This document shows, in pieces, positions 1-64,000 of a stretch of DNA of 64,000 bases. Origin of the DNA: Lachnospiraceae bacterium (GTDB taxonomy: Bacteria > Bacillota > Clostridia > Lachnospirales > Lachnospiraceae); the NCBI GenBank assembly GCA_024681595.1, contig JAILAN010000101.1, positions 1,976 through 65,975 on the forward strand. Direction: 5' to 3'. The position numbers were made by a program, and so were the translations under genes. Below the pieces are notes generated by a model. That model saw nothing but the letters and a program-made list of their open reading frames with translations. It was not told the DNA's origin and made no database searches. Positions within the stretch are counted from its first letter, which is position 1. Each line of letters starts with the position of its first letter.

Positions 1-1335
1 ATGGACAGATACCAGGGGACTGCCTATAAGCTCCTTTACAGCGTGGAGTTTGAGGATGGAACAGACGATAAAGCCCGGGAGATGATCACTGACAGGGTCA
101 GAGAACTTCTTCAGTTTTCGCTGCGAAACAGTGACATCATGATGCAGATAGGTGCCAGCCATTTCTTTTTACTGCTCCCCGAAATAAATGAATACAACGC
201 CGTCAGGGTAACCGACAGGATAGAAAAAGCCTGGCAGAAGGAGGGCTTCAGTGACAGGGCCCATCTGAAAGTTGATATGGACAGTATCAACTCAGGCGCT
301 AAGCCCGGGGAAAATGTCAGGGAAAAGAAACCTGACTGGGTGGTTGTGGTAGACGATGACAGAGCAAATCTTATCATGGTCGGAAACATACTAAGCAAGA
401 ATAATATGCGTGTAAGCGCATTACCCTCCGGAGCGGCTTTTCTGGAATTTATGAAGGAAAACATTCCGGACCTGATACTTCTGGATATAAATATGCCGGA
501 TATGGATGGATTTGAAGCCTATGAGAAATTAAGGCAGCTTGGAGGAGCAGCATCCAGAGTTCCCGTTATTTTTCTGACTGCCGATGAATCGGAAGAAACC
601 GAAACCAGGGGACTTGCACTGGGAGCTATGGACTTTGTCAGAAAGCCGATAATACCGGAGAGCCTGATACTTAGAGTAAAAAGGACTCTTCAGCTTATAC
701 TGCTTCAGGATCATCTGTATGAGGAAGTGGAGAGGAAGACCGAAGAGAACAGGAATCTGTCCATAGATATTGTAAAGGCACTGGCAGAAGCCATAGATGC
801 CAAGGATACATATACTAACGGACACTCGAGCCGCGTGGCGGACTATGCGAGGATGATAGCGCTAAGATACGGTTATCCCGAAGACAGGCTCGATGATATT
901 TATATGATGGGATTGCTGCACGATGTCGGCAAGATCGGTATACCGAATTCAATAATCAACAAGCCCGCCAAATTAAATGACGATGAGTACGAGGTAATCA
1001 AAGGACATCCTGAAATGGGAGCCAAAATACTCAAAAATATCACTGAAATGCCCTCGTTGGCCATGGGAGCCAGGTGGCATCACGAAAGATACAGCGGTGG
1101 AGGATATCCGGATAACCTCAAGGGCGAAGATATTCCGGAAGAGGCCAGGATCATTGCGGTTGCTGATGCATATGACGCAATGAGCAGCCGCCGAAGCTAC
1201 AGGGATATACTGCCGCAGGACAAGGTTCGCTCCGAGATAGAAAACGGTAAGGGGACTCAGTTTGACCCTGATTTTGCCGAGATAATGCTTCATCTGATAG
1301 ATGAAGATAAGGAATATAAAATGAGAGAAGAATAA
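1..1335 (+). CDS. Receiver (REC) + HD-GYP phosphodiesterase with a degenerate GGDEF-like N-terminal fragment; 5' end probably cut by the window edge
   Basis: The ORF runs from base 1. 'RNSDIMMQIGASHFFLLLP' aligns to the R-x-GGDEF-x-LLP core of diguanylate cyclases, but GGDEF is GASHF and the first half of that domain is absent. REC block: 'VVVVDDD...LILLDINMPDMDG'. HD-GYP block: 'LLHDVGKIGIP', 'HHERYSGGGYP', 'AVADAYDAM'. Confidence 0.85.
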   Translation: MDRYQGTAYKLLYSVEFEDGTDDKAREMITDRVRELLQFSLRNSDIMMQIGASHFFLLLPEINEYNAVRVTDRIEKAWQKEGFSDRAHLKVDMDSINSGAKPGENVREKKPDWVVVVDDDRANLIMVGNILSKNNMRVSALPSGAAFLEFMKENIPDLILLDINMPDMDGFEAYEKLRQLGGAASRVPVIFLTADESEETETRGLALGAMDFVRKPIIPESLILRVKRTLQLILLQDHLYEEVERKTEENRNLSIDIVKALAEAIDAKDTYTNGHSSRVADYARMIALRYGYPEDRLDDIYMMGLLHDVGKIGIPNSIINKPAKLNDDEYEVIKGHPEMGAKILKNITEMPSLAMGARWHHERYSGGGYPDNLKGEDIPEEARIIAVADAYDAMSSRRSYRDILPQDKVRSEIENGKGTQFDPDFAEIMLHLIDEDKEYKMREE

Positions 1336-1362
1336 GGGCTTTGACTTAGGATGGAGGGCAAA

Positions 1363-1992
1363 ATGGACAAAAACATCATAAAAAGAAATGATCTGCTGGC
1401 TGAAAAAACGGTTAAGGGTATAAACTCGCGTAATATGACGGGATATTATGCACATGACAAAGATGAAGCCCTGAAAATCGCAATGGAACTGATCCCTGAG
1501 GGCGCTTCGGTAACAATGGGCGGAGGAATGAGTGTCCATGAGATCGGACTGGTCGATCATCTTAAGAACGGAAATTATAACTTCATCGACAGGGACGCAA
1601 TGGAGGATAAGAGAGCGGCAATGCTCGCTGCATATGATGCTGACGTGTTCTTATCCGGAGCAAACGCCATGACCGATGACGGTATCATAGTGAATATCGA
1701 TGGAAACTCAAACAGGGTATCAGCTATAGCTCAGGGACCCAGAAAGGTAATCTTCATAGTTGGGATGAATAAGGTCTGCCCCGATTTTGACTCGGCACTT
1801 AAAAGGGCACGGAACATAGCAGCTCCGGTAAATGCCCAGAGATTCAATCTCGACACACCCTGCTCAAAGACCGGTAAATGCATGGACTGCAAATCCCCTG
1901 ATACGATATGCTGTCAGTTCCTCGTGACCAGGTTTTCAAGACACAAAGACAGGATACATGTGATTCTGGTAAATGAGGATCTTGGCTTCTGA
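1363..1992 (+). CDS. LUD-domain (DUF162, LutC/YkgG-like) protein
   Basis: 'GASVTMGGGMS' and 'VFLSGANAMTDDGIIVNIDGNSNRV' are typical of LUD-domain proteins. C-terminal Cys cluster 'CSKTGKCMDCKSPDTICC'. The ATG at 1363 has GGAGGG just upstream; the ORF-track start is 1351. Confidence 0.7.
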   Translation: MDKNIIKRNDLLAEKTVKGINSRNMTGYYAHDKDEALKIAMELIPEGASVTMGGGMSVHEIGLVDHLKNGNYNFIDRDAMEDKRAAMLAAYDADVFLSGANAMTDDGIIVNIDGNSNRVSAIAQGPRKVIFIVGMNKVCPDFDSALKRARNIAAPVNAQRFNLDTPCSKTGKCMDCKSPDTICCQFLVTRFSRHKDRIHVILVNEDLGF

Positions 1993-2027
1993 GTTATTTC
2001 CATTTTGTTTGATTGGTGTGCGTGACC

Positions 2028-2056
2028 GCTCCGGCCGGTAAGGCCGGAGCTTTTTT
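2028..2056 (+). terminator. Rho-independent terminator after the LUD gene
   Basis: GCTCCGGCC / GGCCGGAGC 9-bp GC-rich stem with a 5-nt loop, followed by TTTTTT. Confidence 0.85.
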
Positions 2057-2067
2057 ATCCTTAATTC

Positions 2068-2081
2068 GTAAAACGTTTTAC
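2068..2081. promoter_or_regulatory. Palindromic operator-like site 1 (GTAAAACGTTTTAC)
   Basis: Perfect 14-bp palindrome with an AAAACGTTTT core, located between the terminator and the operon promoter. Confidence 0.5.
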
Positions 2082-2133
2082 AAAAGATAGCAAGGATTGA
2101 TAGAAATTGGGCATATTATAGCAATATTTTGAA

Positions 2134-2163
2134 TTGACCAAATTTAGTAAAACGTTTTATAAT
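2134..2163 (+). promoter_or_regulatory. Putative sigma-A promoter of the ABC/GH31 operon
   Basis: TTGACC (2134-2139), an 18-nt spacer, then TATAAT (2158-2163). Operator-like site 2 overlaps the spacer and the -10 box. Confidence 0.5.
2147..2160. promoter_or_regulatory. Palindromic operator-like site 2 (GTAAAACGTTTTAT)
   Basis: AAAACGTTTT core at 2149-2158, overlapping the putative -10 box. Confidence 0.5.
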
Positions 2164-2172
2164 ACCATTATA

Positions 2173-2186
2173 GGAAAACGTTTTAT
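2173..2186. promoter_or_regulatory. Palindromic operator-like site 3 (GGAAAACGTTTTAT)
   Basis: AAAACGTTTT core at 2175-2184, just downstream of the putative -10 box. Confidence 0.5.
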
Positions 2187-2223
2187 CGACTGTCGCACAG
2201 ACTTTGATTTTCCAGGGGGTTGC

Positions 2224-3132
2224 ATGAATAAAAGAAAAGCCAGAGGCTACAGGGAGTTTCTTCTGATTCTGCCTTTCATAATCTTAGTAGCTATTTTCTC
2301 ATACTATCCGCTTTACGGATGGGTTTACGCGTTTTTTGATTACAAACCGCCATTTCCGCTGACAAAAGAAACATTTGTCGGCTTAAAGTGGTTTTCGTAT
2401 ATGGTAGACAATGATATCAAGAGAAAGCAGCTGGGCCAGGTCCTTCTCAATACTTTTGCCGTGAGCGGACTGAGCATGCTGTTCTCATGGTTCCCCATGA
2501 TCTTTGCTGTATTTCTTAATGAGATCAAGTGCAAACCTTACAGAAAGTTCGTTCAGACAGCAACGACTCTTCCGAACTTCATCAGCTGGGTGCTGGTTTA
2601 TTCCATAGCATATTGCGTATTCAACACTACCGGTGTTGTAAATACCGTCATGACGGATCTTGGAATCATTTCAAAACCTATAGCATTCCTTAATTCGTCA
2701 GAACATATCTGGTTTAAGATGTGGCTCTGGCTTACCTGGAAAAACGCCGGCTGGGCAGCGATAATGTACATCGCTGCGATCTCGGGTATTGATGAGGAAT
2801 TATATGAAGCAGCCAGAGTGGACGGCGCTAACAGGATACAGCTTATTTTCCATATAACGTTACCTTCGATACTGCCCACGTATTTTGTACTGCTGTTCCT
2901 TAATATAGCCAATTTCCTGTCAAACGGAATGGAGCAGTTCTTCGTATTCCAGAATCCTTTCAACAGGCAGACCATTGAAGTTCTGGATCTGTATGTTTAC
3001 AACCTGGCCATGGGCTCAGGAGGGTATTCACTGTCTACAGCCATAGGTATTCTTAAGAGTGTGGTCAGCATTATCCTGCTCTGTGTGACTAACGGCATAT
3101 CGAAAATGACCAGAGGGGAGGGCTTTATCTGA
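2224..3132 (+). CDS. Sugar ABC transporter permease (LplB/MsmF type)
   Basis: Multi-TM ORF with the permease EAA loop 'EELYEAARVDGANRIQLIFHITLPSILP'. I prefer the ATG at 2224 ('MNKRKARGYREFLLILPF', G-rich RBS upstream). The ORF-track start at 2134 sits inside the promoter/operator region. Confidence 0.85.
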   Translation: MNKRKARGYREFLLILPFIILVAIFSYYPLYGWVYAFFDYKPPFPLTKETFVGLKWFSYMVDNDIKRKQLGQVLLNTFAVSGLSMLFSWFPMIFAVFLNEIKCKPYRKFVQTATTLPNFISWVLVYSIAYCVFNTTGVVNTVMTDLGIISKPIAFLNSSEHIWFKMWLWLTWKNAGWAAIMYIAAISGIDEELYEAARVDGANRIQLIFHITLPSILPTYFVLLFLNIANFLSNGMEQFFVFQNPFNRQTIEVLDLYVYNLAMGSGGYSLSTAIGILKSVVSIILLCVTNGISKMTRGEGFI

Positions 3133-4049
3133 TGAGCAACACTAAGAAAAGAAGAAAAGTCGATCCCGCAGACAGACTGCTGTCCATCGTGACATATGTG
3201 ATATATACATTTTTCACTTTTGTCTGCGTATATCCTTTCTATTATATTTTTATAAACACGATCAGTTCCAACGAACTGAGTCAGAGAGGTAAGATCACAT
3301 TCTGGCCCAAAGAGTTCCATCTGACGAACTATATCAATGTTTCACATATACCGTCGCTTATGGATGCGTTTAACGTATCGTTAAGAAGGACGATCATTGG
3401 AACCCTGTTTACGGTTGCCACATCTGCATTTCTCGGATACATGTTCACCCGCGAGACAATGTGGAAGCGCAAGATTTGGTACAGATTCGTGGTTGCAACC
3501 ATGTATTTCAACGCCGGTATAATCCCGTGGTTTATAACCATGAAGAACCTTGGCTTATACAATAACTTTTGGGTATATATACTGCCCACTGCGGTATCAC
3601 CTTTCTACATCGTACTCTGCAAGACCTTCGTCGAATCGATACCCAAGGAACTGACGGATGCCGCCGAGATCGATGGCGCAGGTACACTCAGAACTTTCTG
3701 GAGCATCATTCTGCCGGTCATCAAGCCTATTTTGGCTACGGTTGCCATTTTCACTGCGGTTGCACAGTGGAACTCGTTCCAGGATACTCTGCTGCTGGTT
3801 ACGGATCAGAAACTGTATACACTTCAGTTTACTCTGTACAACTATATCAATCAGGCCAGTTCTTTAAAATCACTGGTCAATAATGCCACTAACTCGTCAT
3901 CCCTGGCGGCGAGCCTTGCTCACGCAGCTAATGCCACATCTATCAGGATGACGGTTACGATAGTGGTAGTATTCCCCATCATTCTGGTATACCCGATCTT
4001 CCAGAGATTCTTTGTAAAGGGTATCATGATCGGGGCAGTCAAAGGTTAA
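3132..4049 (+). CDS. Sugar ABC transporter permease (LplC/MalG type)
   Basis: EAA loop 'ELTDAAEIDGAGTLRTFWSIILPVIKP'. The start overlaps the previous stop (TGATG). Confidence 0.9.
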   Translation: MSNTKKRRKVDPADRLLSIVTYVIYTFFTFVCVYPFYYIFINTISSNELSQRGKITFWPKEFHLTNYINVSHIPSLMDAFNVSLRRTIIGTLFTVATSAFLGYMFTRETMWKRKIWYRFVVATMYFNAGIIPWFITMKNLGLYNNFWVYILPTAVSPFYIVLCKTFVESIPKELTDAAEIDGAGTLRTFWSIILPVIKPILATVAIFTAVAQWNSFQDTLLLVTDQKLYTLQFTLYNYINQASSLKSLVNNATNSSSLAASLAHAANATSIRMTVTIVVVFPIILVYPIFQRFFVKGIMIGAVKG

Positions 4050-4145
4050 CTTCAGTTATCCGATGCGGAATGCCGGATGTTTGATCATGTCGGATGTCCG
4101 TCGTACCGATAAGGAGAACTGCAAAATTTATAGGGAGGTATAAAT

Positions 4146-5921
4146 ATGAAGTTAAGAAAAGTAACAGCATTACTTCTTGCCGGTGCCATGGTAATGGCTT
4201 CTCTGGCCGGATGCGCCGGACAGGGCGGTGCAGGCACTGCAAGCACAGGTGATGCAGCTACAACTTCGGATGCAGGCGCTGCTACAACTACAACAGACGC
4301 TTCTTCCGGCGATGCTGCAGCATCAGGCGACAAGATGGTTTTCGAGATCTATGATGCAGCCGCTAACTATCAGGGAATGCAGACAGGTTGGTTCCAGAAG
4401 GTAGTTAACGACAGATTCAATGTGGATCTTAACATCATCGCTCCTCAGGTAGCAGGTGATGCCATCTATCAGACCAGAGCAAGTTCAGGAAACCTCGGAG
4501 ACATCGTTCTTCTGGATTCTACTGATTTTGCTGACTGCGTTAAGTCAGGTCTTGTTAAGGACATCAGCGCAGATCTGGGCAACTATCCCAACCTTATGAA
4601 GTTCAAGGAGCAGATAGATGTCTACAACCAGGGCCTTGAAGGCAATGCAGGTGAGATTTACGGTATTCCTACAGAAATGATGGATACTTCACCTTCGTCT
4701 TATTCTCAGGACGTTATCTACTCAAGCCCTCTGTTAAGATGGGACCTTTACAGCGAACTCGGATGCCCCGACATTGCTGACCTCGACGGATTGCTTGATG
4801 TTCTCGATCAGATGATGCAGGCTCATCCTACCAATGATGCCGGTGATCCTGCTTATCCCTTCTCTCTTTGGGCAGACTGGGATGGCGGTGACGGAATGCT
4901 CGGTATCGCTAACGTTGTTCAGCTGACAACATGGTATGGTGAAAAGTTAAGAGGTTCAATGATCCTCAAGCCCGACGGAACATTTACTCCTTTAACTGAC
5001 AAGACAGCTTCTTACTACAAGATCCTTAAGTTCCTCAACAATGCATACAGAAGAGGACTTGTTGATCCTGATTCAGGAACACAGGATTGGAACTCTGCAT
5101 GTGCCAAGATGGGTGCAGGTCAGGTTTACCTCATGTGGTACAGCTGGCAGGTTGGTTTCTGGAACAGCCAGGAAAGACTTGAGAACGGTACAGCATTTAT
5201 CTTCATTCCCGTTCAGGATCAGAACTACTACTGTGATGCAGATGCATACTTCGGATCAGGCCGTGTATTCGGTGTAGGATCTCAGGTAGACGATGCCAAG
5301 TACCAGAAGATCATGGAATTCCTTGACTGGTATGCTTCTCCCGAAGGAGCTACTTTCGAGCACACAGGAATCAAGGACTTTAACTATACTGTAAATGATG
5401 ACGGTACATATACCGCTATCAACACCAACGCTCTGATGGATAACCTTCCGGTTCCCGAAGAGTACGGCGGAGGCGGCTACAATGATGGTAACAACGCTAT
5501 CAACCAGTGGATCGTAAGTTCAAACTCAACCAACCCTGAGACCGGTGAGACCTATAACAAGGAATACTGGAAGTCATGGAAGGAAGCTACATCTACCCAG
5601 ATGAAGAAGGATTGGCAGGCAAGATTCAATGCTGAAGAGCCGGTTGACTGGATGAAGAAGAATAACAAGCTCGTTATCAGCCCTAACGTATCAGTATCAC
5701 TTGATTCAGATACAGCTGATATTGCAGTTATCCGTAACCAGTGTAATGAGATCGTATGTGACTACTCTTGGAAGATGATCTTCGTTAATGACGATGCTTC
5801 ATTCGACGCTATGTGGGATGAGATGACCGCTTCATTAGAGGGTAACGGATTCAAGGATCTGTGCGATTTCGACCAGACCAAGCATCAGAAAGAGCTTGAT
5901 GCCAAGAACAAGTACAAATAA
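4146..5921 (+). CDS. Large extracellular solute-binding lipoprotein (LplA type)
   Basis: Lipoprotein signal 'LLLAGAMVMASLAGC' followed by an Ala/Thr/Asp/Ser-rich tether. Length is about 590 aa. GGGAGG RBS upstream. Last gene of the transporter trio. Confidence 0.85.
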   Translation: MKLRKVTALLLAGAMVMASLAGCAGQGGAGTASTGDAATTSDAGAATTTTDASSGDAAASGDKMVFEIYDAAANYQGMQTGWFQKVVNDRFNVDLNIIAPQVAGDAIYQTRASSGNLGDIVLLDSTDFADCVKSGLVKDISADLGNYPNLMKFKEQIDVYNQGLEGNAGEIYGIPTEMMDTSPSSYSQDVIYSSPLLRWDLYSELGCPDIADLDGLLDVLDQMMQAHPTNDAGDPAYPFSLWADWDGGDGMLGIANVVQLTTWYGEKLRGSMILKPDGTFTPLTDKTASYYKILKFLNNAYRRGLVDPDSGTQDWNSACAKMGAGQVYLMWYSWQVGFWNSQERLENGTAFIFIPVQDQNYYCDADAYFGSGRVFGVGSQVDDAKYQKIMEFLDWYASPEGATFEHTGIKDFNYTVNDDGTYTAINTNALMDNLPVPEEYGGGGYNDGNNAINQWIVSSNSTNPETGETYNKEYWKSWKEATSTQMKKDWQARFNAEEPVDWMKKNNKLVISPNVSVSLDSDTADIAVIRNQCNEIVCDYSWKMIFVNDDASFDAMWDEMTASLEGNGFKDLCDFDQTKHQKELDAKNKYK

Positions 5922-5963
5922 ATAAAGCCATTATAGTTATACATAGTTGTTTTATTAAACGGA

Positions 5964-5993
5964 GGGGAGCGTGGTAATGCGCTCCCTTTTGTT
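5964..5993 (+). terminator. Rho-independent terminator-like hairpin after the binding-protein gene
   Basis: GGGAGCG / CGCTCCC stem followed by TTTTGTTT. Confidence 0.65.
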
Positions 5994-6054
5994 TAAACAA
6001 TCCGTTTGTTGTATTTTGCGGGAAAACTCTTAGCGGGTTATGAGAGGATATTAA

Positions 6055-8451
6055 ATGCTCGAGGTAAACAAAGGAACCAGTTCACATATAAATAATTTTA
6101 TAAAGGATCAAAAAGGGATTTACTTTGAGTCCGATGCAGCATTGCTGTTCGTTGGCGCCGTGTCGGATAATATCGTACATATCCGTTACAGTACGGACGG
6201 CATCAGGCAAAGGCAGGGATATTCTTTTGTTACTGCCGAAGAATCTGATCCTGAAACAAGCATGGAATTATCCATGGATGATGACCGGGCGATGATCCGG
6301 CTTAAAGATCTTACATTGGAGATCGACAGATCAAACAGCGCTGTCACTTTTATGGACGGTGAAGGGAATATTCTGCTTCGTCCCGATAATGAGTGCCCGT
6401 TTGATCTTGATAAATATGAACTTTACAGCGTTAATGACGAAGACAAGACGATCGAAAAGATCAGTACTCCGGACGGTATAAAGGAAAAGATAATACCCGG
6501 GTCAAAGATCTTTGATCGTTTTACATACAGATGCAGATATTCGTTTAGATTTGATGATAATGAGAACCTGTACGGCCTCGGCCAGTTTGAGGACGGATAT
6601 GGTTCGCTAAGAGGACAGAGGCTGTACCTTAATCAGGCCAATCGAAGGATAATCATTCCCTATATGATATCCACCAGAGGCTACGGGATGCTTTTTAATA
6701 TGCATTCCCCTATGATATTTAATGATACTGCGGCCGGCTCCTATATATATGCATCATCCTCTGATGCGGTTGATTTTTATTTTGTTAACGGCGGCGATAT
6801 TCAGGGTGCTCAGAGAGCATACAGATTTCTGACCGACAAGGCTGCGATCATGCCCAAATGGGCCTTTGGGTACATGCAGTCACAGGAAAGATACGAGACT
6901 CAGGAAGAGATATTGAAGATCGCAAAGGAATACAGAAATCGCGGTATAGGACTTGATACCGTGATCCTGGACTGGTGCTCATGGCCCGATGGTCAATGGG
7001 GACAAAAGACATTTGATGAACAAAGGTTTCCAAATCCAAAGGATATGGTCAGATCTCTGCATGATATGAACACTCATTTTATGATATCCATCTGGCCGAA
7101 TATGGATGAGGGAACTCCCAATCACAGGGAATTTACGGACAACGGTCTTATGCTTAAGGATTCAAATACTTATAATGCATTTGATCCCGAAGGCAGACTG
7201 TTGTATTGGAAGCAGGCAAATGAAGGGTTATACCAAAACGGTGTTGACGCATGGTGGTGTGATAACTCCGAACCGTACGATCCGAGCTGGACTCAAAAGG
7301 TTAAGCCCGATCCTGCCAAACACTTTGATGATTATGTTGAAGAAACCTTCAGACATATGGATCCTGATTATTCGAATACATACGCGTATTTCCATGCCAT
7401 GGGAGTATATGAAGGACAAAGGACCGAGAATGCCCGGATAATCAATGCAGATGGATACGATCCGCTCCTTTGGGATAAAAGAGTTGTAAACCTCACCAGA
7501 AGCGCATATCTGGGATCACAGAAATACGGAACGATATTATGGTCGGGAGATATAGATGCCAAATGGAGCGTTCTTAAAAAACAGATAGCTGCAGGCCTTA
7601 ATTTCTGTGCATCCGGAATGCCATACTGGACTCTCGACATCGGTGCTTTCTTTATTAAAAAAGGAGATTACTGGTACTGGAACGGAGAGTATGAAGGCGG
7701 ATTTGACGACGAAAAATACAGGGAACTCTTTGTCAGATGGTATTGGTTCGGAGCGTTCCTTCCGATCTTCCGCGGGCACGGGACCGATATCCGCAGAGAA
7801 CTGTTTTATTGCAAGAACGGGAAAAGGGCATATTATGATTCACTTATAAGAGCCAACAGGCTTAGATACGAATTGTTCTATTACATCTATTCGTATGCCG
7901 GCAGATGCTATGTTACGGACGAGAATATAATGAATCCTCTGGCTGTGGATTTTAGCAGCGATGACAGAGCATGTGCGGTCAATGATCAGTATATGTTCGG
8001 ACATGAATTGATGGTATGCCCCGTTTATGAACCAATGGAAGACGGCAAAGATACTGTTACGAGACGTGTTTATCTGCCCGAAGGGATCGGCTGGTATGAT
8101 TATATTTCCAAGTGCCGCTACGCAGGAGGCCAGTATATCGATGTTGATGTACCGATAGACAGTATTCCGATATTTGTCCGTGACGGCTCGATAATACCCA
8201 GGACCAACATAGACGATCTGTCGGTTCTGTCGACCGAAACCTTAAAAAACGAGATCGAACTTGATGTATACGGTAACGGATACAGGGGATTCCTTTTTTA
8301 TGATGATGCAGGGGACGGCTATGGATATGAGAGCGGTCAGTACGTTCTGAAGAAGTTTGAGTATGACAGCGATAACGGCAATATCAGCGAAGACATCATC
8401 TGCGACGGATATGCGACCGATATCCGGATCACACATATAAACTTGATTTGA
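6055..8451 (+). CDS. Glycoside hydrolase family 31 (alpha-glucosidase/alpha-xylosidase-like), cytoplasmic
   Basis: GH31 nucleophile-region motif 'GVDAWWCDNSEPY' and 'ILWSGDIDAKW'. About 800 aa with no signal peptide. Confidence 0.85.
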   Translation: MLEVNKGTSSHINNFIKDQKGIYFESDAALLFVGAVSDNIVHIRYSTDGIRQRQGYSFVTAEESDPETSMELSMDDDRAMIRLKDLTLEIDRSNSAVTFMDGEGNILLRPDNECPFDLDKYELYSVNDEDKTIEKISTPDGIKEKIIPGSKIFDRFTYRCRYSFRFDDNENLYGLGQFEDGYGSLRGQRLYLNQANRRIIIPYMISTRGYGMLFNMHSPMIFNDTAAGSYIYASSSDAVDFYFVNGGDIQGAQRAYRFLTDKAAIMPKWAFGYMQSQERYETQEEILKIAKEYRNRGIGLDTVILDWCSWPDGQWGQKTFDEQRFPNPKDMVRSLHDMNTHFMISIWPNMDEGTPNHREFTDNGLMLKDSNTYNAFDPEGRLLYWKQANEGLYQNGVDAWWCDNSEPYDPSWTQKVKPDPAKHFDDYVEETFRHMDPDYSNTYAYFHAMGVYEGQRTENARIINADGYDPLLWDKRVVNLTRSAYLGSQKYGTILWSGDIDAKWSVLKKQIAAGLNFCASGMPYWTLDIGAFFIKKGDYWYWNGEYEGGFDDEKYRELFVRWYWFGAFLPIFRGHGTDIRRELFYCKNGKRAYYDSLIRANRLRYELFYYIYSYAGRCYVTDENIMNPLAVDFSSDDRACAVNDQYMFGHELMVCPVYEPMEDGKDTVTRRVYLPEGIGWYDYISKCRYAGGQYIDVDVPIDSIPIFVRDGSIIPRTNIDDLSVLSTETLKNEIELDVYGNGYRGFLFYDDAGDGYGYESGQYVLKKFEYDSDNGNISEDIICDGYATDIRITHINLI

Positions 8452-8478
8452 AACAGTTTTAGTGCGAAAATAGTTCCT

Positions 8479-9342
8479 ATGAAAAAAATATCTTTATGTG
8501 TGATCGCACTTATTATATGTATCGGAATGCTGTCCGCACCTGCGATAAAGGCTGCGGCAGCTCCTACTCCGACACCTGTTGCTACGGGCAAAAGTGTTGA
8601 AGAACAGTTATATGAATACTATACCGTACTTGCCCAGCAGGAGCAGGCCAAAGGTAATGCAAAAGCCGCAGACGATGCCAGAAAAAAGGCCCAGGAGTAT
8701 GCGGCTATTGTTAATGCACAAAAGAACGGTAACTATAAACCCGGGATCATAGCCACTCCCCGCAAGAGTGTTCTTGACACGGCCACATCATATTACGATA
8801 CAGGAAACGGATGGTCATCATCTCTGGATGGGATGACATTTAAACATAATAAGACAGGCGAGATCTATTACAGCTATAAAGGGCTGACGACCGATTATCC
8901 TGATTTCGGCAAGTTCATATATACCGGAGATACCTGCAAGGTAATGGTATGTGCCTGCTGTGAGAGATTAAAAAGATACGGGATACTCACCTATGAAAAT
9001 GCGTGTGACAAGATGAAAGCCGAAGGCTATTCGCTTAGAAGCGCCGATAAGAGAGCACTGATACAATGGGTTGACCCGAATGTAACCCAGGTCAGATTTA
9101 CCCATAATGCCATGATATGTGTCTTTGAGAGGGATTATTCTCTGACACCGTATGCAACTCCCTCGGAGTTCTATAATGATTCATATCTTTATACACCTAC
9201 TCCGTCGGCTACACCTTATCCGTATGACTCTAATGAAAGGATCTATGCTACTCCGACACCAACTGCCACAGTAACTCCTGTCTATACACCGACAGCAACT
9301 CCGTACAGTGTTCAGGATGCTGAAAGATACAGGGTTAACTGA
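8479..9342 (+). CDS. Secreted hypothetical protein with Pro/Thr-rich termini
   Basis: Signal peptide 'MKKISLCVIALIICIGMLSAPAIKAAAA'. TPTP-type repeats at both ends. Central Cys cluster 'CKVMVCACCERLKRY'. I recognise no domain. Confidence 0.6.
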   Translation: MKKISLCVIALIICIGMLSAPAIKAAAAPTPTPVATGKSVEEQLYEYYTVLAQQEQAKGNAKAADDARKKAQEYAAIVNAQKNGNYKPGIIATPRKSVLDTATSYYDTGNGWSSSLDGMTFKHNKTGEIYYSYKGLTTDYPDFGKFIYTGDTCKVMVCACCERLKRYGILTYENACDKMKAEGYSLRSADKRALIQWVDPNVTQVRFTHNAMICVFERDYSLTPYATPSEFYNDSYLYTPTPSATPYPYDSNERIYATPTPTATVTPVYTPTATPYSVQDAERYRVN

Positions 9343-10114
9343 TGTGAGTAGAAAGACTTCGATAGCGTATAAGATAATCAGATCTCTCGTATGGTTTTTC
9401 TATCCGAAGATGAGAGTATACGGAGCTGAAAACCTGCCGGACGGCCCGTTTATCGCTGCAGGCAATCATTCCCAGATGAATGGTCCGATCGCCTGTGAAC
9501 TGTATTTTCCCGGTAAACATTATATATGGTGCATAGCGCAGATGATGGACATGAAACTTGTTCCTGCTTATGCATATAATGATTTCTGGTCCCAAAAGCC
9601 TGTCTGCGTCAGATGGTTTTACAGGATTCTTTCATATATCATCGCACCGATAGCTCAGTGTATTTTCACAAATGCCGATACGATCCCTGTATATAAGGAT
9701 AAAAGGATCATAGAAACAGTAGACCTTTCTTTGTGTCGTCTTAAAGAAGGAGCCGGTGTTGTGATCTTTCCTGAAGACTATACGGAATATAACAATATAG
9801 TTCACAGATTTCAGCGGGGATTCGTATCTGTAGCAAAGAGATTTTATGCTGAGAGCAAAGTTCCGGTTCCATTTGTACCGCTGTATGTATGTCCGGCGCT
9901 TAAAGCTCTTTACATCGGGAAACCCATAACATATGATCCTGATCGGCCGGTAAAAGAAGAACAGGAGAGGATCTGCAAATACCTTATGGATTCGATATCC
10001 GAAATGGCATATGAGTTACCCAAACACAGAGTGGTCCCGTACCCGAACATATCTAAAAAAGAATATCCTTACAATGACAGGATAAAGCCCAAAAATGAAG
10101 AAACCAGCAGTTGA
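9308..10114 (+). CDS. PlsC-family lysophospholipid/glycerol-phosphate acyltransferase
   Basis: 'AAGNHSQMNGP' occupies the H-x4-D block position, though the Asp position is Asn. 'VVIFPEDYTEY' is a FPEG-type block. The start is uncertain: ATG 9308 overlaps the upstream gene, and GTG 9344 is an alternative. Confidence 0.7.
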   Translation: MFRMLKDTGLTDVSRKTSIAYKIIRSLVWFFYPKMRVYGAENLPDGPFIAAGNHSQMNGPIACELYFPGKHYIWCIAQMMDMKLVPAYAYNDFWSQKPVCVRWFYRILSYIIAPIAQCIFTNADTIPVYKDKRIIETVDLSLCRLKEGAGVVIFPEDYTEYNNIVHRFQRGFVSVAKRFYAESKVPVPFVPLYVCPALKALYIGKPITYDPDRPVKEEQERICKYLMDSISEMAYELPKHRVVPYPNISKKEYPYNDRIKPKNEETSS

Positions 10115-10799
10115 TTACAGACAATTCAGATTTTCAAAAATAAACACTCCGGAATATAAACACCTTTGGCTGATACTCGGATGGGTCTGGTACCTGATCA
10201 TGTATGTAGTGACAGACAGATGCATTCCGTTTGATAAATGTCACGTGATCCACAGCTCAGTCGATGATATCATTCCGTTCAACGAGTATTTTGTGATCGC
10301 ATATGCTTCATGGTATTTATTGATAGTCGGGTCACTCCTGTATTTCCTGCTATATGATACCAAGGGGTTTGAGGATGCACAGAAATTCATAATACTGACC
10401 CAGATCATCGGTATAGTCACCTATATAGCATATCCGTCGATACAGATGTTAAGACCCGATGTTTTTCCACGTGAGAATGTTTTTTCTTCTCTGCTGGGAT
10501 TCATATATTCCGTTGATACGCCTACAGGGGTATGCCCCTCGCTTCACGTGGGATATTCACTGGCTCTGCTCTCTGTATGGCTTAAGAAAGCAGACAGAAG
10601 TATGCTGTTTAAATTTGCCATGACATTATGGGTTGGTGTAATATGTTTATCGGTATGCTTTGTTAAACAGCATTCGTTCACGGACGTATGGGCCGCTGCT
10701 CTGATGTGTCTTATTATAGAAGTCATACTGTTTGGAAAAAGGTATTATCTGCCCAGATTATCCGGCAGAAAGGAAACGGAGAAAAATTTTGAAGGCTAA
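10095..10799 (+). CDS. PAP2-superfamily membrane protein (Aur1/sphingomyelin-synthase-like head-group transferase type)
   Basis: Six or more TM segments. Motifs 'CPSLHVGYS' and 'KQHSFTDVWAA' correspond to the C2/C3 motifs (S-x-H, H-x3-D) of PAP2/LPT enzymes. Overlaps the upstream gene by 20 nt. Confidence 0.7.
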   Translation: MKKPAVDYRQFRFSKINTPEYKHLWLILGWVWYLIMYVVTDRCIPFDKCHVIHSSVDDIIPFNEYFVIAYASWYLLIVGSLLYFLLYDTKGFEDAQKFIILTQIIGIVTYIAYPSIQMLRPDVFPRENVFSSLLGFIYSVDTPTGVCPSLHVGYSLALLSVWLKKADRSMLFKFAMTLWVGVICLSVCFVKQHSFTDVWAAALMCLIIEVILFGKRYYLPRLSGRKETEKNFEG

Positions 10800-11649
10800 G
10801 AGGAGATGGAAAGACCGGCGGGACGGAACGCTGATAAGAGATATCGACGGCATGCATTATGTCATGCCCCTTATGTATCCTAACAGATGCGATAATGAAG
10901 CCTATATGACTATCAATATCAGCGTTGATAATACGGAAGCGTTCATCAGGCAGATGAACAGGGAAAATCCCGAAAACAGGATCACGATGTTCATTATCAT
11001 CATTACGGCTATACTGAAGACTATTGCATTAAGGCCGCAGATGAACCGCTTTATTGCCAATAAAAACGTTTATCAGAGGAATGAACTTACTGCTGCTTTT
11101 ACGGTTAAAAAGACTTTTTCCGACGACGGGGATGAAACTCTGGCCAGGATCGAGGCCTCTCATGATGATGATATTTTTACTCTGGCAAACAAGATAAATG
11201 AACAGATAGCATTGTGCAAGACCGGAACCGATGAATCAACGGATGCCATGGAGGTCATAAAAAAACTCCCGTTCAAACACCTTATCGGCGCTATAGCGAG
11301 ATTTTTAGACAGGCACGGATGGATGCCGAGATCAGTGATCGCCACCGATCCTTATCAGTGCTCGGTGGTGCTGACCAATCTGGGCTCGATAGGTATGAAC
11401 ATTGGATATCATCATCTGATGAATTGGGGCACCACATCCCTGTTCCTGGTTGTCGGCAAAAAACACAACAGGGCACATTTTGATCAGGACGGAAACATGA
11501 CGATGAAAAGGGAACTGTCACTGTCGTTTACAATAGATGAGAGGATATCAGACGGCTATTATTATGCCAGGTCCTTAAAACTGTTAAAGAAGCTTATTGA
11601 GAATCCCGAGCTTCTGACTCAGCCGATATCCACGGAAGTTAAGTACTGA
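10732..11649 (+). CDS. 2-oxoacid dehydrogenase E2 catalytic-domain-like (CAT-fold) protein, no lipoyl domain, catalytic His replaced
   Basis: The C-terminus 'LSLSFTIDERISDGYYYARSLKLL' aligns with the E2 signature 'LSLSFDHRxxDG', but His is Glu (GAG at 11539-11541). An alternative start is TTG 10789, with GGAGA 6 nt upstream. Confidence 0.7.
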   Translation: MEKGIICPDYPAERKRRKILKAKRRWKDRRDGTLIRDIDGMHYVMPLMYPNRCDNEAYMTINISVDNTEAFIRQMNRENPENRITMFIIIITAILKTIALRPQMNRFIANKNVYQRNELTAAFTVKKTFSDDGDETLARIEASHDDDIFTLANKINEQIALCKTGTDESTDAMEVIKKLPFKHLIGAIARFLDRHGWMPRSVIATDPYQCSVVLTNLGSIGMNIGYHHLMNWGTTSLFLVVGKKHNRAHFDQDGNMTMKRELSLSFTIDERISDGYYYARSLKLLKKLIENPELLTQPISTEVKY

Positions 11650-11722
11650 CAGGATGTTCTTTTTTCGGGACGTTTATAGTACAATAATAATGTAGTTTGA
11701 TTTTACTTCAGGAGGTTTAAAT

Positions 11723-12181
11723 ATGGGATTTCTTGATGATGTCAGCGCATTTGGCAAGGGACTGACTCAAAAGACCAGGGACATGGTCGATGTTACTTCC
11801 AACAACAACAAGATTGCCGGACTGGAAAAACAGGTTACCGAGGCATATACTGCGCTGGGAGCCAAGGTTTTTGCGGATAAGGTCAATGATCTGGAGGGAC
11901 CTTATCAGGATGAGCTTAATGCGATCAGAAATCTGATGTCCCAGATCAATAAGATACAGAACGATAATAGAGCAATAGAAGAAGCACAGGCTGCTGCAGC
12001 GCAGGCTGTTGCTGATGCCAAGGCAGCCAAACAGGCTACGATAGATGCCGGGGCTGATGCGGCCAAAGAGGCTGAAAAACAGGCCTTCATAGCTTCGGGC
12101 GGAAGAGTTTGTCCCAAGTGCGGAAATAAGGTTCAGGCAGGCAATCTGTTCTGTACGGTCTGTGGAACCAAAATGGAATAA
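11723..12181 (+). CDS. Zinc-ribbon domain protein with an Ala/Gln-rich coiled-coil region
   Basis: C-terminal 'CPKCGNKVQAGNLFCTVCG' (CxxC...CxxC). AGGAGG RBS upstream. Confidence 0.7.
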   Translation: MGFLDDVSAFGKGLTQKTRDMVDVTSNNNKIAGLEKQVTEAYTALGAKVFADKVNDLEGPYQDELNAIRNLMSQINKIQNDNRAIEEAQAAAAQAVADAKAAKQATIDAGADAAKEAEKQAFIASGGRVCPKCGNKVQAGNLFCTVCGTKME

Positions 12182-12190
12182 TCCTCTATA

Positions 12191-13822
12191 ATGAACGATT
12201 CAAAAAAGAACAATATGGTAGTCCAGGCGGGCATACTGGCTGCGGCCGGGATAATCGTCCGCATTATCGGACTGCTGTATAATACCCCTCTTGTACATAT
12301 AATCAAGGACGAAGGATTCGGATACTATGACAGCGCATATGCAGCATACAGCATTGTGCTGTTGATCTCGTCTTATTCAATACCTTCGGCAGTGTCAAAA
12401 GTGATGGCTGAAAGGCTTGCGAGGAGGGAATACAGAAATGCGTACAGGGTTTTTATCTGCTCGCTTATTTATGTCATTGTAGTCGGGATCGCAGCCTCAT
12501 GCTTTGTTTTTTTCGGCGCGGGGATCCTCGTCAAAATGGAAAGCGCGATCCTTCCGCTAAAGATACTTGCTCCGACCGTTTTTTTTAGCGGAATCCTTGG
12601 AGTGTTCAGAGGCTTCTTTCAGGCACAGCATACCATGGTGCCCACTTCGGTTTCCCAGATAATAGAACAGATATTCAATGCCGTGTTCAGCGTGGTGATG
12701 GCATATGTTCTTGTTAAAGGAGCGGTCGGCACGAGCCCGACATACAGAGCATCACTGGGCGCTGCGGGATCTACTATAGGTACCGGAATAGGTGTCCTTT
12801 CTGCACTCATCTTTGTTCTTATCATATATTTCTACAATCGCAGGAATGTAATGTCGAGGATCGCGCGTGACGATACCAGGACGTTGATTCCGTATTCGCG
12901 CATCTTTCTTATGATCCTTGGAGTCGTCACGCCTTTTATAGTCAGCACGGGTATATATAATCTGAACGGATTTCTGGATAAGACGATTTATCAGATAATC
13001 ATGCTGAGGGAAAAACAGATCGCGGAATCCGTAGTCGCGTTTGATCTTTCTGCGATCGCCAAGGGTACAAAGATAGCAAATATACCTATCGCGATGGCTT
13101 CTGCGATGGCAACAACAATGATCCCCAAATTGGCTTATCATGCGGCGGGAGGGGACACCGCAAATGTTAAAGATACTATCGCAAGGGCGACCAGGGTTAC
13201 GATGTATATATCAATACCTGCAGCCATGGGTATTGGAGTGCTGTCAAAACCCATCATGAGAGTGATATTCCCGCAGCCTGAATCATTGTCACTTGCCTCT
13301 CACATGTTGATCATTCTGGCTATAACAGTCATGCTGTACGGTCTGTCCACCATAACGCAGGCCGTTCTTCAGTCGATAGGAAGAATGCATGCACCGATCT
13401 TCAATGCGGCAGTTTCGATCGTTCTGCACATGATCGTTATGATAGTCGGAATGCATTTTATTCGTGCGGATAAATGCATATATGTATACGCATTCGCAAC
13501 CGTTTTTTATGCATTCTGTCTGTGTGTATTGAACGGGATCTCCGTTAAAAGACATGTCGGCTATATACAGGAGGTTGACAAGACTTTCTTAAGGCCGCTG
13601 ATATGTGCGGTTGCAATGGGAGTTTTGACACTCGGGACTTATTACCTTATCTATCTTACACTAAAGATAAATATCATTGCGCTTGTGATCTCCCTGCTTA
13701 TCGGGGTATGTTCATATTTCGTTTTATCCGTCAAATGGCAGGTTCTTGGAAAAGAAGAGCTGCTGGCACTTCCAAAGGGAGAATTCCTCTTAAAAGTCGC
13801 AACAAAACTCAGACTGATATAA
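12191..13822 (+). CDS. MOP-superfamily oligosaccharide/lipid-II-type flippase (SpoVB/YtgP-like)
   Basis: 543 aa with about 14 TM segments. The N-terminus 'GILAAAGIIVRIIGLLYNTPLVHIIKDEGFGYY' is typical of polysaccharide-biosynthesis/flippase family proteins. Confidence 0.75.
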   Translation: MNDSKKNNMVVQAGILAAAGIIVRIIGLLYNTPLVHIIKDEGFGYYDSAYAAYSIVLLISSYSIPSAVSKVMAERLARREYRNAYRVFICSLIYVIVVGIAASCFVFFGAGILVKMESAILPLKILAPTVFFSGILGVFRGFFQAQHTMVPTSVSQIIEQIFNAVFSVVMAYVLVKGAVGTSPTYRASLGAAGSTIGTGIGVLSALIFVLIIYFYNRRNVMSRIARDDTRTLIPYSRIFLMILGVVTPFIVSTGIYNLNGFLDKTIYQIIMLREKQIAESVVAFDLSAIAKGTKIANIPIAMASAMATTMIPKLAYHAAGGDTANVKDTIARATRVTMYISIPAAMGIGVLSKPIMRVIFPQPESLSLASHMLIILAITVMLYGLSTITQAVLQSIGRMHAPIFNAAVSIVLHMIVMIVGMHFIRADKCIYVYAFATVFYAFCLCVLNGISVKRHVGYIQEVDKTFLRPLICAVAMGVLTLGTYYLIYLTLKINIIALVISLLIGVCSYFVLSVKWQVLGKEELLALPKGEFLLKVATKLRLI

Positions 13823-13853
13823 AAGTCCGTGGTGTATTTACCACGGACTTTTT
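13821..13853. terminator. Bidirectional terminator between convergent genes
   Basis: GTCCGTGG / CCACGGAC stem flanked by AAAA on the left and TTTTT on the right. It can serve both the flippase gene (+) and rqcH (-). Confidence 0.8.
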
Positions 13854-15570
13854 AAAGTATCTGTGTAAGACCTGAGATATCTGAATCGATCAGCATGGAA
13901 TAGTTGGTGTAGTAGACTACGAATCCGGGCTTGGATCCGTTAGGATGTTTGACTTCCTTTCGTCGGACATAGTCAACTTCAACTCTTGAGTTTCCTTTTG
14001 CTTTTGAATAGAAGGCAGCGAGTCTTGCCGCATCTTCAAACACACTGTCCGGAAGTTCTTTTCCCTCTGTTTTAACTATAACATGAGAACCCGGTATTTT
14101 TTTGGCATGAAACCACCAGTCATTTCCGTTGGCCAGGTCAAAGGTTATATATTCGTTCTGAATATTGTTTTTGCCCACATATATGTGAAATCCCTCCCTG
14201 GTGACAAAGTGGAGAGGCTCGGATTTGGCCCGGGCATTTTTCTTTTCTTTTCCATGCTTTTTAATATATCCGCTGTTAACAAGCTCCTCCCGGATCTGGG
14301 ACAGATCATCTTCGCTGGTTGCTATTTCCAGTGAATTCTGCACCGATTCCAGATGAGAGATCTCTTCACTTATCTCGGCGATAAGGTTTTTGGCTGCTTC
14401 TTCGGTCCTCTTGAGCTTATTGTATTTATCAAAGTATTTTTTTGCATTTTCGGTCGCACTAAGGTCAGGGTCCAGAGGAATAGTCAGATCCTCGTTGGTA
14501 TAATAGTTCGGAACTGTGATCTCCCGCGCGTTATCCGGTGCGCTGTAACCGTATGTATTTAGCAGCTCTCCGTATATTCTGAATCTGTCTTTTTTTTCAC
14601 TGTCTTTTAACTGGCGTGTATGAATATCCAGCTTTTTTACATCCTTTTCAAGCAGGGTGGAAACGATCTTTCTAAGGTCAGAAGATTTTTGTCTGATACG
14701 TGATGAGAGAGCCTTTTTACTGTAATAATCCTGAAGCAGCGTGCTAACTGAATCGTATTCTACGGCTTTTTCAAAATCATCGGTAGGAACATCTACCACA
14801 CAGTAATCGAATGGCTGACCGTTTTCATACAGTATATGAAAAGAGTATTCACCGTTTTTAATCCGGTTCATTACATTTTCAAATGCACTAAAGATTCTGT
14901 CAGGTTTTATCTCATTATCCGAAAGCCCGGCATCTTTCAATATACGCTCGGCAATAAAAGGAGATATTCCCGTGTAATGAGTATATATTTCCTTTGATAT
15001 ATCGGAAGGTGAATTTCCGACGTGCGAAGCAAAATCCGCTTCATCAGCATTAAGAGGATCGGCCTTTTGCAATGCTGAAGGTATAAAATATTCCCTGCCG
15101 GGGAGCACCTCCCTTAGAGAACTGGTGTTGATCCCGACGTGCTTTATGGCATCTATTATCATCCCGTTATCATCTGTAAGGATGATATTGGAATGTTTTC
15201 CCATCAGCTCGGCGATGAGAGTCTTGACCTTTAGGTCGCCCATTTCATCATAGTGTTCTATGTTTATACGGATTATCCTCTCTAATGACGGCTGTTCCAC
15301 AGAGATTATACGGCCGTTCTGAATATGTTTACGCAAAAGCATGCAAAAAGACGGAGCCGTCATAGGAGCCGTCTTATTATCCGGACAGAGGCAGGCCATA
15401 GGCAACGAAGCGTTTGCACTTATCGTCAGACGATATGTCCCGGTCTCACATTTTACAGTGATGAGCAGTTCATCATTTTCAGGCTGGGCTATCTTGTAGA
15501 CCCTGCCGCCCTGTATGGTGTTTTTAAGTTCATGCACAATGGCACTGACTGTTATTCCATCAAAAGCCAT
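13852..15570 (-). CDS. rqcH: RqcH / NFACT-family ribosome quality-control protein (FbpA-like)
   Basis: 'MAFDGITVSAIVHELKNTIQGGRVYKIAQPENDELL' is the classic NFACT-N start. C-terminal 'DWWFHAKKIPGSHVIV' is an NFACT-R motif. I chose the ATG at 15570 (AGGAAGGA RBS) over the longer ORF-track start at 15792. Confidence 0.9.
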   Translation of the reverse strand: MAFDGITVSAIVHELKNTIQGGRVYKIAQPENDELLITVKCETGTYRLTISANASLPMACLCPDNKTAPMTAPSFCMLLRKHIQNGRIISVEQPSLERIIRINIEHYDEMGDLKVKTLIAELMGKHSNIILTDDNGMIIDAIKHVGINTSSLREVLPGREYFIPSALQKADPLNADEADFASHVGNSPSDISKEIYTHYTGISPFIAERILKDAGLSDNEIKPDRIFSAFENVMNRIKNGEYSFHILYENGQPFDYCVVDVPTDDFEKAVEYDSVSTLLQDYYSKKALSSRIRQKSSDLRKIVSTLLEKDVKKLDIHTRQLKDSEKKDRFRIYGELLNTYGYSAPDNAREITVPNYYTNEDLTIPLDPDLSATENAKKYFDKYNKLKRTEEAAKNLIAEISEEISHLESVQNSLEIATSEDDLSQIREELVNSGYIKKHGKEKKNARAKSEPLHFVTREGFHIYVGKNNIQNEYITFDLANGNDWWFHAKKIPGSHVIVKTEGKELPDSVFEDAARLAAFYSKAKGNSRVEVDYVRRKEVKHPNGSKPGFVVYYTNYSMLIDSDISGLTQIL

Positions 15571-15705
15571 GTTTTTCCTTCCTTTAACAAAGTACAGTAT
15601 ATACGAATTTAATTGCAAAATCCACACCCATAAACTATAATAAAATCTGTATGTAAAGTCGTGAAAATCAATGAATGAAAAGACGACTTTCGGAAAGGGA
15701 CAGCA

Positions 15706-16584
15706 ATGATAAAGAGCATGACAGGCTTTGGCAGATTTGAAGTCCAGGAACAGGACCGCAAGATCTGCGTTGAACTTAAGTCTGTAAATCACCGGTATCT
15801 GGATGTCAATCTTAAGATGCCCAAGAAACTCAATTTCTTTGAAGCGGCTATCAGAAATGAGTTAAAAAACTACATCGAACGTGGTAAAGTTGATGTATTC
15901 ATTACTTATGAAGACTATTCCGAGAGTAATGTATGCGTTAAATACAACAAAGATATAGCCGAGGATTATTACAAGTATCTAAAGCAAATGGCTGTCGATT
16001 TTAATCTTGATGACGATGTCAGGGTGTCGACTCTTTCAAGGTATCCCGAAGTTTTTTCCATGGAAGAGCAGACTGTTGATGAAGAAGCACTCTGGTCGCT
16101 ACTGCTAAAGGCTATTAAAGGAGCAGCTGAGAGCTTTGTCAAGACACGTATCACTGAGGGCGAGAATCTTCGCCGAGACCTGCTGTCCAAGCTGGATACC
16201 ATGCTGGGACACGTGGAATTCATTGAAAAACGTTCTCCCGAGATAGTCACAGAATACAGACAGAAGCTTCGCGACAAGGTGGCAGAACTCATAGATGACA
16301 GCAAGATCGATGAGTCCAGACTGATGATGGAGGTTACCATCTTTGCCGACAAGGTCTGTGTGGATGAGGAACTGGTCAGGTTAAGATCTCATATTGAAAC
16401 CATGAAGGATAATCTTATCGAGGGCGGTTCCATAGGCAGAAAACTTGACTTTATGGCACAGGAGATGAACCGGGAGGCCAATACGACGTTGTCCAAATGC
16501 AATGATCTGTCGGTTTCGCAGTGTGCGATTGAATTAAAGACCGAGATTGAAAAGGTACGTGAGCAGATCCAGAACATAGAGTAA
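15706..16584 (+). CDS. yicC: YicC/YloC-family protein
   Basis: 'MIKSMTGFGR' N-terminus and 'LDFMAQEMNREANT' C-terminal motif. Conserved position upstream of gmk. Confidence 0.9.
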   Translation: MIKSMTGFGRFEVQEQDRKICVELKSVNHRYLDVNLKMPKKLNFFEAAIRNELKNYIERGKVDVFITYEDYSESNVCVKYNKDIAEDYYKYLKQMAVDFNLDDDVRVSTLSRYPEVFSMEEQTVDEEALWSLLLKAIKGAAESFVKTRITEGENLRRDLLSKLDTMLGHVEFIEKRSPEIVTEYRQKLRDKVAELIDDSKIDESRLMMEVTIFADKVCVDEELVRLRSHIETMKDNLIEGGSIGRKLDFMAQEMNREANTTLSKCNDLSVSQCAIELKTEIEKVREQIQNIE

Positions 16585-16594
16585 TGAGGTGACT

Positions 16595-17218
16595 ATGGCA
16601 GAGAGAGGCGTTTTGATCGTAGTTTCTGGTTTTTCCGGAGCAGGCAAGGGAACCATTGTAAAAAAGATAATCGAAGAGAATGATAACTATGCTCTGTCGA
16701 TATCCATGACCACCAGAGAACCGCGCGAAGGAGAAAAAGAAGGCGTATCGTATTTCTTTGTTTCAAAGGAAAGATTCGAGGATGCCATTAGTAACGGTGA
16801 ACTGGTCGAATATGCCAATTACGTGGGGAATTATTACGGAACACCCAAAAAATATGTTGAAGACATGATCGAAAGCGGCAAGGATGTGATCCTTGAGATA
16901 GAGATGCAGGGTGCTATGCAGGTCAAGACCAGATTTCCCGATGCCGTACTTGTTTTTGTAACACCTCCCAATGCCGATGAATTAAAGAGAAGACTCATGT
17001 CCAGAGGAACCGAATCCGAGGAAGTAGTCAATAAAAGAATGAAAAGGGCATATGAAGAATCAGCATTTGTTGACAGATATGATTATCTGCTCGTAAATGA
17101 CGATCTTGATAAATGCGTTAAGGAACTTCACATGCTCATCGAAGCATCACATCATGCTCCGAACTGCAGCGCCGGATTATTAAAGTCCATAAATGAACAG
17201 TTAAAAATTTATGCATGA
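16595..17218 (+). CDS. gmk: Guanylate kinase
   Basis: P-loop 'GFSGAGKGT', 'TTREPREGE', 'YYGTPK'. The ATG at 16595 has GAGG upstream; the ORF-track GTG at 16589 is an alternative. Confidence 0.95.
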   Translation: MAERGVLIVVSGFSGAGKGTIVKKIIEENDNYALSISMTTREPREGEKEGVSYFFVSKERFEDAISNGELVEYANYVGNYYGTPKKYVEDMIESGKDVILEIEMQGAMQVKTRFPDAVLVFVTPPNADELKRRLMSRGTESEEVVNKRMKRAYEESAFVDRYDYLLVNDDLDKCVKELHMLIEASHHAPNCSAGLLKSINEQLKIYA

Positions 17219-17248
17219 CGCCAACAGGCGATCTTGAAAGGAGAATAT

Positions 17249-17488
17249 ATGTTACATCCGTCTTATTCTGATTTAATGAAAGTAGTCAACAGTGATGTCG
17301 GCGAGGGAGAGGCTCCCGTAGTAAACAGCCGCTATTCTATCGTGATGGCTACATCCAAAAGAGCACGCCAGCTTATCGACGGCGAAGATCCTCTTGTTGA
17401 AGGAATGGAAAAAGACAAGCCTCTTTCTGTGGCAGTTGAAGAACTTAACCAGGGCAAAATAAAGATACTTACCGAGGAAGAAGCTTAA
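17249..17488 (+). CDS. rpoZ: DNA-directed RNA polymerase subunit omega
   Basis: 'MLHPSYSDLMKVV...SRYSIVMATSKRARQL'. AGGAG RBS before the ATG at 17249. Conserved gmk-rpoZ order. Confidence 0.9.
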   Translation: MLHPSYSDLMKVVNSDVGEGEAPVVNSRYSIVMATSKRARQLIDGEDPLVEGMEKDKPLSVAVEELNQGKIKILTEEEA

Positions 17489-17494
17489 AGATAA

Positions 17495-18838
17495 ATGAAG
17501 ATACTCTTTGTATCATTGGGTTGCGATAAGAATACCGTTGATTCGGAAAAGATGCTGGCCATACTCGAAAGGGATGGTTATTCCTTCACCGATGATGAAG
17601 AGGAAGCCGAGATAGCCATCATCAATTCGTGCTGTTTTATTAATGATGCAAAGGAAGAGAGTATCCAGACGATAATCGACCTCGGAAAAAGACGTATTAG
17701 CGGGCAACTCAAAGCTTTGATCGTGACCGGATGCCTCGCGCAGAGATACCCTGATGAGATCCATAAGGATCTTCCTGAAGTTGATGCGCTCATTGGCACT
17801 GCCGGTATCGGATCGGTTGCCGATGTTATACGCTCTGTATTAAATAAAGAGAGTTCAGACAGTATATGTCCGTTTTCTGACAGGCCTTTTAACACTACCG
17901 ACAGGATAATGACGACCGGCGGTCTTTATGAATATCTCAAGATAGCGGAAGGTTGCGACAGACACTGTACTTACTGCATCATACCCGGCATACGGGGACC
18001 TTACAGATCATATCCGATGGAGGAACTTATAAAGGAAGCCGCGGATCTGGTATCAAGAGGGACCACGGAACTGATACTTGTGGCTCAGGAAACAACATTG
18101 TATGGAACGGATCTGTACGGTAAAAAGATGCTTCCCGAGCTGCTCCGCAGACTGTGTGCTATTGATGATCTTAAGTGGATCAGGATCATGTACTGTTATC
18201 CCGAGGAGATAAACGATGAACTCATCGGTGTGATACGCGATGAGCCTAAAGTGCTTCATTATCTTGATATGCCGGTACAGTCGGGTTCCGACAGGATATT
18301 AAAGACAATGGGCCGAAGGATCACCCGCAAGGAGATCCTCGGACTTGTAGATAAACTCAGAGAAGACATACCGGATATATGCTTACGGACAACTCTGATA
18401 ACCGGATTTCCCGGTGAAACTGCGGAAGATCATGCTGATACGATCGATCTTGTAAGGCGTGCGCGCTTTGACAGACTGGGCTGCTTTAAGTATTCTCCGG
18501 AGGAGGGTACTCCTGCGGCGCTGATGCAGGGACAGATAAGTGAACGGACCAAATCCAAGCGCCTTAAGGATATCATGAGTCTTCAGCAGAAAATCGTATT
18601 TACTTCAAATGAAGCCCGCAAGGGAATGCTCATGGATGCTTTTGTTGAAGGCTACCTGAGCGAAGAAAATATTTATGTATGCCGGACATACTCTGATGCG
18701 CCTGATATTGACGGTCTGCTGTTTGTATCTTCTGACAGGGAGCTGCAAAGCGGCATGATAATCAAAGCCGCAATAACCGGTTACAACGAATATGATCTGA
18801 TCGGAGAGTACATTGAACAGGATGAATCTACCCAATAA
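17495..18838 (+). CDS. rimO: Ribosomal protein S12 methylthiotransferase RimO (radical SAM)
   Basis: 'MKILFVSLGCDKNTVDSE' N-terminus, radical-SAM 'CDRHCTYC', and a C-terminal TRAM-like domain. About 447 aa. Confidence 0.9.
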   Translation: MKILFVSLGCDKNTVDSEKMLAILERDGYSFTDDEEEAEIAIINSCCFINDAKEESIQTIIDLGKRRISGQLKALIVTGCLAQRYPDEIHKDLPEVDALIGTAGIGSVADVIRSVLNKESSDSICPFSDRPFNTTDRIMTTGGLYEYLKIAEGCDRHCTYCIIPGIRGPYRSYPMEELIKEAADLVSRGTTELILVAQETTLYGTDLYGKKMLPELLRRLCAIDDLKWIRIMYCYPEEINDELIGVIRDEPKVLHYLDMPVQSGSDRILKTMGRRITRKEILGLVDKLREDIPDICLRTTLITGFPGETAEDHADTIDLVRRARFDRLGCFKYSPEEGTPAALMQGQISERTKSKRLKDIMSLQQKIVFTSNEARKGMLMDAFVEGYLSEENIYVCRTYSDAPDIDGLLFVSSDRELQSGMIIKAAITGYNEYDLIGEYIEQDESTQ

Positions 18839-19373
18839 ACTAACATTGTTAAGGGTTCTAATGATCCCTTTTTTTATCATATTTCTGATGATGCCGTTGA
18901 TCAATGAGAATATACTGGCAAATCCCGTAAATGACTACATTGCCTTCGGAATCTTTGTCGTAGCTTCGTTGACGGACCTTATTGACGGCAAGATAGCCAG
19001 AGCCCGTAATCTGGTTACCAATTTTGGCAAATTCATGGATCCTCTGGCTGATAAGCTCTTGGTATGCTCGGCCTTGATATGCCTGATCGAACTGCAAAGG
19101 ATCAGTGCCTGGATGGTCATAGTGATAATCGCCAGAGAATTTATCATAAGCGGTTTTCGGCTTATCGCTGCCGACAAGGGTGTCGTTATTGCCGCCAGTT
19201 ACTGGGGCAAGTTCAAGACAACCTTTCAGATGATCGGGGTGTGTATGCTGATACTGAACATTGAGGTGTTTAAGATCGCTACCAGTGTTGTTATGTGGAT
19301 AGCAGTGATATTGACGGTAGTCTCCCTGATTGATTATCTGATCAAAAACAGGGACGTTATGAGGGACAACTAA
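18813..19373 (+). CDS. pgsA: CDP-diacylglycerol--glycerol-3-phosphate 3-phosphatidyltransferase
   Basis: CDP-alcohol phosphatidyltransferase motif 'DLIDGKIARARNLVTNFGKFMDPLADK'. Overlaps the rimO end. Confidence 0.9.
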   Translation: MNRMNLPNKLTLLRVLMIPFFIIFLMMPLINENILANPVNDYIAFGIFVVASLTDLIDGKIARARNLVTNFGKFMDPLADKLLVCSALICLIELQRISAWMVIVIIAREFIISGFRLIAADKGVVIAASYWGKFKTTFQMIGVCMLILNIEVFKIATSVVMWIAVILTVVSLIDYLIKNRDVMRDN

Positions 19374-21422
19374 TTGTTTGATCTTACCAGAAACATAGAT
19401 TTTGATATGGCGGGCATGCTGATCTATGTCTTTTTGTTTTTGGCATCCTTGAGGATATATTCTTCCAAGGACCGGTCTTCCATGCATTTTTACAATATCC
19501 TGCTTGTCGGTTTTTTTACGGGAATAGCAGATATACTCGTGGTTGTAGGGGAGACATATTCGTATGCTCTGCCTGCTTATTTTTCAAAGATATTCTATTT
19601 TCTGTTCCTGTCGGGAACAGCTCTTTCCACTTACTTTGTATATAAATATGTCCGTTCATACCAGAAGGATGATCAGGGTACACTAAACAGTCCCATGGAT
19701 ATTTTTGCGCTTGCTCTGGCCGGCGGATTAATGGTCCTCGGACTGGTCAATATTTTTACCGATATTCTCATCCGACTGGATGAAAACGGAGCCTATGTCA
19801 GAGGTAACCTGGAACAGCTGGTTTATCTGCTGCCAATGGTGATCTTTGTTCTGATACTGATCAGTCTTTTCACGCATAAGGAAGACTATACCAGACGGCA
19901 GCTTATTTCAATACTCGCGCTGATAGGTATGGTATCTTTCTTTTCCATCATGCAGTATATGAATGATGACAAAATACTGTTTACCGTATTTGGAACTTCC
20001 GTGTCGTTGATGTTCATGCTGACTTCCTTGGAAACTCCCGATTACAAAAAGCTGATGGAGGTTTTAAAGGAGCAGGAGACAACAAAGCAGGAAGCATTAA
20101 AGGCTAAGGAACTGGCAGACAGATTACGCCAGGAGGCAGACAGCGCCCGTATAGCTGCTGAGGCAGCCTCCAATGAATCACAGGAAGCCAAGAAGATCGC
20201 CCAACAATCTCAGAAACTTGCGGAGGATGCCAAAGAAGCCGCTATAAGAGCCAATCAGTCAAAGAGCAGCTTCCTGGCCAGAATGTCTCATGAGATCAGG
20301 ACCCCCATGAACGCAGTCCTTGGTCTTAATGAACTTATCGCAAAGGAATCAACGCAGAAGACCATTGTTGAATATGCAAATGATGCCAAAAAGGCATCTG
20401 AGAATCTGCTTAACATCATCAATGACATTCTGGATTTTTCAAAGATAGAAAGCGGAAAACTGGAACTGGTGGAAACGGAGTATTCATTTAAGGATATCAT
20501 CAATGAAGAGTATACCCTGTTTTCTTTCAAGGCCAAGGAGAGAAATCTCAAGCTGGTATTTGATATAGATCCCAATATCCCGAGTGTACTGTTCGGAGAT
20601 GACATCAGACTGAAGCAGATCCTGACCAATCTGCTGTCTAATGCCATTAAGTATACCGAATCAGGAACCGTAACACTCAAAGTTACGCTGGAAGGACGCG
20701 GCAGAAGTTCTGCCGTTGTCAAATATGTGGTAAAAGATACCGGTATCGGGATCAAAGAAGAGGATATCGGCAAACTGTACGATGCTTTTGAGAGGATCGA
20801 AGAAAAACGTAACAGAAATATCGAAGGAACCGGACTTGGGATCAACATTGTCGTTCAGCTTCTGACGATGATGGGTTCGAAACTGATGATCGACAGTGTC
20901 TACGGACTGGGATCACAGTTCTCGTTCTCTTTGCGTCAGACTATGATAGATTCTACTCCGGTGGGAGAAATATCAGATGACCAGGCAGAAAAAAAGACGA
21001 CAGGCCACGGACAGAAACTTATTTATGCTCCCGAAGCCAGAGTCCTTGTAGTTGATGACAACAACATGAATCTTAAAGTGTTCGCAGGACTTGTCAAAGA
21101 TACCGGTATAAAGGTTGATACAGCTCTTTCCGGATCAGAAGCGCTCGGATATACTCTTAAAAACAAGTATGATCTGATCTTCATGGATCATCTCATGCCC
21201 GGTATGGACGGTATTGAGACCAGACGTGCTATTATTTCCCAGGAGGACGGGATTAATAAGGACACCATACAGATAGTTCTGACAGCTAATGCTATAAAGG
21301 GTGCTATGGAGGAATATTTAAGTTACGGCTTTGCGGACACGGTATTCAAACCTGTCAAGCAGGGTGAACTTAATGATGTTCTATGGAAGTATCTTCCGGA
21401 CAGACTGATAGAAAATGCTTGA
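19374..21422 (+). CDS. Hybrid sensor histidine kinase/response regulator (multi-TM sensor, coiled coil, HisKA, HATPase, REC)
   Basis: H-box 'SHEIRTPMNAV', N/G boxes 'LTNLLSNAIKYT' and 'DTGIGI...GTGLGI', REC 'VLVVDDNNMN...LIFMDHLMPGMDG'. The start is ambiguous: TTG 19374 directly follows the pgsA stop, or ATG 19407. Confidence 0.9.
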   Translation: MFDLTRNIDFDMAGMLIYVFLFLASLRIYSSKDRSSMHFYNILLVGFFTGIADILVVVGETYSYALPAYFSKIFYFLFLSGTALSTYFVYKYVRSYQKDDQGTLNSPMDIFALALAGGLMVLGLVNIFTDILIRLDENGAYVRGNLEQLVYLLPMVIFVLILISLFTHKEDYTRRQLISILALIGMVSFFSIMQYMNDDKILFTVFGTSVSLMFMLTSLETPDYKKLMEVLKEQETTKQEALKAKELADRLRQEADSARIAAEAASNESQEAKKIAQQSQKLAEDAKEAAIRANQSKSSFLARMSHEIRTPMNAVLGLNELIAKESTQKTIVEYANDAKKASENLLNIINDILDFSKIESGKLELVETEYSFKDIINEEYTLFSFKAKERNLKLVFDIDPNIPSVLFGDDIRLKQILTNLLSNAIKYTESGTVTLKVTLEGRGRSSAVVKYVVKDTGIGIKEEDIGKLYDAFERIEEKRNRNIEGTGLGINIVVQLLTMMGSKLMIDSVYGLGSQFSFSLRQTMIDSTPVGEISDDQAEKKTTGHGQKLIYAPEARVLVVDDNNMNLKVFAGLVKDTGIKVDTALSGSEALGYTLKNKYDLIFMDHLMPGMDGIETRRAIISQEDGINKDTIQIVLTANAIKGAMEEYLSYGFADTVFKPVKQGELNDVLWKYLPDRLIENA

Positions 21423-21517
21423 TTTGATCATCGGGATATGATAGATTGTCCGTATCGGAAACAATGATCGTCAGGGCGTATCAGCCCGATTTCTCATATT
21501 TTTTCAATATCGGAACT

Positions 21518-21546
21518 AAAGTCCGTAATACAGGACTTTGCTTTTG
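21518..21546 (+). terminator. Probable terminator after the hybrid kinase gene
   Basis: AAAGTCC / GGACTTT stem with an 8-nt loop, followed by GCTTTTG. Confidence 0.5.
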
Positions 21547-21571
21547 ATATCATTCTTACAGTAAAAAACAG

Positions 21572-21600
21572 TTGACAAAATCGAACATTTGTTTTATCTT
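21572..21600 (+). promoter_or_regulatory. Putative recA promoter
   Basis: TTGACA (21572-21577), a 17-nt spacer, then TATCTT. The first LexA-type box occupies the spacer. Confidence 0.5.
21582..21595. promoter_or_regulatory. LexA (Cheo/SOS) box 1
   Basis: CGAACATTTGTTTT compared with the Firmicute consensus CGAAC-N4-GTTCG. Confidence 0.7.
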
Positions 21601-21610
21601 TAAAAACATC

Positions 21611-21624
21611 AGAACAAATGTTCC
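21611..21624. promoter_or_regulatory. LexA (Cheo/SOS) box 2
   Basis: AGAACAAATGTTCC has a perfect GAAC-N4-GTTC core, 20 nt upstream of the recA start. Confidence 0.75.
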
Positions 21625-21643
21625 CTTAAAGGAGAATCAGATT

Positions 21644-22693
21644 ATGGAAAGAGATGAAAAACTTAAAGCATTGGATGCCGCACTCGGCCAGATTGAAAAA
21701 CAGTTCGGCAAGGGAGCTGTCATGAAACTGGGTGATCCCGCCAATACGATCAATGTTGAGACTATTCCTACAGGCTCTCTGAGCCTTGATATAGCGCTGG
21801 GACTCGGAGGAATCCCCAAGGGCAGGATCATTGAGATATACGGACCGGAATCTTCGGGTAAGACAACCGTTACACTTCACATGATCTCCGAAGTTCAAAA
21901 AAGAGGCGGAATTGCAGGTTTTATCGACGCCGAACACGCGCTCGATCCGGTTTACGCAAGGAACATAGGTGTGGATATCGATAATTTATATATATCACAG
22001 CCGGATAACGGAGAACAGGCTCTCGAGATCACAGAGACGATGGTCAGATCGGGCGCAATGGATATAGTGGTTGTCGATTCGGTCGCTGCTTTAGTTCCGA
22101 AGGCTGAGATCGACGGAGACATGGGAGATTCACACGTGGGTCTTCAGGCCAGACTTATGTCACAGGCCTTAAGAAAGCTCACAGCAGTCATTTCCAAGTC
22201 TAACTGTTGTGTAGTTTTCATTAACCAGCTTCGTGAAAAAGTCGGTGTCATGTTCGGTAATCCCGAGACAACGACAGGTGGACGTGCACTTAAATTCTAT
22301 TCGTCCGTACGTCTTGATGTTCGGAGGATTGAAACTCTGAAGATGCAGGGCGAAGCAATCGGCAACAGGACCAGAGTCAAGGTTGTTAAGAATAAGATCG
22401 CACCGCCTTTTAAAGAAGCGGAGTTTGACATCATATTTGGCAAGGGTATATCTGCATCGGGAGATCTGGTAGATCTTGCTACAGATGCGGACATCATCAA
22501 CAAGTCCGGCGCGTGGTATGCCTATAACGGCAATAAGATCGGCCAGGGACGTGAGAATACCAAGCTTTATCTTGAAGAGAATCCCGAAGTTTTCGCTGAG
22601 ATCGACGCCAAGGTCAGAGCATATTACGGTTTGAACGGAGTATCGAATAATGACGGTAACAGCAATACAGGAGCTGACAAAGAAGAAGAGTAG
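21644..22693 (+). CDS. recA: Recombinase RecA
   Basis: '[23 protein letters not shown]', Walker A 'GPESSGKTT', '[22 protein letters not shown]'. The ATG at 21644 has AAGGAG upstream; the ORF-track start at 21572 lies in the promoter. Confidence 0.97.
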
Positions 22694-23252
22694 AATTTTA
22701 TTTGATTCCGGAGAGAGCATAGTCTTATATAAGGGAGAGATTTCAAAATACAGGATTATCTGTGATGAAGAGATCTCTCCTTCATCTTATGATGAGATCA
22801 TTAACACGGTTCTGCCCAAAAGGGCAAAGCTACGGGCAATGCACCTTCTTAAATCAAGGCCTTATACTGAAAAGAGACTAAGAGACAAACTCGTTGAGAA
22901 CGGATATCCTTCTTCAGCAATAAACACAGCGATAGAATATGTTTCATCCTTCGGCTATATCAATGATGTAAAGTATGCCGAGGATTATTTTGATACTTAC
23001 AGGACGCGAAAAAGCCAAAAGAGGATCATTTCAGATCTTCTCGGCAAAGGAATTTCAAAAGATATAATATCGGAAGTGATCTCATCCGGGTCGTATGAAG
23101 ATAACAGGGATTATGAAGGGGAACAGATAAAGAGATTTCTGTCAAAAAAAGGTATAATCGCCGATGATCTTTCGTACGAAGATCGGCAGAAGATCAGGGC
23201 TTCTTTATATAGAAAAGGGTACGATCCGGCACTTATCGAACGCTTCATTTAA
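22650..23252 (+). CDS. recX: RecA regulator RecX
   Basis: About 200 aa and helical-repeat rich, with '[11 protein letters not shown]'. It lies immediately after recA and overlaps it by 44 nt. GGAG sits 9 nt upstream of the ATG. Confidence 0.8.
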
Positions 23253-23253
23253 C

Positions 23254-23282
23254 TTGACATAACAAAGACGCAAGTATATAAT
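23254..23282 (+). promoter_or_regulatory. Consensus sigma-A promoter upstream of rny
   Basis: TTGACA (23254-23259), exactly 17 nt, then TATAAT (23277-23282). Confidence 0.7.
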
Positions 23283-23369
23283 GTTTCATGTTGTAGTTTG
23301 CTTAGTAATGTGTTTTTGCATTCTATAATATAACAGTACAATGAAAACTTAATAGGAGGTGCTCTTAAG

Positions 23370-24914
23370 ATGCAGATCGTAATTGCGATTGCAGCCACCT
23401 TGATTGTCAGCGCTCCTTTGGCATGGATCCTTTCCGCCACATACCAGAAAAAGGTTGCAAGGGAAAAGATCGGAAGTGCCGAAAGTAAAGCACGTGAGAT
23501 CATTGATGAGGCTCTTAAGACTGCTGAAGCGAAGAAAAGGGAATCCTTGCTTGAGGTTAAGGAGGAATCTATCAGGGCAAAGAACGATCTTGATAAAGAG
23601 ATCAAGGAACGTCGTGCCGAAGCTCAAAGGTTTGAGCGTCGTGTTCAGCAAAAAGAAGAGAATGTTGACAAAAAGGCTGATGCAATTGAAAAGAAAGAAG
23701 CTAACCTTGCTGCCAGAGAGGCTGAGATAAACAAAGTCAAGCAGGAAGTGGAAAAGCTTAATGAGCAAAGATTGCACGAGTTAGAGCGGATCTCAGGTTT
23801 AACCTCCGAACAGGCAAAAGAGTACTTATTAAGAATTGTTGAAGATGAAGTGAAACATGAAACGGCCGTGATGATCAAGGAGATGGAGAATCGGGCCAAA
23901 GAGGAAGCCGACAAAAAGGCTAAGGAGTACATCGTTACCGCCATTCAGAAGTGTGCGGCTGATCATGTATCTGAGACAACGATCTCGGTAGTACAGCTTC
24001 CCAATGATGAGATGAAGGGAAGGATCATAGGAAGAGAGGGCCGCAATATCAGGACTCTCGAAACCATGACAGGCGTTGATCTTATCATTGATGATACTCC
24101 GGAAGCAGTTGTTTTGTCAGGCTTTGATCCCATCAGAAGGGAAGTTGCCAGAATCGCGCTTGAGAAACTCATCGTTGATGGCAGAATTCATCCTGCCCGC
24201 ATTGAGGAGATGGTTGAAAAAGCGCAGAAGGAAGTTGAAAATCAGATTAAGGAAGAGGGAGAAGCAGCAACCTTAGAGGTTGGTGTTCATGGAATCCATC
24301 CTGAATTAGTAAGACTTCTTGGTAAGATGAAATTCAGAACGAGCTACGGTCAGAATGTGTTAAAGCATTCGATCGAGGTAGCCCAGTTATCAGGACTGCT
24401 CGCCGCAGAGCTCGGTCTTGATGTACGTGTAGCCAAACGTGCAGGATTGCTGCATGATATAGGTAAGGCAGTCGATCATGACATGGAAGGCTCACATATA
24501 CAGCTCGGTGCTGACCTGTGTAGAAAATACAAGGAATCACCTATTGTTATCAATGCGGTTGAAGCTCATCATGGCGACGTTGAGCCCACATCACTTATTG
24601 CAGTCATCGTACAGGCAGCCGATGCTATTTCGGCAGCCAGACCCGGTGCAAGACGCGAAACACTTGAAACATACACAACAAGACTTAAGCAACTCGAAGA
24701 CATCGCTAATGAATTTAAGGGTGTCGAAAAATCTTTTGCCATTCAGGCGGGTAGAGAGATTCGTGTGATGGTTGTACCCGAGCAGGTATCTGATACGGAT
24801 ATGGTGATCATGGCCAGAGATATTTCAAAGAAGATCGAATCCGAAATGGAATATCCAGGACAGGTCAAAGTCAATGTTATCAGAGAATCCCGCGTCGTGG
24901 ACTATGCTAAATAA
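23370..24914 (+). CDS. rny: Ribonuclease Y
   Basis: N-terminal TM segment, a Lys/Glu-rich coiled coil, KH domain '[12 protein letters not shown]', and HD domain 'LLHDIGKA'. 514 aa. Confidence 0.95.
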
Positions 24915-24935
24915 CCAACGAGTAATTTTTCAATT

Positions 24936-24967
24936 AGAAGACTTGGATTTTTCCAAGTCTTCTTTTA
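24936..24967 (+). terminator. Rho-independent terminator of rny
   Basis: AGAAGACTTGGA / TCCAAGTCTTCT 12-bp stem followed by TTTTATT. Confidence 0.85.
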
Positions 24968-24983
24968 TTGCTTGGATAAGGTA

Positions 24984-25050
24984 GCCGGTATCACAGTCTC
25001 AATGCAAACATGCGTTGCGGAATGTTTGCTTATGAGACTGCGATACCGGC
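24984..25050. repeat. Long imperfect inverted repeat (about 67 nt extended hairpin)
   Basis: The GCCGGTATCaCAGTCTCA..GCAAACAT arm pairs with ATGTTTGC..TGAGACTGcGATACCGGC. That gives helices of 9, 8 and 8 bp with one mismatch and one small internal loop. No T-tract follows. Confidence 0.7.
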
Positions 25051-25198
25051 AACATTGTTAATATAGAAAAAATACTGTGAATATATGATACTTGAAAAAT
25101 AAAAGGATATAAGATAATATATATAGGATGCTGATTGTATAATTGTATACAATGGATAGCAGGGTTTTATCTTAGGAAGTATTAGTAAGGGAGAAGAT

Positions 25199-26482
25199 AT
25201 GTCGAAGTATGCTGATATGTCGAGGGAAGAGCTTTTATCCCTCCAAAAGGATCTTAATGAACAATATAAGGAGGCTTGTTCCAAGGGCTTAAAGCTTAAT
25301 ATGGCCCGAGGACTGCCTTCCGCTAAACAGCTTGATATGGAAGCAGACTTTTTTGATACATTGCATCCGGATTCTGACTTTATATCCGAGGCCGGAATAG
25401 ACTGCAGAAATTACGGTGAGCTCGTCGGAATTCATGAGGCCCGCAAATTGATGGCTGACATGATGGAGATCGATGATGATGAGGTTATCGTATTCGGTAA
25501 TTCATCACTTAACGTAATGTATGATACGGTGTGTCGTTCCATGATACTCGGAGTCAACGGCAATACTCCCTGGTGCAGGCTTGACAAGGTTAAGTTCCTG
25601 TGTCCTGTACCCGGTTATGACAGGCATTTTGCCATTACGGAGCAGTTTGGGATCGAGATGATCAATATCACGTTAAACAGTGACGGACCTGATATGGACC
25701 TTGTTGAAAAATATGTCAACAACGATCCTTCTGTAAAGGGCATCTGGTGTGTTCCCAAATATTCAAATCCTTCGGGAGTGACATACTCTGATGAAGTTGT
25801 TAGAAGATTTGCAAATCTTAAGCCTGCTGCTCCTGATTTCAGGATCTACTGGGATAATGCTTATACCATACATCATCTTTATAACGGAAAAGAAGAAAAA
25901 CTTCTTGAAATCCTGACTGAATGCAAGAAAGCCGGGAATCCTGATCTTGTTCTTAAATTCTGTTCCACATCAAAGGTTACTTTCCCAGGCTCGGGAATTG
26001 CTGCACTGGGTGCATCCAAGAATAACCTTGATTTTATTCGCAAGATAATAACCATCCAGACTATCGGTCACGATAAGTTAAATCAGCTGCGTCATGTCAG
26101 ATATTTTAAGGATATCAACGGCATGAATGCTCATATGAAAAAACATGCCGAGATCATACGCCCCAAGTTTGAACTCGTTGATCGCGTACTCAATTCAGAA
26201 TTGGGAGATCTTGGAATAGGCAGATGGACCAAGCCTAACGGAGGATATTTTGTCTCATTCAATTCGCTGAACGGATGTGCCAAGACCATCGTAGGCATGT
26301 GCAAGGATGCAGGAGTTACTTTGACCGGAGCCGGGGCAACGTACCCTTATAAAAAGGATCCCGATGATTCAAATATCCGTATAGCACCTACATTCCCTCC
26401 AATCGAAGAACTTGAAAAAGCACTGGATATTTTTGTTCTTTGCGTGAAGCTGGCATCTGTAAACAAATATCTGGAGGGATAA
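25199..26482 (+). CDS. PLP-dependent aminotransferase (class I/II fold, aspartate-aminotransferase-like)
   Basis: 427 aa. 'YWDNAYTIHHL' and 'CSTSKVTFPGSGIAAL' (the Lys in an S-x-S-K context) fit the fold-type I aminotransferase pattern. GGGAGA RBS upstream. Confidence 0.7.
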   Translation: MSKYADMSREELLSLQKDLNEQYKEACSKGLKLNMARGLPSAKQLDMEADFFDTLHPDSDFISEAGIDCRNYGELVGIHEARKLMADMMEIDDDEVIVFGNSSLNVMYDTVCRSMILGVNGNTPWCRLDKVKFLCPVPGYDRHFAITEQFGIEMINITLNSDGPDMDLVEKYVNNDPSVKGIWCVPKYSNPSGVTYSDEVVRRFANLKPAAPDFRIYWDNAYTIHHLYNGKEEKLLEILTECKKAGNPDLVLKFCSTSKVTFPGSGIAALGASKNNLDFIRKIITIQTIGHDKLNQLRHVRYFKDINGMNAHMKKHAEIIRPKFELVDRVLNSELGDLGIGRWTKPNGGYFVSFNSLNGCAKTIVGMCKDAGVTLTGAGATYPYKKDPDDSNIRIAPTFPPIEELEKALDIFVLCVKLASVNKYLEG

Positions 26483-26488
26483 TCTTAA

Positions 26489-27028
26489 ATGGAACAGATA
26501 AAAAGGATCGACAGAAAACTCATAGCCAAAGGCTCTATCATAGACTATTATCAGGATACCATGCAGCTTCCTGACGGAACGACCGCACAGTGGGATCTTA
26601 TCGATCACAAAGGTGCCGCTGCTGTTGTGCCCGTACTCGATGATGGCAGGATAGTTATGGTCCAGCAATACAGAAACGCACTCGAGAGAAATACTCTGGA
26701 GGTTCCCGCCGGCGGACTTAAAACCCGTAAGGAGCCAACGATCGAAGCCGCTAAAAGAGAACTCAGGGAGGAAACGGGTTTTACATCTGATGACCTTGAA
26801 CTTCTCGTCAGTATTAAAACTACCGTAGCATTTTGCAACGAGAAGATCGATATTTACGTTGCCAGAAATCTCAAACCCGGCGAACAGGATCTTGATGAAG
26901 ATGAGTTTGTAGAGTATCAGGCATATGAGATAGATGAACTGATCCGAAGGATATATGCCTGTGAGATTCAGGATTCTAAAACTATATGCGCTATACTTGC
27001 ATATAAAGAAAAGTATATAAACAGATAA
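26489..27028 (+). CDS. NUDIX hydrolase (ADP-ribose pyrophosphatase-like)
   Basis: Nudix box 'GGLKTRKEPTIEAAKRELREETGF'. Confidence 0.85.
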   Translation: MEQIKRIDRKLIAKGSIIDYYQDTMQLPDGTTAQWDLIDHKGAAAVVPVLDDGRIVMVQQYRNALERNTLEVPAGGLKTRKEPTIEAAKRELREETGFTSDDLELLVSIKTTVAFCNEKIDIYVARNLKPGEQDLDEDEFVEYQAYEIDELIRRIYACEIQDSKTICAILAYKEKYINR

Positions 27029-27078
27029 ATTATGTAAACAAACATTTGTTATTTTTAAAAAGTTTTTTTACTGTTTTT

Positions 27079-27128
27079 ACCACATATAGTAGTCATAACT
27101 TTTATGATTGGGATATGTGGTATTTTTT
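27079..27128 (+). terminator. Terminator hairpin after the NUDIX gene
   Basis: ACCACATAT ... ATATGTGGT outer stem with an inner TCATAA/TTATGA stem, followed by ATTTTTT. Confidence 0.6.
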
Positions 27129-27254
27129 ATTCGGAAACGGTTGAAACCCTTGAAAAATAAGCAAAATTTGCGTTTGCAATTTGTGTTTTCAGCGGTTATA
27201 ATGAAACTCGCACGGCGTTTATGTAAACGTTAAATCTTTCTAGGGAGTTTTCGA

Positions 27255-28139
27255 ATGGAAGAATTGATCAATAGCTTTATGACATATTTACATAACGTAA
27301 AGAAGATGTCACAGAATACGGAGCTATCATATCGGAGAGATCTTAATAAGGTTGTTTCATACCTTAATGACCAGGGAATAGATGATATAAAGAAAGTCAC
27401 ATCCACAAATCTTACCAGTTACGTAATGTATCTTGAGAAGAATAAATTCTCTGCGGCAACTGTTTCCCGTAATATTGCTTCATTAAAGGCCTTTTACCAT
27501 TATCTGGTTAAGGAAGGATTAGTCGATGATGATGCGGCTACGCTTCTTCATGCGCCTAAGATTGAGAAGAAGATGCCGGAGATTCTTTCTATGGAAGAAG
27601 TAGTAAGACTCCTCGAACAGCCTTCAGGCGAGTCCTCAAAGGAGATCAGGGATAAGGCTATGCTTGAACTCCTGTATGCTACGGGTATCAGGGTTACTGA
27701 ACTTATCACCTTAAAGACTGAAGATGTGAACCTTAATATGGGTTACATTGTATGCCGTGACGCCAATAAGGAACGTGTAATTCCTTTCGGAAATGAGGCA
27801 AAAAAGGCTCTGACAAAGTATCTTGCAGGTACGAGATCGGCAATGGTCGCTGATCCCAATTCGGAATTTTTGTTTGCAAACTGTTCCGGACAGCCTATGT
27901 CAAGGCAGGGATTTTGGAAGCTGATCAAGTATTATGCAAAAAAGGCCGGTATAGTAGCTGATATTACACCTCATACTTTGAGGCATTCTTTTGCTGCACA
28001 TCTGGTTGAGAATGGCGCGGATCTTCGAAGCGTTCAGGAAATGCTCGGCCATTCTGATATATCAACAACACAGATCTATGCTCACATGAACCATTCACAT
28101 ATCAAGGAAGTATATGCGAAGGCACATCCGCGAGGTTAG
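27255..28139 (+). CDS. xerD: Tyrosine recombinase XerD/XerC type
   Basis: 'HTLRHSFAAHLVENGADLRSVQEMLGHSDISTTQIYAH' contains the R..H-x-x-R..Y catalytic set. 294 aa with no phage genes nearby. The choice of XerD over XerC is uncertain. Confidence 0.8.
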   Translation: MEELINSFMTYLHNVKKMSQNTELSYRRDLNKVVSYLNDQGIDDIKKVTSTNLTSYVMYLEKNKFSAATVSRNIASLKAFYHYLVKEGLVDDDAATLLHAPKIEKKMPEILSMEEVVRLLEQPSGESSKEIRDKAMLELLYATGIRVTELITLKTEDVNLNMGYIVCRDANKERVIPFGNEAKKALTKYLAGTRSAMVADPNSEFLFANCSGQPMSRQGFWKLIKYYAKKAGIVADITPHTLRHSFAAHLVENGADLRSVQEMLGHSDISTTQIYAHMNHSHIKEVYAKAHPRG

Positions 28140-28175
28140 CTTGAATTATTGAAGTTCATATGATAATAATGATAA

Positions 28176-28203
28176 AGGAACTTCGGAATTGAAGTTCCTT
28201 TTA
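28176..28203 (+). terminator. Rho-independent terminator after the recombinase gene
   Basis: AGGAACTTC / GAAGTTCCT stem followed by TTTTA. Confidence 0.75.
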
Positions 28204-28222
28204 TTTCGAAAAGGAGACTGAT

Positions 28223-29482
28223 ATGGCATTAAGTAAAAAACCTGTAACAGGAATGAAGGATATTCTGCCCAGAGAGATGGAGATACGTGATCATGTTATA
28301 CGTATCATAAAGGATACATATAAGAAATTCGGATTCACCGGAATCGAGACACCCTGCCTTGAGAATATCGAAAACCTCACGAATAAACAGGGAGGAGAAA
28401 ATGAAAAACTCATCTTCAAGGTTATGAAGCGGGGGGAAAAACTGGATATTCATAACGCAGAAAGTGAGAATGATCTGTGTGATCTGGGCCTTAGATATGA
28501 CCTGACTGTGCCGCTTGTAAGGTTTTATTCCAACAATATATCAACACTTCCAAGCCCCTTTAAGGCGTTGCAGATCGGGCCGTCTTTCCGTGCAGAGAGG
28601 CCTCAGAAAGGAAGATATCGCCAGTTTTACCAGTGCGATATCGATATACTTGGAGATCCGTCTAATCTGGCTGAGATAGAACTTATTACTGCAACCAGTA
28701 CGTGTCTTGTCAATCTTGGATTTAAAAAGTTTGAAGTAAGGATAAATGACAGACGTATCCTCCGTGCCATGGCATCCTATGCGGGTTTTGCTGAGGACAG
28801 CTTTGATGAAGTTTTTATAATTCTTGATAAGATGGACAAGATCGGACTTGACGGAGTTAAAGAAGAGTTGTCAGCTCACGGATTTGCCTCTGATGCCATA
28901 AACAGATATACAGATCTTTTTGAAGGACTTAAAAACAACGCAGCGGATGGACTTCGGTATATAGCAGGGGAACTGGGAGACAGCCTTGATGGTGCTATAG
29001 TAAACTGGCTTGATGAGATCATGAGCAGTGTAAATGCAACCAGGACCGGCGCGTTTGAAGTTGTTTTTGATCCGACCCTGGTTCGCGGAATGAGTTACTA
29101 TACCGGAACTATATTTGAAATAGCCATACCCGAATTTGGCGGAAGCTGCGGCGGAGGCGGCAGATATGACAAAATGGTGGGCAAGTTTACCGGACAGGAT
29201 ACACCTGCAGTAGGCTTTTCGATCGGATTTGAGAGAATAGTCATGCTGCTGCTTGAACAGGATTATCAAATACCCAATGAAGGCAGGAAAGTCGCTTTCC
29301 TTGTTGAAAAGAATATGAGCGCCGACAGGCTTGGCATGATCATGAAGGAAGCCTCCAATATGCGTAATGCCGGGGATATCGTTCTCGTATCCAGAATGAA
29401 CAAGAACAAAAAATTCCAGAAAGAGCAGTTGGAAAAGGAAGGATATAAAGAGTTTAAAGAATTTTACGTAGAATCACGATAG
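28223..29482 (+). CDS. hisS: Histidine--tRNA ligase (variant with the 'LRYDLTVP' motif 2 region)
   Basis: 'GMKDILP', 'LRYDLTVPLVRFY', 'FRAERPQKGRYRQFYQCDIDILG', 'GGGGRYDKMV', plus a C-terminal anticodon-binding-like domain. Confidence 0.85.
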   Translation: MALSKKPVTGMKDILPREMEIRDHVIRIIKDTYKKFGFTGIETPCLENIENLTNKQGGENEKLIFKVMKRGEKLDIHNAESENDLCDLGLRYDLTVPLVRFYSNNISTLPSPFKALQIGPSFRAERPQKGRYRQFYQCDIDILGDPSNLAEIELITATSTCLVNLGFKKFEVRINDRRILRAMASYAGFAEDSFDEVFIILDKMDKIGLDGVKEELSAHGFASDAINRYTDLFEGLKNNAADGLRYIAGELGDSLDGAIVNWLDEIMSSVNATRTGAFEVVFDPTLVRGMSYYTGTIFEIAIPEFGGSCGGGGRYDKMVGKFTGQDTPAVGFSIGFERIVMLLLEQDYQIPNEGRKVAFLVEKNMSADRLGMIMKEASNMRNAGDIVLVSRMNKNKKFQKEQLEKEGYKEFKEFYVESR

Positions 29483-29531
29483 ATTTAAGATACTTTAGTC
29501 AAAACCGCGCACCTGATATAACGAATCATGC

Positions 29532-29840
29532 TCATAGAGGAAAGAGTTCGAGTATAAATACTACCAGACAACAGATCACGGATACAGGGAACAATCCCAA
29601 TCCGGCCCAGGCAGATATGATTCCGAGAACCAAAGCAGCAATTCCGGCTATCGGAGAAGAAGTAGTTTCAAAAATTGCAGGGAATGTCATTACAGCCAGA
29701 GTAACATAAGGGACATAGTACAAAAAACTCTGGATAAAGTGATTCTTTATCTGCTTTCTGACAAGGGTTATGGGAATAACCCTTATTATATTTGTAGTTA
29801 ATATCATTATCAGAATGTATATCCATACGGAATGCTTCAT
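29532..29840 (-). CDS. azlD: Branched-chain amino acid exporter small subunit AzlD
   Basis: 102-aa, 3-4 TM protein directly downstream of the azlC-like gene. Confidence 0.75.
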   Translation of the reverse strand: MKHSVWIYILIMILTTNIIRVIPITLVRKQIKNHFIQSFLYYVPYVTLAVMTFPAIFETTSSPIAGIAALVLGIISAWAGLGLFPVSVICCLVVFILELFPL

Positions 29841-29863
29841 GTTATACCTCAGATCCGGTCAAG

Positions 29864-30592
29864 TTATGAATCCATTTCATCTGTGTTCGTAAGTACCGGC
29901 CGTATAATGGCCGCGATCGACGATATGACAATGGTCAGGATTATGGTAATGGTTCCTGAACTTAGATTTAATCGTTCAAAGATATCCAGTTTTCTGCACA
30001 TGTAGCTTAGCAGAAAGCTCACTATGACCGCGATACATACCGCCTTATCCTTTTTGGAGGGCGGTATTATTATTGCCAGGAACATACCATAAAGAGCAAC
30101 ACTTAATGCAGATACGGCTCTTGAAGGAAGTATGGAGCCGGCTATGATACCCATCATGGTGCCGCATGCCCACATCGGTGTAGATATGGAGGCCGCGCCA
30201 AAGGTATAATACGGATTTAGATAGCCGGGATATGCAATGGATATACCGAAGATCTCATCCGTTACGCAGCATCCTGTCAAAATGCGTTTTATAAAAGAAG
30301 TATCCGGTGAGAATTTCTGGCTTAAAGCCGTGCTCATGAGCAGATATCGCAGATTAGTGATAAGGCACATGACAATAACAGCCAGATATGAAGCATCCTG
30401 GACCACCATGGTATATACGCCGTATTCACCTGCTGAGGCTCTGGTAAAAAAACTTCCGATAAAACCCTGAAGCGGAGTCAGCATACATTTCTTGGCCATA
30501 AATCCCAGTGAAAAAGCCACTGCAAAATAGCCGAGGCCGATAGGAAGACCGTCTCTTAATCCCTGAACAAATGCTTTTTTGTTATTACTCAT
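29864..30592 (-). CDS. azlC: AzlC-family branched-chain amino acid exporter subunit
   Basis: 'FVQGLRDGLPIGLGYFAVAFSLGF' is a typical AzlC N-terminus. 242 aa, multi-TM. Confidence 0.8.
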   Translation of the reverse strand: MSNNKKAFVQGLRDGLPIGLGYFAVAFSLGFMAKKCMLTPLQGFIGSFFTRASAGEYGVYTMVVQDASYLAVIVMCLITNLRYLLMSTALSQKFSPDTSFIKRILTGCCVTDEIFGISIAYPGYLNPYYTFGAASISTPMWACGTMMGIIAGSILPSRAVSALSVALYGMFLAIIIPPSKKDKAVCIAVIVSFLLSYMCRKLDIFERLNLSSGTITIILTIVISSIAAIIRPVLTNTDEMDS

Positions 30593-30666
30593 ATGAAAAC
30601 CTCAAAACGTCTATATTATGCACTATTTTATGGAAAAAGTGAAGAAGATTTGATACAATTAAGCCT

Positions 30667-33513
30667 ATGGGGAATAAGGATATTATTAAAAAACGCTCAT
30701 CTGCTTTATTATTGTTCTTTATAATCTGCGCTTTATTTGTTTTTTCCTATTTTGTTTATTTTTTATGTACGGATGTTGTTGGCGACGAGATAATAAATGA
30801 AGATTCCGTGGTCATGTCTTTCTGGACATATGAAGATGACCTTGGGAATAATGAAAAGGTCGAATTTGAAAAAAAGTATTCATTTGGACAGAAGGATTCG
30901 TTTACCATAAACAGTGTCATTCCCAAAGTTCCTTCCGATAATTCGATTATATGTTTTCTGACGATGAATGACACCGAAGTTTATATAGACGGAAAAATGA
31001 GAAATGATCTTGTTATTGACAGGGACGTTCATATTATCGGAGGACCGGTGAAGAACTTTTATTTTGTTGCTCCGATAAACAGATCCGATTCCGGCAAAAC
31101 GGTTTCCATTGTCCGTCATCGGGGCAAAGGCGTAAAAAACTCGATCTGGACCCATGAAGTCATGCTTGGACCGGCTTCTGACATTTACAGACATCTGTAC
31201 AATGAATACGGCTCGTCATTTATGCTGGATTCAATGATACTTCAGGCATCTATTCTTATAATCCTTGCCGGCTTTACGCTGCAACTGAGGTTAAAACAGC
31301 CGGTAAACATGATACATGCCGGTGTTGCCGTTTTCATGACATCAGCATGGATCCTGACGGATTCTTATTTCTTTCCTTTTGTTTTCGGACATAACTATAT
31401 AGATGGACCATTGTCATATTTCCTGTGCCTGCTGGTCCCTGTTCCGTACATAGTATATCTTTCTTCGTTGCAGAAAGGCAGAAGAGCATCTGTCTTTCAG
31501 ATCAGTCAGTTGTTAATTCTCATAAATTTTGTGGTTCTTACGATCCTTCATCTTACTGGGATACTGCGTTTTTGTGATGCACTTGTCTTTATAGATTCGG
31601 TACTGGTTTTATTTACGGCAGTCGGAGTTGCTGTCATCATCCTGGACTTCAGGCAGGGACACATCAGATCATATAAGTATACTGCGATAGGTCTTCTGGG
31701 CTTTATGGTTTTCTCTTTTGCTGAGATCGTTATCATTTTGATGCCTGACCTCGTAAACACCGGTGGAATGACGCTTTTTGGACTGCTGTTTTTCCTTGTT
31801 TTTGCTGTAGGACAGCAGTATGAGGATTTAAGAGAGGCCGATCTTGAAAGACGCCGCGCAGTCGAACTGTCCGATGCCAAGTCCAATTTCCTGGCCAGCA
31901 TGTCTCATGAAATCCGAACTCCTATAAACTCGATCCTGGGAATGAATGAGATGATACTCAGGGAAAATGCTGATCCGAGGATAGATTCGTATGCCAGAAC
32001 TGTTAAAACATCCGGCAAGATGCTTTTGTCACTGGTCAATGATATTCTGGATTTTTCAAAGATAGAAGCCGGTAAACTGGAGGTAACCAACGCAGATTAT
32101 GATCTGGCTGCTCTGCTTTGCGATATAAGCTCGATCGTGGGTGAAAGAGCCGGTCAAAAGGATCTTAAATATGATCTGCAGATATCTGATGATATACCCT
32201 CCGTGCTTTACTGTGATGAGTTCAGAATAAAACAGATCCTTCTCAATCTTCTCAGTAATGCTGTTAAGTATACTGATAGTGGAAGCGTTACTTTAAAAGT
32301 AGGAGGTCGGTACTCTTCAGATGAAGTTTTTGAACTTCGATTCGATGTCGAAGACACTGGCCGCGGAATACGCAAGGAAGATATGGATCATCTTTTTGAT
32401 GCATTTTCGAGGATAGACATTAAAACCAACAGAAATATTGAAGGAACAGGGCTGGGTCTGGCTATAGTAAAGAGCATAGTTGATTCACTCAACGGGCAGA
32501 TAAGTGTCGTTTCCGAATATCAGAAAGGCTCGACATTTACTGTTACGATTCCGCAGAAGGTAGTTGACAGATCCCTGATCAACAAAGCCATGCCGGTCGC
32601 AGACCGCAAAGAAGAAAAGCATGAATGTGATTACAGAGCGCCTGAAGCTAATGTGCTGGCTGTTGATGATAATGTTCCAAATCTTAGTATAGTCAGAGAG
32701 TTTCTTAGAGATACCGAAGTGAATCTCGATACATGCACCAACGGACTGGATGCATTGGAAAAATGTAAGGAAAAGAAATACGATCTTATCCTGCTCGATC
32801 ATATGATGCCTGAACCTGACGGTATCATAACCCTGAAGATAATACGCAAGAACCCTCTGTCGCTTAATGTTGATACCAAAGCGATCGTTTTAACTGCCAA
32901 TGCTGTGGCCGGAAGCAGACAGATGTATATTGATGCCGGATTTATAGATTATCTGACTAAACCGGTAGATGCAACTATACTCGAAGCGACTGTGAAAAAA
33001 CATCTTCCTGGAGACAAGATAATTCCCATTATCAATAAATACGAGGAAACAGTACAGAAAAACAGCCCGAATTCGGGGTATGAAGAATTCGATGACGGCA
33101 GGATGGAGTTTTCTGCCATGGGTTCTGATGAAGGTACAACTGTTACAAAAACAAGCAGGCTTGATCAACTGACCGAGATCGACTATGAAACTGCGATGAA
33201 ACACTGCGCGGGGCGAGATGATATTCTGGTAAAAGTAGTGAACGATATAGTTATAGATTCTTCCGATCGCATAGACCTGCTAAGGTGTGCTGCAGCCGAT
33301 AAGGATTATGATGCCTACAGGATCGGTGTTCATTCGATAAAAGGGACCATGGCTACTATCGGTGCTAATGATATCAGCGCTAAAGCCAAACAACATGAGT
33401 TTGCCGTTAAAGAAGAAAACTTTGATTTTGTTGATGCAAACTACGAATCTTTTCTTAATGAATATGAAGAACTGTGCAGAAAACTCGGTGATGCTATTAA
33501 GAGCGATAGTTGA
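30667..33513 (+). CDS. Hybrid sensor kinase: extracytoplasmic domain + 7 TM (7TMR-DISM-like) + HisKA + HATPase + REC + HPt
   Basis: H-box 'SHEIRTPINSILG', 'LLNLLSNAVKYT', 'GTGLGLAIV', REC 'VLAVDDNVPN...LILLDHMMPEPDG', and C-terminal HPt 'HSIKGTMATIGA'. Confidence 0.9.
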   Translation: MGNKDIIKKRSSALLLFFIICALFVFSYFVYFLCTDVVGDEIINEDSVVMSFWTYEDDLGNNEKVEFEKKYSFGQKDSFTINSVIPKVPSDNSIICFLTMNDTEVYIDGKMRNDLVIDRDVHIIGGPVKNFYFVAPINRSDSGKTVSIVRHRGKGVKNSIWTHEVMLGPASDIYRHLYNEYGSSFMLDSMILQASILIILAGFTLQLRLKQPVNMIHAGVAVFMTSAWILTDSYFFPFVFGHNYIDGPLSYFLCLLVPVPYIVYLSSLQKGRRASVFQISQLLILINFVVLTILHLTGILRFCDALVFIDSVLVLFTAVGVAVIILDFRQGHIRSYKYTAIGLLGFMVFSFAEIVIILMPDLVNTGGMTLFGLLFFLVFAVGQQYEDLREADLERRRAVELSDAKSNFLASMSHEIRTPINSILGMNEMILRENADPRIDSYARTVKTSGKMLLSLVNDILDFSKIEAGKLEVTNADYDLAALLCDISSIVGERAGQKDLKYDLQISDDIPSVLYCDEFRIKQILLNLLSNAVKYTDSGSVTLKVGGRYSSDEVFELRFDVEDTGRGIRKEDMDHLFDAFSRIDIKTNRNIEGTGLGLAIVKSIVDSLNGQISVVSEYQKGSTFTVTIPQKVVDRSLINKAMPVADRKEEKHECDYRAPEANVLAVDDNVPNLSIVREFLRDTEVNLDTCTNGLDALEKCKEKKYDLILLDHMMPEPDGIITLKIIRKNPLSLNVDTKAIVLTANAVAGSRQMYIDAGFIDYLTKPVDATILEATVKKHLPGDKIIPIINKYEETVQKNSPNSGYEEFDDGRMEFSAMGSDEGTTVTKTSRLDQLTEIDYETAMKHCAGRDDILVKVVNDIVIDSSDRIDLLRCAAADKDYDAYRIGVHSIKGTMATIGANDISAKAKQHEFAVKEENFDFVDANYESFLNEYEELCRKLGDAIKSDS

Positions 33514-33582
33514 CTTGACTGAGTATTTGTGTATACTTTCACTAAAGGAATCCGAGATTCAAAACTTTTTAAGGAGCATAAT

Positions 33583-34665
33583 ATGACACAGGAGAAAGCT
33601 TCAAAAAACGGTTTTAAAGAATTTCTGGCCAGGAAGAACGTCGTTATTTCCGCCCGACGTTACTTTATAGATGCTATGGGGGCAATGGCAAGCGGCTTAT
33701 TTGCCTCGTTGCTGGTTGGGACCATAATTTCCACCATTGGAACACAGACAGGATTTCAGCCGCTTATTGATATAGGTAATTTTGCAAAAGGAGTTGCGGG
33801 ACCTGCAATGGCAGTTGCAATAGCCTATGCCCTGCAGTCACCTCCGCTGGTCCTGTTTTCATTGCTTGCTGTCGGCAGCGCAGCCAATACCCTTGGAGGT
33901 GCCGGAGGACCGCTGGCTGTATTTTTTATAGCGATAATAGCTGCGGAGACCGGTAAGATGGTCTCCAAAGAGACTAAGATCGATATTCTGGTCACACCGC
34001 TGGTCACGATATGTGTCGGTGTGCTGCTTTCTATGTTGTTCGCTCCAGGGATCGGGTCTGCGGCCAGTCTTATAGGCAAGCTGATCATGTGGGCTACGGA
34101 ATTACATCCTTTCCTTATGGGAATCATAGTATCTGTGACAGTAGGAATGGTATTGACGCTGCCTATCAGTTCAGCAGCCATATGTGCAGCGTTGGGATTG
34201 ACAGGACTTGCCGGAGGGGCAGCCGTTGCAGGATGCTCGGCACAGATGATCGGATTCGCTGTAATGAGTTATAAGGAAAACAAAGCAGGGGGACTGGTTT
34301 CCCAGGGACTGGGAACCAGTATGCTTCAGATGGGAAATATAATCCGAAATCCCAGGATATGGATTCCACCTATTCTTGCTTCGGCTATCACGGGCCCTAT
34401 AGCCACTTGCGTTTTTGGTATGAGAATGGATGGAGAGGCCATAGCATCAGGAATGGGTACATGCGGCCTGGTCGGACAGATTGGTGTTTATACCGGATGG
34501 ATAAATGATATTGCAGAAGGAACACGCGGAGCGATCACGGCATTTGACTGGATAGGACTGATCATGATATGTTTTATACTTCCCGCACTCCTTACGTGGA
34601 TATTCGGACAGTTAATGCGTAAAGCCGGTATGATCAAAGAAAATGACCTTAAACTTGATATCTGA
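33583..34665 (+). CDS. PTS EIIC-like membrane protein (PTS_EIIC_2 type), orphan
   Basis: About 360 aa, Gly/Ala-rich and multi-TM, with 'GTSMLQMGNIIRNPRIWIPPILASAITGP'. AAGGAG RBS before the ATG at 33583. No EIIA/EIIB/HPr genes nearby. Confidence 0.55.
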   Translation: MTQEKASKNGFKEFLARKNVVISARRYFIDAMGAMASGLFASLLVGTIISTIGTQTGFQPLIDIGNFAKGVAGPAMAVAIAYALQSPPLVLFSLLAVGSAANTLGGAGGPLAVFFIAIIAAETGKMVSKETKIDILVTPLVTICVGVLLSMLFAPGIGSAASLIGKLIMWATELHPFLMGIIVSVTVGMVLTLPISSAAICAALGLTGLAGGAAVAGCSAQMIGFAVMSYKENKAGGLVSQGLGTSMLQMGNIIRNPRIWIPPILASAITGPIATCVFGMRMDGEAIASGMGTCGLVGQIGVYTGWINDIAEGTRGAITAFDWIGLIMICFILPALLTWIFGQLMRKAGMIKENDLKLDI

Positions 34666-34726
34666 TCCCTGATTCGGGTCTGTCGGAGATTCTGATCTTA
34701 AATGAACAAAAGATAATATTCAGAAA

Positions 34727-34758
34727 ACAGAGCTTTATACATGAAGCTCTGTTTTTTT
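34727..34758 (+). terminator. Rho-independent terminator
   Basis: ACAGAGCTT / AAGCTCTGT stem followed by TTTTTTT. Confidence 0.85.
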
Positions 34759-35204
34759 ATAGACCCATTTTACAAAAGTGTTTTCACATGTGCAAACCTG
34801 AATCTGCTTAATCTGAGAAATTTCTCTCTGAGCCACCGGGATCTGATATTTTCGCGTTTTCGCTGTACGAATTTCCTGTTTTGAGTCTTTATGAACAGCG
34901 GAATCGTTCTTTTTTCTTTTTCCGGTGTAGGAAATACAAATTTATGGCTAAATTTTGACATCGGATTCTGAGATTTAATGATTTTCGCTGTTTTCAGGCT
35001 TTAAATGGCTCGCCTCAATACGCTCTTACACACAATTCTGACTGGAATTACCCGGTCGCCGGCTGGAATTACCAAATTTCTCGGTCATGTGCAACACAAA
35101 TGTGAAAAGAGAGTTTTAATATTTTAAAAATAATATATTGACATGATACAATACTATATGATATATAATATTACATCAGACAAATATATTGAAAGGAGTA
35201 TAGT

Positions 35205-35558
35205 ATGACTTATCAGTTAACAGCACCGTTACTTGATGCGTGTGTACTCGGTATCGTCAGACATGAAGACTCATACGGATATACCCTTACTCAGAAGGCC
35301 AGACAGATAGTTGATATTTCGGAATCAACGCTTTATCCGGTTCTTCGACGCCTTCAGAAATCAGGTTATCTGACAACATATGATGAGCCTTATCAGGGAA
35401 GGAACCGCAGATATTACACCATCACCGATTCAGGCAGAAATATCCTGTCATATTATGAGAAAGAATGGATCATCTATAAGACAAAGATAGACGAACTGAT
35501 CAGCGATTCCGAAACGGTACCGCTTCTTGAAGAGGGAGGATCAGATGAACAGGAATGA
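35205..35558 (+). CDS. PadR-family transcriptional regulator
   Basis: 'YGYTLTQKA...STLYPVLRRLQKSGYLTTYDEPYQGRNRRYYTIT' is a winged-helix PadR signature. Confidence 0.9.
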   Translation: MTYQLTAPLLDACVLGIVRHEDSYGYTLTQKARQIVDISESTLYPVLRRLQKSGYLTTYDEPYQGRNRRYYTITDSGRNILSYYEKEWIIYKTKIDELISDSETVPLLEEGGSDEQE

Positions 35559-36129
35559 ATTTTTAAAGGAACTGGAAAAGCGACTGCTGTATATTCCCAC
35601 GGAGGACAGACAGGATGCGCTGGAGTACTATGATGAATATATAAAGGATATGGGACTTGGCGAAGAAGAAGATGTTATTGCCAAATTAGGAACTCCCAAA
35701 GATGTCGCTAGGAATATCATTGATGATTGTACACAGAAGCATATCGAGCAGACTAAAGAAAATAAAACCTTCAAGGGGAAAGCAACGGTAATCTGGTTAT
35801 CTTTATTGGGCATATTATCACTTCCGCTGTCGCTACCTCTGGGAATTGCGATCCTGGCTCTTGCCATTGCATTTGTGATAACTGTACTTGCTATCTGTTT
35901 TGCATTATTTGTTTCTTCTCTGGCCTGTACAATTTCCGGGGTGGTCATATTTGTTTTTTCATTTTTTGTACCGGGCATCGGACAGAAGGTGCTGACTTTA
36001 GGTGCAGGATTGGCTCTTGCAGGACTTGGATTACTGCTTGGCCTTCTCATTATTACAATTGTCAGAAGTGTACTGAACAGGATTTTCAGAAGGAATAGAA
36101 TTGCTAAGGAGGAAATGATAAATGAATAA
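35545..36129 (+). CDS. DUF1700-type membrane protein (PadR-associated)
   Basis: 'MNRNEFLKELEKRLLYIPTEDRQDALEYYDEYI' is the typical DUF1700 start, followed by C-terminal TM segments. GGAGG RBS upstream. Overlaps the padR end. Confidence 0.8.
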   Translation: MNRNEFLKELEKRLLYIPTEDRQDALEYYDEYIKDMGLGEEEDVIAKLGTPKDVARNIIDDCTQKHIEQTKENKTFKGKATVIWLSLLGILSLPLSLPLGIAILALAIAFVITVLAICFALFVSSLACTISGVVIFVFSFFVPGIGQKVLTLGAGLALAGLGLLLGLLIITIVRSVLNRIFRRNRIAKEEMINE

Positions 36130-37021
36130 GTGGAAAATAGGAGTTGTGTTAGCCGGAGTTGTAATGCTGGTTTTGGGTATCCTCCTTTTTGTGTTTGGCC
36201 TTTCTCTGGGAGCATCTCCGGTCGTGGCTGTCGGCAAGAACGGAAGAAATACGGCTGACCGTAAACTGATAACCGGTTCAGTTGATATAACAGAATTTAA
36301 CAGCCTGAATGTGGATGTGAGTTCCATGGAGGTTGAATTCAAAACGGGAGATAAATATGCTTTTGAATACACAGTATATGATGATGATGTTCCGGATGTA
36401 AAGCAAAACGGACAGGAATTAACCATCAAACAGCCTGATCACAGTTTTTTTATTATGGTGGATTTCAGGGGCATTAATGATCATGAAAAAGAAAAATATA
36501 TTATCACCGTTCCTAAAAACGATAAATCGTACGAGTTGGATTATCGGGCATCTTCAGGATCTTTGAAAGTTGAAGATATCAATATTTCAGGTAATGTTGA
36601 GATCACATCGGGTGACGTATATTTTAATGGTACAGCCGGTGATGATCTGACATTTAAAGCAAGCTCCGGAGATATGAACTTATCCGGATCAAATATCAGC
36701 AGATTTAAATCAATAATAACATCGGGCAGTATCAATGCCGATAACTGTGAATTTGACGACATTAATACCAAGATGACAAGCGGAGAGATGAACATAACCA
36801 ATAGTAAGTGTAACACGGCATTTTTTGATATGACGTCAGGAGATGTAAATCTTCAGCTTATCGGAAGTGAAGATGATTACTCATATGATTTTGATATGAC
36901 ATCAGGTGAGGTCAAACTGGCCGATGTTGAGTTTGACGGAGATTACAGAAAAGACAATAATACCGGCAAAGAGATCAAAATCCGTATGACCAGTGGATCC
37001 GCAGTGATCGATTTTAAATAG
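36122..37021 (+). CDS. DUF4097 ('Toastrack') beta-repeat protein with an N-terminal TM anchor
   Basis: Repeated 'TSGD/SSGD/TSGE-(V/M)N' beta-strand motifs. Third member of the PadR-DUF1700-DUF4097 trio. Confidence 0.8.
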   Translation: MNKWKIGVVLAGVVMLVLGILLFVFGLSLGASPVVAVGKNGRNTADRKLITGSVDITEFNSLNVDVSSMEVEFKTGDKYAFEYTVYDDDVPDVKQNGQELTIKQPDHSFFIMVDFRGINDHEKEKYIITVPKNDKSYELDYRASSGSLKVEDINISGNVEITSGDVYFNGTAGDDLTFKASSGDMNLSGSNISRFKSIITSGSINADNCEFDDINTKMTSGEMNITNSKCNTAFFDMTSGDVNLQLIGSEDDYSYDFDMTSGEVKLADVEFDGDYRKDNNTGKEIKIRMTSGSAVIDFK

Positions 37022-37053
37022 GCGTACGGTATACAGTTGGAAAAAAGCATAAA

Positions 37054-37090
37054 AGATAGTATCATCTAAAGGTGATACTGTCTTTTTTTG
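37054..37090 (+). terminator. Rho-independent terminator
   Basis: AGATAGTATCA / TGATACTGTCT stem (one G-U pair) followed by TTTTTTT. Confidence 0.8.
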
Positions 37091-37124
37091 CGGATTTTTC
37101 GTTCAAAAACAAGAAAGGATAATC

Positions 37125-38288
37125 GTGGGAGATTTAAGATCGACTGTAGCTGTCATACCATGTGACGACTATGATGAAGAAAAGGTATACAGATCATTAA
37201 AAACAGGGATAGATGCCCTTGGAGGGATTGAATGCTTCGTAAGACCGGATGAAAAGATACTGGTAAAACCCAATCTTTTAAGTGCAGCTACTCCAGATAA
37301 AGCATTGACTACACATCCTTCCGTTCTTAAGGCAGTACTCAGGATACTTAATGAATACGGATGCGACGATGTAAAACTGGGAGATTCACCGGGACATGGC
37401 AGCTGTGAAGGTGCTGTCAGAACCTTAGGCCTGAAAGAGGCTGAAATGTCCGGAGCCGTGATCACACCTATGAATGAAGAAATTCACGTGAATTTTGCGG
37501 ACGGCATAACCTGCAGGGATTTTTATTTCTGCAAAGAAATTTTGGAATCAGATGCGATCATCAATGTGTGCAAGATGAAGACGCATGCACTGGAGAGAAT
37601 AACAGGGGCTGTCAAGAACGTATACGGATTCATATGCGGATATCGCAAGGCACAGGGACATGTTAAATTTCCAAATGATACAGTATTTGCGCGCATGCTT
37701 GCGGATATACACCGCTATACAAAACCCAGATTGCATATTATGGACGGGATTGTTGCAATGGAAGGAAATGGACCGGCTGCAGGTACTCCGGTTAACATGA
37801 ATGTTCTTATTGTATCAGACGATCCGGTTGCTGTGGATACGGTATTCTGCTATCTTATAAATCTTGATCCCGAGATCGTACCTACCAATTCTCAGGGAAT
37901 GAGAATGGGTATTGGAAATGATGAGGAAGAAAAGATAGATATTCTGCTTTGCCAGAATAATGACACCGTGAAGTTAAGCCCCGGCGAACTTTTTGCCATG
38001 CTTGGCAAAGGGGACTATGATGTGAGCAGGAAACGTCCCCCCAAAAGCTTCTTGAGCAGATACTCGGGCCTGATGACTCGGCTGCAGAAACGCCCGGTCA
38101 TAGACAGGTCTTTATGCGTCAAGTGCGGAATCTGTGTCGACCATTGTCCGGTTCCGGGCAAGGCGGTAGACTTTAAAAACGGTAAAGACAAGCCGCCGGT
38201 TTATGATTATTCAAAATGTATCAGATGTTATTGCTGCCAGGAGATGTGCCCCAGACATGCAATAAAACCAGGCAGAGGTATTATATGA
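37125..38288 (+). CDS. DUF362-domain protein with a C-terminal 2x[4Fe-4S] ferredoxin module
   Basis: 'VLVKPNLL' and 'HIMDGIVAMEGNGP' are DUF362 motifs. Fe-S cluster motifs: 'CVKCGICVDHCP' and 'CIRCYCCQEMCP'. GTG start. Confidence 0.75.
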   Translation: MGDLRSTVAVIPCDDYDEEKVYRSLKTGIDALGGIECFVRPDEKILVKPNLLSAATPDKALTTHPSVLKAVLRILNEYGCDDVKLGDSPGHGSCEGAVRTLGLKEAEMSGAVITPMNEEIHVNFADGITCRDFYFCKEILESDAIINVCKMKTHALERITGAVKNVYGFICGYRKAQGHVKFPNDTVFARMLADIHRYTKPRLHIMDGIVAMEGNGPAAGTPVNMNVLIVSDDPVAVDTVFCYLINLDPEIVPTNSQGMRMGIGNDEEEKIDILLCQNNDTVKLSPGELFAMLGKGDYDVSRKRPPKSFLSRYSGLMTRLQKRPVIDRSLCVKCGICVDHCPVPGKAVDFKNGKDKPPVYDYSKCIRCYCCQEMCPRHAIKPGRGII

Positions 38289-39664
38289 ACAAAAAAGGCA
38301 GTGCAAGTATAATCATTCTTACTATCATCGTTGTTTTGCTGATCCTGGCAATAGGTGGGATGGTCTGTATCAACGTTTATAAGACAGATCGCCATATAGA
38401 AACGACAGAAGCAGACAATACAGCCACACCATCTTCAAATGAAACAGCAGCTCAGACCATGGATGAAAAACCAATCGAACCTGCTGATGATGAAAAATCC
38501 GATCCGGGAGTGAGAGATGACACTCCGGCAAATGAAACGGCATCGGATACTGAGAATAAGGATATTCAGCAAAGAATAGAAACAGTCAGGTCTATTACTG
38601 AAGTATATTCAAGAACAGCGCCAGAAGGACATGAAGATATGAGAGGACTTAATGCGACAGAACTGGTAAGCGAGCTTCGATGCGGATGGAATCTGGGTAA
38701 TAGTCTTGATTCGGCCGGCTCAGAGACTAATTGGGGAAATCCCGCTACCACAAGGGAAATGATAGATGCCATAGCAGCAAAAGGGTTCAATACCATTAGG
38801 ATCCCGGTCTCATGGGGCCAGTATACCCAGGTGCAGTCAGACACTTATGTAATAAATCCCGAATTCCTACAGCGAGTCGGAGATGTGGTAGATTATGCTG
38901 TAGAAAACGACATGTATGTTATACTTAATACGCATCATGAAACGGGCTGGCTGATCCCTACTGATAAGATGATGGGAGATTCGGCTGATAAGTTTCAGGA
39001 TATATGGACACAGATAGCCTTGTATTTTAAGGATTACGGTGATCATCTGATATTTGAGGGCCTGAACGAGCCGCGTGATGAAGGCGGAGAAAAGGAATGG
39101 GAAGGCGGAACAGCGGAAAACCGCAGGATCATCAGTGAACTTGAGGATTCTTTTATTGAAACAGTACGCGCAACCGGCGGAAATAACGAAAAGCGTCTCC
39201 TTCTTATCACATCTGAAGCAGCATGCTTTATGGATTCGGCATTAAAGGATGTTCATGTACCGGATGATCCGTATGTTGGAGTCTCGATTCATGCATATAC
39301 TCCTTACGATTTTACTTTCTCTCACGAAGGTGATTACGATGACTGGGATGGTTCTCACAAGAGCGATATAGTCTGGACGTTTAACCAGCTAAATAAATAT
39401 TTCCTTAGCAAGGGCATTCCTGTTGTAATGACCGAATTTGGAGCTGAGAGAAAAGGCGGTTCAGACGATAACAATGATGAAGAAGTTGTAAAATGGATGA
39501 GAGATTATATGTCACTTGCCAGCAAGTATAAAGTTCCTGTAGTGATATGGGATAATAATCTCGTTAACGGCAACGGAGAACGTTTTGGTCTCTTTAACCG
39601 CAAGACATTAAAGTGGGAACGCGAAAAGATCGTCGATACCATGATAGAAGGATATCAGCCCTGA
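38285..39664 (+). CDS. Glycoside hydrolase family 5 endoglucanase-like enzyme, membrane-anchored/secreted
   Basis: N-terminal anchor 'IIILTIIVVLLILAIGG'. GH5 motifs: 'GFNTIRIPVSW', acid/base 'FEGLNEPR', nucleophile 'VVMTEFGA'. The start overlaps the upstream stop (ATGA). Confidence 0.85.
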   Translation: MNKKGSASIIILTIIVVLLILAIGGMVCINVYKTDRHIETTEADNTATPSSNETAAQTMDEKPIEPADDEKSDPGVRDDTPANETASDTENKDIQQRIETVRSITEVYSRTAPEGHEDMRGLNATELVSELRCGWNLGNSLDSAGSETNWGNPATTREMIDAIAAKGFNTIRIPVSWGQYTQVQSDTYVINPEFLQRVGDVVDYAVENDMYVILNTHHETGWLIPTDKMMGDSADKFQDIWTQIALYFKDYGDHLIFEGLNEPRDEGGEKEWEGGTAENRRIISELEDSFIETVRATGGNNEKRLLLITSEAACFMDSALKDVHVPDDPYVGVSIHAYTPYDFTFSHEGDYDDWDGSHKSDIVWTFNQLNKYFLSKGIPVVMTEFGAERKGGSDDNNDEEVVKWMRDYMSLASKYKVPVVIWDNNLVNGNGERFGLFNRKTLKWEREKIVDTMIEGYQP

Positions 39665-39677
39665 ACATAAAGGGATA

Positions 39678-41495
39678 ATGGTATCAAGAAGGCTTCAAAC
39701 AGCCGATAAGAGGGATAAAATGGGAATAAAGGAAAATCATTATAACGCTTTTATCAGTTACAGACATTCGGAACTTGACAGCAAAGTTGCGATCGAGGTA
39801 CACAGAAAACTCGAGCGATTTAAGCTACCTGCCAATATCAGAAAAAACTTCCCCAAGGATCATCAGAAGATAGAGCGTGTATTCAGAGATCAGGATGAAC
39901 TGCCTCTTGCTGATAATCTGTCTGATCCAATTGAACAGGCACTTCGAAATTCGGATTATCTGATCGTTATCTGTTCTCCCAGACTACCGGAATCCAAATG
40001 GTGTCAGAGGGAAATGGAGACATTTAAAAAACTGCACGGTCAGGACAGGATCCTGGCTATTTTGGCTGAGGGCGAACCGGAGGAATCATTTCCTGATGCA
40101 ATCTGTTATAAGGATGTGGTTTCCAAAGATGAGAACGGTAATGAGGTAATCAGTAAGATCCCGGTTGAACCGCTGGCGGCAGATGTAAGGGCTGATTCTC
40201 CCCGCAAGAGAAGCGCCATGATAAATGATGCGGTCTTAAGGCTGGCTGCACCGATGTTTAATCTGGGATATGATGACCTTAAACAAAGACACAGGGAACA
40301 GAGAATAAAAAGGATAGCAATAGCAACCAGCATCGCTACCGGAGTGTCTGTTATACTCGGCCTTATTTTTATGTGCCTGGCCCTTAAGATCAATTCCCAG
40401 AAGAAAGTTATAGAATCCCAACACGCAGAGCTGGAAAAACAATACGATATACAGCAGGAAAAGTATTGCGAGTCCATGAACATCGTTTCGGAGGATCTGC
40501 TGAAACAGGGCCTGAAAAAAGAGGCGGTTTATGCGATCAGAAGTGCAATGCCGGATTCGGACAAGGATGATTCGAAACCTCTGCTTCCGTCAAACATTAA
40601 GACCCTTACGCAGACACTGAATATTTATGATCTGAATGTTTTCGTTCCGTCGGATATAATCCCTGTGGATGATTTTGATACTACAAGATTTGATTCCTAC
40701 TACGGAGATTATGACTTCCTGGTCGAATATATGGGCGGCCAGACTATAATGTGCTCCGGACAATATGATCGTGATCATATACTGCTGATAACTGATTCCT
40801 GCAGATTCTTTTTGTATGATACTGAAGAGAATGTCCTTCTGGATTATACCAGAGGTCTCTTTAACAATCCTCCTGAGGGCTATGTCTTTGGGGCTGCATA
40901 TGAGGACGGGGAGATATTTATTCAGTTTAATGATGCGGATTATGTTTCATGCTTTGAGATCAAAACACCGGATGGTCTTGAAACGGCCGGACAGATCGCT
41001 GTTAAGGACATAAGAACATCCCGCGGCCTTAATATAGTTGAAGACGGTGAAGATATAATATCTGATGACGGTGAATATGTAATGAGGCTGGGAATCGACC
41101 ATTCACTTGAGGTTTATAAGGCCGATGAGGATGAACCGTTTAAGATCCTATATGATATCAGAGGAGAGTTTTATGATCTTATCAGTACTGATAACGGCAA
41201 TAAATATATCCTCCGCGGAGTCGGATCGTCCTCGCTCCTTTTTAATGAAGAGTTTGACATAATAGCTGAAATACCGTATTTTTATGAATGCGCGGATGAT
41301 GGTATGATCGTGCTCTATACGGTAGCGGATGACGCTACATACTATGATCTGTATTATGTTCCACTGGCCGATTATGATGATCTTATTGATGAGGCTGACA
41401 AGGAACTTAAAGGATTTAAACCATCCGAAGAATTTCTTGGGAAATATAAAATGCTGGATAATAAAACAGAAGATAGTGTGGGTGATATCGAATGA
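39678..41495 (+). CDS. Membrane-anchored TIR-domain protein (cytoplasmic N-terminal TIR, one TM, extracytoplasmic beta-rich C-terminal domain)
   Basis: 'YNAFISYRHSELD', 'SDYLIVICSP', 'ESKWCQREMETF' (Glu codon at 40011-40013) and 'EPLAADVR' are TIR hallmarks. TM segment 'IAIATSIATGVSVILGLIFMCLALKI' is preceded by 'KQRHREQRIKR'. An alternative start is ATG 39720. Confidence 0.75.
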   Translation: MVSRRLQTADKRDKMGIKENHYNAFISYRHSELDSKVAIEVHRKLERFKLPANIRKNFPKDHQKIERVFRDQDELPLADNLSDPIEQALRNSDYLIVICSPRLPESKWCQREMETFKKLHGQDRILAILAEGEPEESFPDAICYKDVVSKDENGNEVISKIPVEPLAADVRADSPRKRSAMINDAVLRLAAPMFNLGYDDLKQRHREQRIKRIAIATSIATGVSVILGLIFMCLALKINSQKKVIESQHAELEKQYDIQQEKYCESMNIVSEDLLKQGLKKEAVYAIRSAMPDSDKDDSKPLLPSNIKTLTQTLNIYDLNVFVPSDIIPVDDFDTTRFDSYYGDYDFLVEYMGGQTIMCSGQYDRDHILLITDSCRFFLYDTEENVLLDYTRGLFNNPPEGYVFGAAYEDGEIFIQFNDADYVSCFEIKTPDGLETAGQIAVKDIRTSRGLNIVEDGEDIISDDGEYVMRLGIDHSLEVYKADEDEPFKILYDIRGEFYDLISTDNGNKYILRGVGSSSLLFNEEFDIIAEIPYFYECADDGMIVLYTVADDATYYDLYYVPLADYDDLIDEADKELKGFKPSEEFLGKYKMLDNKTEDSVGDIE

Positions 41496-43462
41496 AAAAA
41501 AGGTTGTTTCTTATTCTGACCATAGTCTTATTATGTCTTGGGTTATGTGCGTGCAGCAAGACCTCGTCCAAGAATGATAAGGACGATCTTGAAGAAACCG
41601 AAGAAGAGGACAGTTCTTCAAAAAAGAAAAATAAGAAAAAGAAGGATAAAGATAAGGAAGATGGCGATGCGGTAAAGGTTTATTTTGAATCTGATTATCC
41701 GGAGGATCTGGATGATTATGAGGAATTTATCCTTGAAGAAGATGATCAATCCGTAAATATCGTTTATGCAGCATCAAAGAGCGTTAAAAATTTCAGTTTC
41801 TATGATATTTCATCAATAGATACCAAAGAAGACTCAGATGATTTTGAATATACAGGATATGAGATATATTCTGCTGATAAGCTGTCTTCGAAAAAACCTC
41901 TGGTTGTTACGCTGGTTTTCCATGGGGATATGCCGGAATATGGATTTTCCTATGATGACAGCGATGGTAACAGGCAGTATTTTCTGATCGGATTAAGCGG
42001 TAAAGACGGAAGCCTTAAGACAACTTCGATACCTGAGATAGTCATTTCCGAAGAATCTCCGCTCTTTGCCGATATGGAAAACTATCAGTTCTATTTTATG
42101 AGCGGAGCCGGCGGCTGGGAAACCAATATGAGAGTTTATGCTGACGGAAGCTTTGACGGAACATATTATGACTATGATATGGGAGATACCGGTCCGGGCT
42201 ATGAGGAGAACGGAACCGTATACTGGTGTGACTTTAACGGCAGACTCGGTAATCCGGTTGAAACAGATCTTAACTGTTATGAAGCAGACATCATTGAACT
42301 TAACTACGATGTAGAACCCGGCAAGGAAGTTATTGAAGACGGGGAACGAAAGATATACACAGGTGCTTATGGTCTGGAGAATGCTCAAAAACTTACGATC
42401 TATGCTCCGGAGATGAATACGAGTCTCTTGCCGGAGGATTACCTGAGCTGGGTGTACTGGGAATTCTATGATCCGGATCTTGGTGATATGGCATTGCCAG
42501 TTGAAATGCCGTTTTATGGTTTATTCAATGCAGAGGATGGATGCGGTTTCTATTCAGAAAGCCTACTGGTAAACAGGATCGTACTAAGCAATACAGTTAA
42601 GCTGCCGGGAACCGAAAACATTACCGATAACTATGATTACCTTGACCAGACATATGAAATAAAAGACAGAAACGAAGAACTCGGTTTTACGATATACAAT
42701 ACATCCTTCTTTAATGAAGAGCATCTTTCGCTTGATGATAATCCGGATGAACTGGTTGAACTATGCTTTTCAAAGCTTGGTATAACCGATACGGAAAATA
42801 TCTATACCTTTGATAAAGAGGACGGAGAGTATACTTCGTCAATGTATAATCTGGTGCATATAGATTTTGGTAAGGACTGCCTGTATTCCATATATACTGA
42901 TATGGATTCCGGAGTGGACTATGAAGCTCGAATATATGTGGCGAATAACTTTATTTATTTCTATGCGATCATAATGGATGAGGACTCGATCCTTCAGGGA
43001 GAGGCAGAGTCATTTATCCTCGCGGGTGTCCAGGTATTTGGGATATATTCACAGGATCATTATAAATCCGGCATTATGGACAGCCCCGAAGGCAGCATAT
43101 CTGACACGATACTGGCAAATGTACAGAGCAAGACTTCAACAGACGGGAAAACATACTATTTCGTAGCGGATGAAGTAGAATGGGTTTCATCCGGTGACGA
43201 AGAGGCTATGAAGAAATACGGCCTGACAGAGGATGATATGTTCGATGATTATGCTATAGTTGGGCAGGACGGTAAGACCAGGGATTATAAGATAGCAGAC
43301 AGCGCGACATTCTTTCTCCAGTACGAACCCGGCCTTAAGAATCCTTATATGGGATATTCGATCATGGATTATCTCAATGACGGATCCAAAGAGATTATGA
43401 TGAAGCTCTATCTGAATGAAGACGGTGAAGTTATATTCGGGTATGAACCATACACGCCCTGA
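41492..43462 (+). CDS. Large orphan lipoprotein (no recognised domain)
   Basis: Lipobox 'LLCLGLCAC', then a Lys/Asp/Glu-rich linker and about 580 aa of Asp/Tyr/Glu-rich sequence. ATGA overlap with the TIR gene stop. Confidence 0.7.
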   Translation: MKKRLFLILTIVLLCLGLCACSKTSSKNDKDDLEETEEEDSSSKKKNKKKKDKDKEDGDAVKVYFESDYPEDLDDYEEFILEEDDQSVNIVYAASKSVKNFSFYDISSIDTKEDSDDFEYTGYEIYSADKLSSKKPLVVTLVFHGDMPEYGFSYDDSDGNRQYFLIGLSGKDGSLKTTSIPEIVISEESPLFADMENYQFYFMSGAGGWETNMRVYADGSFDGTYYDYDMGDTGPGYEENGTVYWCDFNGRLGNPVETDLNCYEADIIELNYDVEPGKEVIEDGERKIYTGAYGLENAQKLTIYAPEMNTSLLPEDYLSWVYWEFYDPDLGDMALPVEMPFYGLFNAEDGCGFYSESLLVNRIVLSNTVKLPGTENITDNYDYLDQTYEIKDRNEELGFTIYNTSFFNEEHLSLDDNPDELVELCFSKLGITDTENIYTFDKEDGEYTSSMYNLVHIDFGKDCLYSIYTDMDSGVDYEARIYVANNFIYFYAIIMDEDSILQGEAESFILAGVQVFGIYSQDHYKSGIMDSPEGSISDTILANVQSKTSTDGKTYYFVADEVEWVSSGDEEAMKKYGLTEDDMFDDYAIVGQDGKTRDYKIADSATFFLQYEPGLKNPYMGYSIMDYLNDGSKEIMMKLYLNEDGEVIFGYEPYTP

Positions 43463-43496
43463 TCATATATGTTTTATAGAACGGAGGTAACTATTT

Positions 43497-43790
43497 ATGG
43501 CAGATTTTGTTAGTATTGATGCAGAAGACGATCAGTTCGCGTATCGTTATGATACGCAGCTGCTTATTGACAGGAGGGACAAGGATCTTGATGAAGACGA
43601 AATAGCCGATTATATCACGGATAATATCGAGGGAAACAGTCTTATCGCTGCAGGGGACGAGGACCTGGTCAAGATTCATTTCCATACAAATGAACCCTGG
43701 AAACTTCTTGAATACTGTAACGGTGTCGGAGAGATATACGATATCGTAGTGGAAGATATGATTAGACAGTCTGCAGGCCTGCAGGGCTGA
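43497..43790 (+). CDS. Stand-alone small acidic protein resembling the middle domain of YloV/FakA (DAK2-fusion) proteins
   Basis: 'GNSLIAAGDEDLVKIHFHTNEPWKLLEY...GEIYDIVVEDMIRQ' matches, from memory, the pattern 'GDSL.V..D..L.KVH.H...PG.VL...G.L..I.I.NM..Q' found after the DhaL/Dak2 domain of FakA-type proteins. GGAGG RBS upstream. Confidence 0.55.
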   Translation: MADFVSIDAEDDQFAYRYDTQLLIDRRDKDLDEDEIADYITDNIEGNSLIAAGDEDLVKIHFHTNEPWKLLEYCNGVGEIYDIVVEDMIRQSAGLQG

Positions 43791-43809
43791 TATCATTTTA
43801 GAATGCATT

Positions 43810-43842
43810 AGATCCCGGAGCAATTGCTTCGGGATCTTTTTA
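43810..43842 (+). terminator. Rho-independent terminator ending the 37125-43790 co-directional block
   Basis: AGATCCCG / CGGGATCT stem with a 12-nt loop, followed by TTTTTAT. Confidence 0.7.
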
Positions 43843-43865
43843 TATCATATAATATGTCAGGCATG

Positions 43866-44762
43866 TTACCGATTCGCTCGCACGTTTTCATCACCAAGGA
43901 AAAACAGTGCAACTGTACCAGGCCCGACATGTGAACCGGTAACAGGCTCGTAGCATACCGAAAGGATCTCTTTTGGAGGGTTATTACGGTTCAGCAGATC
44001 GATAAGGTAATCAGTATCTTCTTGATTATCTGAATGAGCGATCCCGACTATCTGACTGCCCGGGTCTACCACAAATCGGTCATACCTTTCCGCCATATTT
44101 TTGATCGCATTTTTAGTACCGCGCACTTTTGCTATGTTTATTATCTGCCCCTGTTCGTTTCCCATCAGGATTGGTTTGATGTTAAGCAGATTACCGATGA
44201 TCATTGCAGCATTTGATAGCCTTCCTGTACGCTGCAGATGCTTGAGTGAATCTACGGTAAAAACCTGATACATGCATTTTGACAGCTCAGTCAGTCTGTT
44301 GTAGCATTCGTCTATACCAAGTCCCTGCTTCCTCAGCTCTATGGCTTTTAACAATATAATACCTTCGCCGAGGGAAGCAGCTTTGGTGTCAAGCATATAG
44401 AACTTTCTGTCCGGATATTCCTCCCGGAGCATTTTCTGAGCTAACAGACTGGAATTATATGAACCACTGATACCTGATGACATGGAAACATAAAGGACAT
44501 CCTGCCCTTTTTTGGCATATTCCGAAATACAGTCATAGTATGTCCCCGGAGATACCTGTGATGTGTTGTATAATGTTCCCTTTTTTATTTCATCGTAGAA
44601 CCTTTTTCCGTCAAATGAATCTATATCGATGCATTGCATGAGATCAGATTCGTTTCCTTTGGGATAATATGAAAACGGAACCAGCGTTACATCCTCCGGA
44701 CTAAGCATTTTCATCGGGACGTTGCACGATGTATCAGATACGATAGCAAAACTCACGTTCAT
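43866..44762 (-). CDS. DegV-family fatty-acid-binding protein (FakB-like)
   Basis: 'FAIVSDTSCNVP', 'YNTSQVSPG', 'LYVSMSSGISGSYNS', 'GPGTVALFF' are DegV signatures. The ATG at 44762 has GGAGGA upstream. Confidence 0.9.
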   Translation of the reverse strand: MNVSFAIVSDTSCNVPMKMLSPEDVTLVPFSYYPKGNESDLMQCIDIDSFDGKRFYDEIKKGTLYNTSQVSPGTYYDCISEYAKKGQDVLYVSMSSGISGSYNSSLLAQKMLREEYPDRKFYMLDTKAASLGEGIILLKAIELRKQGLGIDECYNRLTELSKCMYQVFTVDSLKHLQRTGRLSNAAMIIGNLLNIKPILMGNEQGQIINIAKVRGTKNAIKNMAERYDRFVVDPGSQIVGIAHSDNQEDTDYLIDLLNRNNPPKEILSVCYEPVTGSHVGPGTVALFFLGDENVRANR

Positions 44763-44877
44763 TCCTCCTGACATAATCAACTCTACATATTGTAGTATAG
44801 AAAACTACATTTGGCAACCTTGACAATCATGTTTGACGGACTATTTTATTATATTGTGTGAATTCAATACAAAATAC

Positions 44878-44913
44878 GACATATTGCACAAAAAAAAGAC
44901 ATAAAATGCACAA
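44878..44913 (+). promoter_or_regulatory. Direct repeats GACATA-N(2/4)-GCACAA upstream of the sugar ABC operon (candidate activator sites)
   Basis: GACATATTGCACAA (44878-44891) and GACATAAAATGCACAA (44898-44913), about two helical turns apart. They lie roughly 40-75 nt upstream of a TATAAT at 44954-44959 that has no good -35. Confidence 0.35.
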
Positions 44914-45044
44914 GAAGTAAAAAATATGCTTAATAAAGTAAAAGATTTACATTTATAATAATCAGTTATTCATTTATATTATAAATTGGAATTGTAAATG
45001 GCAGATTTTCTGCCAAAACCAAGTTTCATAAGGAGGTTTTTATT

Positions 45045-46412
45045 ATGAAGAAACGTTTAGTTTCAGTTCTGTTGGCAGCCGCTATGGTTCTGTCACTCGT
45101 AGCGTGCGGTAACGCAGCTGCTCCTGCAGCAAGCACCGACACAGCACCTGCAGCTGATACAACAACAGAAACAACAGAAGCAGCACCTGCAGCTGACACT
45201 GCTACAGAAGAAGTTGCAGAAGCTCCCAGTGATGAACCCATCACTTTGACAATGTGGTGTATCGCTACAGAGGGTGACTCTAACCGTCACGCTTATGAAG
45301 CAGCGATCGCTGACATGGCAGAAAAGTATCCCAATGTTACACTTGAATGGGAAGCTATCGAAAACGAAGCTTACAAGACAAAGATCAGTGCAGCAATGGC
45401 ATCAGGCGAAGGACTTCCTGATATCTTCTTCACATGGTCATGCGCTTTCCTTGGCGATTTCGTAAACCAGGGCAGAGTATATTGTCTTGACGATGTACTT
45501 GCTAAGTACTCTAGCGAGCTTCCTGAGAGTATGCTTGGTAACACAACATACGACGGAAAGCACTATGGTGTTCCTACAACAATGAACATCGTTGCTCTGT
45601 TCGCTAACATGGACCTTCTTGCTCAGGCAGGTTGGGACAAGGTTCCTGAGAACTATGACGAACTCATCCAGTGCTGTGATGACCTTGTAGCTGCTGGTAT
45701 CATTCCTTTCGGATGTGCAGGTGGTGAGACATGGTGTGTTACAGAGTACCTCGAGCCCATCATAGAGAAGACAATCGGTGCTGACGCACTCAACGATATC
45801 TTCCTTGGCAGAGCTACATACAACAATCCTGACGTTGCTAAGGCTGTAGATACTTTCCAGGAAATGATCGACAAGGGTTACTTCGATCCTGCTGGTGCAT
45901 CTCTTCCTAACGATGATGTTAAGGCTAACTTCATTGCAGGCAGAACAGCATTCTACCAGAACGGTACATGGAACTGCGCAGATTTCGCTAACAACGCAGA
46001 CTTCCTTCCTAAAGTAAAGGTTACTGAGTTCCCTGTAATCGACTCTAGCAAGTCTAAGCTTGGTCAGCTTATCGGTGGACCTTCAGATACTCTTGCAGTA
46101 ACTGCTTCTTCACCTAACGCTGAGTTCGCTGCTGAATATGCTGCAGAGCTTGGAAAACTCATCTGCCACTATGGTTATCTTGACGGATGTGGACTTCCTG
46201 CTTGGATTCCTTACGGCGATACAAGTTCAATCAATCCTCTTACACAGTCTGTAGCAGAGATCTGTGCAAATGCTGATTCATATGTTCTCTTCGGTGATAC
46301 CGCTCAGAGCGCAGTAGATAAGGATCCTTATCTTGACGCTGTTGCTAAGGTATACGGCAAGGAACTTGACGGTCAGGGATTCATTGAAGAACTGGCAGGT
46401 GCTATCAGATAG
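45045..46412 (+). CDS. Sugar ABC transporter substrate-binding lipoprotein
   Basis: Lipobox 'VLSLVACG', an Ala/Thr/Glu/Asp-rich tether, and about 455 aa of family-1 solute-binding-like sequence. AAGGAGG RBS upstream. Confidence 0.9.
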   Translation: MKKRLVSVLLAAAMVLSLVACGNAAAPAASTDTAPAADTTTETTEAAPAADTATEEVAEAPSDEPITLTMWCIATEGDSNRHAYEAAIADMAEKYPNVTLEWEAIENEAYKTKISAAMASGEGLPDIFFTWSCAFLGDFVNQGRVYCLDDVLAKYSSELPESMLGNTTYDGKHYGVPTTMNIVALFANMDLLAQAGWDKVPENYDELIQCCDDLVAAGIIPFGCAGGETWCVTEYLEPIIEKTIGADALNDIFLGRATYNNPDVAKAVDTFQEMIDKGYFDPAGASLPNDDVKANFIAGRTAFYQNGTWNCADFANNADFLPKVKVTEFPVIDSSKSKLGQLIGGPSDTLAVTASSPNAEFAAEYAAELGKLICHYGYLDGCGLPAWIPYGDTSSINPLTQSVAEICANADSYVLFGDTAQSAVDKDPYLDAVAKVYGKELDGQGFIEELAGAIR

Positions 46413-46443
46413 TTTTATCTGTAATGCATAAGCGATAAAATCA

Positions 46444-46493
46444 ACGGCCTTTCCCGTTTCTCCCAAATGGGGATAGGAGAGGCCGTATTTTAT
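46444..46493 (+). terminator. Intra-operon hairpin (partial terminator/stabiliser) after the binding-protein gene
   Basis: ACGGCCT ... GGCCGT outer stem with inner CTCC/GGAG pairing, followed by ATTTTATT. Confidence 0.45.
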
Positions 46494-46553
46494 TGGATGA
46501 GGTTTTTTGATCTCCGAAATGAAACAAATAACTATTCCTTATAACGGAAGGAA

Positions 46554-47453
46554 ATGATCATGCACAAGAAGAATAAATCGATTACTATTTTCCTGTTTTT
46601 GCTTCCGGCTTTGGTTCTGTTCATTGGCATATTGATCTGGCCTATTTTTGCATCAGTTCATCATAGTTTATATCAATATCCTACTTTTTCTGATCCGGGA
46701 GAATTTGTCGGGTTCCAGAATTATATCGATCTTTTTAACAAACAGTATGATTTTGGAAAAGCCGTTGTTAATGCACTTATACTTGCGGCTTTGTCAGTCT
46801 TTATTCAGCTGCCGCTTTCTTTGGGCCTTGCATTGATGCTGGGTAAAGGAATCAAAGGCGAACGCTTCTATCTTTCAGTATACTTCACACCGGTTCTGAT
46901 TTCTGCGGTTGTTATCGGTATGCTGTGGGAAAAAATATATAATCCTATATACGGACTTGTTGTAAAGGGTGCCGAAGCGCTCAATATCATTGATAAGCTT
47001 CCCCCTGAAGGGCTTCTTGGTAATCCCAAGACTGCGCTTCTGGCGGTTTTCATTCCTACAATATGGCAATATGTAGGATATCATATGCTACTTATGTATG
47101 CGGGAATCAAGGGAGTATCTTCTGAACTTCGTGAAGCTGCCATGCTTGATGGCGCTACGGATGGTCAGGTTAACAGATACATCATCATTCCCATTATCAA
47201 ACCTATCATTAAGGTTAGTATCATTTTTGCCATTACCGGATCATTAAAGTCATACGATCTGATCAAGGTATTTGCCAAAGATGCGTATAACTGTTCTTAC
47301 AAAGTACCCAGCTTGCTGCTTGTTCGTTATGCGTTCCATAATGCAGGCGGTATAGCGAGTGCCATAGCCGTGATAATGATCGTCATGTGCTTCGCGTTTG
47401 CTATTCTGATCAACTGGTTGTTTAAGGAGAGAGATTTGTATGGCAAAAAGTAA
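46554..47453 (+). CDS. Sugar ABC transporter permease (MalF/UgpA type)
   Basis: EAA loop 'SELREAAMLDGATDGQVNRYIIIPIIKP'. The ATG at 46560 is an equally plausible start. Confidence 0.9.
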   Translation: MIMHKKNKSITIFLFLLPALVLFIGILIWPIFASVHHSLYQYPTFSDPGEFVGFQNYIDLFNKQYDFGKAVVNALILAALSVFIQLPLSLGLALMLGKGIKGERFYLSVYFTPVLISAVVIGMLWEKIYNPIYGLVVKGAEALNIIDKLPPEGLLGNPKTALLAVFIPTIWQYVGYHMLLMYAGIKGVSSELREAAMLDGATDGQVNRYIIIPIIKPIIKVSIIFAITGSLKSYDLIKVFAKDAYNCSYKVPSLLLVRYAFHNAGGIASAIAVIMIVMCFAFAILINWLFKERDLYGKK

Positions 47454-48360
47454 GGCAATATCATTTGATTCTGAAATGTACAGTGTCAAGAAAACGAATA
47501 AATTCGTTTCTGCACTTATTTATGTCGGACTTGTTGTCTGGCTTTTGATCGACCTGTTCCCGCTTTATTATCTGTTTACTTTTTCGCTGAAGAGTACAAA
47601 TGAGATAACAGGATCGAACGTTATAGGCCTACCCAAAGAATGGCTGTGGAGTAATTATTCCAGAGTGTTCACGCTTGGCAAGAAAACGGGTGTTCCTCCG
47701 GTCAGACATTTCTTTGCTAACGGTGGCCTTGAAAAGAGCTTTACAAACAGTGTTCTGGTAGCTGCTCTGACTATCATCATATGTCTCATAGCAGCTTTGA
47801 TGGCTACATATGCCATAACGAGAATAGTTTGGAAGGGCAGTCAGACGCTGAACAGTATATTTATGCTGGGAATCACGATCCCCATGCATGTTGCACTTTA
47901 TCCTATCTATGTTTCATTCAGCAAAATGGGAATACTCAAGAGCTATTGGGCACTTATCATTCCATATGCCGCCTTTTCCCTGTCGATGGCAATAATGGTT
48001 TGTACCGGATTCATGAACGACATACCGAAGGAACTTGATGAATCGGCATGTATTGACGGCTGTGGAACATGGGGAACATTCTTCCATATCATAGTTCCTT
48101 TGATGAAGCCAGCTCTTGCTACTATGGGTATATACATATTCCTGCAGTGCTGGAATGAGTTCATGTTCGCAAGTGTATTTGGAGATGAGGCTCATTATAC
48201 ATTGCCGGTATTCGTATCTAACCTTAAGGGTAGCAATATTACCGACTGGGGACTTGTGGGAGCCGGCCTGGTACTTGCAACATTCCCGATGCTTCTTGTT
48301 TATGTGTTCATGAGCAGACGTATTCAGGAAAGTTTCATGGTAGGTGCAGTCAAGGGCTGA
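47440..48360 (+). CDS. Sugar ABC transporter permease (MalG/UgpE type)
   Basis: EAA loop 'ELDESACIDGCGTWGTFFHIIVPLMKP'. Overlaps the upstream gene by 14 nt. Confidence 0.9.
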   Translation: MAKSKAISFDSEMYSVKKTNKFVSALIYVGLVVWLLIDLFPLYYLFTFSLKSTNEITGSNVIGLPKEWLWSNYSRVFTLGKKTGVPPVRHFFANGGLEKSFTNSVLVAALTIIICLIAALMATYAITRIVWKGSQTLNSIFMLGITIPMHVALYPIYVSFSKMGILKSYWALIIPYAAFSLSMAIMVCTGFMNDIPKELDESACIDGCGTWGTFFHIIVPLMKPALATMGIYIFLQCWNEFMFASVFGDEAHYTLPVFVSNLKGSNITDWGLVGAGLVLATFPMLLVYVFMSRRIQESFMVGAVKG

Positions 48361-48395
48361 TACTTTTTATACCTGAAATATATATGATTATATCG

Positions 48396-48424
48396 GGAGA
48401 CCGTCGATCGACGGTCTCCTTTTT
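48396..48424 (+). terminator. Rho-independent terminator of the ABC operon
   Basis: GGAGACCGTCGA / TCGACGGTCTCC perfect palindromic stem followed by TTTTT. Confidence 0.9.
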
Positions 48425-48477
48425 GCGTACTCGATTTTATTCGCTCTGAGTGCTAAAATAGCATAGACGGGGTTAAT

Positions 48478-50247
48478 ATGTATTTTATTAAGAACAGATT
48501 TTTTAATAACACTGGCAGAAGGAATTCACTGGTCACGGGATTAAGGACCATTACCTGCATTATGGTTCTTATCATGGCTGTTTCCTTCTTTTTTGCTGTG
48601 CTTTATCTGGTCCGGCAGGAGAGGGTTAAAACCATTACCAGTGAAGCGGAGCGCACTCTGAACTCCCTTGAGGACGGTGTTCTGGCTGAACTTAACAGAT
48701 ACAAGGAACTGTCTCGCCTTATCATGATGGATAAGGGGCTGGTCAATTATCTGTATGCTGATATCGGCGAGATAGACGGAGGAATGAAAAACAGAACCAG
48801 ATACAGTATTTTGAATATCCTTAATGTTACGACTATGGTCGATTCTGTATTTGCCTTCAGAAATGACGGACAGTATGTTAATTCAAGCCACGATATATAT
48901 ACCTTGGATGATTCCAGAATGAAAGATGACGAATGGTTAAAGACCATCCTTGAACGACGGGGCGCATCAGTGATCTCGGTAAATTGTAACGGTGCAATTT
49001 ACAGATCGAACGGATATCCGATAATCAGTATAGGACGAGTGATAAATGATATTTCCTCTCAGGAGAAGATAGGTATTCTGTTTATGAATATCTCAACAGT
49101 TTGCCTTGACAGAAAACTCGATGTCCTGGGCGGCAAAAATATGATCGTGATGTCCGAGGATGGGATCGTTCTGTCCGGTGATGCATCATTAAAAGGCTAT
49201 ATCCCGACAGACGGTTATTCGGAGACTATCAATCATGAAATGATAAGAGACGGTGTATCCAACATAATGATCTCGTACTGTCTGGTTCCTGATACACCGC
49301 TGATCATCGCCTGCGTTACTGAAGTAGGCAATGGCTTTGTGATGTTCGAAACAGTCAGGGTCATTATCGTCCTTATTCTGATATTTGCATTGCTGGTAAT
49401 CATCGTTAGTGCATTCATCACCAAAAATGTGACCAATCCGGTTCAGGTGCTGACACGTGCAATGGAGCACAATAAAGAAACCGGACGACTTGAGACTATA
49501 GACGCCCGCATTGTCGATAATGAGATCGGAATGTTGCGTGACTCATACAATGCAATGGTTCTTCGTATAAATGAGTTATATGAAAAAAACGTCAACAATG
49601 AAAAAGCGATCAGAAGGGCTGAACTGAGGGTTTTACAGGAACAGATCAAACCGCATTTTCTGTATAATTCTATAGAGACTATTGGATTTATGGCGCTTGA
49701 TGCAGGGGCTGACCGGGTGCATGATGCGTTGGAGACCATGGGCAGTTTTTATCGTAATTTTCTTAGTAAAGGTGACAGACAGATCCCTCTTTCCAGAGAG
49801 GTGCAGATCGTTAAAGATTATCTGTCCCTGCAGAAGCTGCGTTACGGTGATATTATTGAGGATACCTATGATATAGCACCCGGAACGGAAAGCTTTATAG
49901 TGCCGAAACTGATATTACAGCCATTGGTTGAAAACAGTATCTATCACGGAATACGTCTAAAGGGAGAAAAGGGTATAATAAAGATATCTTCTTTTTTGGA
50001 TGGCGACATTCTGCACCTAAAAGTTAAAGATACCGGTGTGGGCATGTCCCCGGAAACTATTGATTCGATCCTGTCGACCAAAGGGCAGGATGTACCGGAT
50101 AGAAATGAAGACAGCTTTGGACTCTGGGGCACGATTGAGAGAGTCAGGATATTCTGCAATGATGAAGATATTGTAAGGATCACCAGTGAACCCGGGGAAT
50201 TCACGACCATTGAGTTTCTGATCAAGGCCAGAAAATTTATAGTATAA
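48478..50247 (+). CDS. YesM-type sensor histidine kinase (2 TM, HAMP, His_kinase, HATPase)
   Basis: 'QIKPHFLYNSIETI' (phospho-acceptor region of LytS/YesM-type kinases), 'LQPLVENSIYHG', 'DTGVGM'. Confidence 0.9.
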   Translation: MYFIKNRFFNNTGRRNSLVTGLRTITCIMVLIMAVSFFFAVLYLVRQERVKTITSEAERTLNSLEDGVLAELNRYKELSRLIMMDKGLVNYLYADIGEIDGGMKNRTRYSILNILNVTTMVDSVFAFRNDGQYVNSSHDIYTLDDSRMKDDEWLKTILERRGASVISVNCNGAIYRSNGYPIISIGRVINDISSQEKIGILFMNISTVCLDRKLDVLGGKNMIVMSEDGIVLSGDASLKGYIPTDGYSETINHEMIRDGVSNIMISYCLVPDTPLIIACVTEVGNGFVMFETVRVIIVLILIFALLVIIVSAFITKNVTNPVQVLTRAMEHNKETGRLETIDARIVDNEIGMLRDSYNAMVLRINELYEKNVNNEKAIRRAELRVLQEQIKPHFLYNSIETIGFMALDAGADRVHDALETMGSFYRNFLSKGDRQIPLSREVQIVKDYLSLQKLRYGDIIEDTYDIAPGTESFIVPKLILQPLVENSIYHGIRLKGEKGIIKISSFLDGDILHLKVKDTGVGMSPETIDSILSTKGQDVPDRNEDSFGLWGTIERVRIFCNDEDIVRITSEPGEFTTIEFLIKARKFIV

Positions 50248-50257
50248 TGGGGGAATT

Positions 50258-51022
50258 ATGGACAGAAGATTCAGAGTCATGATAATTGATGATGAGGAAT
50301 CAGCCAGAAAACTGATGAGAGCATCCATCGACTGGGACTCATTAAATATGGATGTTGTTGGGGAAGCTGCCAGCGGGATCGAGGCGATCAATGTAATTGA
50401 TGATCTTAAACCGGATATAGCGTTTGTTGATATCTCTATGCCTTTTATGAACGGTATCGAGTTCACACAGACTGCGACTGACAGATATCCTAACCTGATC
50501 ATTATCATCATGACAGCCATAGACCAGTTTGAGTATGCGAGAAAATGTGTTTCTTTACCGGTGTTTGAATATATGCTTAAACCCATGGTCAGATCTGAGA
50601 TCACACAGGTTCTTATGCGTGTCAGAGACAGGCTGTTAATTGAAAAAGATTTCTGGGAGGAATCCCGTCAGGAATCGGAGATCGATATTCCCGGTGAATC
50701 TAGTACCATAGAAGCTATCAAGAAATATGTAGAAGAAAACTTCAAGGACTCAAAACTGAACCTTGCATATGTTGCCCAACAGTTCGGGTTTAGTTCAAGC
50801 TATCTGTCAAGAAAATTCAAGCAGGATACGGGTGTGAATTTTGTTGAATATCTGACGGATCTTCGTATGAAAAAAGCTATCAAGCTGGCTTGTTCTAACG
50901 TTAAGATGTTTGTTACGGCATCTGAAGTGGGAATCCCGGATCCTAATTATTTTGGGCGATGCTTTAAAAAATATACGGGAATGAGTTATTCGGATTATGT
51001 TTCCGAAAATCAGAATGTATAG
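50258..51022 (+). CDS. YesN-type response regulator (REC + AraC-type HTH)
   Basis: REC 'VMIIDDEESAR...PDIAFVDISMPFMNG'. AraC HTH 'LAYVAQQFGFSSSYLSRKFKQDTG...GIPDPNYFGRCFKKYTG'. Confidence 0.9.
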   Translation: MDRRFRVMIIDDEESARKLMRASIDWDSLNMDVVGEAASGIEAINVIDDLKPDIAFVDISMPFMNGIEFTQTATDRYPNLIIIIMTAIDQFEYARKCVSLPVFEYMLKPMVRSEITQVLMRVRDRLLIEKDFWEESRQESEIDIPGESSTIEAIKKYVEENFKDSKLNLAYVAQQFGFSSSYLSRKFKQDTGVNFVEYLTDLRMKKAIKLACSNVKMFVTASEVGIPDPNYFGRCFKKYTGMSYSDYVSENQNV

Positions 51023-51046
51023 CGGATATGAGAATACGAGGTCGAT

Positions 51047-52027
51047 TCAGACCACGTCATTCGGATAGAGGGATGCTATAAAGGAAATGATCTCATCCCA
51101 TGCATCTTTGGATTCGGGAAATGTGTTAAGACCCAGCTGAAATACATGGAACATACCGGGGTAAGTGTGCATAGTGACACTTACTCCTTCTTTTTGCGCT
51201 TTTTTGGCTACGCTGGCTGTGTCATCGAGCAGCATCTCAAGTTCTCCGACCTGCATCAGCATAGGAGGGAAATCTTTAAATGAACCGAAAACAGGAGAGA
51301 TATAAGGAATTGCGGGATCGTTCTGACCATAATATCCTTTTTTGTAAACGAGAGTATGCTTTGTGCCTCCGAAAACGGGATCATTATCGAAATTCTCACT
51401 GTATGAATCACCGCTTTTAGTCAGATCTGTCCAAGCCGACATTGTAATGACACCGTGAGGAAGATCTATATTATGGTCTCTGAGATACATGATAAGTGCA
51501 AGCGACAGCCCACCGCCTGCAGAGTCACCGGAAACAATGATATTATCAGCCTGATAACCCTGCGACAGAAGCCAGTTGTATGTCTGTGCGGCATCATCCA
51601 AAGCGGCAGGATATGGATTTTCGGGTGCAACACGATAATCAGGTGAAGCCACATCAAATCCTGTAAGAGAATTATAATATGTGGCAACTGCCCGATAGGT
51701 ATTGTGAAGCCTTCCGTAATATCCGCCTCCGTGAAGCTGAAGTATGATACGTCGTTTGGCTTTGCGGGCGTTGTTATTCTTATCTCTTAGCAGCTCAAAA
51801 TGAAATGTGCCCATATCTATAACGGTGTTACTTAGATTCTCAGGGAAGTGCCATATATGCTCGTGCTCGCTGATGAGATTTTGCAGGATACCGTTTACCC
51901 GAAGGGTACCAAGAACTGGCATGTGATTGGCTACTTTTACGATCCTGCGGGCGGTTTTGCCACGCAGGCTTATTTCTTCTTTTTGATTATCGATTGTTGG
52001 ATCGGTATGGTTAGTTTTTTCTGTCAT
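51047..52027 (-). CDS. Alpha/beta-hydrolase esterase/lipase (hormone-sensitive-lipase family)
   Basis: Oxyanion motif 'LHGGGY' and nucleophile elbow 'GDSAGG'. Typical length of about 326 aa. Confidence 0.85.
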   Translation of the reverse strand: MTEKTNHTDPTIDNQKEEISLRGKTARRIVKVANHMPVLGTLRVNGILQNLISEHEHIWHFPENLSNTVIDMGTFHFELLRDKNNNARKAKRRIILQLHGGGYYGRLHNTYRAVATYYNSLTGFDVASPDYRVAPENPYPAALDDAAQTYNWLLSQGYQADNIIVSGDSAGGGLSLALIMYLRDHNIDLPHGVITMSAWTDLTKSGDSYSENFDNDPVFGGTKHTLVYKKGYYGQNDPAIPYISPVFGSFKDFPPMLMQVGELEMLLDDTASVAKKAQKEGVSVTMHTYPGMFHVFQLGLNTFPESKDAWDEIISFIASLYPNDVV

Positions 52028-52033
52028 GTTATT

Positions 52034-52729
52034 TTATATGTGAATTCGACGCTTGAGTTCGTGCTGTGCACTTTTGCCGCCAAATAGTATGGCGCCGAAA
52101 GCAGACAGGCATGAGACACCAGAGCATATGAGAGGCATAAGGAATATATGGATCTTTCCGGCAAAATACAGTGTCAATATGGCTATAGAACATATAGCCA
52201 TCAAAAGCAGCAGCAAAAGATAACTCTGCCAGCGGCTTTTGTTAAGTATCATGAGGAAAAATACGAGCCCGTCACCGAGCAGTATTATTCCGGGAATAGC
52301 CCATTGCAAAGACCAGCCGTGCATGCCGTTGGTATAATCGATGATCAGAAGAAAGATCATGGTGATCATAAGCTGAAGACCTACCTTGGCGGCAAATCCC
52401 GAATCATATGTAACCCAGTAGACGAGAAACAGATAAATGTAGATCAATGATACTCCTGTTATCAAAGACCATGGATATGATACGTGAGTCATATAATTGA
52501 TGGATACCATGATAGCCTCTGCAACAACAAAGATAAACAATACCAGCTTCAGTATGAAGCGAAGTATCTTTTGGCGCTTCTGAACGTTGGGATAATATGA
52601 AGCATCTCCGAATCGCGCTCTAATGTGGCTTTCTTCATCACTGTTTATTTCTTCGGTAACACAACTGCACAGAGGACAAACCTCCTCGTTATGATACAGG
52701 GTTATTTTGCAGGAAGGACACCGTGTCAT
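52034..52729 (-). CDS. Zinc-ribbon membrane protein (DUF6320-like)
   Basis: N-terminal 'CPSCKITLYHNEEVCPLCSC' followed by about 6 TM segments. 4-nt overlap with the upstream gene. Confidence 0.65.
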   Translation of the reverse strand: MTRCPSCKITLYHNEEVCPLCSCVTEEINSDEESHIRARFGDASYYPNVQKRQKILRFILKLVLFIFVVAEAIMVSINYMTHVSYPWSLITGVSLIYIYLFLVYWVTYDSGFAAKVGLQLMITMIFLLIIDYTNGMHGWSLQWAIPGIILLGDGLVFFLMILNKSRWQSYLLLLLLMAICSIAILTLYFAGKIHIFLMPLICSGVSCLSAFGAILFGGKSAQHELKRRIHI

Positions 52730-54039
52730 GTATTATCCTCCATATATTCGTTAGTCTCGATCATCACATCTATTCCTTCCGATGCCATGATCCGGAAAAA
52801 TCTCTTCTGTATGGATACATCAGCAAGTTTGGAAGTGAAATTTACTGTAAAAATTCCGTTACAGCAAACTATAGTGCCTTTGATATCCTGACCTTTGGAG
52901 AGGGCCAGCATGGCATAGATCCTGTCAACGTACTTATCATATGGCTCGCGGAACTTTACATCTCCGATATTGGTCATCGTTGAAGTTGCTTTGTCGGCAG
53001 TTGCATAATATACACTTCGTATAGCGATATTCTTAATAAACAGAGGTATAGGACGTAGGAATACATTCTGCTCATTTGACACGTTATAGGACAAAATCGT
53101 ATCAAGATTATCCTTAGTCATCTGAGACTTAAGGCTTTCTGAAACGATCTTAAGAACATCGTTAAACGTATATTCCCTGTCTTCGGGCCTGAATGATGCC
53201 ATTGTCATGGCAAAGAAGTTTTTAACGGTGCTTGACCCGTAAAAGGAGCGCAGATCAACAGGAACACAGCAGTTAATGGGCCTTGCAGAAGGTGCGCCTT
53301 TAAGATATTCGACGTATATTGAATATACAAAGACTGATACCAGAAACTGGTTAATAGTGACTCCGTACTTTTTGGCAACTGTTTTTATATCATCCAGTCT
53401 GAAACAGCCATGAATGAGTTTCATTTCCCCTTTGGGGAGTTTTTCTCCTTTGATGATCACAGCTTTGCCGCCACGATAAGCTTCATCATGGCTTTTTGCA
53501 CTTTTAAAGCTCTTAAGATACGAATCTTCCATGTCGAGTGTCACACCGGGGGAGAGTCTGTCTTTTTCTCCGGACAGTTCATCGGGATGTGACAGTCTCA
53601 GATACTGATAGACCAGTTCTTTTAGAAACAGCAGACCGCCGTATCCGTCTGTAAGAGCATGAAATACCTCCAGATTGATACGTTTTTTATAATATGTGAC
53701 ACGAAACATATAATGATTGTTTCGGCTTTTATTTATATATGTACCGGGATATGAGTTTTCTTCTGTTACTTTGGGAGGCTTTCTGTCATTTTCCTCAAAA
53801 TAATACCAGAAAATGCCCATTTTAAGACGCATACGGAAAGGAAGAAACTGCGGGAGCAGAATGTCCTGAGCCTGCTGGAGCAGATCTCCGTCAATTTCTT
53901 CTTTGAGCAGGGCGCTTATTCGATAGGTGCTGCTCATCTCCGAACTGGCGATAACAGGGAAAAGCAATGCTGTATTGTCGAGCTTTGCCCATGCAGGATG
54001 GTTCTTTGAAATTGACCCTTTGTTTTTTGGCGTTTTCAT
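52726..54039 (-). CDS. Condensation/alcohol-acetyltransferase-like HxxxD acyltransferase
   Basis: 'WAKLDNTALLFP' N-terminus and an intact 'HALTDGYGG' (HxxxDG) catalytic motif. 437 aa. Confidence 0.7.
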   Translation of the reverse strand: MKTPKNKGSISKNHPAWAKLDNTALLFPVIASSEMSSTYRISALLKEEIDGDLLQQAQDILLPQFLPFRMRLKMGIFWYYFEENDRKPPKVTEENSYPGTYINKSRNNHYMFRVTYYKKRINLEVFHALTDGYGGLLFLKELVYQYLRLSHPDELSGEKDRLSPGVTLDMEDSYLKSFKSAKSHDEAYRGGKAVIIKGEKLPKGEMKLIHGCFRLDDIKTVAKKYGVTINQFLVSVFVYSIYVEYLKGAPSARPINCCVPVDLRSFYGSSTVKNFFAMTMASFRPEDREYTFNDVLKIVSESLKSQMTKDNLDTILSYNVSNEQNVFLRPIPLFIKNIAIRSVYYATADKATSTMTNIGDVKFREPYDKYVDRIYAMLALSKGQDIKGTIVCCNGIFTVNFTSKLADVSIQKRFFRIMASEGIDVMIETNEYMEDNT

Positions 54040-54173
54040 CCTTTCTATTTTGACAGAAATACGTTATTTTTTCAATATAACGATCATGGTTTGCGAATAT
54101 ATTAAGAAAACATATTTTAATTAAGATATCAGTGAAGTATAATGTGATAAAAATACTCTGAAGGAGACAAAAC

Positions 54174-55976
54174 ATGATAAAAACTGTTAATACAAAACTT
54201 ATTCACAGTATTTTTTCCGACAGACTTAATGTTGACAAAAGATACCTGTTATCTCTTGACTCGAGAGCATTACTTCAGAACTATACACTGGAAGCCGGTG
54301 TCATACTTGAGAATAATCAGATAACCCCGGATCCTTCGAACACATATCTTCATTGGGGATGGGAATCACCGATGTGTCAGCTTCGCGGACACTTCCTGGG
54401 ACACTGGATGAGTGCCGCTTCGAAGATCATATGCTTTGAAGGAAGCCGTGAGCTTGATGCAAAGTTAAAAGATATTATCGATAAACTTGCTGAATATCAG
54501 GAACTTAACGGTGACGGATGGGTTGCACCGATACCGCAAAAGTACATGTATATCCTGAGACAGAAAGACCGGTATATATGGTCTCCGCAGTATACAATGC
54601 ATAAATTCCTCATGGGTCTTATCGATACCTATGAATATACCGGCTATTCCAAGGCTCTTGAGGTCTTTTCCGGCCTGGCAGACTGGTATGTTAACTGGGT
54701 AAAGGACAATAATGAAAAATGTCCTGAGGCGACATACCTCGGTGAAACCGGAGGAATGCTTGAAATCTGGGCCAGAGCCTATATTCTGACGGGAGATAAA
54801 AAGTATCTTGATCTGGCACATGAATATGATCATCCCACTCTTTTTGATGCGTTGAATAACGGAGATGATCCACTGACCGATAATCATTCAAATGCCAGCA
54901 TTCCCTGGTCTCATGGGCTATGTGCAATGTATATAGCTACAGGAGAAGATCGTTATCTTAAACTGGCTAAGAAGTTCTGGAAATGCGCGGTTAAGGATCG
55001 TGAAGCTTATGCTACAAACGGCCAGAATGCCGGTGAATTCTGGATAGGTAAGGGAAAGCTCGGAGAATACATGTCTGATAGGAATCAGGAGTTTTGTACC
55101 GTATATAACATGGTCAGACTGGCGGATTATCTGTTCAGATTTACCGGCAAGACCGAGTATTCCGATTATATCGAAAGATGTATCTATAATGGTTTCCTGG
55201 CCCAGCAGAATCCAAATACAGGAATGCCAACATATTTTCTGCCCATGAAGAGCAGATCAAAGAAAACCTGGGGCAGTAAGACGCATGATTTCTGGTGCTG
55301 CCACGGAACGATGATCCAGTCTCCGACACTGTATCACAATCTGACATTCTACTATGATAAAGATAATAAGCAGATCATTATTTCGCAGTTTATTCCGGGC
55401 AAGGCTACTGTCGAAATCGATGGAGTTGAATGCACGATCGAACTAAATTCAGACGACAAAGGTTCTCCTGTAGATACGCTCTTTGAAGAAACTGCGGACA
55501 GTAAGGTGTCCAGATGGAATTTTGTACTTAATGTTCATTGTAATAGCAATACGGAGTTCACCCTATCTGTCAGGATACCCGATTGGGCATCGGGAAGTGT
55601 CGAATTTAAAAACGATGATAATTCCCCTGCTGATGGAAAAACGGATGAAGATGGCTATTACAGGCTCAAAAGATCATGGTCAGAAGAGACATTCAGATTC
55701 GGATTTGAAGCACCTTTGTATCTGCAGCCCCTGCCGGATCGGAGTGACCTGGCTGCTGTTATGGAGGGACCTATCGTTATCGCGTCGGTGGGAGAGAGCG
55801 CCACGCTTAAGGATGAACCGGCCAAGTGCCTGATACCCAAGACCGAAAGGGTATATCAGACTATTCCGTGGATGCAGAGTCACTACTTTTTACCTACTAA
55901 GGGTGCAGACAGAGACTTTATCCCGTTATATGAAATAACAGATGAAGAATACAGCATCTATCAGAAGATCAAATAA
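54174..55976 (+). CDS. Glycoside hydrolase family 127 (beta-L-arabinofuranosidase-like, DUF1680)
   Basis: About 600 aa. 'HWGWESPMCQLRGHFLGHW', 'YATNGQNAGEFW', and 'DFWCCHGTM' (the Cys-Cys of the Zn/catalytic site in GH127). Confidence 0.8.
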   Translation: MIKTVNTKLIHSIFSDRLNVDKRYLLSLDSRALLQNYTLEAGVILENNQITPDPSNTYLHWGWESPMCQLRGHFLGHWMSAASKIICFEGSRELDAKLKDIIDKLAEYQELNGDGWVAPIPQKYMYILRQKDRYIWSPQYTMHKFLMGLIDTYEYTGYSKALEVFSGLADWYVNWVKDNNEKCPEATYLGETGGMLEIWARAYILTGDKKYLDLAHEYDHPTLFDALNNGDDPLTDNHSNASIPWSHGLCAMYIATGEDRYLKLAKKFWKCAVKDREAYATNGQNAGEFWIGKGKLGEYMSDRNQEFCTVYNMVRLADYLFRFTGKTEYSDYIERCIYNGFLAQQNPNTGMPTYFLPMKSRSKKTWGSKTHDFWCCHGTMIQSPTLYHNLTFYYDKDNKQIIISQFIPGKATVEIDGVECTIELNSDDKGSPVDTLFEETADSKVSRWNFVLNVHCNSNTEFTLSVRIPDWASGSVEFKNDDNSPADGKTDEDGYYRLKRSWSEETFRFGFEAPLYLQPLPDRSDLAAVMEGPIVIASVGESATLKDEPAKCLIPKTERVYQTIPWMQSHYFLPTKGADRDFIPLYEITDEEYSIYQKIK

Positions 55977-55990
55977 AGATTAATTATATA

Positions 55991-56025
55991 AAAGGATGGC
56001 CGTATTTATATCGGCCATCCTTTTT
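55991..56025. terminator. Bidirectional terminator between GH127 and gpmA
   Basis: AAAGGATGGCCG / CGGCCATCCTTT stem flanked by A-rich sequence on the left and T-rich sequence on the right. Confidence 0.85.
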
Positions 56026-56045
56026 AAGTACAATTTAATAAAGAG

Positions 56046-56792
56046 TTACGCTTTTTTGCCCTGATTGGCAACTGCATCCATCTTGGCTTTCAATGCTTCC
56101 TGATCGCCGAGATAATAATGCTTTATAACCTTGAAATCATCATCGAATTCATAAACGAGCGGAACAGCTGTAGGAATATTGACTCCAATGATCTCTTCGG
56201 GAGACATATCGTCAAAGTACTTAACAAGTGCACGGAGTGAATTCCCGTGAGCGGCAATAACTACACGCTTGCCTGCTTCCATGTCCTTCTTGATAACATC
56301 ATTAAAGTAAGGAACAACTCTTTCAATCGTAGTTTCCAAAGATTCGTTGGGAGGAAGAAGAGCTTTGTCAACATCTCTGAACATCTCCATCTTAGTTGCG
56401 CTTCTTTCATCACTTTCTTCAAGTGCAGGGGGTTTAACATCGAAGGAACGTCTCCAGATCTTAACCTGTTCTTCGCCGTATTTTTCAGCAGTCTCTGATT
56501 TGTTAAGACCCTGAAGGGCACCGTAATGACGCTCGTTGAGCTTCCATGATTTGATAACGGGAAGCCATGCTCTGTCCATTTCGTCAAGACAGATATTCAA
56601 GGTGTGGATAGCACGCTTAAGATATGATGTATAACAAACATCAAAATCATAACCTTCTTCTTTGAGGATCTTACCGGCATTCTTGGCTTCCTCACGACCC
56701 TTGTCAGAAAGATCTACATCCGTCCAGCCTGTGAAGAGGTTAAGCTTGTTCCATTCACTTTCACCATGTCTTATCAATACTAGTTTCATCAT
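56046..56792 (-). CDS. gpmA: 2,3-bisphosphoglycerate-dependent phosphoglycerate mutase
   Basis: '[21 protein letters not shown]', 'ERHYGALQG', '[10 protein letters not shown]'. Confidence 0.95.
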
Positions 56793-57013
56793 AGGTTTGT
56801 TCTCCGTTTCTTTATGAATCTGTGTCGGCTGATGCTGACGATAACTATGCTAACATATTATCCTGAATTTTTAAAGGTCAAAGTACAGGTTCTTTATGAT
56901 AATAAATCCACTTGTTCTTGAAGAATCATCTCTAAAATACTAAAATATATTTATCTGACCATGGTCGCGGGAGATCAGGTCATTTTGATTATTTAAGAAT
57001 TTCGGAGACTAAG

Positions 57014-57598
57014 ATGCCGGACAGATCGGATCTGATTGTCGGCGGATATTTTTTCGGTTCATTCGAGGATTCCGCCATAGCGCAAAAAGAACTTAAGAAT
57101 GCAAAATATCTTGAAGAAAGACTGAATTCAATGAGACCGTCACAGATGAAGTCAGTCTATGACAAGATGCTTGACGAAAAGGTTTTTTCGACTCCGGTCG
57201 GATGGGAATACCTTAAGTATTTAAGAGGCAGGGTCGTTCAATCCGGAATAGACGAAAGCGAGATCCGGCCGATACCGCTGTATATTAATTTCAGTGCACA
57301 GAAAGAGGATTCTACAGACAGGCCGGGAGATCATATTGCCAGAGAACGGATACGTCCTTCATCACGCAGAAGAAATACTGTAAAGGACATCCTTAAGATA
57401 TCCGTTATAGCGAATGTTTTTCTGCTTATACTGGTTATATTGATGTTTGTTATTACGATCAAATCTGATAATCCGAATATCCTCAATTATAAGGAGGCTA
57501 TAATTAATGAATATGCCTCGTGGGAGGAGGAACTGGATGCCAGAGAAGAAGCGATAAAGGAAAAGGAGAAAGAGCTTGAAGATACTGGTAGTCGATGA
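57014..57598 (+). CDS. Hypothetical single-TM protein
   Basis: 194-aa ORF with one TM segment ('ISVIANVFLLILVILMFVITI') and a Glu/Lys-rich tail. It overlaps the next gene by 23 nt. I recognise no domain. Confidence 0.5.
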   Translation: MPDRSDLIVGGYFFGSFEDSAIAQKELKNAKYLEERLNSMRPSQMKSVYDKMLDEKVFSTPVGWEYLKYLRGRVVQSGIDESEIRPIPLYINFSAQKEDSTDRPGDHIARERIRPSSRRRNTVKDILKISVIANVFLLILVILMFVITIKSDNPNILNYKEAIINEYASWEEELDAREEAIKEKEKELEDTGSR

Positions 57599-58280
57599 TG
57601 AGCCCAGAATGAGAAAACTGGTCAGCGACTTTCTGGTCAATAATGATTTTTCCGTAATCGAAGCATCAAATGGCCGTGAAGCACTAAACAGATTCTATGA
57701 GGAAGCCGATATATCATTAGTCATTCTTGATGTAATGATGCCGGAGATAGACGGCTATGAGGTTCTGCGAAGGATTAGAGAGAACTCTAAAGTTCCGGTC
57801 ATAATGCTGACTGCAAAGTCGGATGAAAAGGATGAGCTGCTAAGCTTTTCACTGGGAGTTGATGAGTTTGTTTCCAAACCGTTCAGCCCTAAAGTTCTTG
57901 TGGCAAGGGTTAACGCCATTTTGAGGCGAACAACTGCCGACGGCTCTGCACAGAGGATAGAATCGGGCGGCATCGTTATTGATAAACTTTCCCACCGCGT
58001 TCTTATCGATGATAAAGAAATCGAACTCAGCTATAAGGAATTCGAGCTTCTTTCTTTTTTTATGGAGAATAAAGGCGTTGCCCTGTCCAGGGACAAGATT
58101 CTGAACTCTGTATGGAATTATGATTATTTTGGTGATGCCAGAACAATAGATACACATGTCAAAAAACTCCGTGCGAAACTCGGAGAGCACGGCAATAACA
58201 TAAAAACAATTTGGGGAATCGGGTACAAGTTTGAAGTGACGGAAAAGGAGAGAGAGTATGAGTCTGGTCAAAACAAATGA
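57576..58280 (+). CDS. OmpR-family response regulator (REC + winged helix), no adjacent histidine kinase
   Basis: '[12 protein letters not shown]...[13 protein letters not shown]' and '[15 protein letters not shown]...[12 protein letters not shown]'. TTG start with AGGAG 7 nt upstream. Confidence 0.9.
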
Positions 58281-60192
58281 GAACTGTATCGGATGTAACA
58301 AATGCATCAAGGCCTGCAGCTGTATCGGCGCCAATATTGCCGCCGAAAAAGATGGGAGAAATACTATTCAGGTTGATCCGAAAAAGTGTATTGCATGCGG
58401 TGCCTGTATAGATGCATGTGAACACGGCGCCAGAGAGTATTTGGATGATGTTGATGTTTTCTTTGAAGACCTCAGACGCGGAGAAAAGATCTCCGTCCTT
58501 ATAGCGCCTGCATTTTTGGCAAATTATCCCAATGAATATGAAAAATATCTTGGAATGCTAAAGAAACTTGGCGTAAACAGGTTTATCAGTGTGTCTTTTG
58601 GAGCGGATATAACTACCTGGGGATATATCAAATACATAACTGAACGCAATTATTACGGCAGTATTTCACAGCCTTGTCCGGCTGTTGTCGGGTATATAGA
58701 GCGTTATCTTCCTGAAATGCTCCCGAAGTTAATGCCTGTTCAAAGCCCGATGATGTGTGGAGCCATATATGTTAAAAAGTATCTTAAAGTGTCTGACAAA
58801 CTAGCGTTTATAAGTCCCTGCATTGCCAAGAAAAATGAAATAGATGATCCCAACAACGGGGGGATTGTTTCTTATAATCTGACATTTTCTAAGCTGGTTG
58901 CTTATCTAAAGGAGCATCCTGTTAACGGTGCCGTACCCTATAAAGATGAGATCGAATACGGCCTGGGTTCGATATATCCGATGCCTGGCGGACTTAAAGA
59001 AAACGTGTACTGGCTTCTTGGAGAAGATGCACTTGTCCGCCAGATGGAAGGCGAGCACCATATGTACGAGTATTTAAGACGTAATAAGGATCGCATCTGC
59101 AATTCCAGAAATCCATATCTTTTTGTTGATGCTTTAAACTGCACTAATGGTTGTCTTTACGGTACCGGAGTCGATAACAGAAAGACTTTAAACGAAGATG
59201 TATTTATAAATATCCAGAAGATCCGTTCTAGCAGCAAGAACAATTCCAAAAAATCGGCATGGGGCAGAGATCTTACACCAAAGCAGAGGCTTGATGTTCT
59301 GAACAAGCAGTTTGCTGATCTTGATCTGAATGATTTTGTTCGTAAATATACTGACAGAAGCAAGGAGTGTGCATATAAAACTCCGAGTGAAACTCAGCTT
59401 AATTCGATCTTTGCAGAACTCAATAAGGATACCGAAGAAAAAAGACACATAGACTGCGGGTGCTGCGGATATGCTACATGCAGGGATATGGCTACTGCTA
59501 TATATAACGGATTCAATCATAAGGATAACTGCGTTCATTATATCAAGGATCTTGCCTTTGAAGAAAAAGAGAAGGCATTGAAGCTTAACGAGGAAGTAAA
59601 AAAGGCTCACGAAGAGATGAATGCCAAGAAGGAATCTCTTGGAGCCGGAATAAATGACAATTTTGATAATCTGCTTGAATCTATATCAGCCATAGAAAAG
59701 GCCAGTGAAGATAATGTTCATCAGACAGCCGGCATATCCGATTCAATGAATGATGTTGATGATTTTGCCAGAAATCTTAAAGAAGTATTGTCAAGCATCG
59801 AAGGTTATCTTGAAAAACTTGAGGCTAATAATGCCGATGTTATCGCCATATCGAGTCAGACAAATCTTCTTGCCCTGAACGCTTCGATAGAGGCAGCCAG
59901 AGCAGGAGAGGCCGGAAGAGGATTTGCGGTCGTGGCCGATGAGATCAAAAAACTGGCTGAAAATTCCAAGACTACAGCAGATGACAGTAATAAGAACAAT
60001 AACGACATTAAGGAAACTATCAATAAGCTGATCGAAGAATCCGGACGTTTGACAGAGATCGTTGACAGCGTTAATCTTCGAGCTCAGAGTCTGGTAGCTT
60101 CATCGGAAGAGACATCCGCTTCGATCAATATGATGCAAAACCTTACAAGGAACGTTGAGGAATCTCTTAAGCAGGTTCTTGACTCTGAATAA
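58258..60192 (+). CDS. [FeFe]-hydrogenase-like sensory domain (2x[4Fe-4S] + H-domain-like + extra Cys motif) fused to an MCP signalling domain, cytoplasmic
   Basis: '[11 protein letters not shown]' and '[11 protein letters not shown]'. H-cluster-type motifs: 'SQPCP' (vs TSCCP), 'SPCIAKKNE' (vs MPCxxKxxE), '[11 protein letters not shown]' (vs CxxGCxxGG). Extra Cys motif 'CGCCGYATC...C'. MCP hairpin '[37 protein letters not shown]'. No TM segment. Confidence 0.85.
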
Positions 60193-60247
60193 ATACATAA
60201 TACTTATCTGACAACGAAGCTACGTGCTGAGTGGAAAGGAGTTTGTA

Positions 60248-61213
60248 ATGAAAAAAATAGTTTACGGGATCATAGTTATGATCCTGGCATCTGTCGTGCT
60301 CGCTGGATGCGGAAAAAAAACAGAGGTTGAAGATGACACCCGGATCCGTGTGGGATCGCTTAAAGGTCCTACGTCAATCGGTATTATCAAAATGATACAC
60401 GAACAGGATCAGGGAGATTACAGTTTTACCATTGAGACGCAGGCTGATGTGCTGCTGTCTTCGATTGTGGCAGGTGATCTGGATATTGCACTGATCCCTG
60501 CAAATGTTGCTTCTGTGCTATATAACAAGACCTCCGGCGGAATCTCAGTCATAGATATCAATACTATGGGTGTTCTGTATATGGTCAGCGGAGATAAGGG
60601 TATTACCGATATGGCTGATCTGGAGGGACACACGGTTTATACTACCGGAGCTGGTTCCACACCGGAGTACGTCCTTCGATATCTGCTTAATGAGTATGGA
60701 CTAGGTGATAAGGTGAATATCGAGTTTAAATCCGAAGCAACTGAGGTTGCAGCATTGCTGTCTCAGGATCCTGAAGCGGTCGGAATGCTGCCTCAGCCTT
60801 TTGTAACGGCTGCTCTTAAGCAGAATGAAGCATTGTCGGTTGTCCTTGATATGACCAAGGAATGGGATGATCTTAACAATGATTCTTCACTAATTACCGG
60901 TGTTACGGTTGTCAGGAACGATTTTCTTAAACAACATCCGGCTGCCGTATCCAGATTCCTTGAAGATCATTCTGATTCGGTTTCTTTTGTTCACAGCGAT
61001 ACCAAGACAGCTGCCGGGTATGTTGTTGAAGCGGGTATCATTGAAAAGGAACCGGTTGCTGTAAGTGCAATTCCTAACTGCAATATAGTCTGCATTTCGG
61101 ATTCGGAAATGAAATCATTACTCTCGGGATACCTGAAGGTTCTTTATGATCAGGATCCTGCATCTGTGGGAGGCGATCTTCCCTCGGATGATTTTTACGC
61201 TGATATTAAATGA
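60248..61213 (+). CDS. ABC transporter substrate-binding lipoprotein (NMT1/SsuA/TauA-like)
   Basis: Lipobox 'SVVLAGCG'. 'IRVGSLKGPTSIG' and 'LDIALIPANVA' fit the NMT1-type periplasmic-binding fold. AAGGAG RBS before the ATG at 60248. Confidence 0.7.
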   Translation: MKKIVYGIIVMILASVVLAGCGKKTEVEDDTRIRVGSLKGPTSIGIIKMIHEQDQGDYSFTIETQADVLLSSIVAGDLDIALIPANVASVLYNKTSGGISVIDINTMGVLYMVSGDKGITDMADLEGHTVYTTGAGSTPEYVLRYLLNEYGLGDKVNIEFKSEATEVAALLSQDPEAVGMLPQPFVTAALKQNEALSVVLDMTKEWDDLNNDSSLITGVTVVRNDFLKQHPAAVSRFLEDHSDSVSFVHSDTKTAAGYVVEAGIIEKEPVAVSAIPNCNIVCISDSEMKSLLSGYLKVLYDQDPASVGGDLPSDDFYADIK

Positions 61214-62595
61214 ATAAAAAGCTAAATAAAGCGGTAATTCTGCTCGCTTGGTTATTCCTGTGGCAGATTACCGCATTTTTTGTTAACAACCCCATATACT
61301 TTGCTTCTCCGTTAGAAGTCCTTTTGGAGATTGTTTCCAAAGCTGCAGATCGTGGGTTCTGGCTTTCAATATGCGGATCGCTTTTAAGGATAACAACCGG
61401 ATTTATTATTTCAGGATCGCTGGCTTTTATAATGGCATTTGTATGCTTCAGATTTAAGTGTCTCAGAGATTTTCTGTCGCCTGCAGTTACTTTTTTTAAA
61501 TCAGTCCCGATAGCGGCTGTGGTTGTTGTGCTGCTGATTTGGTGGGGACCACGTTACCTTGTCCTTTGTATCAGCATGATGGTCGTTTTTCCGAATGTTT
61601 ACCATAATATGCTGACCGGGATATCTAATGCTGACAGATCTTTGATCGAGATGTCGGATGTTTTTAAAACCAGATGGATTGACAGGTTTTTATGGATATA
61701 TCGTCCGTCTTACCTTCCTTATCTGCATTCAGCGGTTTCGGTATCTTTGGGTATGTGTTTTAAATCCGGTATTGCTGCTGAAGTGATAGGATTGCCGGAA
61801 TTCAGCATCGGGGAACGACTGTACAGAGATAAGATATATCTAAATACTGCAGGTGTATTTGCGTGGATAGTAGTTGTTCTGATACTAAGTTCGGTAACTG
61901 AACGACTGATCGGAGTTTTACTTAAAAGACTGTCGAATGTGCCTTCATGTATAGATCTGACTGAAAGAGAAAATCACGGGAGAAAGTACGAAGCCGAAAA
62001 CAGAAAAATGACATCTTATTCTGTCATTGCAGACAGAATCATCAAAAAATATGATGATCGTGTAGTTATAGATACTGATCTTAAACTTATTCCAGGTCAG
62101 ATATACAGCATAAAAGCACCATCCGGTTCGGGAAAAACAACTCTTCTTAAAATCCTGTCCGGAATTTTGAAACCTGATAGCGGAACCGTACAGACCGGAT
62201 CGATCAGCATGGTTTTTCAGGATGACAGACTGATCCCAAATGCAAACGGATTGCGGAATCTGCGATATGCACTTTGCAGCGGGAACCTCAGGAAAGAATA
62301 TCTTAAACTTCTTCCGGCCGATACATTAGGGCTCCCTGCTTCATCCTTAAGCGGAGGCGAGAGAAGAAGACTTTGTATATTAAGGGCTATGCTAAGGCAT
62401 TCACAGATCGTGATCATGGATGAGCCTTTTGCAGGGCTTGATGAAGCAACTAAACAATATACTGCTGACTGGATATTGAAAAATCTTAACGGCAGAACGC
62501 TCATATATACCGCTCATGATCCGGATCCGGTCATTTGGCCCGGATCTGAGGAGATAAAGCTGATCGATAAGAAACGGCCTGCGAAGGGAGAATGA
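61210..62595 (+). CDS. Fused ABC permease + ATPase
   Basis: The N-terminal ~250 aa are a multi-TM permease. The C-terminal ~200 aa carry Walker A 'APSGSGKTT', signature 'LSGGERRR', Walker B 'IVIMDEPF' and H-loop 'TAHD'. ATGA overlap with the upstream gene. Confidence 0.8.
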   Translation: MNKKLNKAVILLAWLFLWQITAFFVNNPIYFASPLEVLLEIVSKAADRGFWLSICGSLLRITTGFIISGSLAFIMAFVCFRFKCLRDFLSPAVTFFKSVPIAAVVVVLLIWWGPRYLVLCISMMVVFPNVYHNMLTGISNADRSLIEMSDVFKTRWIDRFLWIYRPSYLPYLHSAVSVSLGMCFKSGIAAEVIGLPEFSIGERLYRDKIYLNTAGVFAWIVVVLILSSVTERLIGVLLKRLSNVPSCIDLTERENHGRKYEAENRKMTSYSVIADRIIKKYDDRVVIDTDLKLIPGQIYSIKAPSGSGKTTLLKILSGILKPDSGTVQTGSISMVFQDDRLIPNANGLRNLRYALCSGNLRKEYLKLLPADTLGLPASSLSGGERRRLCILRAMLRHSQIVIMDEPFAGLDEATKQYTADWILKNLNGRTLIYTAHDPDPVIWPGSEEIKLIDKKRPAKGE

Positions 62596-62849
62596 TTATG
62601 GATATGAGGATCGCACTTATAGGAGTGATAGTCACGGATAATTCAGTAAGCGGCGAACTGAATACATTGCTGTCCGGATACGGAGAATATATAATAGGCA
62701 GAATGGGCATACCTCATCATAGATTTAAAGAAGACGAGGTGGCTATAATAAGCATTGCCATCGAGGCTCCGCAAAGCACAATAAGTGCGCTTTCCGGAAA
62801 ACTGGGGATGATCAAAGGCGTATCGGCAAAAGTTCTTTATGCCGGATAG
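62592..62849 (+). CDS. TM1266-family small ACT-like protein (putative iron-only hydrogenase system regulator)
   Basis: About 85 aa. 'RIALIGVIV', 'IIGRMGIP' and 'ISALSGKLGMIKGVSAKV' match my recollection of the TM1266 family. The ATG at 62598 has better RBS spacing (GGGAG, 7 nt). Confidence 0.65.
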   Translation: MIMDMRIALIGVIVTDNSVSGELNTLLSGYGEYIIGRMGIPHHRFKEDEVAIISIAIEAPQSTISALSGKLGMIKGVSAKVLYAG

Positions 62850-62850
62850 A

Positions 62851-63711
62851 TCAGTCTTTTTTCTCGTACAGATTTCGGAATTCCGTAGGAGTACATCCTT
62901 TAATGATCTTGAACATTCTCATAAATGCCGACAAAGAGTTAAATCCCGATCTGGACGCAACTTCCATGACATTCATATTGGGGTCCATAAGCAGCTTTTC
63001 GGCATAATCTATCCTGCGCCCGTTCAGATATTTATAAAATGTTACGTTAGCAAACTCCTTGAACAGACGACTGAAATGAAACCTGGAAAAACCGGCCAGC
63101 TCAGCTACCGAATCAAGGGAGAGATCTTCGGTGCAGTGAACGTTGATATACTCACATACTTTCATGAATTTATCAATATACTCTACCTGCTTGGTAGGCT
63201 TTATATCAGCAAATCGGTCCGGCTGCTGAGTATAACTTCGTCCTGCCATTACCAGTATCTGTAATAATTTCGAATAGATAGAGGCATCCTTTAAAGGAAA
63301 ATTTGAAAAATATTCATCCCTGATCTCGACCATGAGCCTTGACGCATCCTCATGTATGAGTGGAAAATCTTCGGGAGTGATCTTAAGGGCACTTTCTATG
63401 GAAAAGAAGGATTCAAAATCGCTGAAAGAATTAAGCAGAGTTAGTCCGCATTGCAAAATGATCCTGCGCCCACTCTCGGCGTTCATGCGGTGGAGTACGC
63501 CAGGCCCGATTATCAGTATATCATTTACTCTCAATTCATATTTTTTTTCAGAACAGTAGATCGTATAATTGCCTTCAGTCGGCATCAATATTTCTATAGG
63601 AGTATGCCAGTGGATGGGATATTCCTCGTAATCTATATTGTCATAACACAACAGAAGTGTATTGTCTTCAAAACTTACGGTTTCTTTAGTTCCTTCGAGA
63701 TTTTTGATCAT
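62851..63711 (-). CDS. AraC-family transcriptional regulator (N-terminal cupin-like + C-terminal HTH)
   Basis: 'LSLDSVAELAGFSRFHFSRLFKEF' and 'VMEVASRSGFNSLSAFMRMFKIIKGCTPTEFR'. N-terminal 'YPIHWHTPIEILMP' is cupin-like. Confidence 0.9.
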   Translation of the reverse strand: MIKNLEGTKETVSFEDNTLLLCYDNIDYEEYPIHWHTPIEILMPTEGNYTIYCSEKKYELRVNDILIIGPGVLHRMNAESGRRIILQCGLTLLNSFSDFESFFSIESALKITPEDFPLIHEDASRLMVEIRDEYFSNFPLKDASIYSKLLQILVMAGRSYTQQPDRFADIKPTKQVEYIDKFMKVCEYINVHCTEDLSLDSVAELAGFSRFHFSRLFKEFANVTFYKYLNGRRIDYAEKLLMDPNMNVMEVASRSGFNSLSAFMRMFKIIKGCTPTEFRNLYEKKD

Positions 63712-63784
63712 AAATCGTACTCCTGCAGTATAAAAAATTGCTTTTATTATGTATAAATCTGGAAATATTCAGGTGTTCCCAAAT

Positions 63785-63802
63785 GCGAAAAACGTTTTTC
63801 GC
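63785..63802. promoter_or_regulatory. Perfect 18-bp palindrome GCGAAAAACGTTTTTCGC (same AAAACGTTTT core as 2068-2186)
   Basis: Intergenic, 74 nt upstream of the AraC-type gene start on the minus strand. It also faces an unannotated AT-rich region running to the window end. Confidence 0.5.
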
Positions 63803-64000
63803 GGTATCGGATCATAGCCGGAACAGTAAACTATACGCATTATACATCACAATCTGTTTTTTTAGCAATTATTTGTAATTAAATAGCAAGAATTTTATAG
63901 AACGCATTGTTCGACCGAATTATGATTATTACAAAACAGGAAAGATAATGATCGGATAATGAGAAGAGATAACGAAAGAAAACCTCTTGTAAAACACATC

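Follow-up and report, generated by a model that had tools for sequence, protein, structure and literature searches.

The receptors of the animal TLR/IL-1R family are single-pass proteins that combine an extracellular repeat or sensor domain (LRR or Ig) with a cytoplasmic TIR domain next to the membrane helix. The same elements are found in the product of gene 1, a TIR-TM-WD40-like membrane protein encoded on the + strand at 39678..41495 of the 64-kb stretch of DNA that was analysed (the window), and the logic of ectodomain-driven TIR oligomerisation is likely to be shared as well. However, TLRs are type I proteins and their TIRs are scaffolds, whereas gene 1 has a type II arrangement in which the TIR is N-terminal and a signal peptide is lacking, carries a WD40-like propeller as ectodomain and keeps the catalytic Glu motif of enzymatic TIRs. 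The likeness is one of layout, and common descent of the whole architecture is not supported.

Among bacterial proteins, AbTir, Brucella TcpB/BtpA, Thoeris ThsB, TIR-STING, TIR-SAVED, SPARTA TIR-APAZ and SpbK share with gene 1 the TIR fold and an aligned Glu. These NADase TIR proteins are cytosolic and respond to intracellular cues (phage proteins, cyclic nucleotides, guide RNA), usually with an effector or sensor partner encoded in a defence island, whereas gene 1 is predicted to be membrane-anchored with an extracytoplasmic sensor and stands partnerless in the core chromosome. The TIR-NBD-WD40/TPR/LRR proteins of the STAND class, from bacteria and plants, also join an N-terminal TIR to C-terminal repeat sensors (WD40 or TPR), but gene 1 gave no match to a P-loop NTPase and has a transmembrane helix and stalk in its place, so that its repeats would lie outside the cytoplasm. 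An extracytoplasmic sensor propeller linked across the membrane to a cytoplasmic signalling output is likewise found in the Reg_prop hybrid two-component sensors of Bacteroides, which are common in polysaccharide-degrading gut bacteria; their output is a histidine kinase plus response regulator instead of a TIR, and no sequence relationship between the two kinds of propeller was detectable. On balance, gene 1 is best read as a stand-alone, single-gene outside-in receptor, TLR-like but mirrored, with an enzymatic TIR output.

A TIR domain with a conserved catalytic-type glutamate

Gene 1 and the gene that follows it had been delimited in an earlier note as ORFs of 605 aa (39678-41495) and 656 aa (41492-43462), both on the + strand. 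These boundaries are exact, and the length of the ORFs, together with homologues at E = 0, shows that they did not arise by chance. Translation of gene 1 probably begins at M15 (ATG 39720), giving a product of 591 aa, because the NCBI homologue P0001 has this length and the genes of two relatives, L006 and L007, begin at the equivalent codon. An AGAGGG sequence sits 5' of this ATG. The protein is not an isolated novelty, since it falls within a family that comprises more than 2,250 protein clusters, was located at no fewer than 577 loci and is already labelled generically by NCBI as 'TIR domain-containing protein'. Its hosts are mostly Lachnospiraceae of the rumen and gut, and one Fusobacterium protein presents the same layout.

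The cytoplasmic TIR domain (aa ~20-193, 39735..40256, +) was delimited from Pfam matches, the secondary structure of an AF2 model and a family identity of ~65%. It is a genuine TIR, as previously proposed: the profile check gave scores above the Pfam gathering cut-offs for TIR_2 (PF13676; 47.7 bits against 28), TIR (PF01582; 27.9 against 21.3) and ThsB_TIR (26.5 against 21.2). The domain takes in a highly conserved 'EPLAADVR' strand and a helix at residues 175-193. The putative catalytic Glu of the S-x-W-C-x-x-E motif, located by conservation and structure-sequence alignment, is encoded by the GAA codon at 40011..40013 (+), precisely where it had been placed; its number, E112, holds from the 39678 start but becomes E98 from the likely M15 start. 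In all 50 aligned family members E112, S106, W108 and C109 are invariant, and of 203 sequences from the family at least 200 retain the motif, so that the catalytic-type Glu is conserved in homologues. E112 aligns to the Glu of W-x-x-x-E in the TcpB/BtpA and AbTir-type structures, and the closest solved relatives in sequence are bacterial NADase-type TIRs such as these. A conserved Glu is needed for the NADase activity of TIR domains but is no proof of it. By its motif the gene 1 TIR would belong to the NAD+-cleaving type, and enzymatic activity is inferred on this ground.

A different role for the domain has to be weighed at this point. TIR domains widely serve as interaction modules (PMC7075850), and the gene 1 TIR might be a non-enzymatic, homotypic scaffold for a membrane complex whose envelope-binding module would be the propeller. 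Such a role would suit a window in which no effector or product-sensing partner was found. It is nevertheless improbable, as scaffold-only TIRs generally lack the constraint seen in the near-perfect conservation of the Glu motif, the nearest solved relatives are of the NADase type, and a recurrent DHH/DHHA1 phosphoesterase neighbour in the family (see below) hints at nucleotide chemistry.

Predicted membrane topology and the propeller-like ectodomain

Hydropathy analysis revealed a sole hydrophobic segment in gene 1, the transmembrane helix at aa 212-237 (40311-40388, +), and neither this analysis nor the translation showed an N-terminal signal peptide. As had been noticed before, basic residues stand ahead of this segment; they form a juxtamembrane helix (YDDLKQRHREQRIKR) that, together with the transmembrane helix, occupies 40269..40388 (+) according to hydropathy and the AF2 model. 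A single transmembrane segment is present in 50 of 50 family members and all 50 obey the positive-inside rule, with more K+R on the N-terminal than on the C-terminal side (mean 5.9 vs 2.4). The predicted topology is therefore TIR inside, one transmembrane helix and the C-terminal domain outside (N-in/C-out), which bears out the TLR-like arrangement suggested earlier, although mirrored, with the N-terminus inside. In the AF2 model (mean pLDDT 83.4 over the whole protein) one continuous helix, residues 198-276, runs through the membrane and is followed by helices 280-289 and 304-313, outlining a predicted extracytoplasmic helical stalk at aa 238-315 (40389..40622, +). The stalk is conserved in all size classes of the family, the longer relatives aligning to gene 1 from aa 1 to ~317.

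This topology bears on the proposal that the protein is a host-directed, Tcp-like effector with which a gut commensal would disturb TLR signalling in its host. The family does reside in gut and rumen bacteria and Brucella TcpB is among the best PDB sequence matches, but the TIR stands at the N-terminus without a signal peptide, on the cytoplasmic face of the membrane anchor, meaning that it would be neither exposed nor secreted, and the large extracytoplasmic propeller would be left without a role. The proposal can be given very little credit.

Beyond the stalk, AF2, Foldseek and profile searches indicate an extracytoplasmic WD40-like beta-propeller at aa ~320-565 (40635..41372, +). The outer region is beta-rich, with about 20 strands mostly modelled at pLDDT > 90, and of the two folds previously considered, propeller and beta-sandwich, the Foldseek comparison favoured the first: the top PDB matches are WD40 propellers (E ~1e-6, probability 1.0), at TM-scores that are low (0.1-0.25). 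In profile searches one blade gave 8-16 matches per genuine WD40 protein; this blade is the stretch 'DDGEYVMRLGIDHSLEVY' already quoted in the earlier note. From the DSSP strand count of the model, five 4-stranded blades may be proposed, which would form a closed propeller.

The propeller is followed by a conserved C-terminal helical tail (aa 566-592, 41373..41453, +), defined by alignment consensus, tblastn and profile matches. Its consensus, 'VPLxxYxxLIxEADxxLxGxxPSxExxxxYxML', is found also in the 800-aa and 1000-aa classes: tblastn matches of longer relatives pick up again at the C-terminus, and in the longer size classes profile matches span the C-terminal 140-240 aa. Three classes can be distinguished in the family (~585, ~810 and ~1000 aa), which have the TIR, transmembrane helix, stalk and tail in common and differ in propeller content. 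Across the family mean identity amounts to ~65% for the TIR and linker versus ~35% for the ectodomain, and the propeller is fast-evolving and variable between paralogues. The shared modules and differing propeller content fit an output module that stays constant while the sensor attached to it varies.

If gene 1 is indeed an outside-in receptor, its working could be envisaged as follows. The cytoplasmic TIR would be rigidly joined to the transmembrane helix by the short basic juxtamembrane helix, while outside the membrane the helical stalk would bear the propeller and the conserved tail. Ligand binding, whether extracellular or at the cell envelope, or a perturbation of the propeller, would alter the oligomeric state of the protein or the packing of its stalk and transmembrane helices, thereby bringing the TIR domains together. 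TIR NADases work solely as oligomers. The assembled domains might then cleave NAD+, leading either to its depletion or to a nucleotide signal derived from ADP-ribose. In many family members, but not in the window, a cytoplasmic DHH/DHHA1 protein encoded upstream would be a candidate to process or remove the TIR product.

The adjacent lipoprotein gene

Gene 2 (41492..43462, +) encodes an orphan multi-domain protein of 656 aa that is predicted to be a lipoprotein. Its signal peptide and lipobox (41492..41554, +), recognised by hydropathy and homologue conservation, read MKKRLFLILTIVLLCLGLCA-C21 and match the L-x-[AG]-C pattern; homologues preserve the [AG]-C position, the conserved Cys being C21, in agreement with the lipobox that had been proposed (L18-C19-A20-C21). 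The charged K/D/E linker reported after it also exists, as a disordered tether at aa 22-58 (41555..41665, +) within a region of pLDDT < 50 (residues 16-58). For the remainder, the earlier failure to recognise a domain was repeated with profiles: Pfam and PADLOC returned no matches, NCBIfam only sub-threshold ones to the signal peptide and linker, and PDB sequences only low-complexity matches confined to the tether. The AF2 model (pLDDT 83) has solely local similarities, PsbP/DcrB-like and MucB-like.

The two genes had been put forward as a coupled system, which in its strict form would make the lipoprotein an obligate co-receptor of the TIR receptor ectodomain. In its favour, the genes adjoin in the window with an ATGA overlap (41492-41495), both products would be surface-exposed, and the pair recurs in L006. 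The co-occurrence check largely refuted it. In one and the same chromosomal slot, L007 has only the TIR gene (TIR 70% identical), L001-L003 have only the lipoprotein gene (lipoprotein 67% identical), and the window and L006 have both, with exact deletion boundaries in the comparison of L007 and L001-L003. L004 and L005 carry the lipoprotein without the TIR gene in other contexts, and a gene 2 homologue was found at none of 80 further TIR-family loci. The families are also of unequal size: the lipoprotein has 16 homologues, of which about 9 are full length, and the TIR family more than 2,250 members. As for the overlap, L006 has a 19-nt spacer instead, and within the array ATGA or 8-nt overlaps also link the unrelated genes DUF362/GH5 and HAAS/DUF4097; it is a routine feature of this operon. 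An obligate pair is thus very improbable. Since its presence and absence are uncoupled from those of the TIR gene across the slot relatives and the 80 loci, gene 2 is an independent neighbour that shares an operon slot with gene 1, and not its partner.

Genomic context and possible roles

Gene 1 is surrounded by genes for PadR, HAAS, DUF4097, DUF362, GH5, the lipoprotein, FakA_M, DegV and sugar ABC/HK functions. The gaps within the array that runs from PadR through GH5, TIR and lipoprotein to FakA_M range from -8 to +103 nt, and the sole strong intrinsic-terminator-like hairpin downstream lies at 43810..43837 (+; 12-bp stem, 7 GC pairs, T-run). To judge from this arrangement, the array is probably a single transcription unit.

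These surroundings are relevant to the possibility of an abortive-infection defence, in which the propeller would sense phage adsorption or a breach of the envelope and the TIR would deplete NAD+, resulting in cell death or arrest. Several traits are compatible with it: the NADase-type TIR with its invariant Glu, the weak domain-level PADLOC matches to PDC-S66, SAVED_TIR and ThsB, the rapid evolution of an ectodomain that differs between paralogues, and a patchy distribution, gene 1 being present in some close relatives and missing from others at its slot and hence dispensable. However, the window lies in the core chromosome, as do the 80 related loci, and the neighbours there are housekeeping, signalling or envelope genes (GlnRS, PurH, GGDEF-EAL, Wzt, GT2, AraC); no defence genes were found among the recurrent ones. 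No homologue of gene 1 was detected in IMG/VR or GenBank phages and only one on a plasmid, a 243-kb Butyrivibrio replicon; besides, synteny is kept between different genera, an uncommon trait in a defence island.

Beside gene 1 there is no ThsA-type effector (SIR2-SLOG, Macro or TM effector), and the Thoeris profiles matched it poorly (NCBIfam ThcB4, 24 bits where the cut-off is 220; PADLOC ThsB, E = 0.005 over 49 residues only). Neither SAVED nor CD-NTase was found in gene 1 or its neighbours, the PADLOC SAVED_TIR match being confined to TIR residues 68-133. The previous statement that the locus lacks Thoeris or CBASS partners and a mobile-element context stands for the neighbours checked. 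The family resides in the core chromosome rather than in defence islands, phages or other mobile DNA.

In rough terms, a role of the putative receptor in environmental or envelope signalling has close to an even chance; other roles appear clearly less likely, and surface-triggered phage defence must be counted as unlikely. Neither an effector nor a DHH gene is present within the 64-kb window, leaving the window copy with no evident downstream pathway.

For the family at large, the sole recurrent neighbour is the DHH/DHHA1 phosphoesterase gene, which in 21-22 of 83 loci immediately precedes the TIR gene in the same orientation. This arrangement, seen in about a quarter of the family loci, recalls the synthase/phosphodiesterase pairs of nucleotide second messengers, such as DisA or CdaA with the DHH/DHHA1 enzyme GdpP, and by analogy suggests that one protein makes and the other breaks a nucleotide product, the link being purely genomic; the TIR-linked DHH protein fits no named subfamily and is missing from the window. 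The flanks of the DHH-TIR loci are unrelated in about 12 cases and form one syntenic block in 11. The association, which covers only about a quarter of the loci sampled, could be partly inherited synteny. The DHH gene is adjacent in every case in the sister clade of the window, and each of the 26 full-length DHH copies has intact DHH and GGGH motifs.

Architecture of the TIR protein

Both ORFs lie on the + strand exactly where the earlier note had placed them, at 39678-41495 (605 aa, the TIR gene, gene 1) and 41492-43462 (656 aa, the lipoprotein gene, gene 2). For gene 1, the ATG at 39720 (M15), which has AGAGGG upstream, is the probable conserved start, because an identical homologue in NCBI (P0001) is 591 aa long and the orthologues of two relatives sharing the chromosomal slot of the window (L006 and L007) start at the codon equivalent to M15. 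The putative catalytic Glu, E112 when counted from 39678, would then become E98. The TIR domain itself is real, with Pfam TIR_2 (47.7 bits, cut-off 28), TIR and ThsB_TIR all scoring above their gathering thresholds. When 50 family members sharing 36-82% identity with the query were aligned, E112, S106, W108, C109, R67, R70 and D71 proved invariant. The S-x-W-C-x-x-E context in which a catalytic-position Glu had been recognised is kept in at least 200 of the 203 family sequences examined, and it is missing only from ORFs that are truncated or mis-called and from a single degenerate copy in a tandem. At the L020 locus, two family paralogues stand in tandem (7980-9737 and 9747-11180), the second of which (477 aa) has a degenerate TIR devoid of this motif. 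The closest PDB sequences are bacterial TIRs, namely Brucella TcpB/BtpA and an AbTir-type "TIR domain protein", and in this comparison E112 aligns with the Glu of their W-x-x-x-E motif, the residue responsible for catalysis in NADase TIRs (AbTir, BtpA, SARM1). Judged from its sequence, the gene 1 TIR is thus of the catalytic type and groups with bacterial NADase TIRs.

The proposed topology, with the TIR inside, one TM helix and an outer beta-rich domain, was upheld as a prediction. Hydropathy analysis detected a single hydrophobic segment (aa 212-237) and no N-terminal signal peptide in the gene 1 product, and exactly one TM-type segment is found at the equivalent position in all 50 aligned members. 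Within 15 residues on each side of this segment, Lys and Arg are more numerous on the N-terminal side in 50/50 members (mean 5.9 vs 2.4), and therefore the TIR is predicted to be inside and the C-terminus outside. The AlphaFold2 model built with the 50-sequence alignment (mean pLDDT 83.4) shows a TIR fold (aa 22-193), a continuous helix passing through the membrane (aa 198-276) followed by two further stalk helices, a beta domain (aa 320-565, pLDDT mostly >90) and short C-terminal helices. About 20 strands make up the beta domain and group as 1+4+4+4+4+3 in the DSSP string of the model; read from that string, they would form five blades of four strands each, with the first strand closing the propeller. 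Foldseek against the PDB matched the ectodomain to the WD40 propellers of G-beta, DCAF1, COP1 and PRPF19 (E ~1e-6, probability 1.0), with TM-scores that were low (0.1-0.25), as expected if blade numbers differ. Of the two folds initially considered, propeller or beta-sandwich, this check on the model points to a WD40-like propeller.

A word-indexed search with the ectodomain only was uninformative, recovering close relatives alone, and a full HMM profile search against 1.84 billion representatives was used instead. The matches fell into three groups: the ~585-aa class to which the protein belongs; the last 140-240 residues of longer classes of the family; and many long proteins, corresponding to canonical WD40 proteins (Pfam), in which one blade (profile positions ~150-200, query 'SDDGEYVMRLGIDHSLEVY...') was matched 8-16 times each. 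The family comprises three size classes (~585, 800-835 and 960-1070 aa) that have in common the TIR, linker, TM, stalk and C-terminal tail and differ in propeller content. Across the ~585-aa class, identity is ~65% in the TIR and linker and ~35% in the propeller. Taken together, sequence and model portray the gene 1 ectodomain as WD40-like, the variable part on a constant scaffold. The profile-search matches included no other cytoplasmic modules on the family ectodomain. Apparent TIR-less ectodomain proteins were rejected, as they turned out to be truncated calls, a DHH-ectodomain chimera (P0140) or a protein with a degenerate TIR (P0145), the latter a divergent member of the family in which Gln replaces the catalytic Glu.

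The TIR and lipoprotein genes at one slot

The earlier note had joined the two genes in a surface-sensing system with the lipoprotein as co-receptor. Its single-gene part, a surface-receptor TIR, stands, whereas the co-receptor part falls. The window and its syntenic relatives share the gene order PadR-HAAS-DUF4097-DUF362-GH5-[X]-FakA_M-DegV-sugar ABC, and it is at X that they differ. The window carries both genes at this position, as does L006 (82% identity to the window for the TIR, 72% for a lipoprotein fragment); L007 has the TIR gene (70%) and no lipoprotein gene, and L001-L003 have the lipoprotein gene (67%) and no TIR gene. Collinearity in blastn is exact, with L001 lacking window positions 39661-41461 and L007 lacking 41453-43497. 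More distant homologues of gene 2 reside in unrelated contexts without a TIR gene (L004 and L005), TIR homologues occur with other neighbours (L008 and L009), and tblastn found no homologue of gene 2 in any of 80 additional TIR-family loci from species-representative genomes. The co-conservation check of the pair therefore gave independent presence and absence of the two genes, which refutes the two-gene system and rules out the lipoprotein as the partner of gene 1.

The ATGA stop/start overlap between gene 1 and gene 2 was likewise rejected as evidence of coupling. In L006 it is replaced by a 19-nt spacer, and overlaps of 4-8 nt also exist between DUF362 and GH5 and between HAAS and DUF4097 in the same array of the window, indicating operon packing rather than functional coupling. 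The only strong terminator-like hairpin is at 43810-43837, 3' of FakA_M. The gene 1 product is independent of the lipoprotein. With this false lead removed, attention shifts to the TIR protein alone and, family-wide, to its DHH/DHHA1 neighbour.

As for the gene 2 product, the lipobox and charged K/D/E linker described before were borne out: a signal peptide is followed by the lipobox L18-C19-A20-C21, whose C21 is kept in homologues, and by a disordered tether (aa 22-58). Beyond the tether are ~600 beta-rich residues that are well modelled (pLDDT 83). The impression that they hold no recognisable domain also proved right, since no global match was retrieved from Pfam, PADLOC, NCBIfam, the PDB sequence profile, or Foldseek searches of the PDB and BFVD, and the similarities are local only (PsbP/DcrB-like, MucB-like and small phage-lipoprotein-like domains). 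In BFVD, one domain is similar to A0A6J5RR90, a lipoprotein of 188 aa from an uncultured Caudovirales phage (probability 1.0, TMt 0.45); the same domain is also similar to PsbP/DcrB-type folds. Among 5.8 billion protein clusters only 16 homologues were found, about nine of them full length, and two modules of the gene 2 product are also present in other secreted proteins, ones with LprI, SLH or phosphodiester-glycosidase domains. By these comparisons, the gene 2 product remains an orphan surface lipoprotein.

Two neighbouring features of the array deserve mention. The DUF362/4Fe-4S gene (37125-38288) and the signal-anchored GH5 cellulase gene (38285-39664) are separate in the window, with an ATGA overlap, and are called as one fused ORF of 842-883 aa in L001, L006 and L007, a difference due either to a frameshift or to a genuine polymorphism between fused and split forms. 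The 97-aa ORF at 43497-43790 corresponds to a FakA-like middle domain alone; it is kept in every syntenic relative and adjoins, in divergent orientation, the DegV gene (43866-44780).

Family distribution and candidate partners

The family is large (2,254 matches among scored candidates), generically annotated and functionally undescribed. At least 577 loci were found in one-genome-per-species representatives, nearly all of them from Lachnospiraceae of the rumen or gut, with at least two copies in several genomes. The absence of a mobile-element context around gene 1 was corroborated by the uniform GC of the window (~41-46%, with no foreign-island signature) and by its core-chromosome content, which includes RNase Y, HisRS, a Xer-type recombinase, two-component systems, sugar transporters and GH127. 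The recombinase (27255-28139, 294 aa, Phage_integrase + SAM_1) is of XerC/D size and lies between the aspartate aminotransferase and HisRS genes, and neither a mobile element nor a tRNA accompanies it in the window. No relatives were detected in IMG/VR viral contigs or GenBank phages, and plasmid carriage was limited to a single copy, on a 243-kb replicon of Butyrivibrio fibrisolvens. The recurrent neighbours of the family are housekeeping, signalling or envelope genes (GlnRS, PurH/IMP cyclohydrolase, GGDEF-EAL, Wzt-type ABC, GT2, AraC and DUF2225), with no defence genes among those of the sampled loci. PADLOC and NCBIfam gave for gene 1 only short, sub-threshold, domain-level matches (PDC-S66, SAVED_TIR, ThsB, ThcB4 and FxsC), which puts its product outside the named defence systems. 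Consistent with the earlier reading, no Thoeris or CBASS partner gene was found beside it in the window.

The sole recurrent candidate partner is a DHH/DHHA1 phosphoesterase of ~500-560 aa, whose gene is directly upstream of the TIR gene and on the same strand in 21-22 of 83 loci (the DHH-TIR statistics and per-genome paralogue counts rest on 80 sampled loci). An example is L010, where the DHH gene (6273-7964) precedes the TIR gene (7980-9734); the same order is seen in L017, L022, L023, L029, L051, L052, L055, L060, L066, L068-L070, L073, L075, L078, L082, L083, L085 and L087-L089. The gap ranges from -28 to +128 nt, all three size classes are represented, and in about seven more loci the DHH gene is divergent, convergent or nearby. 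Eleven of the DHH loci belong to one syntenic block and ~12 have unrelated flanks, so the pair appears to be maintained as a unit. In the TIR-region tree, the window groups with L006 and L007, and every member of the neighbouring clade (L010, L017, L008 and L013) has a DHH gene adjacent. The DHH and GGGH motifs are kept in 26/26 full-length proteins, and no named subfamily fits them. The 64-kb window contains no DHH homologue, and the gene is also absent from the Fusobacterium, Sinorhizobium and B. fibrisolvens loci. P0140, the chimera rejected as a TIR-less protein, joins the C-terminal part of a DHH protein to a family ectodomain, again mirroring the DHH-TIR adjacency; it may result from a deletion or misassembly.

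Other neighbours are more restricted. In L008, a patatin-like phospholipase gene (7761-8654, Patatin + DUF6363) overlaps by 4 nt the end of a 587-aa TIR-family gene, with a DHH gene divergent upstream and GGDEF and GGDEF-EAL genes flanking; the patatin is possibly a lineage-specific effector. Multi-TM proteins of ~605 aa without a Pfam match are encoded downstream of the TIR gene in two Butyrivibrio loci (L090:8757-10571 and L044:10493-12319; orthologues, 67% identical) and, after a 4-nt gap, in a Fusobacterium locus (L092:8034-9860). The Butyrivibrio and Fusobacterium proteins have in common only a C-terminal 'EH(K/L)RW..F(Y/H)Y' motif. This similarity is not significant (pairwise E = 0.08) and the Butyrivibrio type recurs in the orthologous L044 only, and they were rejected as a general partner.

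Proposed role and comparison with known TIR proteins

Sequence comparison and model place a catalytic-type TIR immediately behind a single TM helix, and a variable WD40-like outer domain on a conserved stalk. This arrangement suggests that outside events are coupled to NAD+ chemistry inside, which is the logic of animal Toll-like receptors. In the mechanism that we propose, the ectodomain would sense an extracellular or envelope ligand or perturbation, and the resulting change in oligomeric state would bring the TIR domains together, a trigger suggested by the fact that oligomerisation is the known activation principle of TIR NADases. The assembled TIR would then cleave NAD+, leading to its depletion or to a nucleotide signal, and in many relatives the DHH/DHHA1 enzyme may process the TIR product. 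The genomic context favours signalling over classical defence; the fast evolution of the ectodomain and the presence/absence polymorphism of the gene are compatible with defence as well. A more specific scheme would make the family an outside-in receptor class and not a suicide defence, in which the ligand acts through the membrane-tethered TIR to generate an NAD-derived messenger that the upstream DHH/DHHA1 protein degrades or processes. We regard this scheme as rather unlikely. If it is true, Firmicutes of the gut and rumen, and Fusobacteria, would use a second-messenger pathway that has so far gone unrecognised and that is also a functional prokaryotic counterpart of Toll-like receptor signalling. 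Cultivable hosts of the family include Butyrivibrio fibrisolvens D1, Butyrivibrio sp. MC2013 and the Lachnospiraceae strains G41 and KH1P17.

The closest functional analogy to the gene 1 layout is found in animal TLR/IL-1R, but the orientation is mirrored, the ectodomain fold is different and the TIR is of the enzymatic type. To our knowledge, the characterised bacterial TIR enzymes are all cytosolic and respond to intracellular cues, whereas the gene 1 TIR is predicted to be membrane-tethered and to bear an extracytoplasmic propeller. Compared with TIR-NBD-WD40 STAND proteins, it has a TM helix where the NTPase would be. From its sequence, the family belongs among the bacterial enzymatic TIR proteins, its architecture being the noteworthy feature. 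In reviews of TIR architectures, the receptor-TM-TIR layout is an animal one, and bacterial TIRs are described as TIR-only or TIR-NBD-repeat proteins (PMC9153377; PMC7075850). In the full-text literature searchable without a subscription, no description of a bacterial TIR-TM-extracytoplasmic-propeller receptor was encountered.

The plan of TIR inside, one TM and repeats outside seems broader than one family, as judged from two examples. In Fusobacterium vincentii (L092:4974-8030), the TIR of a 1018-aa protein contains 'SPWCRKE' and is followed by a basic linker, a single TM, repeats of the WD40 type and a similar tail, and on a megaplasmid of Sinorhizobium sp. K101 (L091:4548-7304) a TIR is followed by one TM and then by TPR-like repeats. 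In the latter locus, a PLD-like gene (3463-4563) extends into the beginning of the TIR gene.

Follow-up and report, generated by a model that had tools for sequence, protein, structure and literature searches.

A soluble putative chemoreceptor of HydDB Group C2 type with an [FeFe]-hydrogenase-like sensing half in rumen Lachnospiraceae

Putative sensory [FeFe]-hydrogenases have been characterised from Thermotoga maritima (TmHydS; group C/M2f, PAS-containing; Chongdar et al. 2018; PMC10055695) and Thermoanaerobacter mathranii (TamHydS; group D/M2e, which is HydDB C1; Land et al. 2020, PMC8163306; Cabotaje et al. 2023, PMC10407848; Schumann et al. 2026, PMC13104023). The latter enzyme carries an H-cluster and shows a low Km for H2. 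An extra C-terminal 4-Cys FeS domain with the spacing Cx2Cx4Cx16C is typical of HydS proteins (PMC8163306). Proteins linked to a methyl-accepting chemotaxis protein (MCP) output were set apart in 2016 by Sondergaard, Pedersen & Greening as HydDB Group C2, "chemotactic (putative)", with Ruminococcus flavefaciens WP_028517519 and Treponema bryantii WP_022931679 as reference sequences (PMC5037454). Both the class and the hypothesis that it lets anaerobes of the gut and rumen steer by H2 were thus published in 2016, and the gene described here is a further member. A sequence-only reading of this locus had stated that such "group C" proteins were catalogued and that none had been characterised biochemically; HydDB Group C2 is this catalogued class, and we likewise found no biochemical study of any C2 protein (cofactor, H2 binding or taxis) in the literature searched. 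Cytoplasmic chemoreceptors with a cofactor (Aer, Aer2 and HemAT) and the soluble MCP Tm14 (PDB 3G67) resemble the protein in being soluble and in joining an N-terminal cofactor sensor to a C-terminal MCP hairpin. However, cofactor chemoreceptors use FAD-PAS, haem-PAS or globin domains, whereas the present protein has an FeS/H-cluster module, and it is devoid of a HAMP domain.

The sensor gene occupies positions 58258..60192 of the window, i.e., the whole 64-kb stretch of DNA that was analysed, and it lies on the + strand, as do all features reported below. The ORF encodes 644 aa. Its start is overlapped by 23 nt by the 3′ end of a gene encoding an OmpR/PhoB-type response regulator (57576..58280; context only), with which it is probably co-transcribed, and the Shine-Dalgarno AAGGAGAG read from the sequence (58245..58252, 5 nt before the ATG) sits within the 3′ end of this preceding gene. 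From N to C terminus, the protein is built of two [4Fe-4S] motifs of ferredoxin type, the H-domain, an FeS domain with the spacing Cx2Cx4Cx16C and, last, the MCP hairpin. The F-domain (residues 1-60; 58258..58437) matches Pfam Fer4_7 at residues 9-58 and carries the conserved motifs C10/C13/C16/C20 and C44/C47/C50/C54. The H-domain-like core (residues 77-305; 58486..59172), supported by Pfam, profile alignment to CpI and an [FeFe]-hydrogenase fold match, scored 103.5 bits (E 1.8e-29; cut-off 22.1) against Fe_hyd_lg_C (PF02906) over residues 77-302, spanning model positions 2-244 of 245. The C-terminal FeS domain (residues 398-426; 59449..59535) is a match to PF04060 (29.1 bits) with conserved Cys residues. 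It is followed by the MCP signalling hairpin (59533..60186), supported by PDB matches to Tm1143 and Tm14, the AF2 model and an MCPsignal (PF00015) hit over residues 530-640 (E 7.7e-24; 84.9 bits, cut-off 34.6). These Pfam scores are far above chance level. The sequence-only reading had proposed this very ORF, its limits being exact, together with the two ferredoxin-type motifs, the H-domain-like core, an extra C-terminal Cys motif, a canonical MCP hairpin and no transmembrane (TM) segments. All of these were recovered, save that the last spacing in the extra motif is x16 instead of x17. No TM segment was detected in the protein by Kyte-Doolittle hydropathy, the peak 19-residue mean being 1.03. 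On these grounds the product would be a soluble chemoreceptor with an [FeFe]-hydrogenase-like, non-catalytic sensing half.

To assign residue equivalences in the H-domain, a family profile of nine sequences was aligned to CpI. C140, C188, C295 and C299 fell in register with CpI C300, C355, C499 and C503, the last of which is the bridging Cys, and no misalignment of the Cys motifs was seen. The four cluster Cys residues had been named in the sequence-only reading, which also held that the proton-relay Cys is replaced by Pro and that this loss is a feature of sensory-type proteins. Both statements stand: P139 occupies the position of CpI C299, and Pro is found there in ∼10% of HydDB sensory sequences (PMC10055695). 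The L1 variant I-S-Q-P-C-P (residues 136-141; 58663..58680) was defined by the CpI alignment, and L2, S-P-C-I-A-K-K-N-E (residues 186-194; 58813..58839), and L3 (residues 291-304; 59128..59169) by alignment and conservation. In the same alignment, S186 and L293 take the places of CpI M353 and M497, K191 and E194 those of K358 and E361, P84-A85 that of P231-S232, and S163-P164 that of S323-P324. K191, E194, P84 and S163-P164, which anchor the CN ligands of the [2Fe] subcluster, are therefore retained, and we infer that the H-domain binds this subcluster to form an H-cluster. Three pocket residues, Pro139, Leu293 and Leu246, are unusual; an M497L substitution in group A enzymes hampered [2Fe] insertion.

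Neither the TSCCP L1 motif nor the E279/S319/E282 pathway of catalytic groups A and B was present in the CpI alignment, the group A proton pathway having been lost through the replacements C299 to P139, E279 to Y123, E282 to Y126 and S319 to M159. Scores against catalytic models remained below the NCBIfam cut-offs (138.5 against 450 for TIGR04105 and 91.2 against 405.95 for TIGR02512). A catalytic hydrogenase tethered to chemoreceptor arrays was rejected for both reasons, the missing proton pathway and scores far under the cut-offs. The AF2 model of the sensor half (pLDDT 85.5, pTM 0.86) retrieved only [FeFe]-hydrogenases among the top 50 Foldseek matches, with E values down to 4e-16 and TM scores of 0.52-0.65, the best being ∼0.65. 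Residues 1-445 are thus predicted to fold like an M2-type [FeFe]-hydrogenase with two accessory [4Fe-4S] sites and an H-domain.

Assignment to HydDB [FeFe] Group C2 was based on the best-scoring HydDB reference sequences. The matches to the two C2 references covered the H-domain core with 39.7% identity (124 bits) and the FeS-plus-MCP part with 36.4% identity (119 bits), whereas references of C3 (61 bits), B (52 bits) and C1 (33 bits) scored far lower; because C2 sequences outscore those of the other groups, the sensor is classed, by sequence, within Group C2. The MCP linkage expected of this group is present, MCPsignal being fused within one polypeptide. The protein has in common with the C2 references L1 xQxCP, L2 SPCIAxKNE, L3 LxCxxGCxxG, the Cx2Cx4Cx16C domain and the fused MCP hairpin. 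It differs in lineage, as its clade belongs to rumen Lachnospiraceae, and in L1, where the R. flavefaciens reference has Q-Q-C-P and the sensor clade Q-P-C-P.

The layout shared with TamHydS comprises two [4Fe-4S] motifs, the H-domain, the Cx2Cx4Cx16C domain (C379/382/387/404 in TamHydS, matching that of the sensor) and a subsequent C-terminal helix, at an identity over the sensor module of 23% by BLASTP and 24% in the family alignment. Like the sensor, TamHydS has lost Cys299 and carries Ser at the M353 position and Leu at the M497 position. However, the characterised HydS enzymes have Ala instead of Pro at the proton-relay position (Ala137 in TamHydS). The group D proton path of TamHydS begins at E252, after the GG motif, where the sensor has L246, a residue kept in 115 of 130 members of the sensor family. 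Conversely, the sensor keeps Glu at the E361 position, which is occupied by Ser in TamHydS. TamHydS lacks a fused output domain, in contrast to the MCP of the sensor, and in the sensor family the stretch separating L3 from the FeS domain is extended by an insertion of ∼25 residues relative to TamHydS. TmHydS is likewise a putative sensory [FeFe]-hydrogenase that shares the accessory clusters and has no proton-relay Cys, and Tyr occupies the F417 position in both proteins (Y223 in TmHydS, Y240 in the sensor). TmHydS A131, G177 and S267 correspond to P139, S186 and L293 of the sensor. TmHydS passes its signal through the PAS domain to a phosphatase or kinase partner that is a separate protein, whereas in the sensor the FeS domain leads straight into the MCP helix.

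This junction is formed by the C-terminal motif C400-x2-C403-x4-C408-x16-C425, which makes a fourth site of the [4Fe-4S] type. C402 is kept in just 8 of 130 representatives and is therefore no ligand candidate. In the full-length AF2 model (pLDDT 88.3), the last FeS ligand, C425, is contiguous with and immediately precedes a 123-residue helix (residues 426-548) that makes up the descending arm of the MCP hairpin, followed by a turn at residue 549 and a return helix at residues 550-643. No Pfam match to a PAS domain was obtained, and from residue 426 onwards the modelled helix is unbroken. Alignment of the hairpin with that of Tm14 covered 193 residues in both proteins and needed one short pair of compensating gaps, and the tip motif of the sensor (residues 545-556; 59890-59925) is canonical and a close match to the T. 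maritima Tm1143 tip. No strict consensus match to CheR/CheB methylation sites was detected in the sensor; one loose site, ASSEETSA at residue 614, aligns with the "ASTEEVTS" region of Tm1143.

Full-length orthologues, 71-87% identical, are present in the genomes of at least 194 species, almost all of them rumen Lachnospiraceae, and so the family appears to be under purifying selection. Conservation was assessed on 130 representatives with 35-63% identity. No variation was seen at 15 of the 16 Cys ligands (130/130), i.e., seven of the eight in the F-domain, the four H-cluster residues (C140, C188, C295 and C299) and the four of the FeS domain (C400, C403, C408 and C425), and the remaining one, C13, is kept in 129/130. 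Among non-Cys positions, K191 is present in 122, E194 in 129 and P84 in 126 of the 130. In MCP-fused clusters the equivalents of K358, E361 and P231 are found in 43/43, and the residues specific for the [2Fe] subcluster, S323-P324 included, are invariant in this clade; the L1 motif reads [S/A]QPCP in 42 of the 43 representative clusters. Outputs fused to the sensor module were MCPsignal (21/60), HisKA/HATPase (17), GGDEF (16) and EAL (9). This variety of outputs on one module argues for a true signal-input domain.

The response regulator had a match in 6 of 80 orthologue loci, and in only two of these six is it a short distance upstream of the sensor. Downstream of the sensor gene, a cassette encoding an NMT1-type substrate-binding protein (SBP), a fused ABC permease/ATPase and a TM1266-like protein (60224..62849; context only) adjoins the sensor, through its SBP and ABC genes, in 6/80 loci; it also exists without the sensor gene, as a self-standing unit. 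Neighbourhoods of orthologues with 77-83% identity are unrelated. Conserved synteny was therefore rejected, shared neighbours being no commoner than shared ancestry or chance predicts. The TM1266-family gene (62592-62849) passes TIGR03959, but was also discarded as a HydEFG proxy or functional link, because Lachnospiraceae TM1266 homologues are always the third gene of the NMT1-SBP/ABC/TM1266 cassette with hydEFG not nearby, and the string of response regulator, SBP, ABC and TM1266 genes is also found without the sensor. No hydE/F/G, che or flagellar genes were found in the 64-kb window. Elsewhere in the clade, a HydF gene (TIGR03918, 561 bits) lies 3.5 kb from an 80%-identical orthologue in L018, and in isolate AC2028 a group B [FeFe]-hydrogenase gene (TIGR04105, 556 bits) is the immediate upstream neighbour of the orthologue. 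Each association was seen in 1 of 80 loci, roughly the chance level, and thus indicates presence in the clade, not functional linkage. On contigs of close relatives there are other MCP genes and one gene of CheW-REC (CheV-like) type.

We consider it reasonably probable that the protein is a soluble Group C2 chemoreceptor that obtains an H-cluster via HydEFG and signals the H2 state through its FeS domain to the MCP hairpin. The sensor would be matured by HydEFG, bind the H-cluster and have a slow turnover, in the manner of TmHydS and TamHydS. By binding or being oxidised, H2 would determine the conformation and redox state of H-cluster and FeS relay, a state that may also mirror the H2/ferredoxin redox poise. 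The change would pass via the C-terminal FeS domain, with no PAS or HAMP adaptor, to the coiled-coil hairpin of the receptor dimer and alter CheA kinase activity, hence swimming bias, whereby an H2-producing rumen fermenter would place itself along H2 gradients. We infer H2 sensing by the protein; relay through the C-terminal cluster is uncertain, because the redox state of the equivalent cluster in TamHydS is unresponsive to H2 (PMC13104023). The Pro beside the cluster Cys and the hampered [2Fe] insertion of the group A M497L variants count against the model, although TamHydS tolerates Leu at the M497 position; the window's lack of hydE/F/G and che genes and the single loose methylation-type site are also counted against it. 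A broader proposal, which we put forward tentatively, is that the [S/A]-Q-P-C-P clade might represent a self-contained cytoplasmic H2-input module whose C-terminal [4Fe-4S] domain is wired directly to MCP, histidine-kinase, GGDEF and EAL outputs without PAS or HAMP domains. The MCP-fused form would then be the first H2 chemoreceptor of bacteria to be identified at the molecular level, and the rigid Pro next to the cluster Cys would make up, with a conserved Tyr cluster (Y123, Y126 and Y240), a new type of H-cluster environment that is tuned to sensing and essentially non-catalytic.

The protein could instead be a redox/energy-taxis receptor whose two N-terminal F-clusters swap electrons with ferredoxin and report ferredoxin or cytoplasmic redox poise, with the H-domain acting only as an electron sink or buffer. 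The conservation of the F-domain Cys residues, the exposure of this domain at the surface of the AF2 model as in catalytic enzymes, a cytoplasmic location like that of the energy-taxis receptors Aer and HemAT, and the H2-unresponsive cluster of TamHydS favour this explanation. However, we regard it as unlikely, since a plain ferredoxin-type redox sensor needs none of the [2Fe]-specific residues that are invariant in the MCP-fused clade. In practice it overlaps with the H2-sensing model, as the H-cluster couples H2 and ferredoxin poise.

Quite improbable, in our estimate, is an H-domain that binds [4Fe-4S] only and no [2Fe], like eukaryotic Nar1/NARF, in a sensor of O2, ROS or NO driving oxidant avoidance in a strict anaerobe. 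The scores far under the catalytic-model cut-offs, the unusual residues Pro139, Leu293 and Leu246 and the failure to find hydEFG in the window would fit such a protein, but the Lys/Glu pair that anchors the CN ligands is conserved, as are the Pro residues, and TamHydS takes up a functional H-cluster despite its own changes at M353, M497 and C299. A 2019 rumen census (PMC6776011) also seems to favour it, listing no [FeFe]-hydrogenase, and making no C2 call, for the three cultured Hungate isolates that carry orthologues (Lachnospiraceae AC2028, P6A3 and XBB2008). We rejected this census as evidence that carriers are devoid of [FeFe]-hydrogenases. It under-calls, because AC2028 has the bona fide group B enzyme beside its orthologue; moreover, a related MAG has HydF. 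The missing C2 calls for the three isolates suggest that metagenomic hydrogenase censuses under-count Group C2. Finally, the sensor may work as proposed while its hairpin feeds a non-motility Che-like pathway (e.g., c-di-GMP, biofilm or gene expression) instead of flagellar chemotaxis, as the GGDEF, EAL or histidine-kinase outputs of sister proteins, the weak methylation-type site and the lack of flagellar and che genes within the window would allow, but the canonical tip, nearly identical to those of flagellar-system MCPs, and the other MCP and CheV-like genes on related contigs make this very unlikely.

The reading as an H2-responsive Group C2 chemoreceptor bears on a behaviour for which no bacterial receptor has been demonstrated. 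The sole documented hydrogenotaxis is that of a methanogen, whose receptor is not known (PMC3817446), and Group C2 proteins are the obvious, still putative, candidates for H2-directed movement in bacteria. The gene adds to this group a well-defined and very widespread clade of rumen Lachnospiraceae with testable features, namely the Q-P-C-P signature, the invariant CN-anchoring residues and the direct junction between FeS domain and signalling helix. As the three cultured Hungate isolates carry orthologues, experiments are feasible. In the rumen and gut, H2 partial pressure governs the balance of fermentation and the output of methane, and, if the broader proposal is true, rumen Lachnospiraceae would use the receptor to place themselves with respect to sources of H2 and to its sinks, e.g., methanogens.

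The sensor gene occupies positions 58258 to 60192 of the forward strand, exactly as placed by the sequence-only reading, and encodes a 644-aa protein. Its strong Shine-Dalgarno sequence (AAGGAGAG; 58245 to 58252) falls within the 3′-terminal part of the response-regulator (RR) gene upstream. Pfam bore out the layout proposed earlier (two ferredoxin-type motifs, H-domain, extra FeS motif, and MCP), identifying a 2×[4Fe-4S] ferredoxin domain (residues 9 to 58), a full-length Fe_hyd_lg_C H-domain (residues 77 to 302; E = 1.8e-29), an "FeS" domain (PF04060; residues 398 to 426), and MCPsignal (residues 530 to 640; E = 7.7e-24). No hydrophobic segment was found in the protein, whose top Kyte-Doolittle 19-residue mean is 1.03, in agreement with the claimed lack of TM segments. 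NCBIfam models of catalytic hydrogenases scored it far under their curated cut-offs (138 versus 450 for TIGR04105 and 91 versus 406 for TIGR02512). In the full-length AlphaFold2 model (pLDDT 88.3), an unbroken helix (residues 426 to 548) starts directly after the last FeS ligand, C425, turns at residue 549, and returns as a second helix (residues 550 to 643), with neither PAS nor HAMP between the FeS domain and the MCP helix. The hairpin arms measure ∼94 residues each and follow a stalk of ∼29 residues. As expected of the canonical MCP hairpin recognized from the sequence, the tip is closely similar to that of Tm1143 from T. maritima, and the hairpin and the soluble receptor Tm14 align over 193 residues of each protein, interrupted by a single short pair of compensating gaps. 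Methylation-type sites are limited to a single loose one, ASSEETSA at residue 614.

A single-sequence PDB search aligned the protein with known structures only as far as the second cluster-ligand motif (L2), and relatives were therefore collected exhaustively. A phmmer search with residues 1 to 440 yielded 3359 representative clusters at E ≤ 1e-3, 771 of them at E ≤ 1e-30, and a profile of nine family members, mutually ∼35% identical, aligned with the catalytic hydrogenase CpI through the third motif, L3. The misalignment of Cys motifs that would have told against the sequence-only reading was therefore absent: its four cluster-ligating Cys residues are in register with CpI (C140 = C300, C188 = C355, C295 = C499, and C299 = C503), and the reported exchange of the proton-relay Cys for Pro places P139 at CpI C299. 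The same profile equates S186 with M353, L293 with M497, K191 with K358, E194 with E361, P84-A85 with P231-S232, and S163-P164 with S323-P324. Two AlphaFold2 models lend predicted structural support to this alignment; in that of residues 1 to 445 (pLDDT 85.5, pTM 0.86), the best 50 PDB fold matches were all [FeFe]-hydrogenases (query-normalized TM 0.52 to 0.65). The PDB matches by sequence or by fold included no HydS-type structure. The extra C-terminal motif also exists, but its last spacing is 16 residues, not 17 as first read: C400-x2-C403-x4-C408-x16-C425, with C402 unconserved in an alignment of 130 representatives. Cx2Cx4Cx16C is the exact motif described for M2e and M2f sensory hydrogenases (PMC8163306).

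Of the 16 Cys ligands, 15 never vary across these 130 representatives (35 to 63% identity), and the remaining one, C13, is kept in 129. The family motifs read I-[S/A]-Q-P-C-P for L1 (Pro in 103/130), S-P-C-I-A-K-x-x-E for L2, and D-x-L-N-C-x-x-G-C-x-x-G-T-G for L3. Sorting by output domain singled out 43 MCP-fused clusters that are strikingly uniform in their H-domain motifs: [S/A]QPCP is found in 42, the K358, E361, and P231 equivalents in all 43, Ser for M353 in 41, and Leu for M497 and for V423 in 42 each. The anchors of the [2Fe] CN ligands are thus strongly constrained, whereas the catalytic proton relay is gone. The literature describes the same pattern for TmHydS and TamHydS, two proteins that do bind an H-cluster (PMC8163306, PMC10055695). 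The group-A proton pathway is replaced throughout in the window protein (C299 to P139, E279 to Y123, E282 to Y126, and S319 to M159). Tyr occupies the E279 position in 109/130 representatives and the E282 position in 70/130; the CpI F417 position holds Tyr in 61 and Phe in 56, and is Y240 in the window protein, resembling Y223 of TmHydS. The conserved Tyr residues at 123, 126, and 240 could give this clade another route for protons or H-bonds to the H-cluster; nothing similar is known to have been described for group C2.

For group assignment, HydDB reference fragments from the supplement of a rumen hydrogenase census were compared by BLASTP. The window protein best matched the two references of the putatively chemotactic Group C2, R. 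flavefaciens WP_028517519 (39.7% identity, 124 bits) and T. bryantii WP_022931679 (36.4%, 119 bits), ahead of C3 (61 bits), B (52), and C1 (33); both share its L1/L2/L3 variants and FeS-plus-MCP arrangement. The MCP-linked "group C" class named in the sequence-only reading is thus HydDB C2, which, along with the H2-chemoreceptor hypothesis, dates from 2016 (PMC5037454). TamHydS, rebuilt from the coding sequence in a paper supplement (19/19 published residue numbers agree), has the same architecture and 23% (BLASTP) or 24% (family alignment) identity to the sensor module. Its best reference is C1 (121 bits), and it carries Ala137, Glu252, and Ser at the E361 position in place of the Pro139, Leu246, and Glu194 of the window protein. 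Since Pro at the C299 position has already been noted in HydDB sensory sequences (Ala ∼43%, Cys 17%, Pro ∼10%, Ser ∼10%; PMC10055695), the protein is, judged by sequence, a member of the catalogued class within its Pro-containing minority. Our literature search turned up no biochemical work on that minority and, for C2 as a whole, no study of biochemistry or physiology, in line with the earlier reading.

Output domains are swapped across the family. Among 60 diverse members scanned against Pfam, the N-terminal module is joined to MCPsignal (21), HisKA/HATPase_c (17), GGDEF (16), EAL (9), or SpoIIE (1), with PAS or receiver domains also frequent; Fer4, Fe_hyd_lg_C, and FeS also occur as regulatory domains of catalogued sigma-54 activators (PMC6615313). 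Such swapping is a hallmark of sensory domains and marks the module as a genuine input domain by its sequence partners. The best 120 database matches are full-length (75 to 87% identity), and all source-named ones are from Lachnospiraceae or Butyrivibrio. A scan of species-representative genomes revealed at least 194 relatives; the 80 retrieved (71 to 83% identity) are nearly all rumen Lachnospiraceae. Cultured isolates among them are P6A3, XBB2008, and AC2028.

No conserved neighborhood of the sensor gene was seen among the orthologue loci. The string of 194-aa protein, RR, sensor, and substrate-binding protein (SBP) is shared only by the closest orthologue (87%), and sensor-SBP-ABC adjacency occurs in 6/80 loci. 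Downstream lies a cassette (60224 to 62849, +) of an NMT1/SsuA-type SBP, a fused ABC permease/ATPase, and a TM1266-family gene (+; TIGR03959, 93.8 bits), also found in loci L087, L088, L089, L090, L009, and L013. A link of the latter gene to hydrogenase maturation was ruled out: its Lachnospiraceae homologues are always third in this cassette, with no hydEFG nearby. The RR-SBP-ABC-TM1266 string also occurs without the sensor gene, so in the window this gene lies within a cassette unrelated to it; given that the intergenic gaps contain no terminator-like site, the two are probably co-transcribed. The members of this subfamily look like small ACT-like regulators serving the ABC importer, and their database name, "iron-only hydrogenase system regulator," may mislead. 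Upstream (57014 to 58280, +), the 194-aa protein, which matches no family and has one stretch predicted to be hydrophobic, precedes an orphan OmpR/PhoB-type RR with no adjacent histidine kinase; the pair is found again in relatives (L006, L089, L016, L042, and L046), separated from the ABC cassette by the sensor gene in some but not in others. Elsewhere in the window, a DUF362 protein with a C-terminal 2×[4Fe-4S] ferredoxin domain (37125 to 38288, +) is a further FeS protein. Two ORFs that overlap by 4 nt (together 39678 to 43462, +) may form an anti-phage defense pair: one encodes a 605-aa protein with a TIR domain at its N terminus (TIR_2 47.7 bits, ThsB_TIR 26.5 bits), and the other, lipoprotein-like and 656 aa long, has no Pfam match. 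A second overlapping pair (52034 to 54039, −) consists of a DUF6320 membrane protein, which bears a Cys-rich, zinc-ribbon-like motif at its N terminus, and a 437-aa ORF without Pfam match.

The mechanism we propose builds on the architecture, fold, ligand set, conserved CN anchors, relay loss, and direct FeS-to-signaling-helix junction established here. HydEFG maturation would yield an H-cluster, at which H2 would bind or be slowly oxidized, as in TmHydS/TamHydS; alternatively, the protein could report ferredoxin/redox poise as an energy-taxis sensor. In the H2 receptor, a redox or conformational change would pass via the C-terminal FeS domain to the coiled-coil hairpin of the receptor dimer. 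This relay is the weakest step: the C-terminal cluster of TamHydS keeps its redox state under H2 (PMC13104023), so the signal may, by analogy, be conformational rather than electron-based. The hairpin change would then modulate CheA, or else drive a non-motility Che-like output. The sole demonstrated hydrogenotaxis is that of Methanococcus maripaludis (PMC3817446).

The window holds no hydE/F/G or che genes, and its sole radical-SAM ORF is MiaB-like by eye. The census (PMC6776011, Table S2) lists no [FeFe]-hydrogenase for AC2028, P6A3, and XBB2008, which at face value would favor a Nar1-like, [4Fe-4S]-only oxidant sensor; 1.37 Mb of retrieved loci were therefore screened, and candidates run through NCBIfam. 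Against that reading, a bona fide HydF (TIGR03918, 561 bits, cut-off 326) is encoded 3.5 kb away from the 80%-identical orthologue in MAG RUG12474, and a bona fide group B monomeric [FeFe]-hydrogenase (TIGR04105, 555.5 bits versus 450; TSCCP, IGPCIAKK, and MVCPGGCVGGP) lies directly upstream of the sensor-MCP orthologue in AC2028 (locus L086, 8199 to 9707). The clade therefore possesses a maturation system and catalytic [FeFe]-hydrogenases, which the census under-calls. Each adjacency, at 1/80 loci, is about what chance predicts, showing availability but not functional coupling. The census also makes no C2 call for the three isolates, though each has a 71 to 77%-identical orthologue, and it appears to underestimate the numbers of both groups, B and C2, among rumen Lachnospiraceae. 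Further MCPs, as well as a CheW-REC protein, are encoded on related contigs. With the annotation of the window protein solid, the practical gain is a sharply defined Q-P-C-P/MCP clade with cultured carriers and a concrete structural hypothesis of signal transfer.

Follow-up and report, generated by a model that had tools for sequence, protein, structure and literature searches.

An ABC importer found with a TM1266-family protein and a leader RNA is a candidate maturase-independent cofactor supply route for [FeFe]-hydrogenases

Organisms that have active [FeFe]-hydrogenases without the maturases HydE, HydF and HydG are a recognised unsolved problem, posed by most archaeal carriers as well as by Giardia and Entamoeba (PMC11216029). 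The 64-kb stretch of Lachnospiraceae DNA analysed here (‘the window’) raises the same question: where might a genome without maturases obtain the cofactor of its hydrogenases, and what is a member of the TM1266 family—named for a genomic link to hydE/hydF/hydG—doing beside an ABC importer? The features concerned are as follows.

58258–60192, + strand: [FeFe]-hydrogenase-like methyl-accepting chemotaxis protein (hydMCP) of group C2 type, with Fe_hyd_lg_C, FeS and MCPsignal domains
60204–60241, + strand: putative leader RNA element in the spacer between hydMCP and the binding-protein gene, lying over the Shine-Dalgarno sequence of the latter, CUGACAACGAAGCUACGUGCUGAGUGGAAAGGAG
60248–61213, + strand: lipoprotein substrate-binding protein (SBP) of NMT1/SsuA fold, with Pfam and NCBIfam matches
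61210–62595, + strand: fused permease-ATPase of 461 aa, with BPD_transp_1 and ABC_tran domains
62592–62849, + strand: TM1266-family small ACT-like protein of 85 aa, matching TIGR03959 and PF21699

The three open reading frames that the initial annotation had placed downstream of hydMCP are all present, behind a gap confirmed as 55 nt long, which it had described as free of a terminator and in which a consensus scan detects no terminator-like site; neither by consensus scan nor by eye does this spacer contain a promoter of its own. Both of the reported ATGA overlaps can be read in the sequence. The first, shared by the SBP stop codon and the permease-ATPase start codon, stands; the second, between permease and regulator, may disappear, as the true start of the TM1266-family gene likely lies at position 62598, 2 nt past the transporter stop codon and with no overlap (giving a protein of 83 aa). 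The later start is favoured by relatives, which begin ‘ME.R’, and by a GGGAGA ribosome site whose spacing suits the ATG at 62598 better. The module is made up of leader RNA, lipoprotein SBP, fused permease-ATPase and TM1266-family protein; there is no evidence as to its expression or co-transcription.

The SBP is the SsuA/TauA/NMT1-like binding lipoprotein it was first taken to be, having an LAGC lipobox and scoring 32 bits against PF09084 (NMT1; cut-off 20.5). Against TIGR01728 (SsuA_fam) it reaches 64.1 bits, under the cut-off of 163.5, and is not filed as SsuA. An AF2 model (pLDDT 90.7) matches 3HN0, the nearest solved structure (profile E 1.3e-26; TM 0.74–0.84), a structural-genomics entry for BDI_1369 of Parabacteroides distasonis; the likeness extends over the whole domain, including a C-terminal vGGxLPxxxF motif and a conserved Cys, but the two proteins are only 23% identical and 3HN0 has no assigned ligand. 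SsuA, TauA, PqqT and ThiY follow as structural matches. Orthologues of the SBP are 40–61% identical and occur in a single copy per genome, with GPT (residues 40–42) and Cys278 among the invariant residues; no part of the module is better conserved, and all phyletic counts of the importer given below use it as their marker.

That permease and short ATPase share a single polypeptide, as had been proposed, was confirmed by matches to PF00528 (BPD_transp_1, 45 bits) and PF00005 (ABC_tran, 77.8 bits); the permease takes up approximately residues 1–255 and the ATPase, of only about 195 aa, approximately residues 265–461. The motifs of the latter are intact: Walker A APSGSGKTT, Q-loop FQDD, signature LSGGERRR, Walker B IVIMDEPF and the H-loop His. 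The family is a large one (5549 matches), and orthologous loci hold split as well as fused versions. Judged by its domains and motifs, the transporter is a type I ABC importer of the NitT/TauT type, atypical in the fusion of permease and ATPase. An NMT1-type SBP, a permease of the BPD_transp_1 family and a short ATPase whose signature is LSGG(E/Q) are common to it and to SsuABC and TauABC; it differs from them in the sub-threshold TIGR01728 score, and in a phyletic pattern that follows [FeFe]-hydrogenases rather than sulfur metabolism.

Membership of the small protein in the TM1266 family, on which the initial annotation had leaned, is borne out by TIGR03959 (93.8 bits; cut-off 60.8), by PF21699 (92.2 bits; cut-off 27) and by PDB entry 2NZC, TM1266 itself, which matches over residues 3–81 with an E-value of 5.6e-9. 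The GRxGxP and LSGKxG motifs invariant in the family are kept, the invariant positions being N24, R37, G39, P41, S68-G69-K70 and K80. A role as a NikR-like metal sensor was considered and rejected, the family alignment having no conserved Cys or His; in the literature we found TM1266 only in annotation mentions. The gene is present once in the genome. The link to hydE/hydF/hydG is absent here, as the genome is without all three; this is a feature of the gene’s context and has no bearing on its membership by sequence.

Instead of hydEFG, an ABC importer is linked to the TM1266 gene, in the window as in at least 24 genera of Lachnospiraceae. The initial annotation would have been refuted by a small ORF outside the TM1266 family, or by a linkage of ABC transporter, TM1266 and hydrogenase sensor that did not recur in other genomes. 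Neither is the case: the ORF belongs to the family and the linkage is widespread, TM1266 and importer lying within 2 kb of each other in 24 of the 74 SBP-positive Lachnospiraceae genera, and also together in further families of the Clostridia. Where TM1266 genes occur, their neighbours are HydE/G/F or the importer, and 101 of 103 TM1266-positive genomes carry maturases or importer. There is no TM1266 gene in 36 of the 74 importer-bearing Lachnospiraceae genomes; TM1266 is an optional accessory of the importer.

Neither HMM searches nor tblastn detected HydE, HydG or HydF in the source genome (93.7% complete), and possible substitutes of nitrogenase-like or HydE-like type are missing as well; profile searches likewise detected no homology of the three module proteins to HydE, HydG or HydF. 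The same genome holds four Fe_hyd_lg_C genes, two with complete TSCCP, PCxxKxxE and MACxxGC motifs, while hydMCP retains the PCP, PCxxKxxE and CxxGC cysteines.

We took one genome per genus from 201 genera of Lachnospiraceae. The SBP is found in 74 of these, always in single copy and in every case (74/74) together with a hydrogenase gene; maturase markers are missing from 74 of the 186 genera that bear a hydrogenase. Those 186 genomes divide into 97 with maturases only, 59 with the importer only, 15 with both and 15 with neither; the 15 hydrogenase-less genomes have no importer. Importer and HydF/HydG are thus anti-correlated (odds ratio 0.04, naive p 3e-20, uncorrected for kinship); since the genomes are related and no phylogenetically corrected test was made, naive p-values overstate the signal. 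Coriobacteriaceae, from an independent phylum, present the same picture in 30 genomes: the SBP is in 21 of 22 with a hydrogenase and in none of 8 without, HydF is in only 2 (leaving 20 of the 22 hydrogenase-bearing genomes without it), and a hydrogenase gene directly adjoins the SBP gene in 16 of 21. In other families of Clostridia, where the SBP occurs in 45 of 220 genomes (25 without HydF, 20 with maturases), the association at class level has less strength, with an odds ratio of 0.30 in a table that takes no account of which genomes have a hydrogenase. Ten SBP-positive, HydF-negative Clostridia picked by hand all encode HydA, at 300–354 bits, and HydG was found in none of the five such genomes searched. 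Cultured isolates that have the SBP and neither HydG nor HydF include Collinsella acetigenes, Pilosibacter fragilis, Alitiscatomonas aceti and Lachnospiraceae AB2028.

In 23 of 80 loci the SBP gene has a hydrogenase gene within 10 kb, mostly as its direct neighbour, and nearly all of these neighbouring hydrogenases have full H-cluster motifs. The initial annotation had tied the transporter to a sensory hydrogenase in particular. This holds in the present lineage, with hydMCP–SBP synteny recurring at four related loci (L014, L040, L041 and L063), but not as a general rule: across genomes the importer is linked to [FeFe]-hydrogenases of any group, not to the sensory MCP type. The broader suggestion, of a transporter whose small-molecule cargo is connected with the function or maturation of [FeFe]-hydrogenases, is strongly supported by linkage, co-occurrence and maturase complementarity; the last of these, an importer distributed in complement to the maturases, is new here.

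A covariance model built in this study (R1) represents an undescribed hairpin that accompanies TM1266 genes. With filters off, positions 60204–60241 are its top match on either strand of the window, albeit a weak one (15.6 bits, E 0.036): it retains the inner CUGAC...CUGAG-GGAAAG, the outer UUCG/CGAA helix is absent, and we class the element, subject to that weak score, as a putative short variant of the TM1266-associated hairpin. A 35-nt leader block is near-identical at five related loci (L040, L041, L042, L044 and L063) despite differing upstream genes and unconserved 5' sequence; at L014 block and TM1266 gene are both missing. Conservation in five relatives, together with loss alongside TM1266 in the sixth, supports a function for the leader, as far as comparison of sequences can. 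Across 1.57 Mb of related loci all 25 R1 matches fall in leaders, immediately 5' of a TM1266 or SBP gene. A further stretch upstream of the operon, near 56,960–57,000 (ATCTGACC...GGGAGA), looks by eye like a second leader copy; it gave no match to the covariance model and was set aside.

We propose, with no biochemical evidence and at what we would call an even chance of being right, that the module is a dedicated [FeFe]-hydrogenase accessory system which stands in for the HydE/HydF/HydG maturases by importing a cofactor building block; as such the importer is a candidate maturase-independent route of cofactor supply. The extracellular lipoprotein SBP would capture a building block of the hydrogenase cofactor that other microbes nearby had made; the type I ABC importer would move it into the cytoplasm, and there it would be taken up by the apo-hydrogenases: the two catalytic-type enzymes and the upstream hydrogenase-like chemoreceptor. 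hydMCP is a likely client under this proposal, as it would need an H-cluster. TM1266, the same small protein that stands beside hydEFG operons, would bind the leader RNA over the SBP ribosome site and so shut the operon down once supply suffices. It probably acts on the conserved leader rather than on DNA, and the best reading of TM1266 is an RNA-binding feedback regulator; RNA binding has not been demonstrated and is inferred, as are the nature of the substrate and the direction in which regulation runs. What the proposal builds on is observed: which genes are present and to which families they belong, the importer's co-occurrence with hydrogenases and anti-correlation with maturases, adjacency and leader conservation.

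The most parsimonious candidate for the cargo would be a pre-formed di-iron [2Fe] carbonyl/cyanide complex or a close iron-carbonyl-cyanide precursor. That the module is a natural salvage system for such a pre-formed di-iron cofactor, or for an Fe(CO)2(CN) synthon, we put forward only tentatively, at somewhat short of an even chance and in the absence of any ligand data. We know of no demonstration that [2Fe]-type complexes, which are labile, form a natural pool outside cells; both points count against the proposal, which is weakened further by the 15 Lachnospiraceae and 20 class-level genomes that have both systems and by the 15 hydrogenase-bearing Lachnospiraceae with neither. To our knowledge no natural transporter for a [2Fe]adt-type complex has been described. 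That cofactor uptake is chemically feasible is indicated by artificial maturation, in which synthetic [2Fe]adt supplied to living E. coli or Synechocystis enters the cells and activates apo-hydrogenase without maturases (PMC6984386). This differs from the proposed route in being a laboratory procedure at high doses, with an unknown route of entry. Olsenella umbonata expresses a group B hydrogenase and makes no H2 in pure culture (10.1101/2024.08.15.608110), a result consistent with import, though the HydEFG status of this species is unverified; O. uli carries an SBP orthologue. We found nothing specific in the literature on maturase-less gut bacteria.

An ordinary importer of sulfonate, taurine, nitrate or thiamine precursor, lying beside hydrogenases by chance and accompanied by a mis-named general ACT protein, might be inferred from the weak Pfam and NCBIfam matches of the SBP to NMT1, SsuA_fam, OpuAC and Phosphonate-bd. 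We disfavour this and think it very improbable: the SsuA_fam score falls far below its cut-off, the SBPs form a discrete single-copy orthologue group that tracks hydrogenases rather than sulfur or thiamine genes, and the adjacency seen in Coriobacteriaceae is not a matter of chance. Import of a simple precursor, with TM1266 regulating the supply to an unknown HydEFG-independent route encoded elsewhere, deserves more weight, unlikely though we consider it. The cargo might then be chelated iron, a sulfur compound, or a donor of cyanide or CO such as cyanate or thiocyanate, and SBPs of the NitT/TauT family, whose members SsuA and TauA this fold matches, typically bind small anions. In genome G017 a HydE-like radical-SAM gene comes after the importer, which speaks for this alternative and, for our own proposal, hints at a precursor as cargo, one that may still have to be processed. 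Other TM1266 clusters join HydF, nitrogenase-like proteins and an FecCD-type importer, so processing enzymes do exist in some lineages, and Greening et al. make the case that archaea use an alternative pathway of biosynthesis (PMC11216029). The source genome, however, lacks every candidate processing enzyme, in 100 loci no enzyme gene recurs as a consistent partner of the importer, and for a simple nutrient importer it would be unexpected that none of the 23 hydrogenase-less genomes, in the sets where both were counted, carries it.

There remains the possibility, which we rate as doubtful and below that of a simple precursor, that the cargo belongs to hydrogenase physiology and not to cofactor assembly—an electron acceptor or donor, say, or a metabolite that is sensed alongside H2—and that the inverse relation to maturases reflects shared ancestry. 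A chemoreceptor gene does precede the importer in the window, signalling proteins surround it at another locus (L015), some 28 importer loci adjoin tig-clpP-clpX-lon with no hydrogenase nearby, and related genomes are not independent. Against this, the pattern is repeated in two phyla and at least 10 families, TM1266 and its leader RNA otherwise adjoin genes for H-cluster maturation, and the hydrogenases of maturase-less carriers keep all of their H-cluster ligands, so that a source of cofactor is still needed.

Importing a finished cofactor or late precursor rather than making it has precedent in the thiamin and PQQ salvage systems, to which the proposed cofactor importer is alike in this logic and in the fold of its binding protein (ThiY of ThiXYZ, 3IX1; a thiamin-binding SBP, 4NMY; PqqT, 9B1V; Foldseek E 1e-12 to 1e-13). 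The SBP is only 12–16% identical to these proteins, the permease and ATPase of the module are fused, its control is proposed to rest on a protein and RNA pair rather than a riboswitch, and its proposed cargo, as yet untested, is an organometallic iron complex. In pairing a small operon-encoded protein with a conserved leader over a terminator or ribosome site, the module recalls PyrR and the pyr leader or TRAP and the trp leader; it is unlike them in that TM1266 has an ACT-like fold with no demonstrated RNA binding, and in that the element of the window sits on a Shine-Dalgarno sequence with no terminator.

Maturase-less carriers of hydrogenases are common among gut and rumen bacteria, and most carry this discrete ABC importer in single copy, which, in the sets where both were counted, is never present without a hydrogenase. 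Strains in culture, a soluble SBP and a ligand that can be synthesised commercially make the open maturase question one for bench experiments. Should the module be a salvage system for the pre-formed cofactor or its synthon, auxotrophy for hydrogenase cofactor would extend to roughly a third of the genera of Lachnospiraceae, to most Coriobacteriaceae and to many of the other Clostridia, whose H2 metabolism and H2 sensing would depend on cofactor released by maturase-bearing neighbours. If the cargo is indeed the cofactor, H2 production in gut and rumen would be partly community-dependent, with a bearing on methane mitigation and breath-test biology; the importer could serve to activate recombinant hydrogenases cheaply in vivo; and TM1266 would gain a function 20 years after its structure.

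Between HydE/HydF/HydG (TIGR03956, TIGR03918, TIGR03955) and the module there is no homology, the former being radical-SAM and GTPase enzymes and the latter a transporter that mostly occurs in their stead. The two have in common TM1266 and the leader RNA, which, if the salvage reading is true, would together form a common feedback switch for the ‘make’ and ‘take up’ routes, and by inference they work in the same process and serve the same clients; in one genome (G186) the systems are contiguous, in the order importer-TM1266-HydE-HydG-HydF.

The window carries three plus-strand genes after a hydrogenase-like chemoreceptor, in the arrangement described by the initial annotation; a consensus scan of the 55-nt spacer before them found neither a terminator-like nor a promoter-like site.

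58258-60192, plus strand: hydrogenase-like chemoreceptor, upstream of the importer genes across the spacer
60248-61213, plus strand: lipoprotein binding protein (SBP), lipobox LAGC; NMT1 (PF09084), 32 bits
61210-62595, plus strand: fused permease-ATPase of 461 aa, BPD_transp_1 permease plus short ABC ATPase
62592-62849, plus strand: TM1266-like protein; TIGR03959, 93.8 bits; PF21699, 92.2 bits
62851-63711, minus strand: convergent AraC-type gene, its stop 1 nt from that of the TM1266 gene (62847-62853)

The first gene does encode an NMT1-like binding lipoprotein, as proposed, scoring 64 bits in a profile search against SsuA_fam (TIGR01728), far under the cut-off of 163.5; the second joins a permease to a short ATPase of approximately 195 aa on one polypeptide, with Walker A, Q-loop, LSGGERRR signature, Walker B and H-loop all intact. 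The small ORF, earlier said only to resemble the TM1266 family, can now be assigned to it, exceeding the TIGR03959 cut-off of 60.8 and matching the TM1266 crystal structure 2NZC (E 5.6e-9). The ATGA overlaps claimed for both junctions are present in the sequence; at the permease-ATPase/TM1266 junction, however, an ATG at 62598 opens MDMRIAL, fitting the ‘ME.R’ start of relatives, and sits 6 nt after GGGAGA. Because of this alignment and the ribosome-site spacing, 62598 is, on sequence grounds, a more likely start than 62592, so that the overlap with the transporter stop may not be a real start. We found no link between the AraC-type regulator and the importer module (SBP plus permease-ATPase) in relatives.

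Across 201 genomes of the window's family, Lachnospiraceae (each standing for one genus; the same set for every marker), the hydrogenase domain Fe_hyd_lg_C is found in 186, HydF in 110, TM1266 in 103, HydG in 94, a permease homologue in 75 and the SBP, our marker for the importer, in 74. Among the 186 hydrogenase-bearing genomes, 97 have a maturase marker only, 59 the importer only, 15 both and 15 neither (odds ratio 0.04); the naive p of 3e-20 carries no phylogenetic correction and overstates the signal, since the genomes are related. The importer is absent from all 15 genomes without a hydrogenase. Nearly all TM1266-positive genomes (101/103) have maturases or importer, and the linkage of TM1266 to the ABC system does recur, lying within 2 kb in 24 genera: 18 of these lack both HydG and HydF, and two (G008, G054) are HydF-positive but HydG-less. 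In the other TM1266-positive genomes, TM1266 mostly adjoins HydG or HydF; one genome (G186) has the order importer - TM1266 - HydE - HydG - HydF.

The pattern extends beyond the family. In a class-level sample of Clostridia (220 genomes, 69 families; not conditioned on hydrogenase presence), the SBP occurs in 45 genomes from more than 20 families, 25 of them without HydF (odds ratio 0.30, not phylogenetically corrected). All ten SBP-positive, HydF-negative genomes tested, from nine other families, have HydA (300-354 bits); HydG was absent from all five of these that were searched, in two of which TM1266 abuts the SBP gene. Within the Coriobacteriaceae, of a different phylum (30 genomes), the SBP is present in 21 of the 22 genomes with a hydrogenase gene—immediately beside it in 16 of the 21—and in none of the eight without, with HydF in only two of the sample. 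Of five cultured isolates with the SBP, four have neither HydG nor HydF, namely Collinsella acetigenes, Pilosibacter fragilis, Alitiscatomonas aceti and Lachnospiraceae AB2028.

The window's own genome (2.48 Mb, 196 contigs, 93.7% complete) has one TM1266 gene and four Fe_hyd_lg_C genes. The hydrogenase-like chemoreceptor retains the cluster cysteines, and two of the three further genes have complete H-cluster motifs (TSCCPxW, PCxxKxxE, MACxxGCxxG):

C133:49216-49923, Fe_hyd_lg_C gene
C48:1727-2413, Fe_hyd_lg_C gene
C124:45491-45907, Fe_hyd_lg_C gene

HydE, HydG and HydF all went undetected in this assembly by HMM search and tblastn, and tblastn found no nitrogenase-like or HydE-like substitutes.

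TM1266 genes are accompanied by a conserved leader RNA hairpin, of consensus GUUCGURCURAC, a stem, then CUGNGGGAGAAGGCGA. A covariance model built from 13 leaders of related loci gave 25 matches in 1.57 Mb of such loci, all just 5' of TM1266 or SBP genes. The top match in the window (64 kb, filters off) is weak (15.6 bits, E 0.036) and lies at 60204-60241, in the spacer before the SBP and overlapping its Shine-Dalgarno sequence. The 35-nt block at this match is near-identical in five relatives with differing upstream genes; a related locus without it (L014) is also without TM1266. Invariant TM1266 residues (N24, R37, G39, P41, S68-G69-K70, K80) are common to importer and maturase contexts; the family alignment has no conserved Cys or His, evidence against a metal site of the NikR type.

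HydF occurs without HydG in 19 genomes, 16 of them with TM1266, whose loci are annotated in two (G035, L038:3557-8543; G166, L039:224-8324). In both, TM1266 heads a cluster of a NifH-like ATPase (nifH profile, 323 bits, under cut-off), two NifD/E/BchB-like proteins and HydF; L039 adds a permease of the BtuC/FecCD type together with an ATPase that carries a second, fused TM1266 domain. Such clusters appear to represent a third route linked with supply of the H-cluster. Elsewhere, in G017 (L031:9688-10710), a HydE-like radical-SAM gene (170 bits on TIGR03956, under the 254.6 cut-off) lies directly 3' of a TM1266-SBP-permease-ATPase operon, in a genome where the marker search found neither HydF nor HydG.

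The simplest reading is that the importer supplies what HydEFG otherwise make, because it occurs only with [FeFe]-hydrogenases and mostly instead of the maturases, often adjoins hydrogenase genes, and has TM1266 and the leader RNA in common with hydEFG operons; its ligand is unknown and there are no biochemical data. The earlier suggestion of a transporter tied to [FeFe]-hydrogenase function or maturation thus gains support, from comparative genomics only. Apo-hydrogenases take up the synthetic di-iron cofactor [2Fe]adt spontaneously, also inside living cells (PMC6984386), so a di-iron complex imported ready-made would suffice without further enzymes, which fits the window's genome, where none of those enzymes was found. 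That the cargo is instead a precursor is kept open by the HydE-like gene of G017 and by the TM1266-headed clusters with HydF, nitrogenase-like and FecCD-type components. For maturase-less archaea and protists, Greening and co-workers describe the maturation route as unknown (PMC11216029). Welsh et al. (10.1101/2024.08.15.608110) found a group B hydrogenase expressed in Olsenella umbonata, which yet makes no H2 in pure culture, as a cofactor auxotroph would; its own genome is unchecked, O. uli having an SBP orthologue. New here are the complementarity with HydF/HydG expressed in counts, the strict hydrogenase co-occurrence in two phyla, the maturase-less SBP-positive isolates and the placing of the leader element in the window.

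Among solved structures, the AF2 model of the SBP (pLDDT 90.7) most resembles 3HN0, a structural genomics entry from Parabacteroides distasonis with unknown ligand, followed by SsuA, TauA, PQQ-binding PqqT, a thiamin-binding protein and ThiY; with the last three, the fold already includes cofactor-salvage receptors. Outside the lipobox, 13 SBP orthologues all keep one cysteine, C278 (in AIPxCN), which lines up with a Cys of 3HN0; unusual for an extracytoplasmic binding protein, it could contact metal or ligand, its position relative to the pocket being undetermined.

Relatives of the fused permease-ATPase number thousands, most in Lachnospiraceae MAGs, and the SBP is the best-conserved importer part (40-61% identity, exactly one copy per genome). 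Two gene orders are seen: SBP - fused permease-ATPase - TM1266 where present, often 5' of tig-clpP-clpX-lon, and TM1266 - SBP - permease - ATPase. The importer, with or without TM1266, lies directly 5' of tig-clpP-clpX-lon in approximately 28 of 80 loci (L045-L048, L050-L052, L054-L056, L064, L066, L071, L074-L077, L081, L086, L091, L099, L104, L107, L109, L112, L117-L119), a conserved position for which we have no explanation. Of 80 SBP loci in named assemblies, 23 lie no more than 10 kb from a hydrogenase gene; these hydrogenases include group A-like, group B-like and sensory types and nearly always have full H-cluster motifs; in Collinsella tanakaei a divergent hydrogenase gene adjoins the SBP and fused permease-ATPase. 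The Olsenella uli orthologue (L120:5184-10047) is a lone SBP, without adjacent permease, directly 3' of pyruvate:ferredoxin oxidoreductase.
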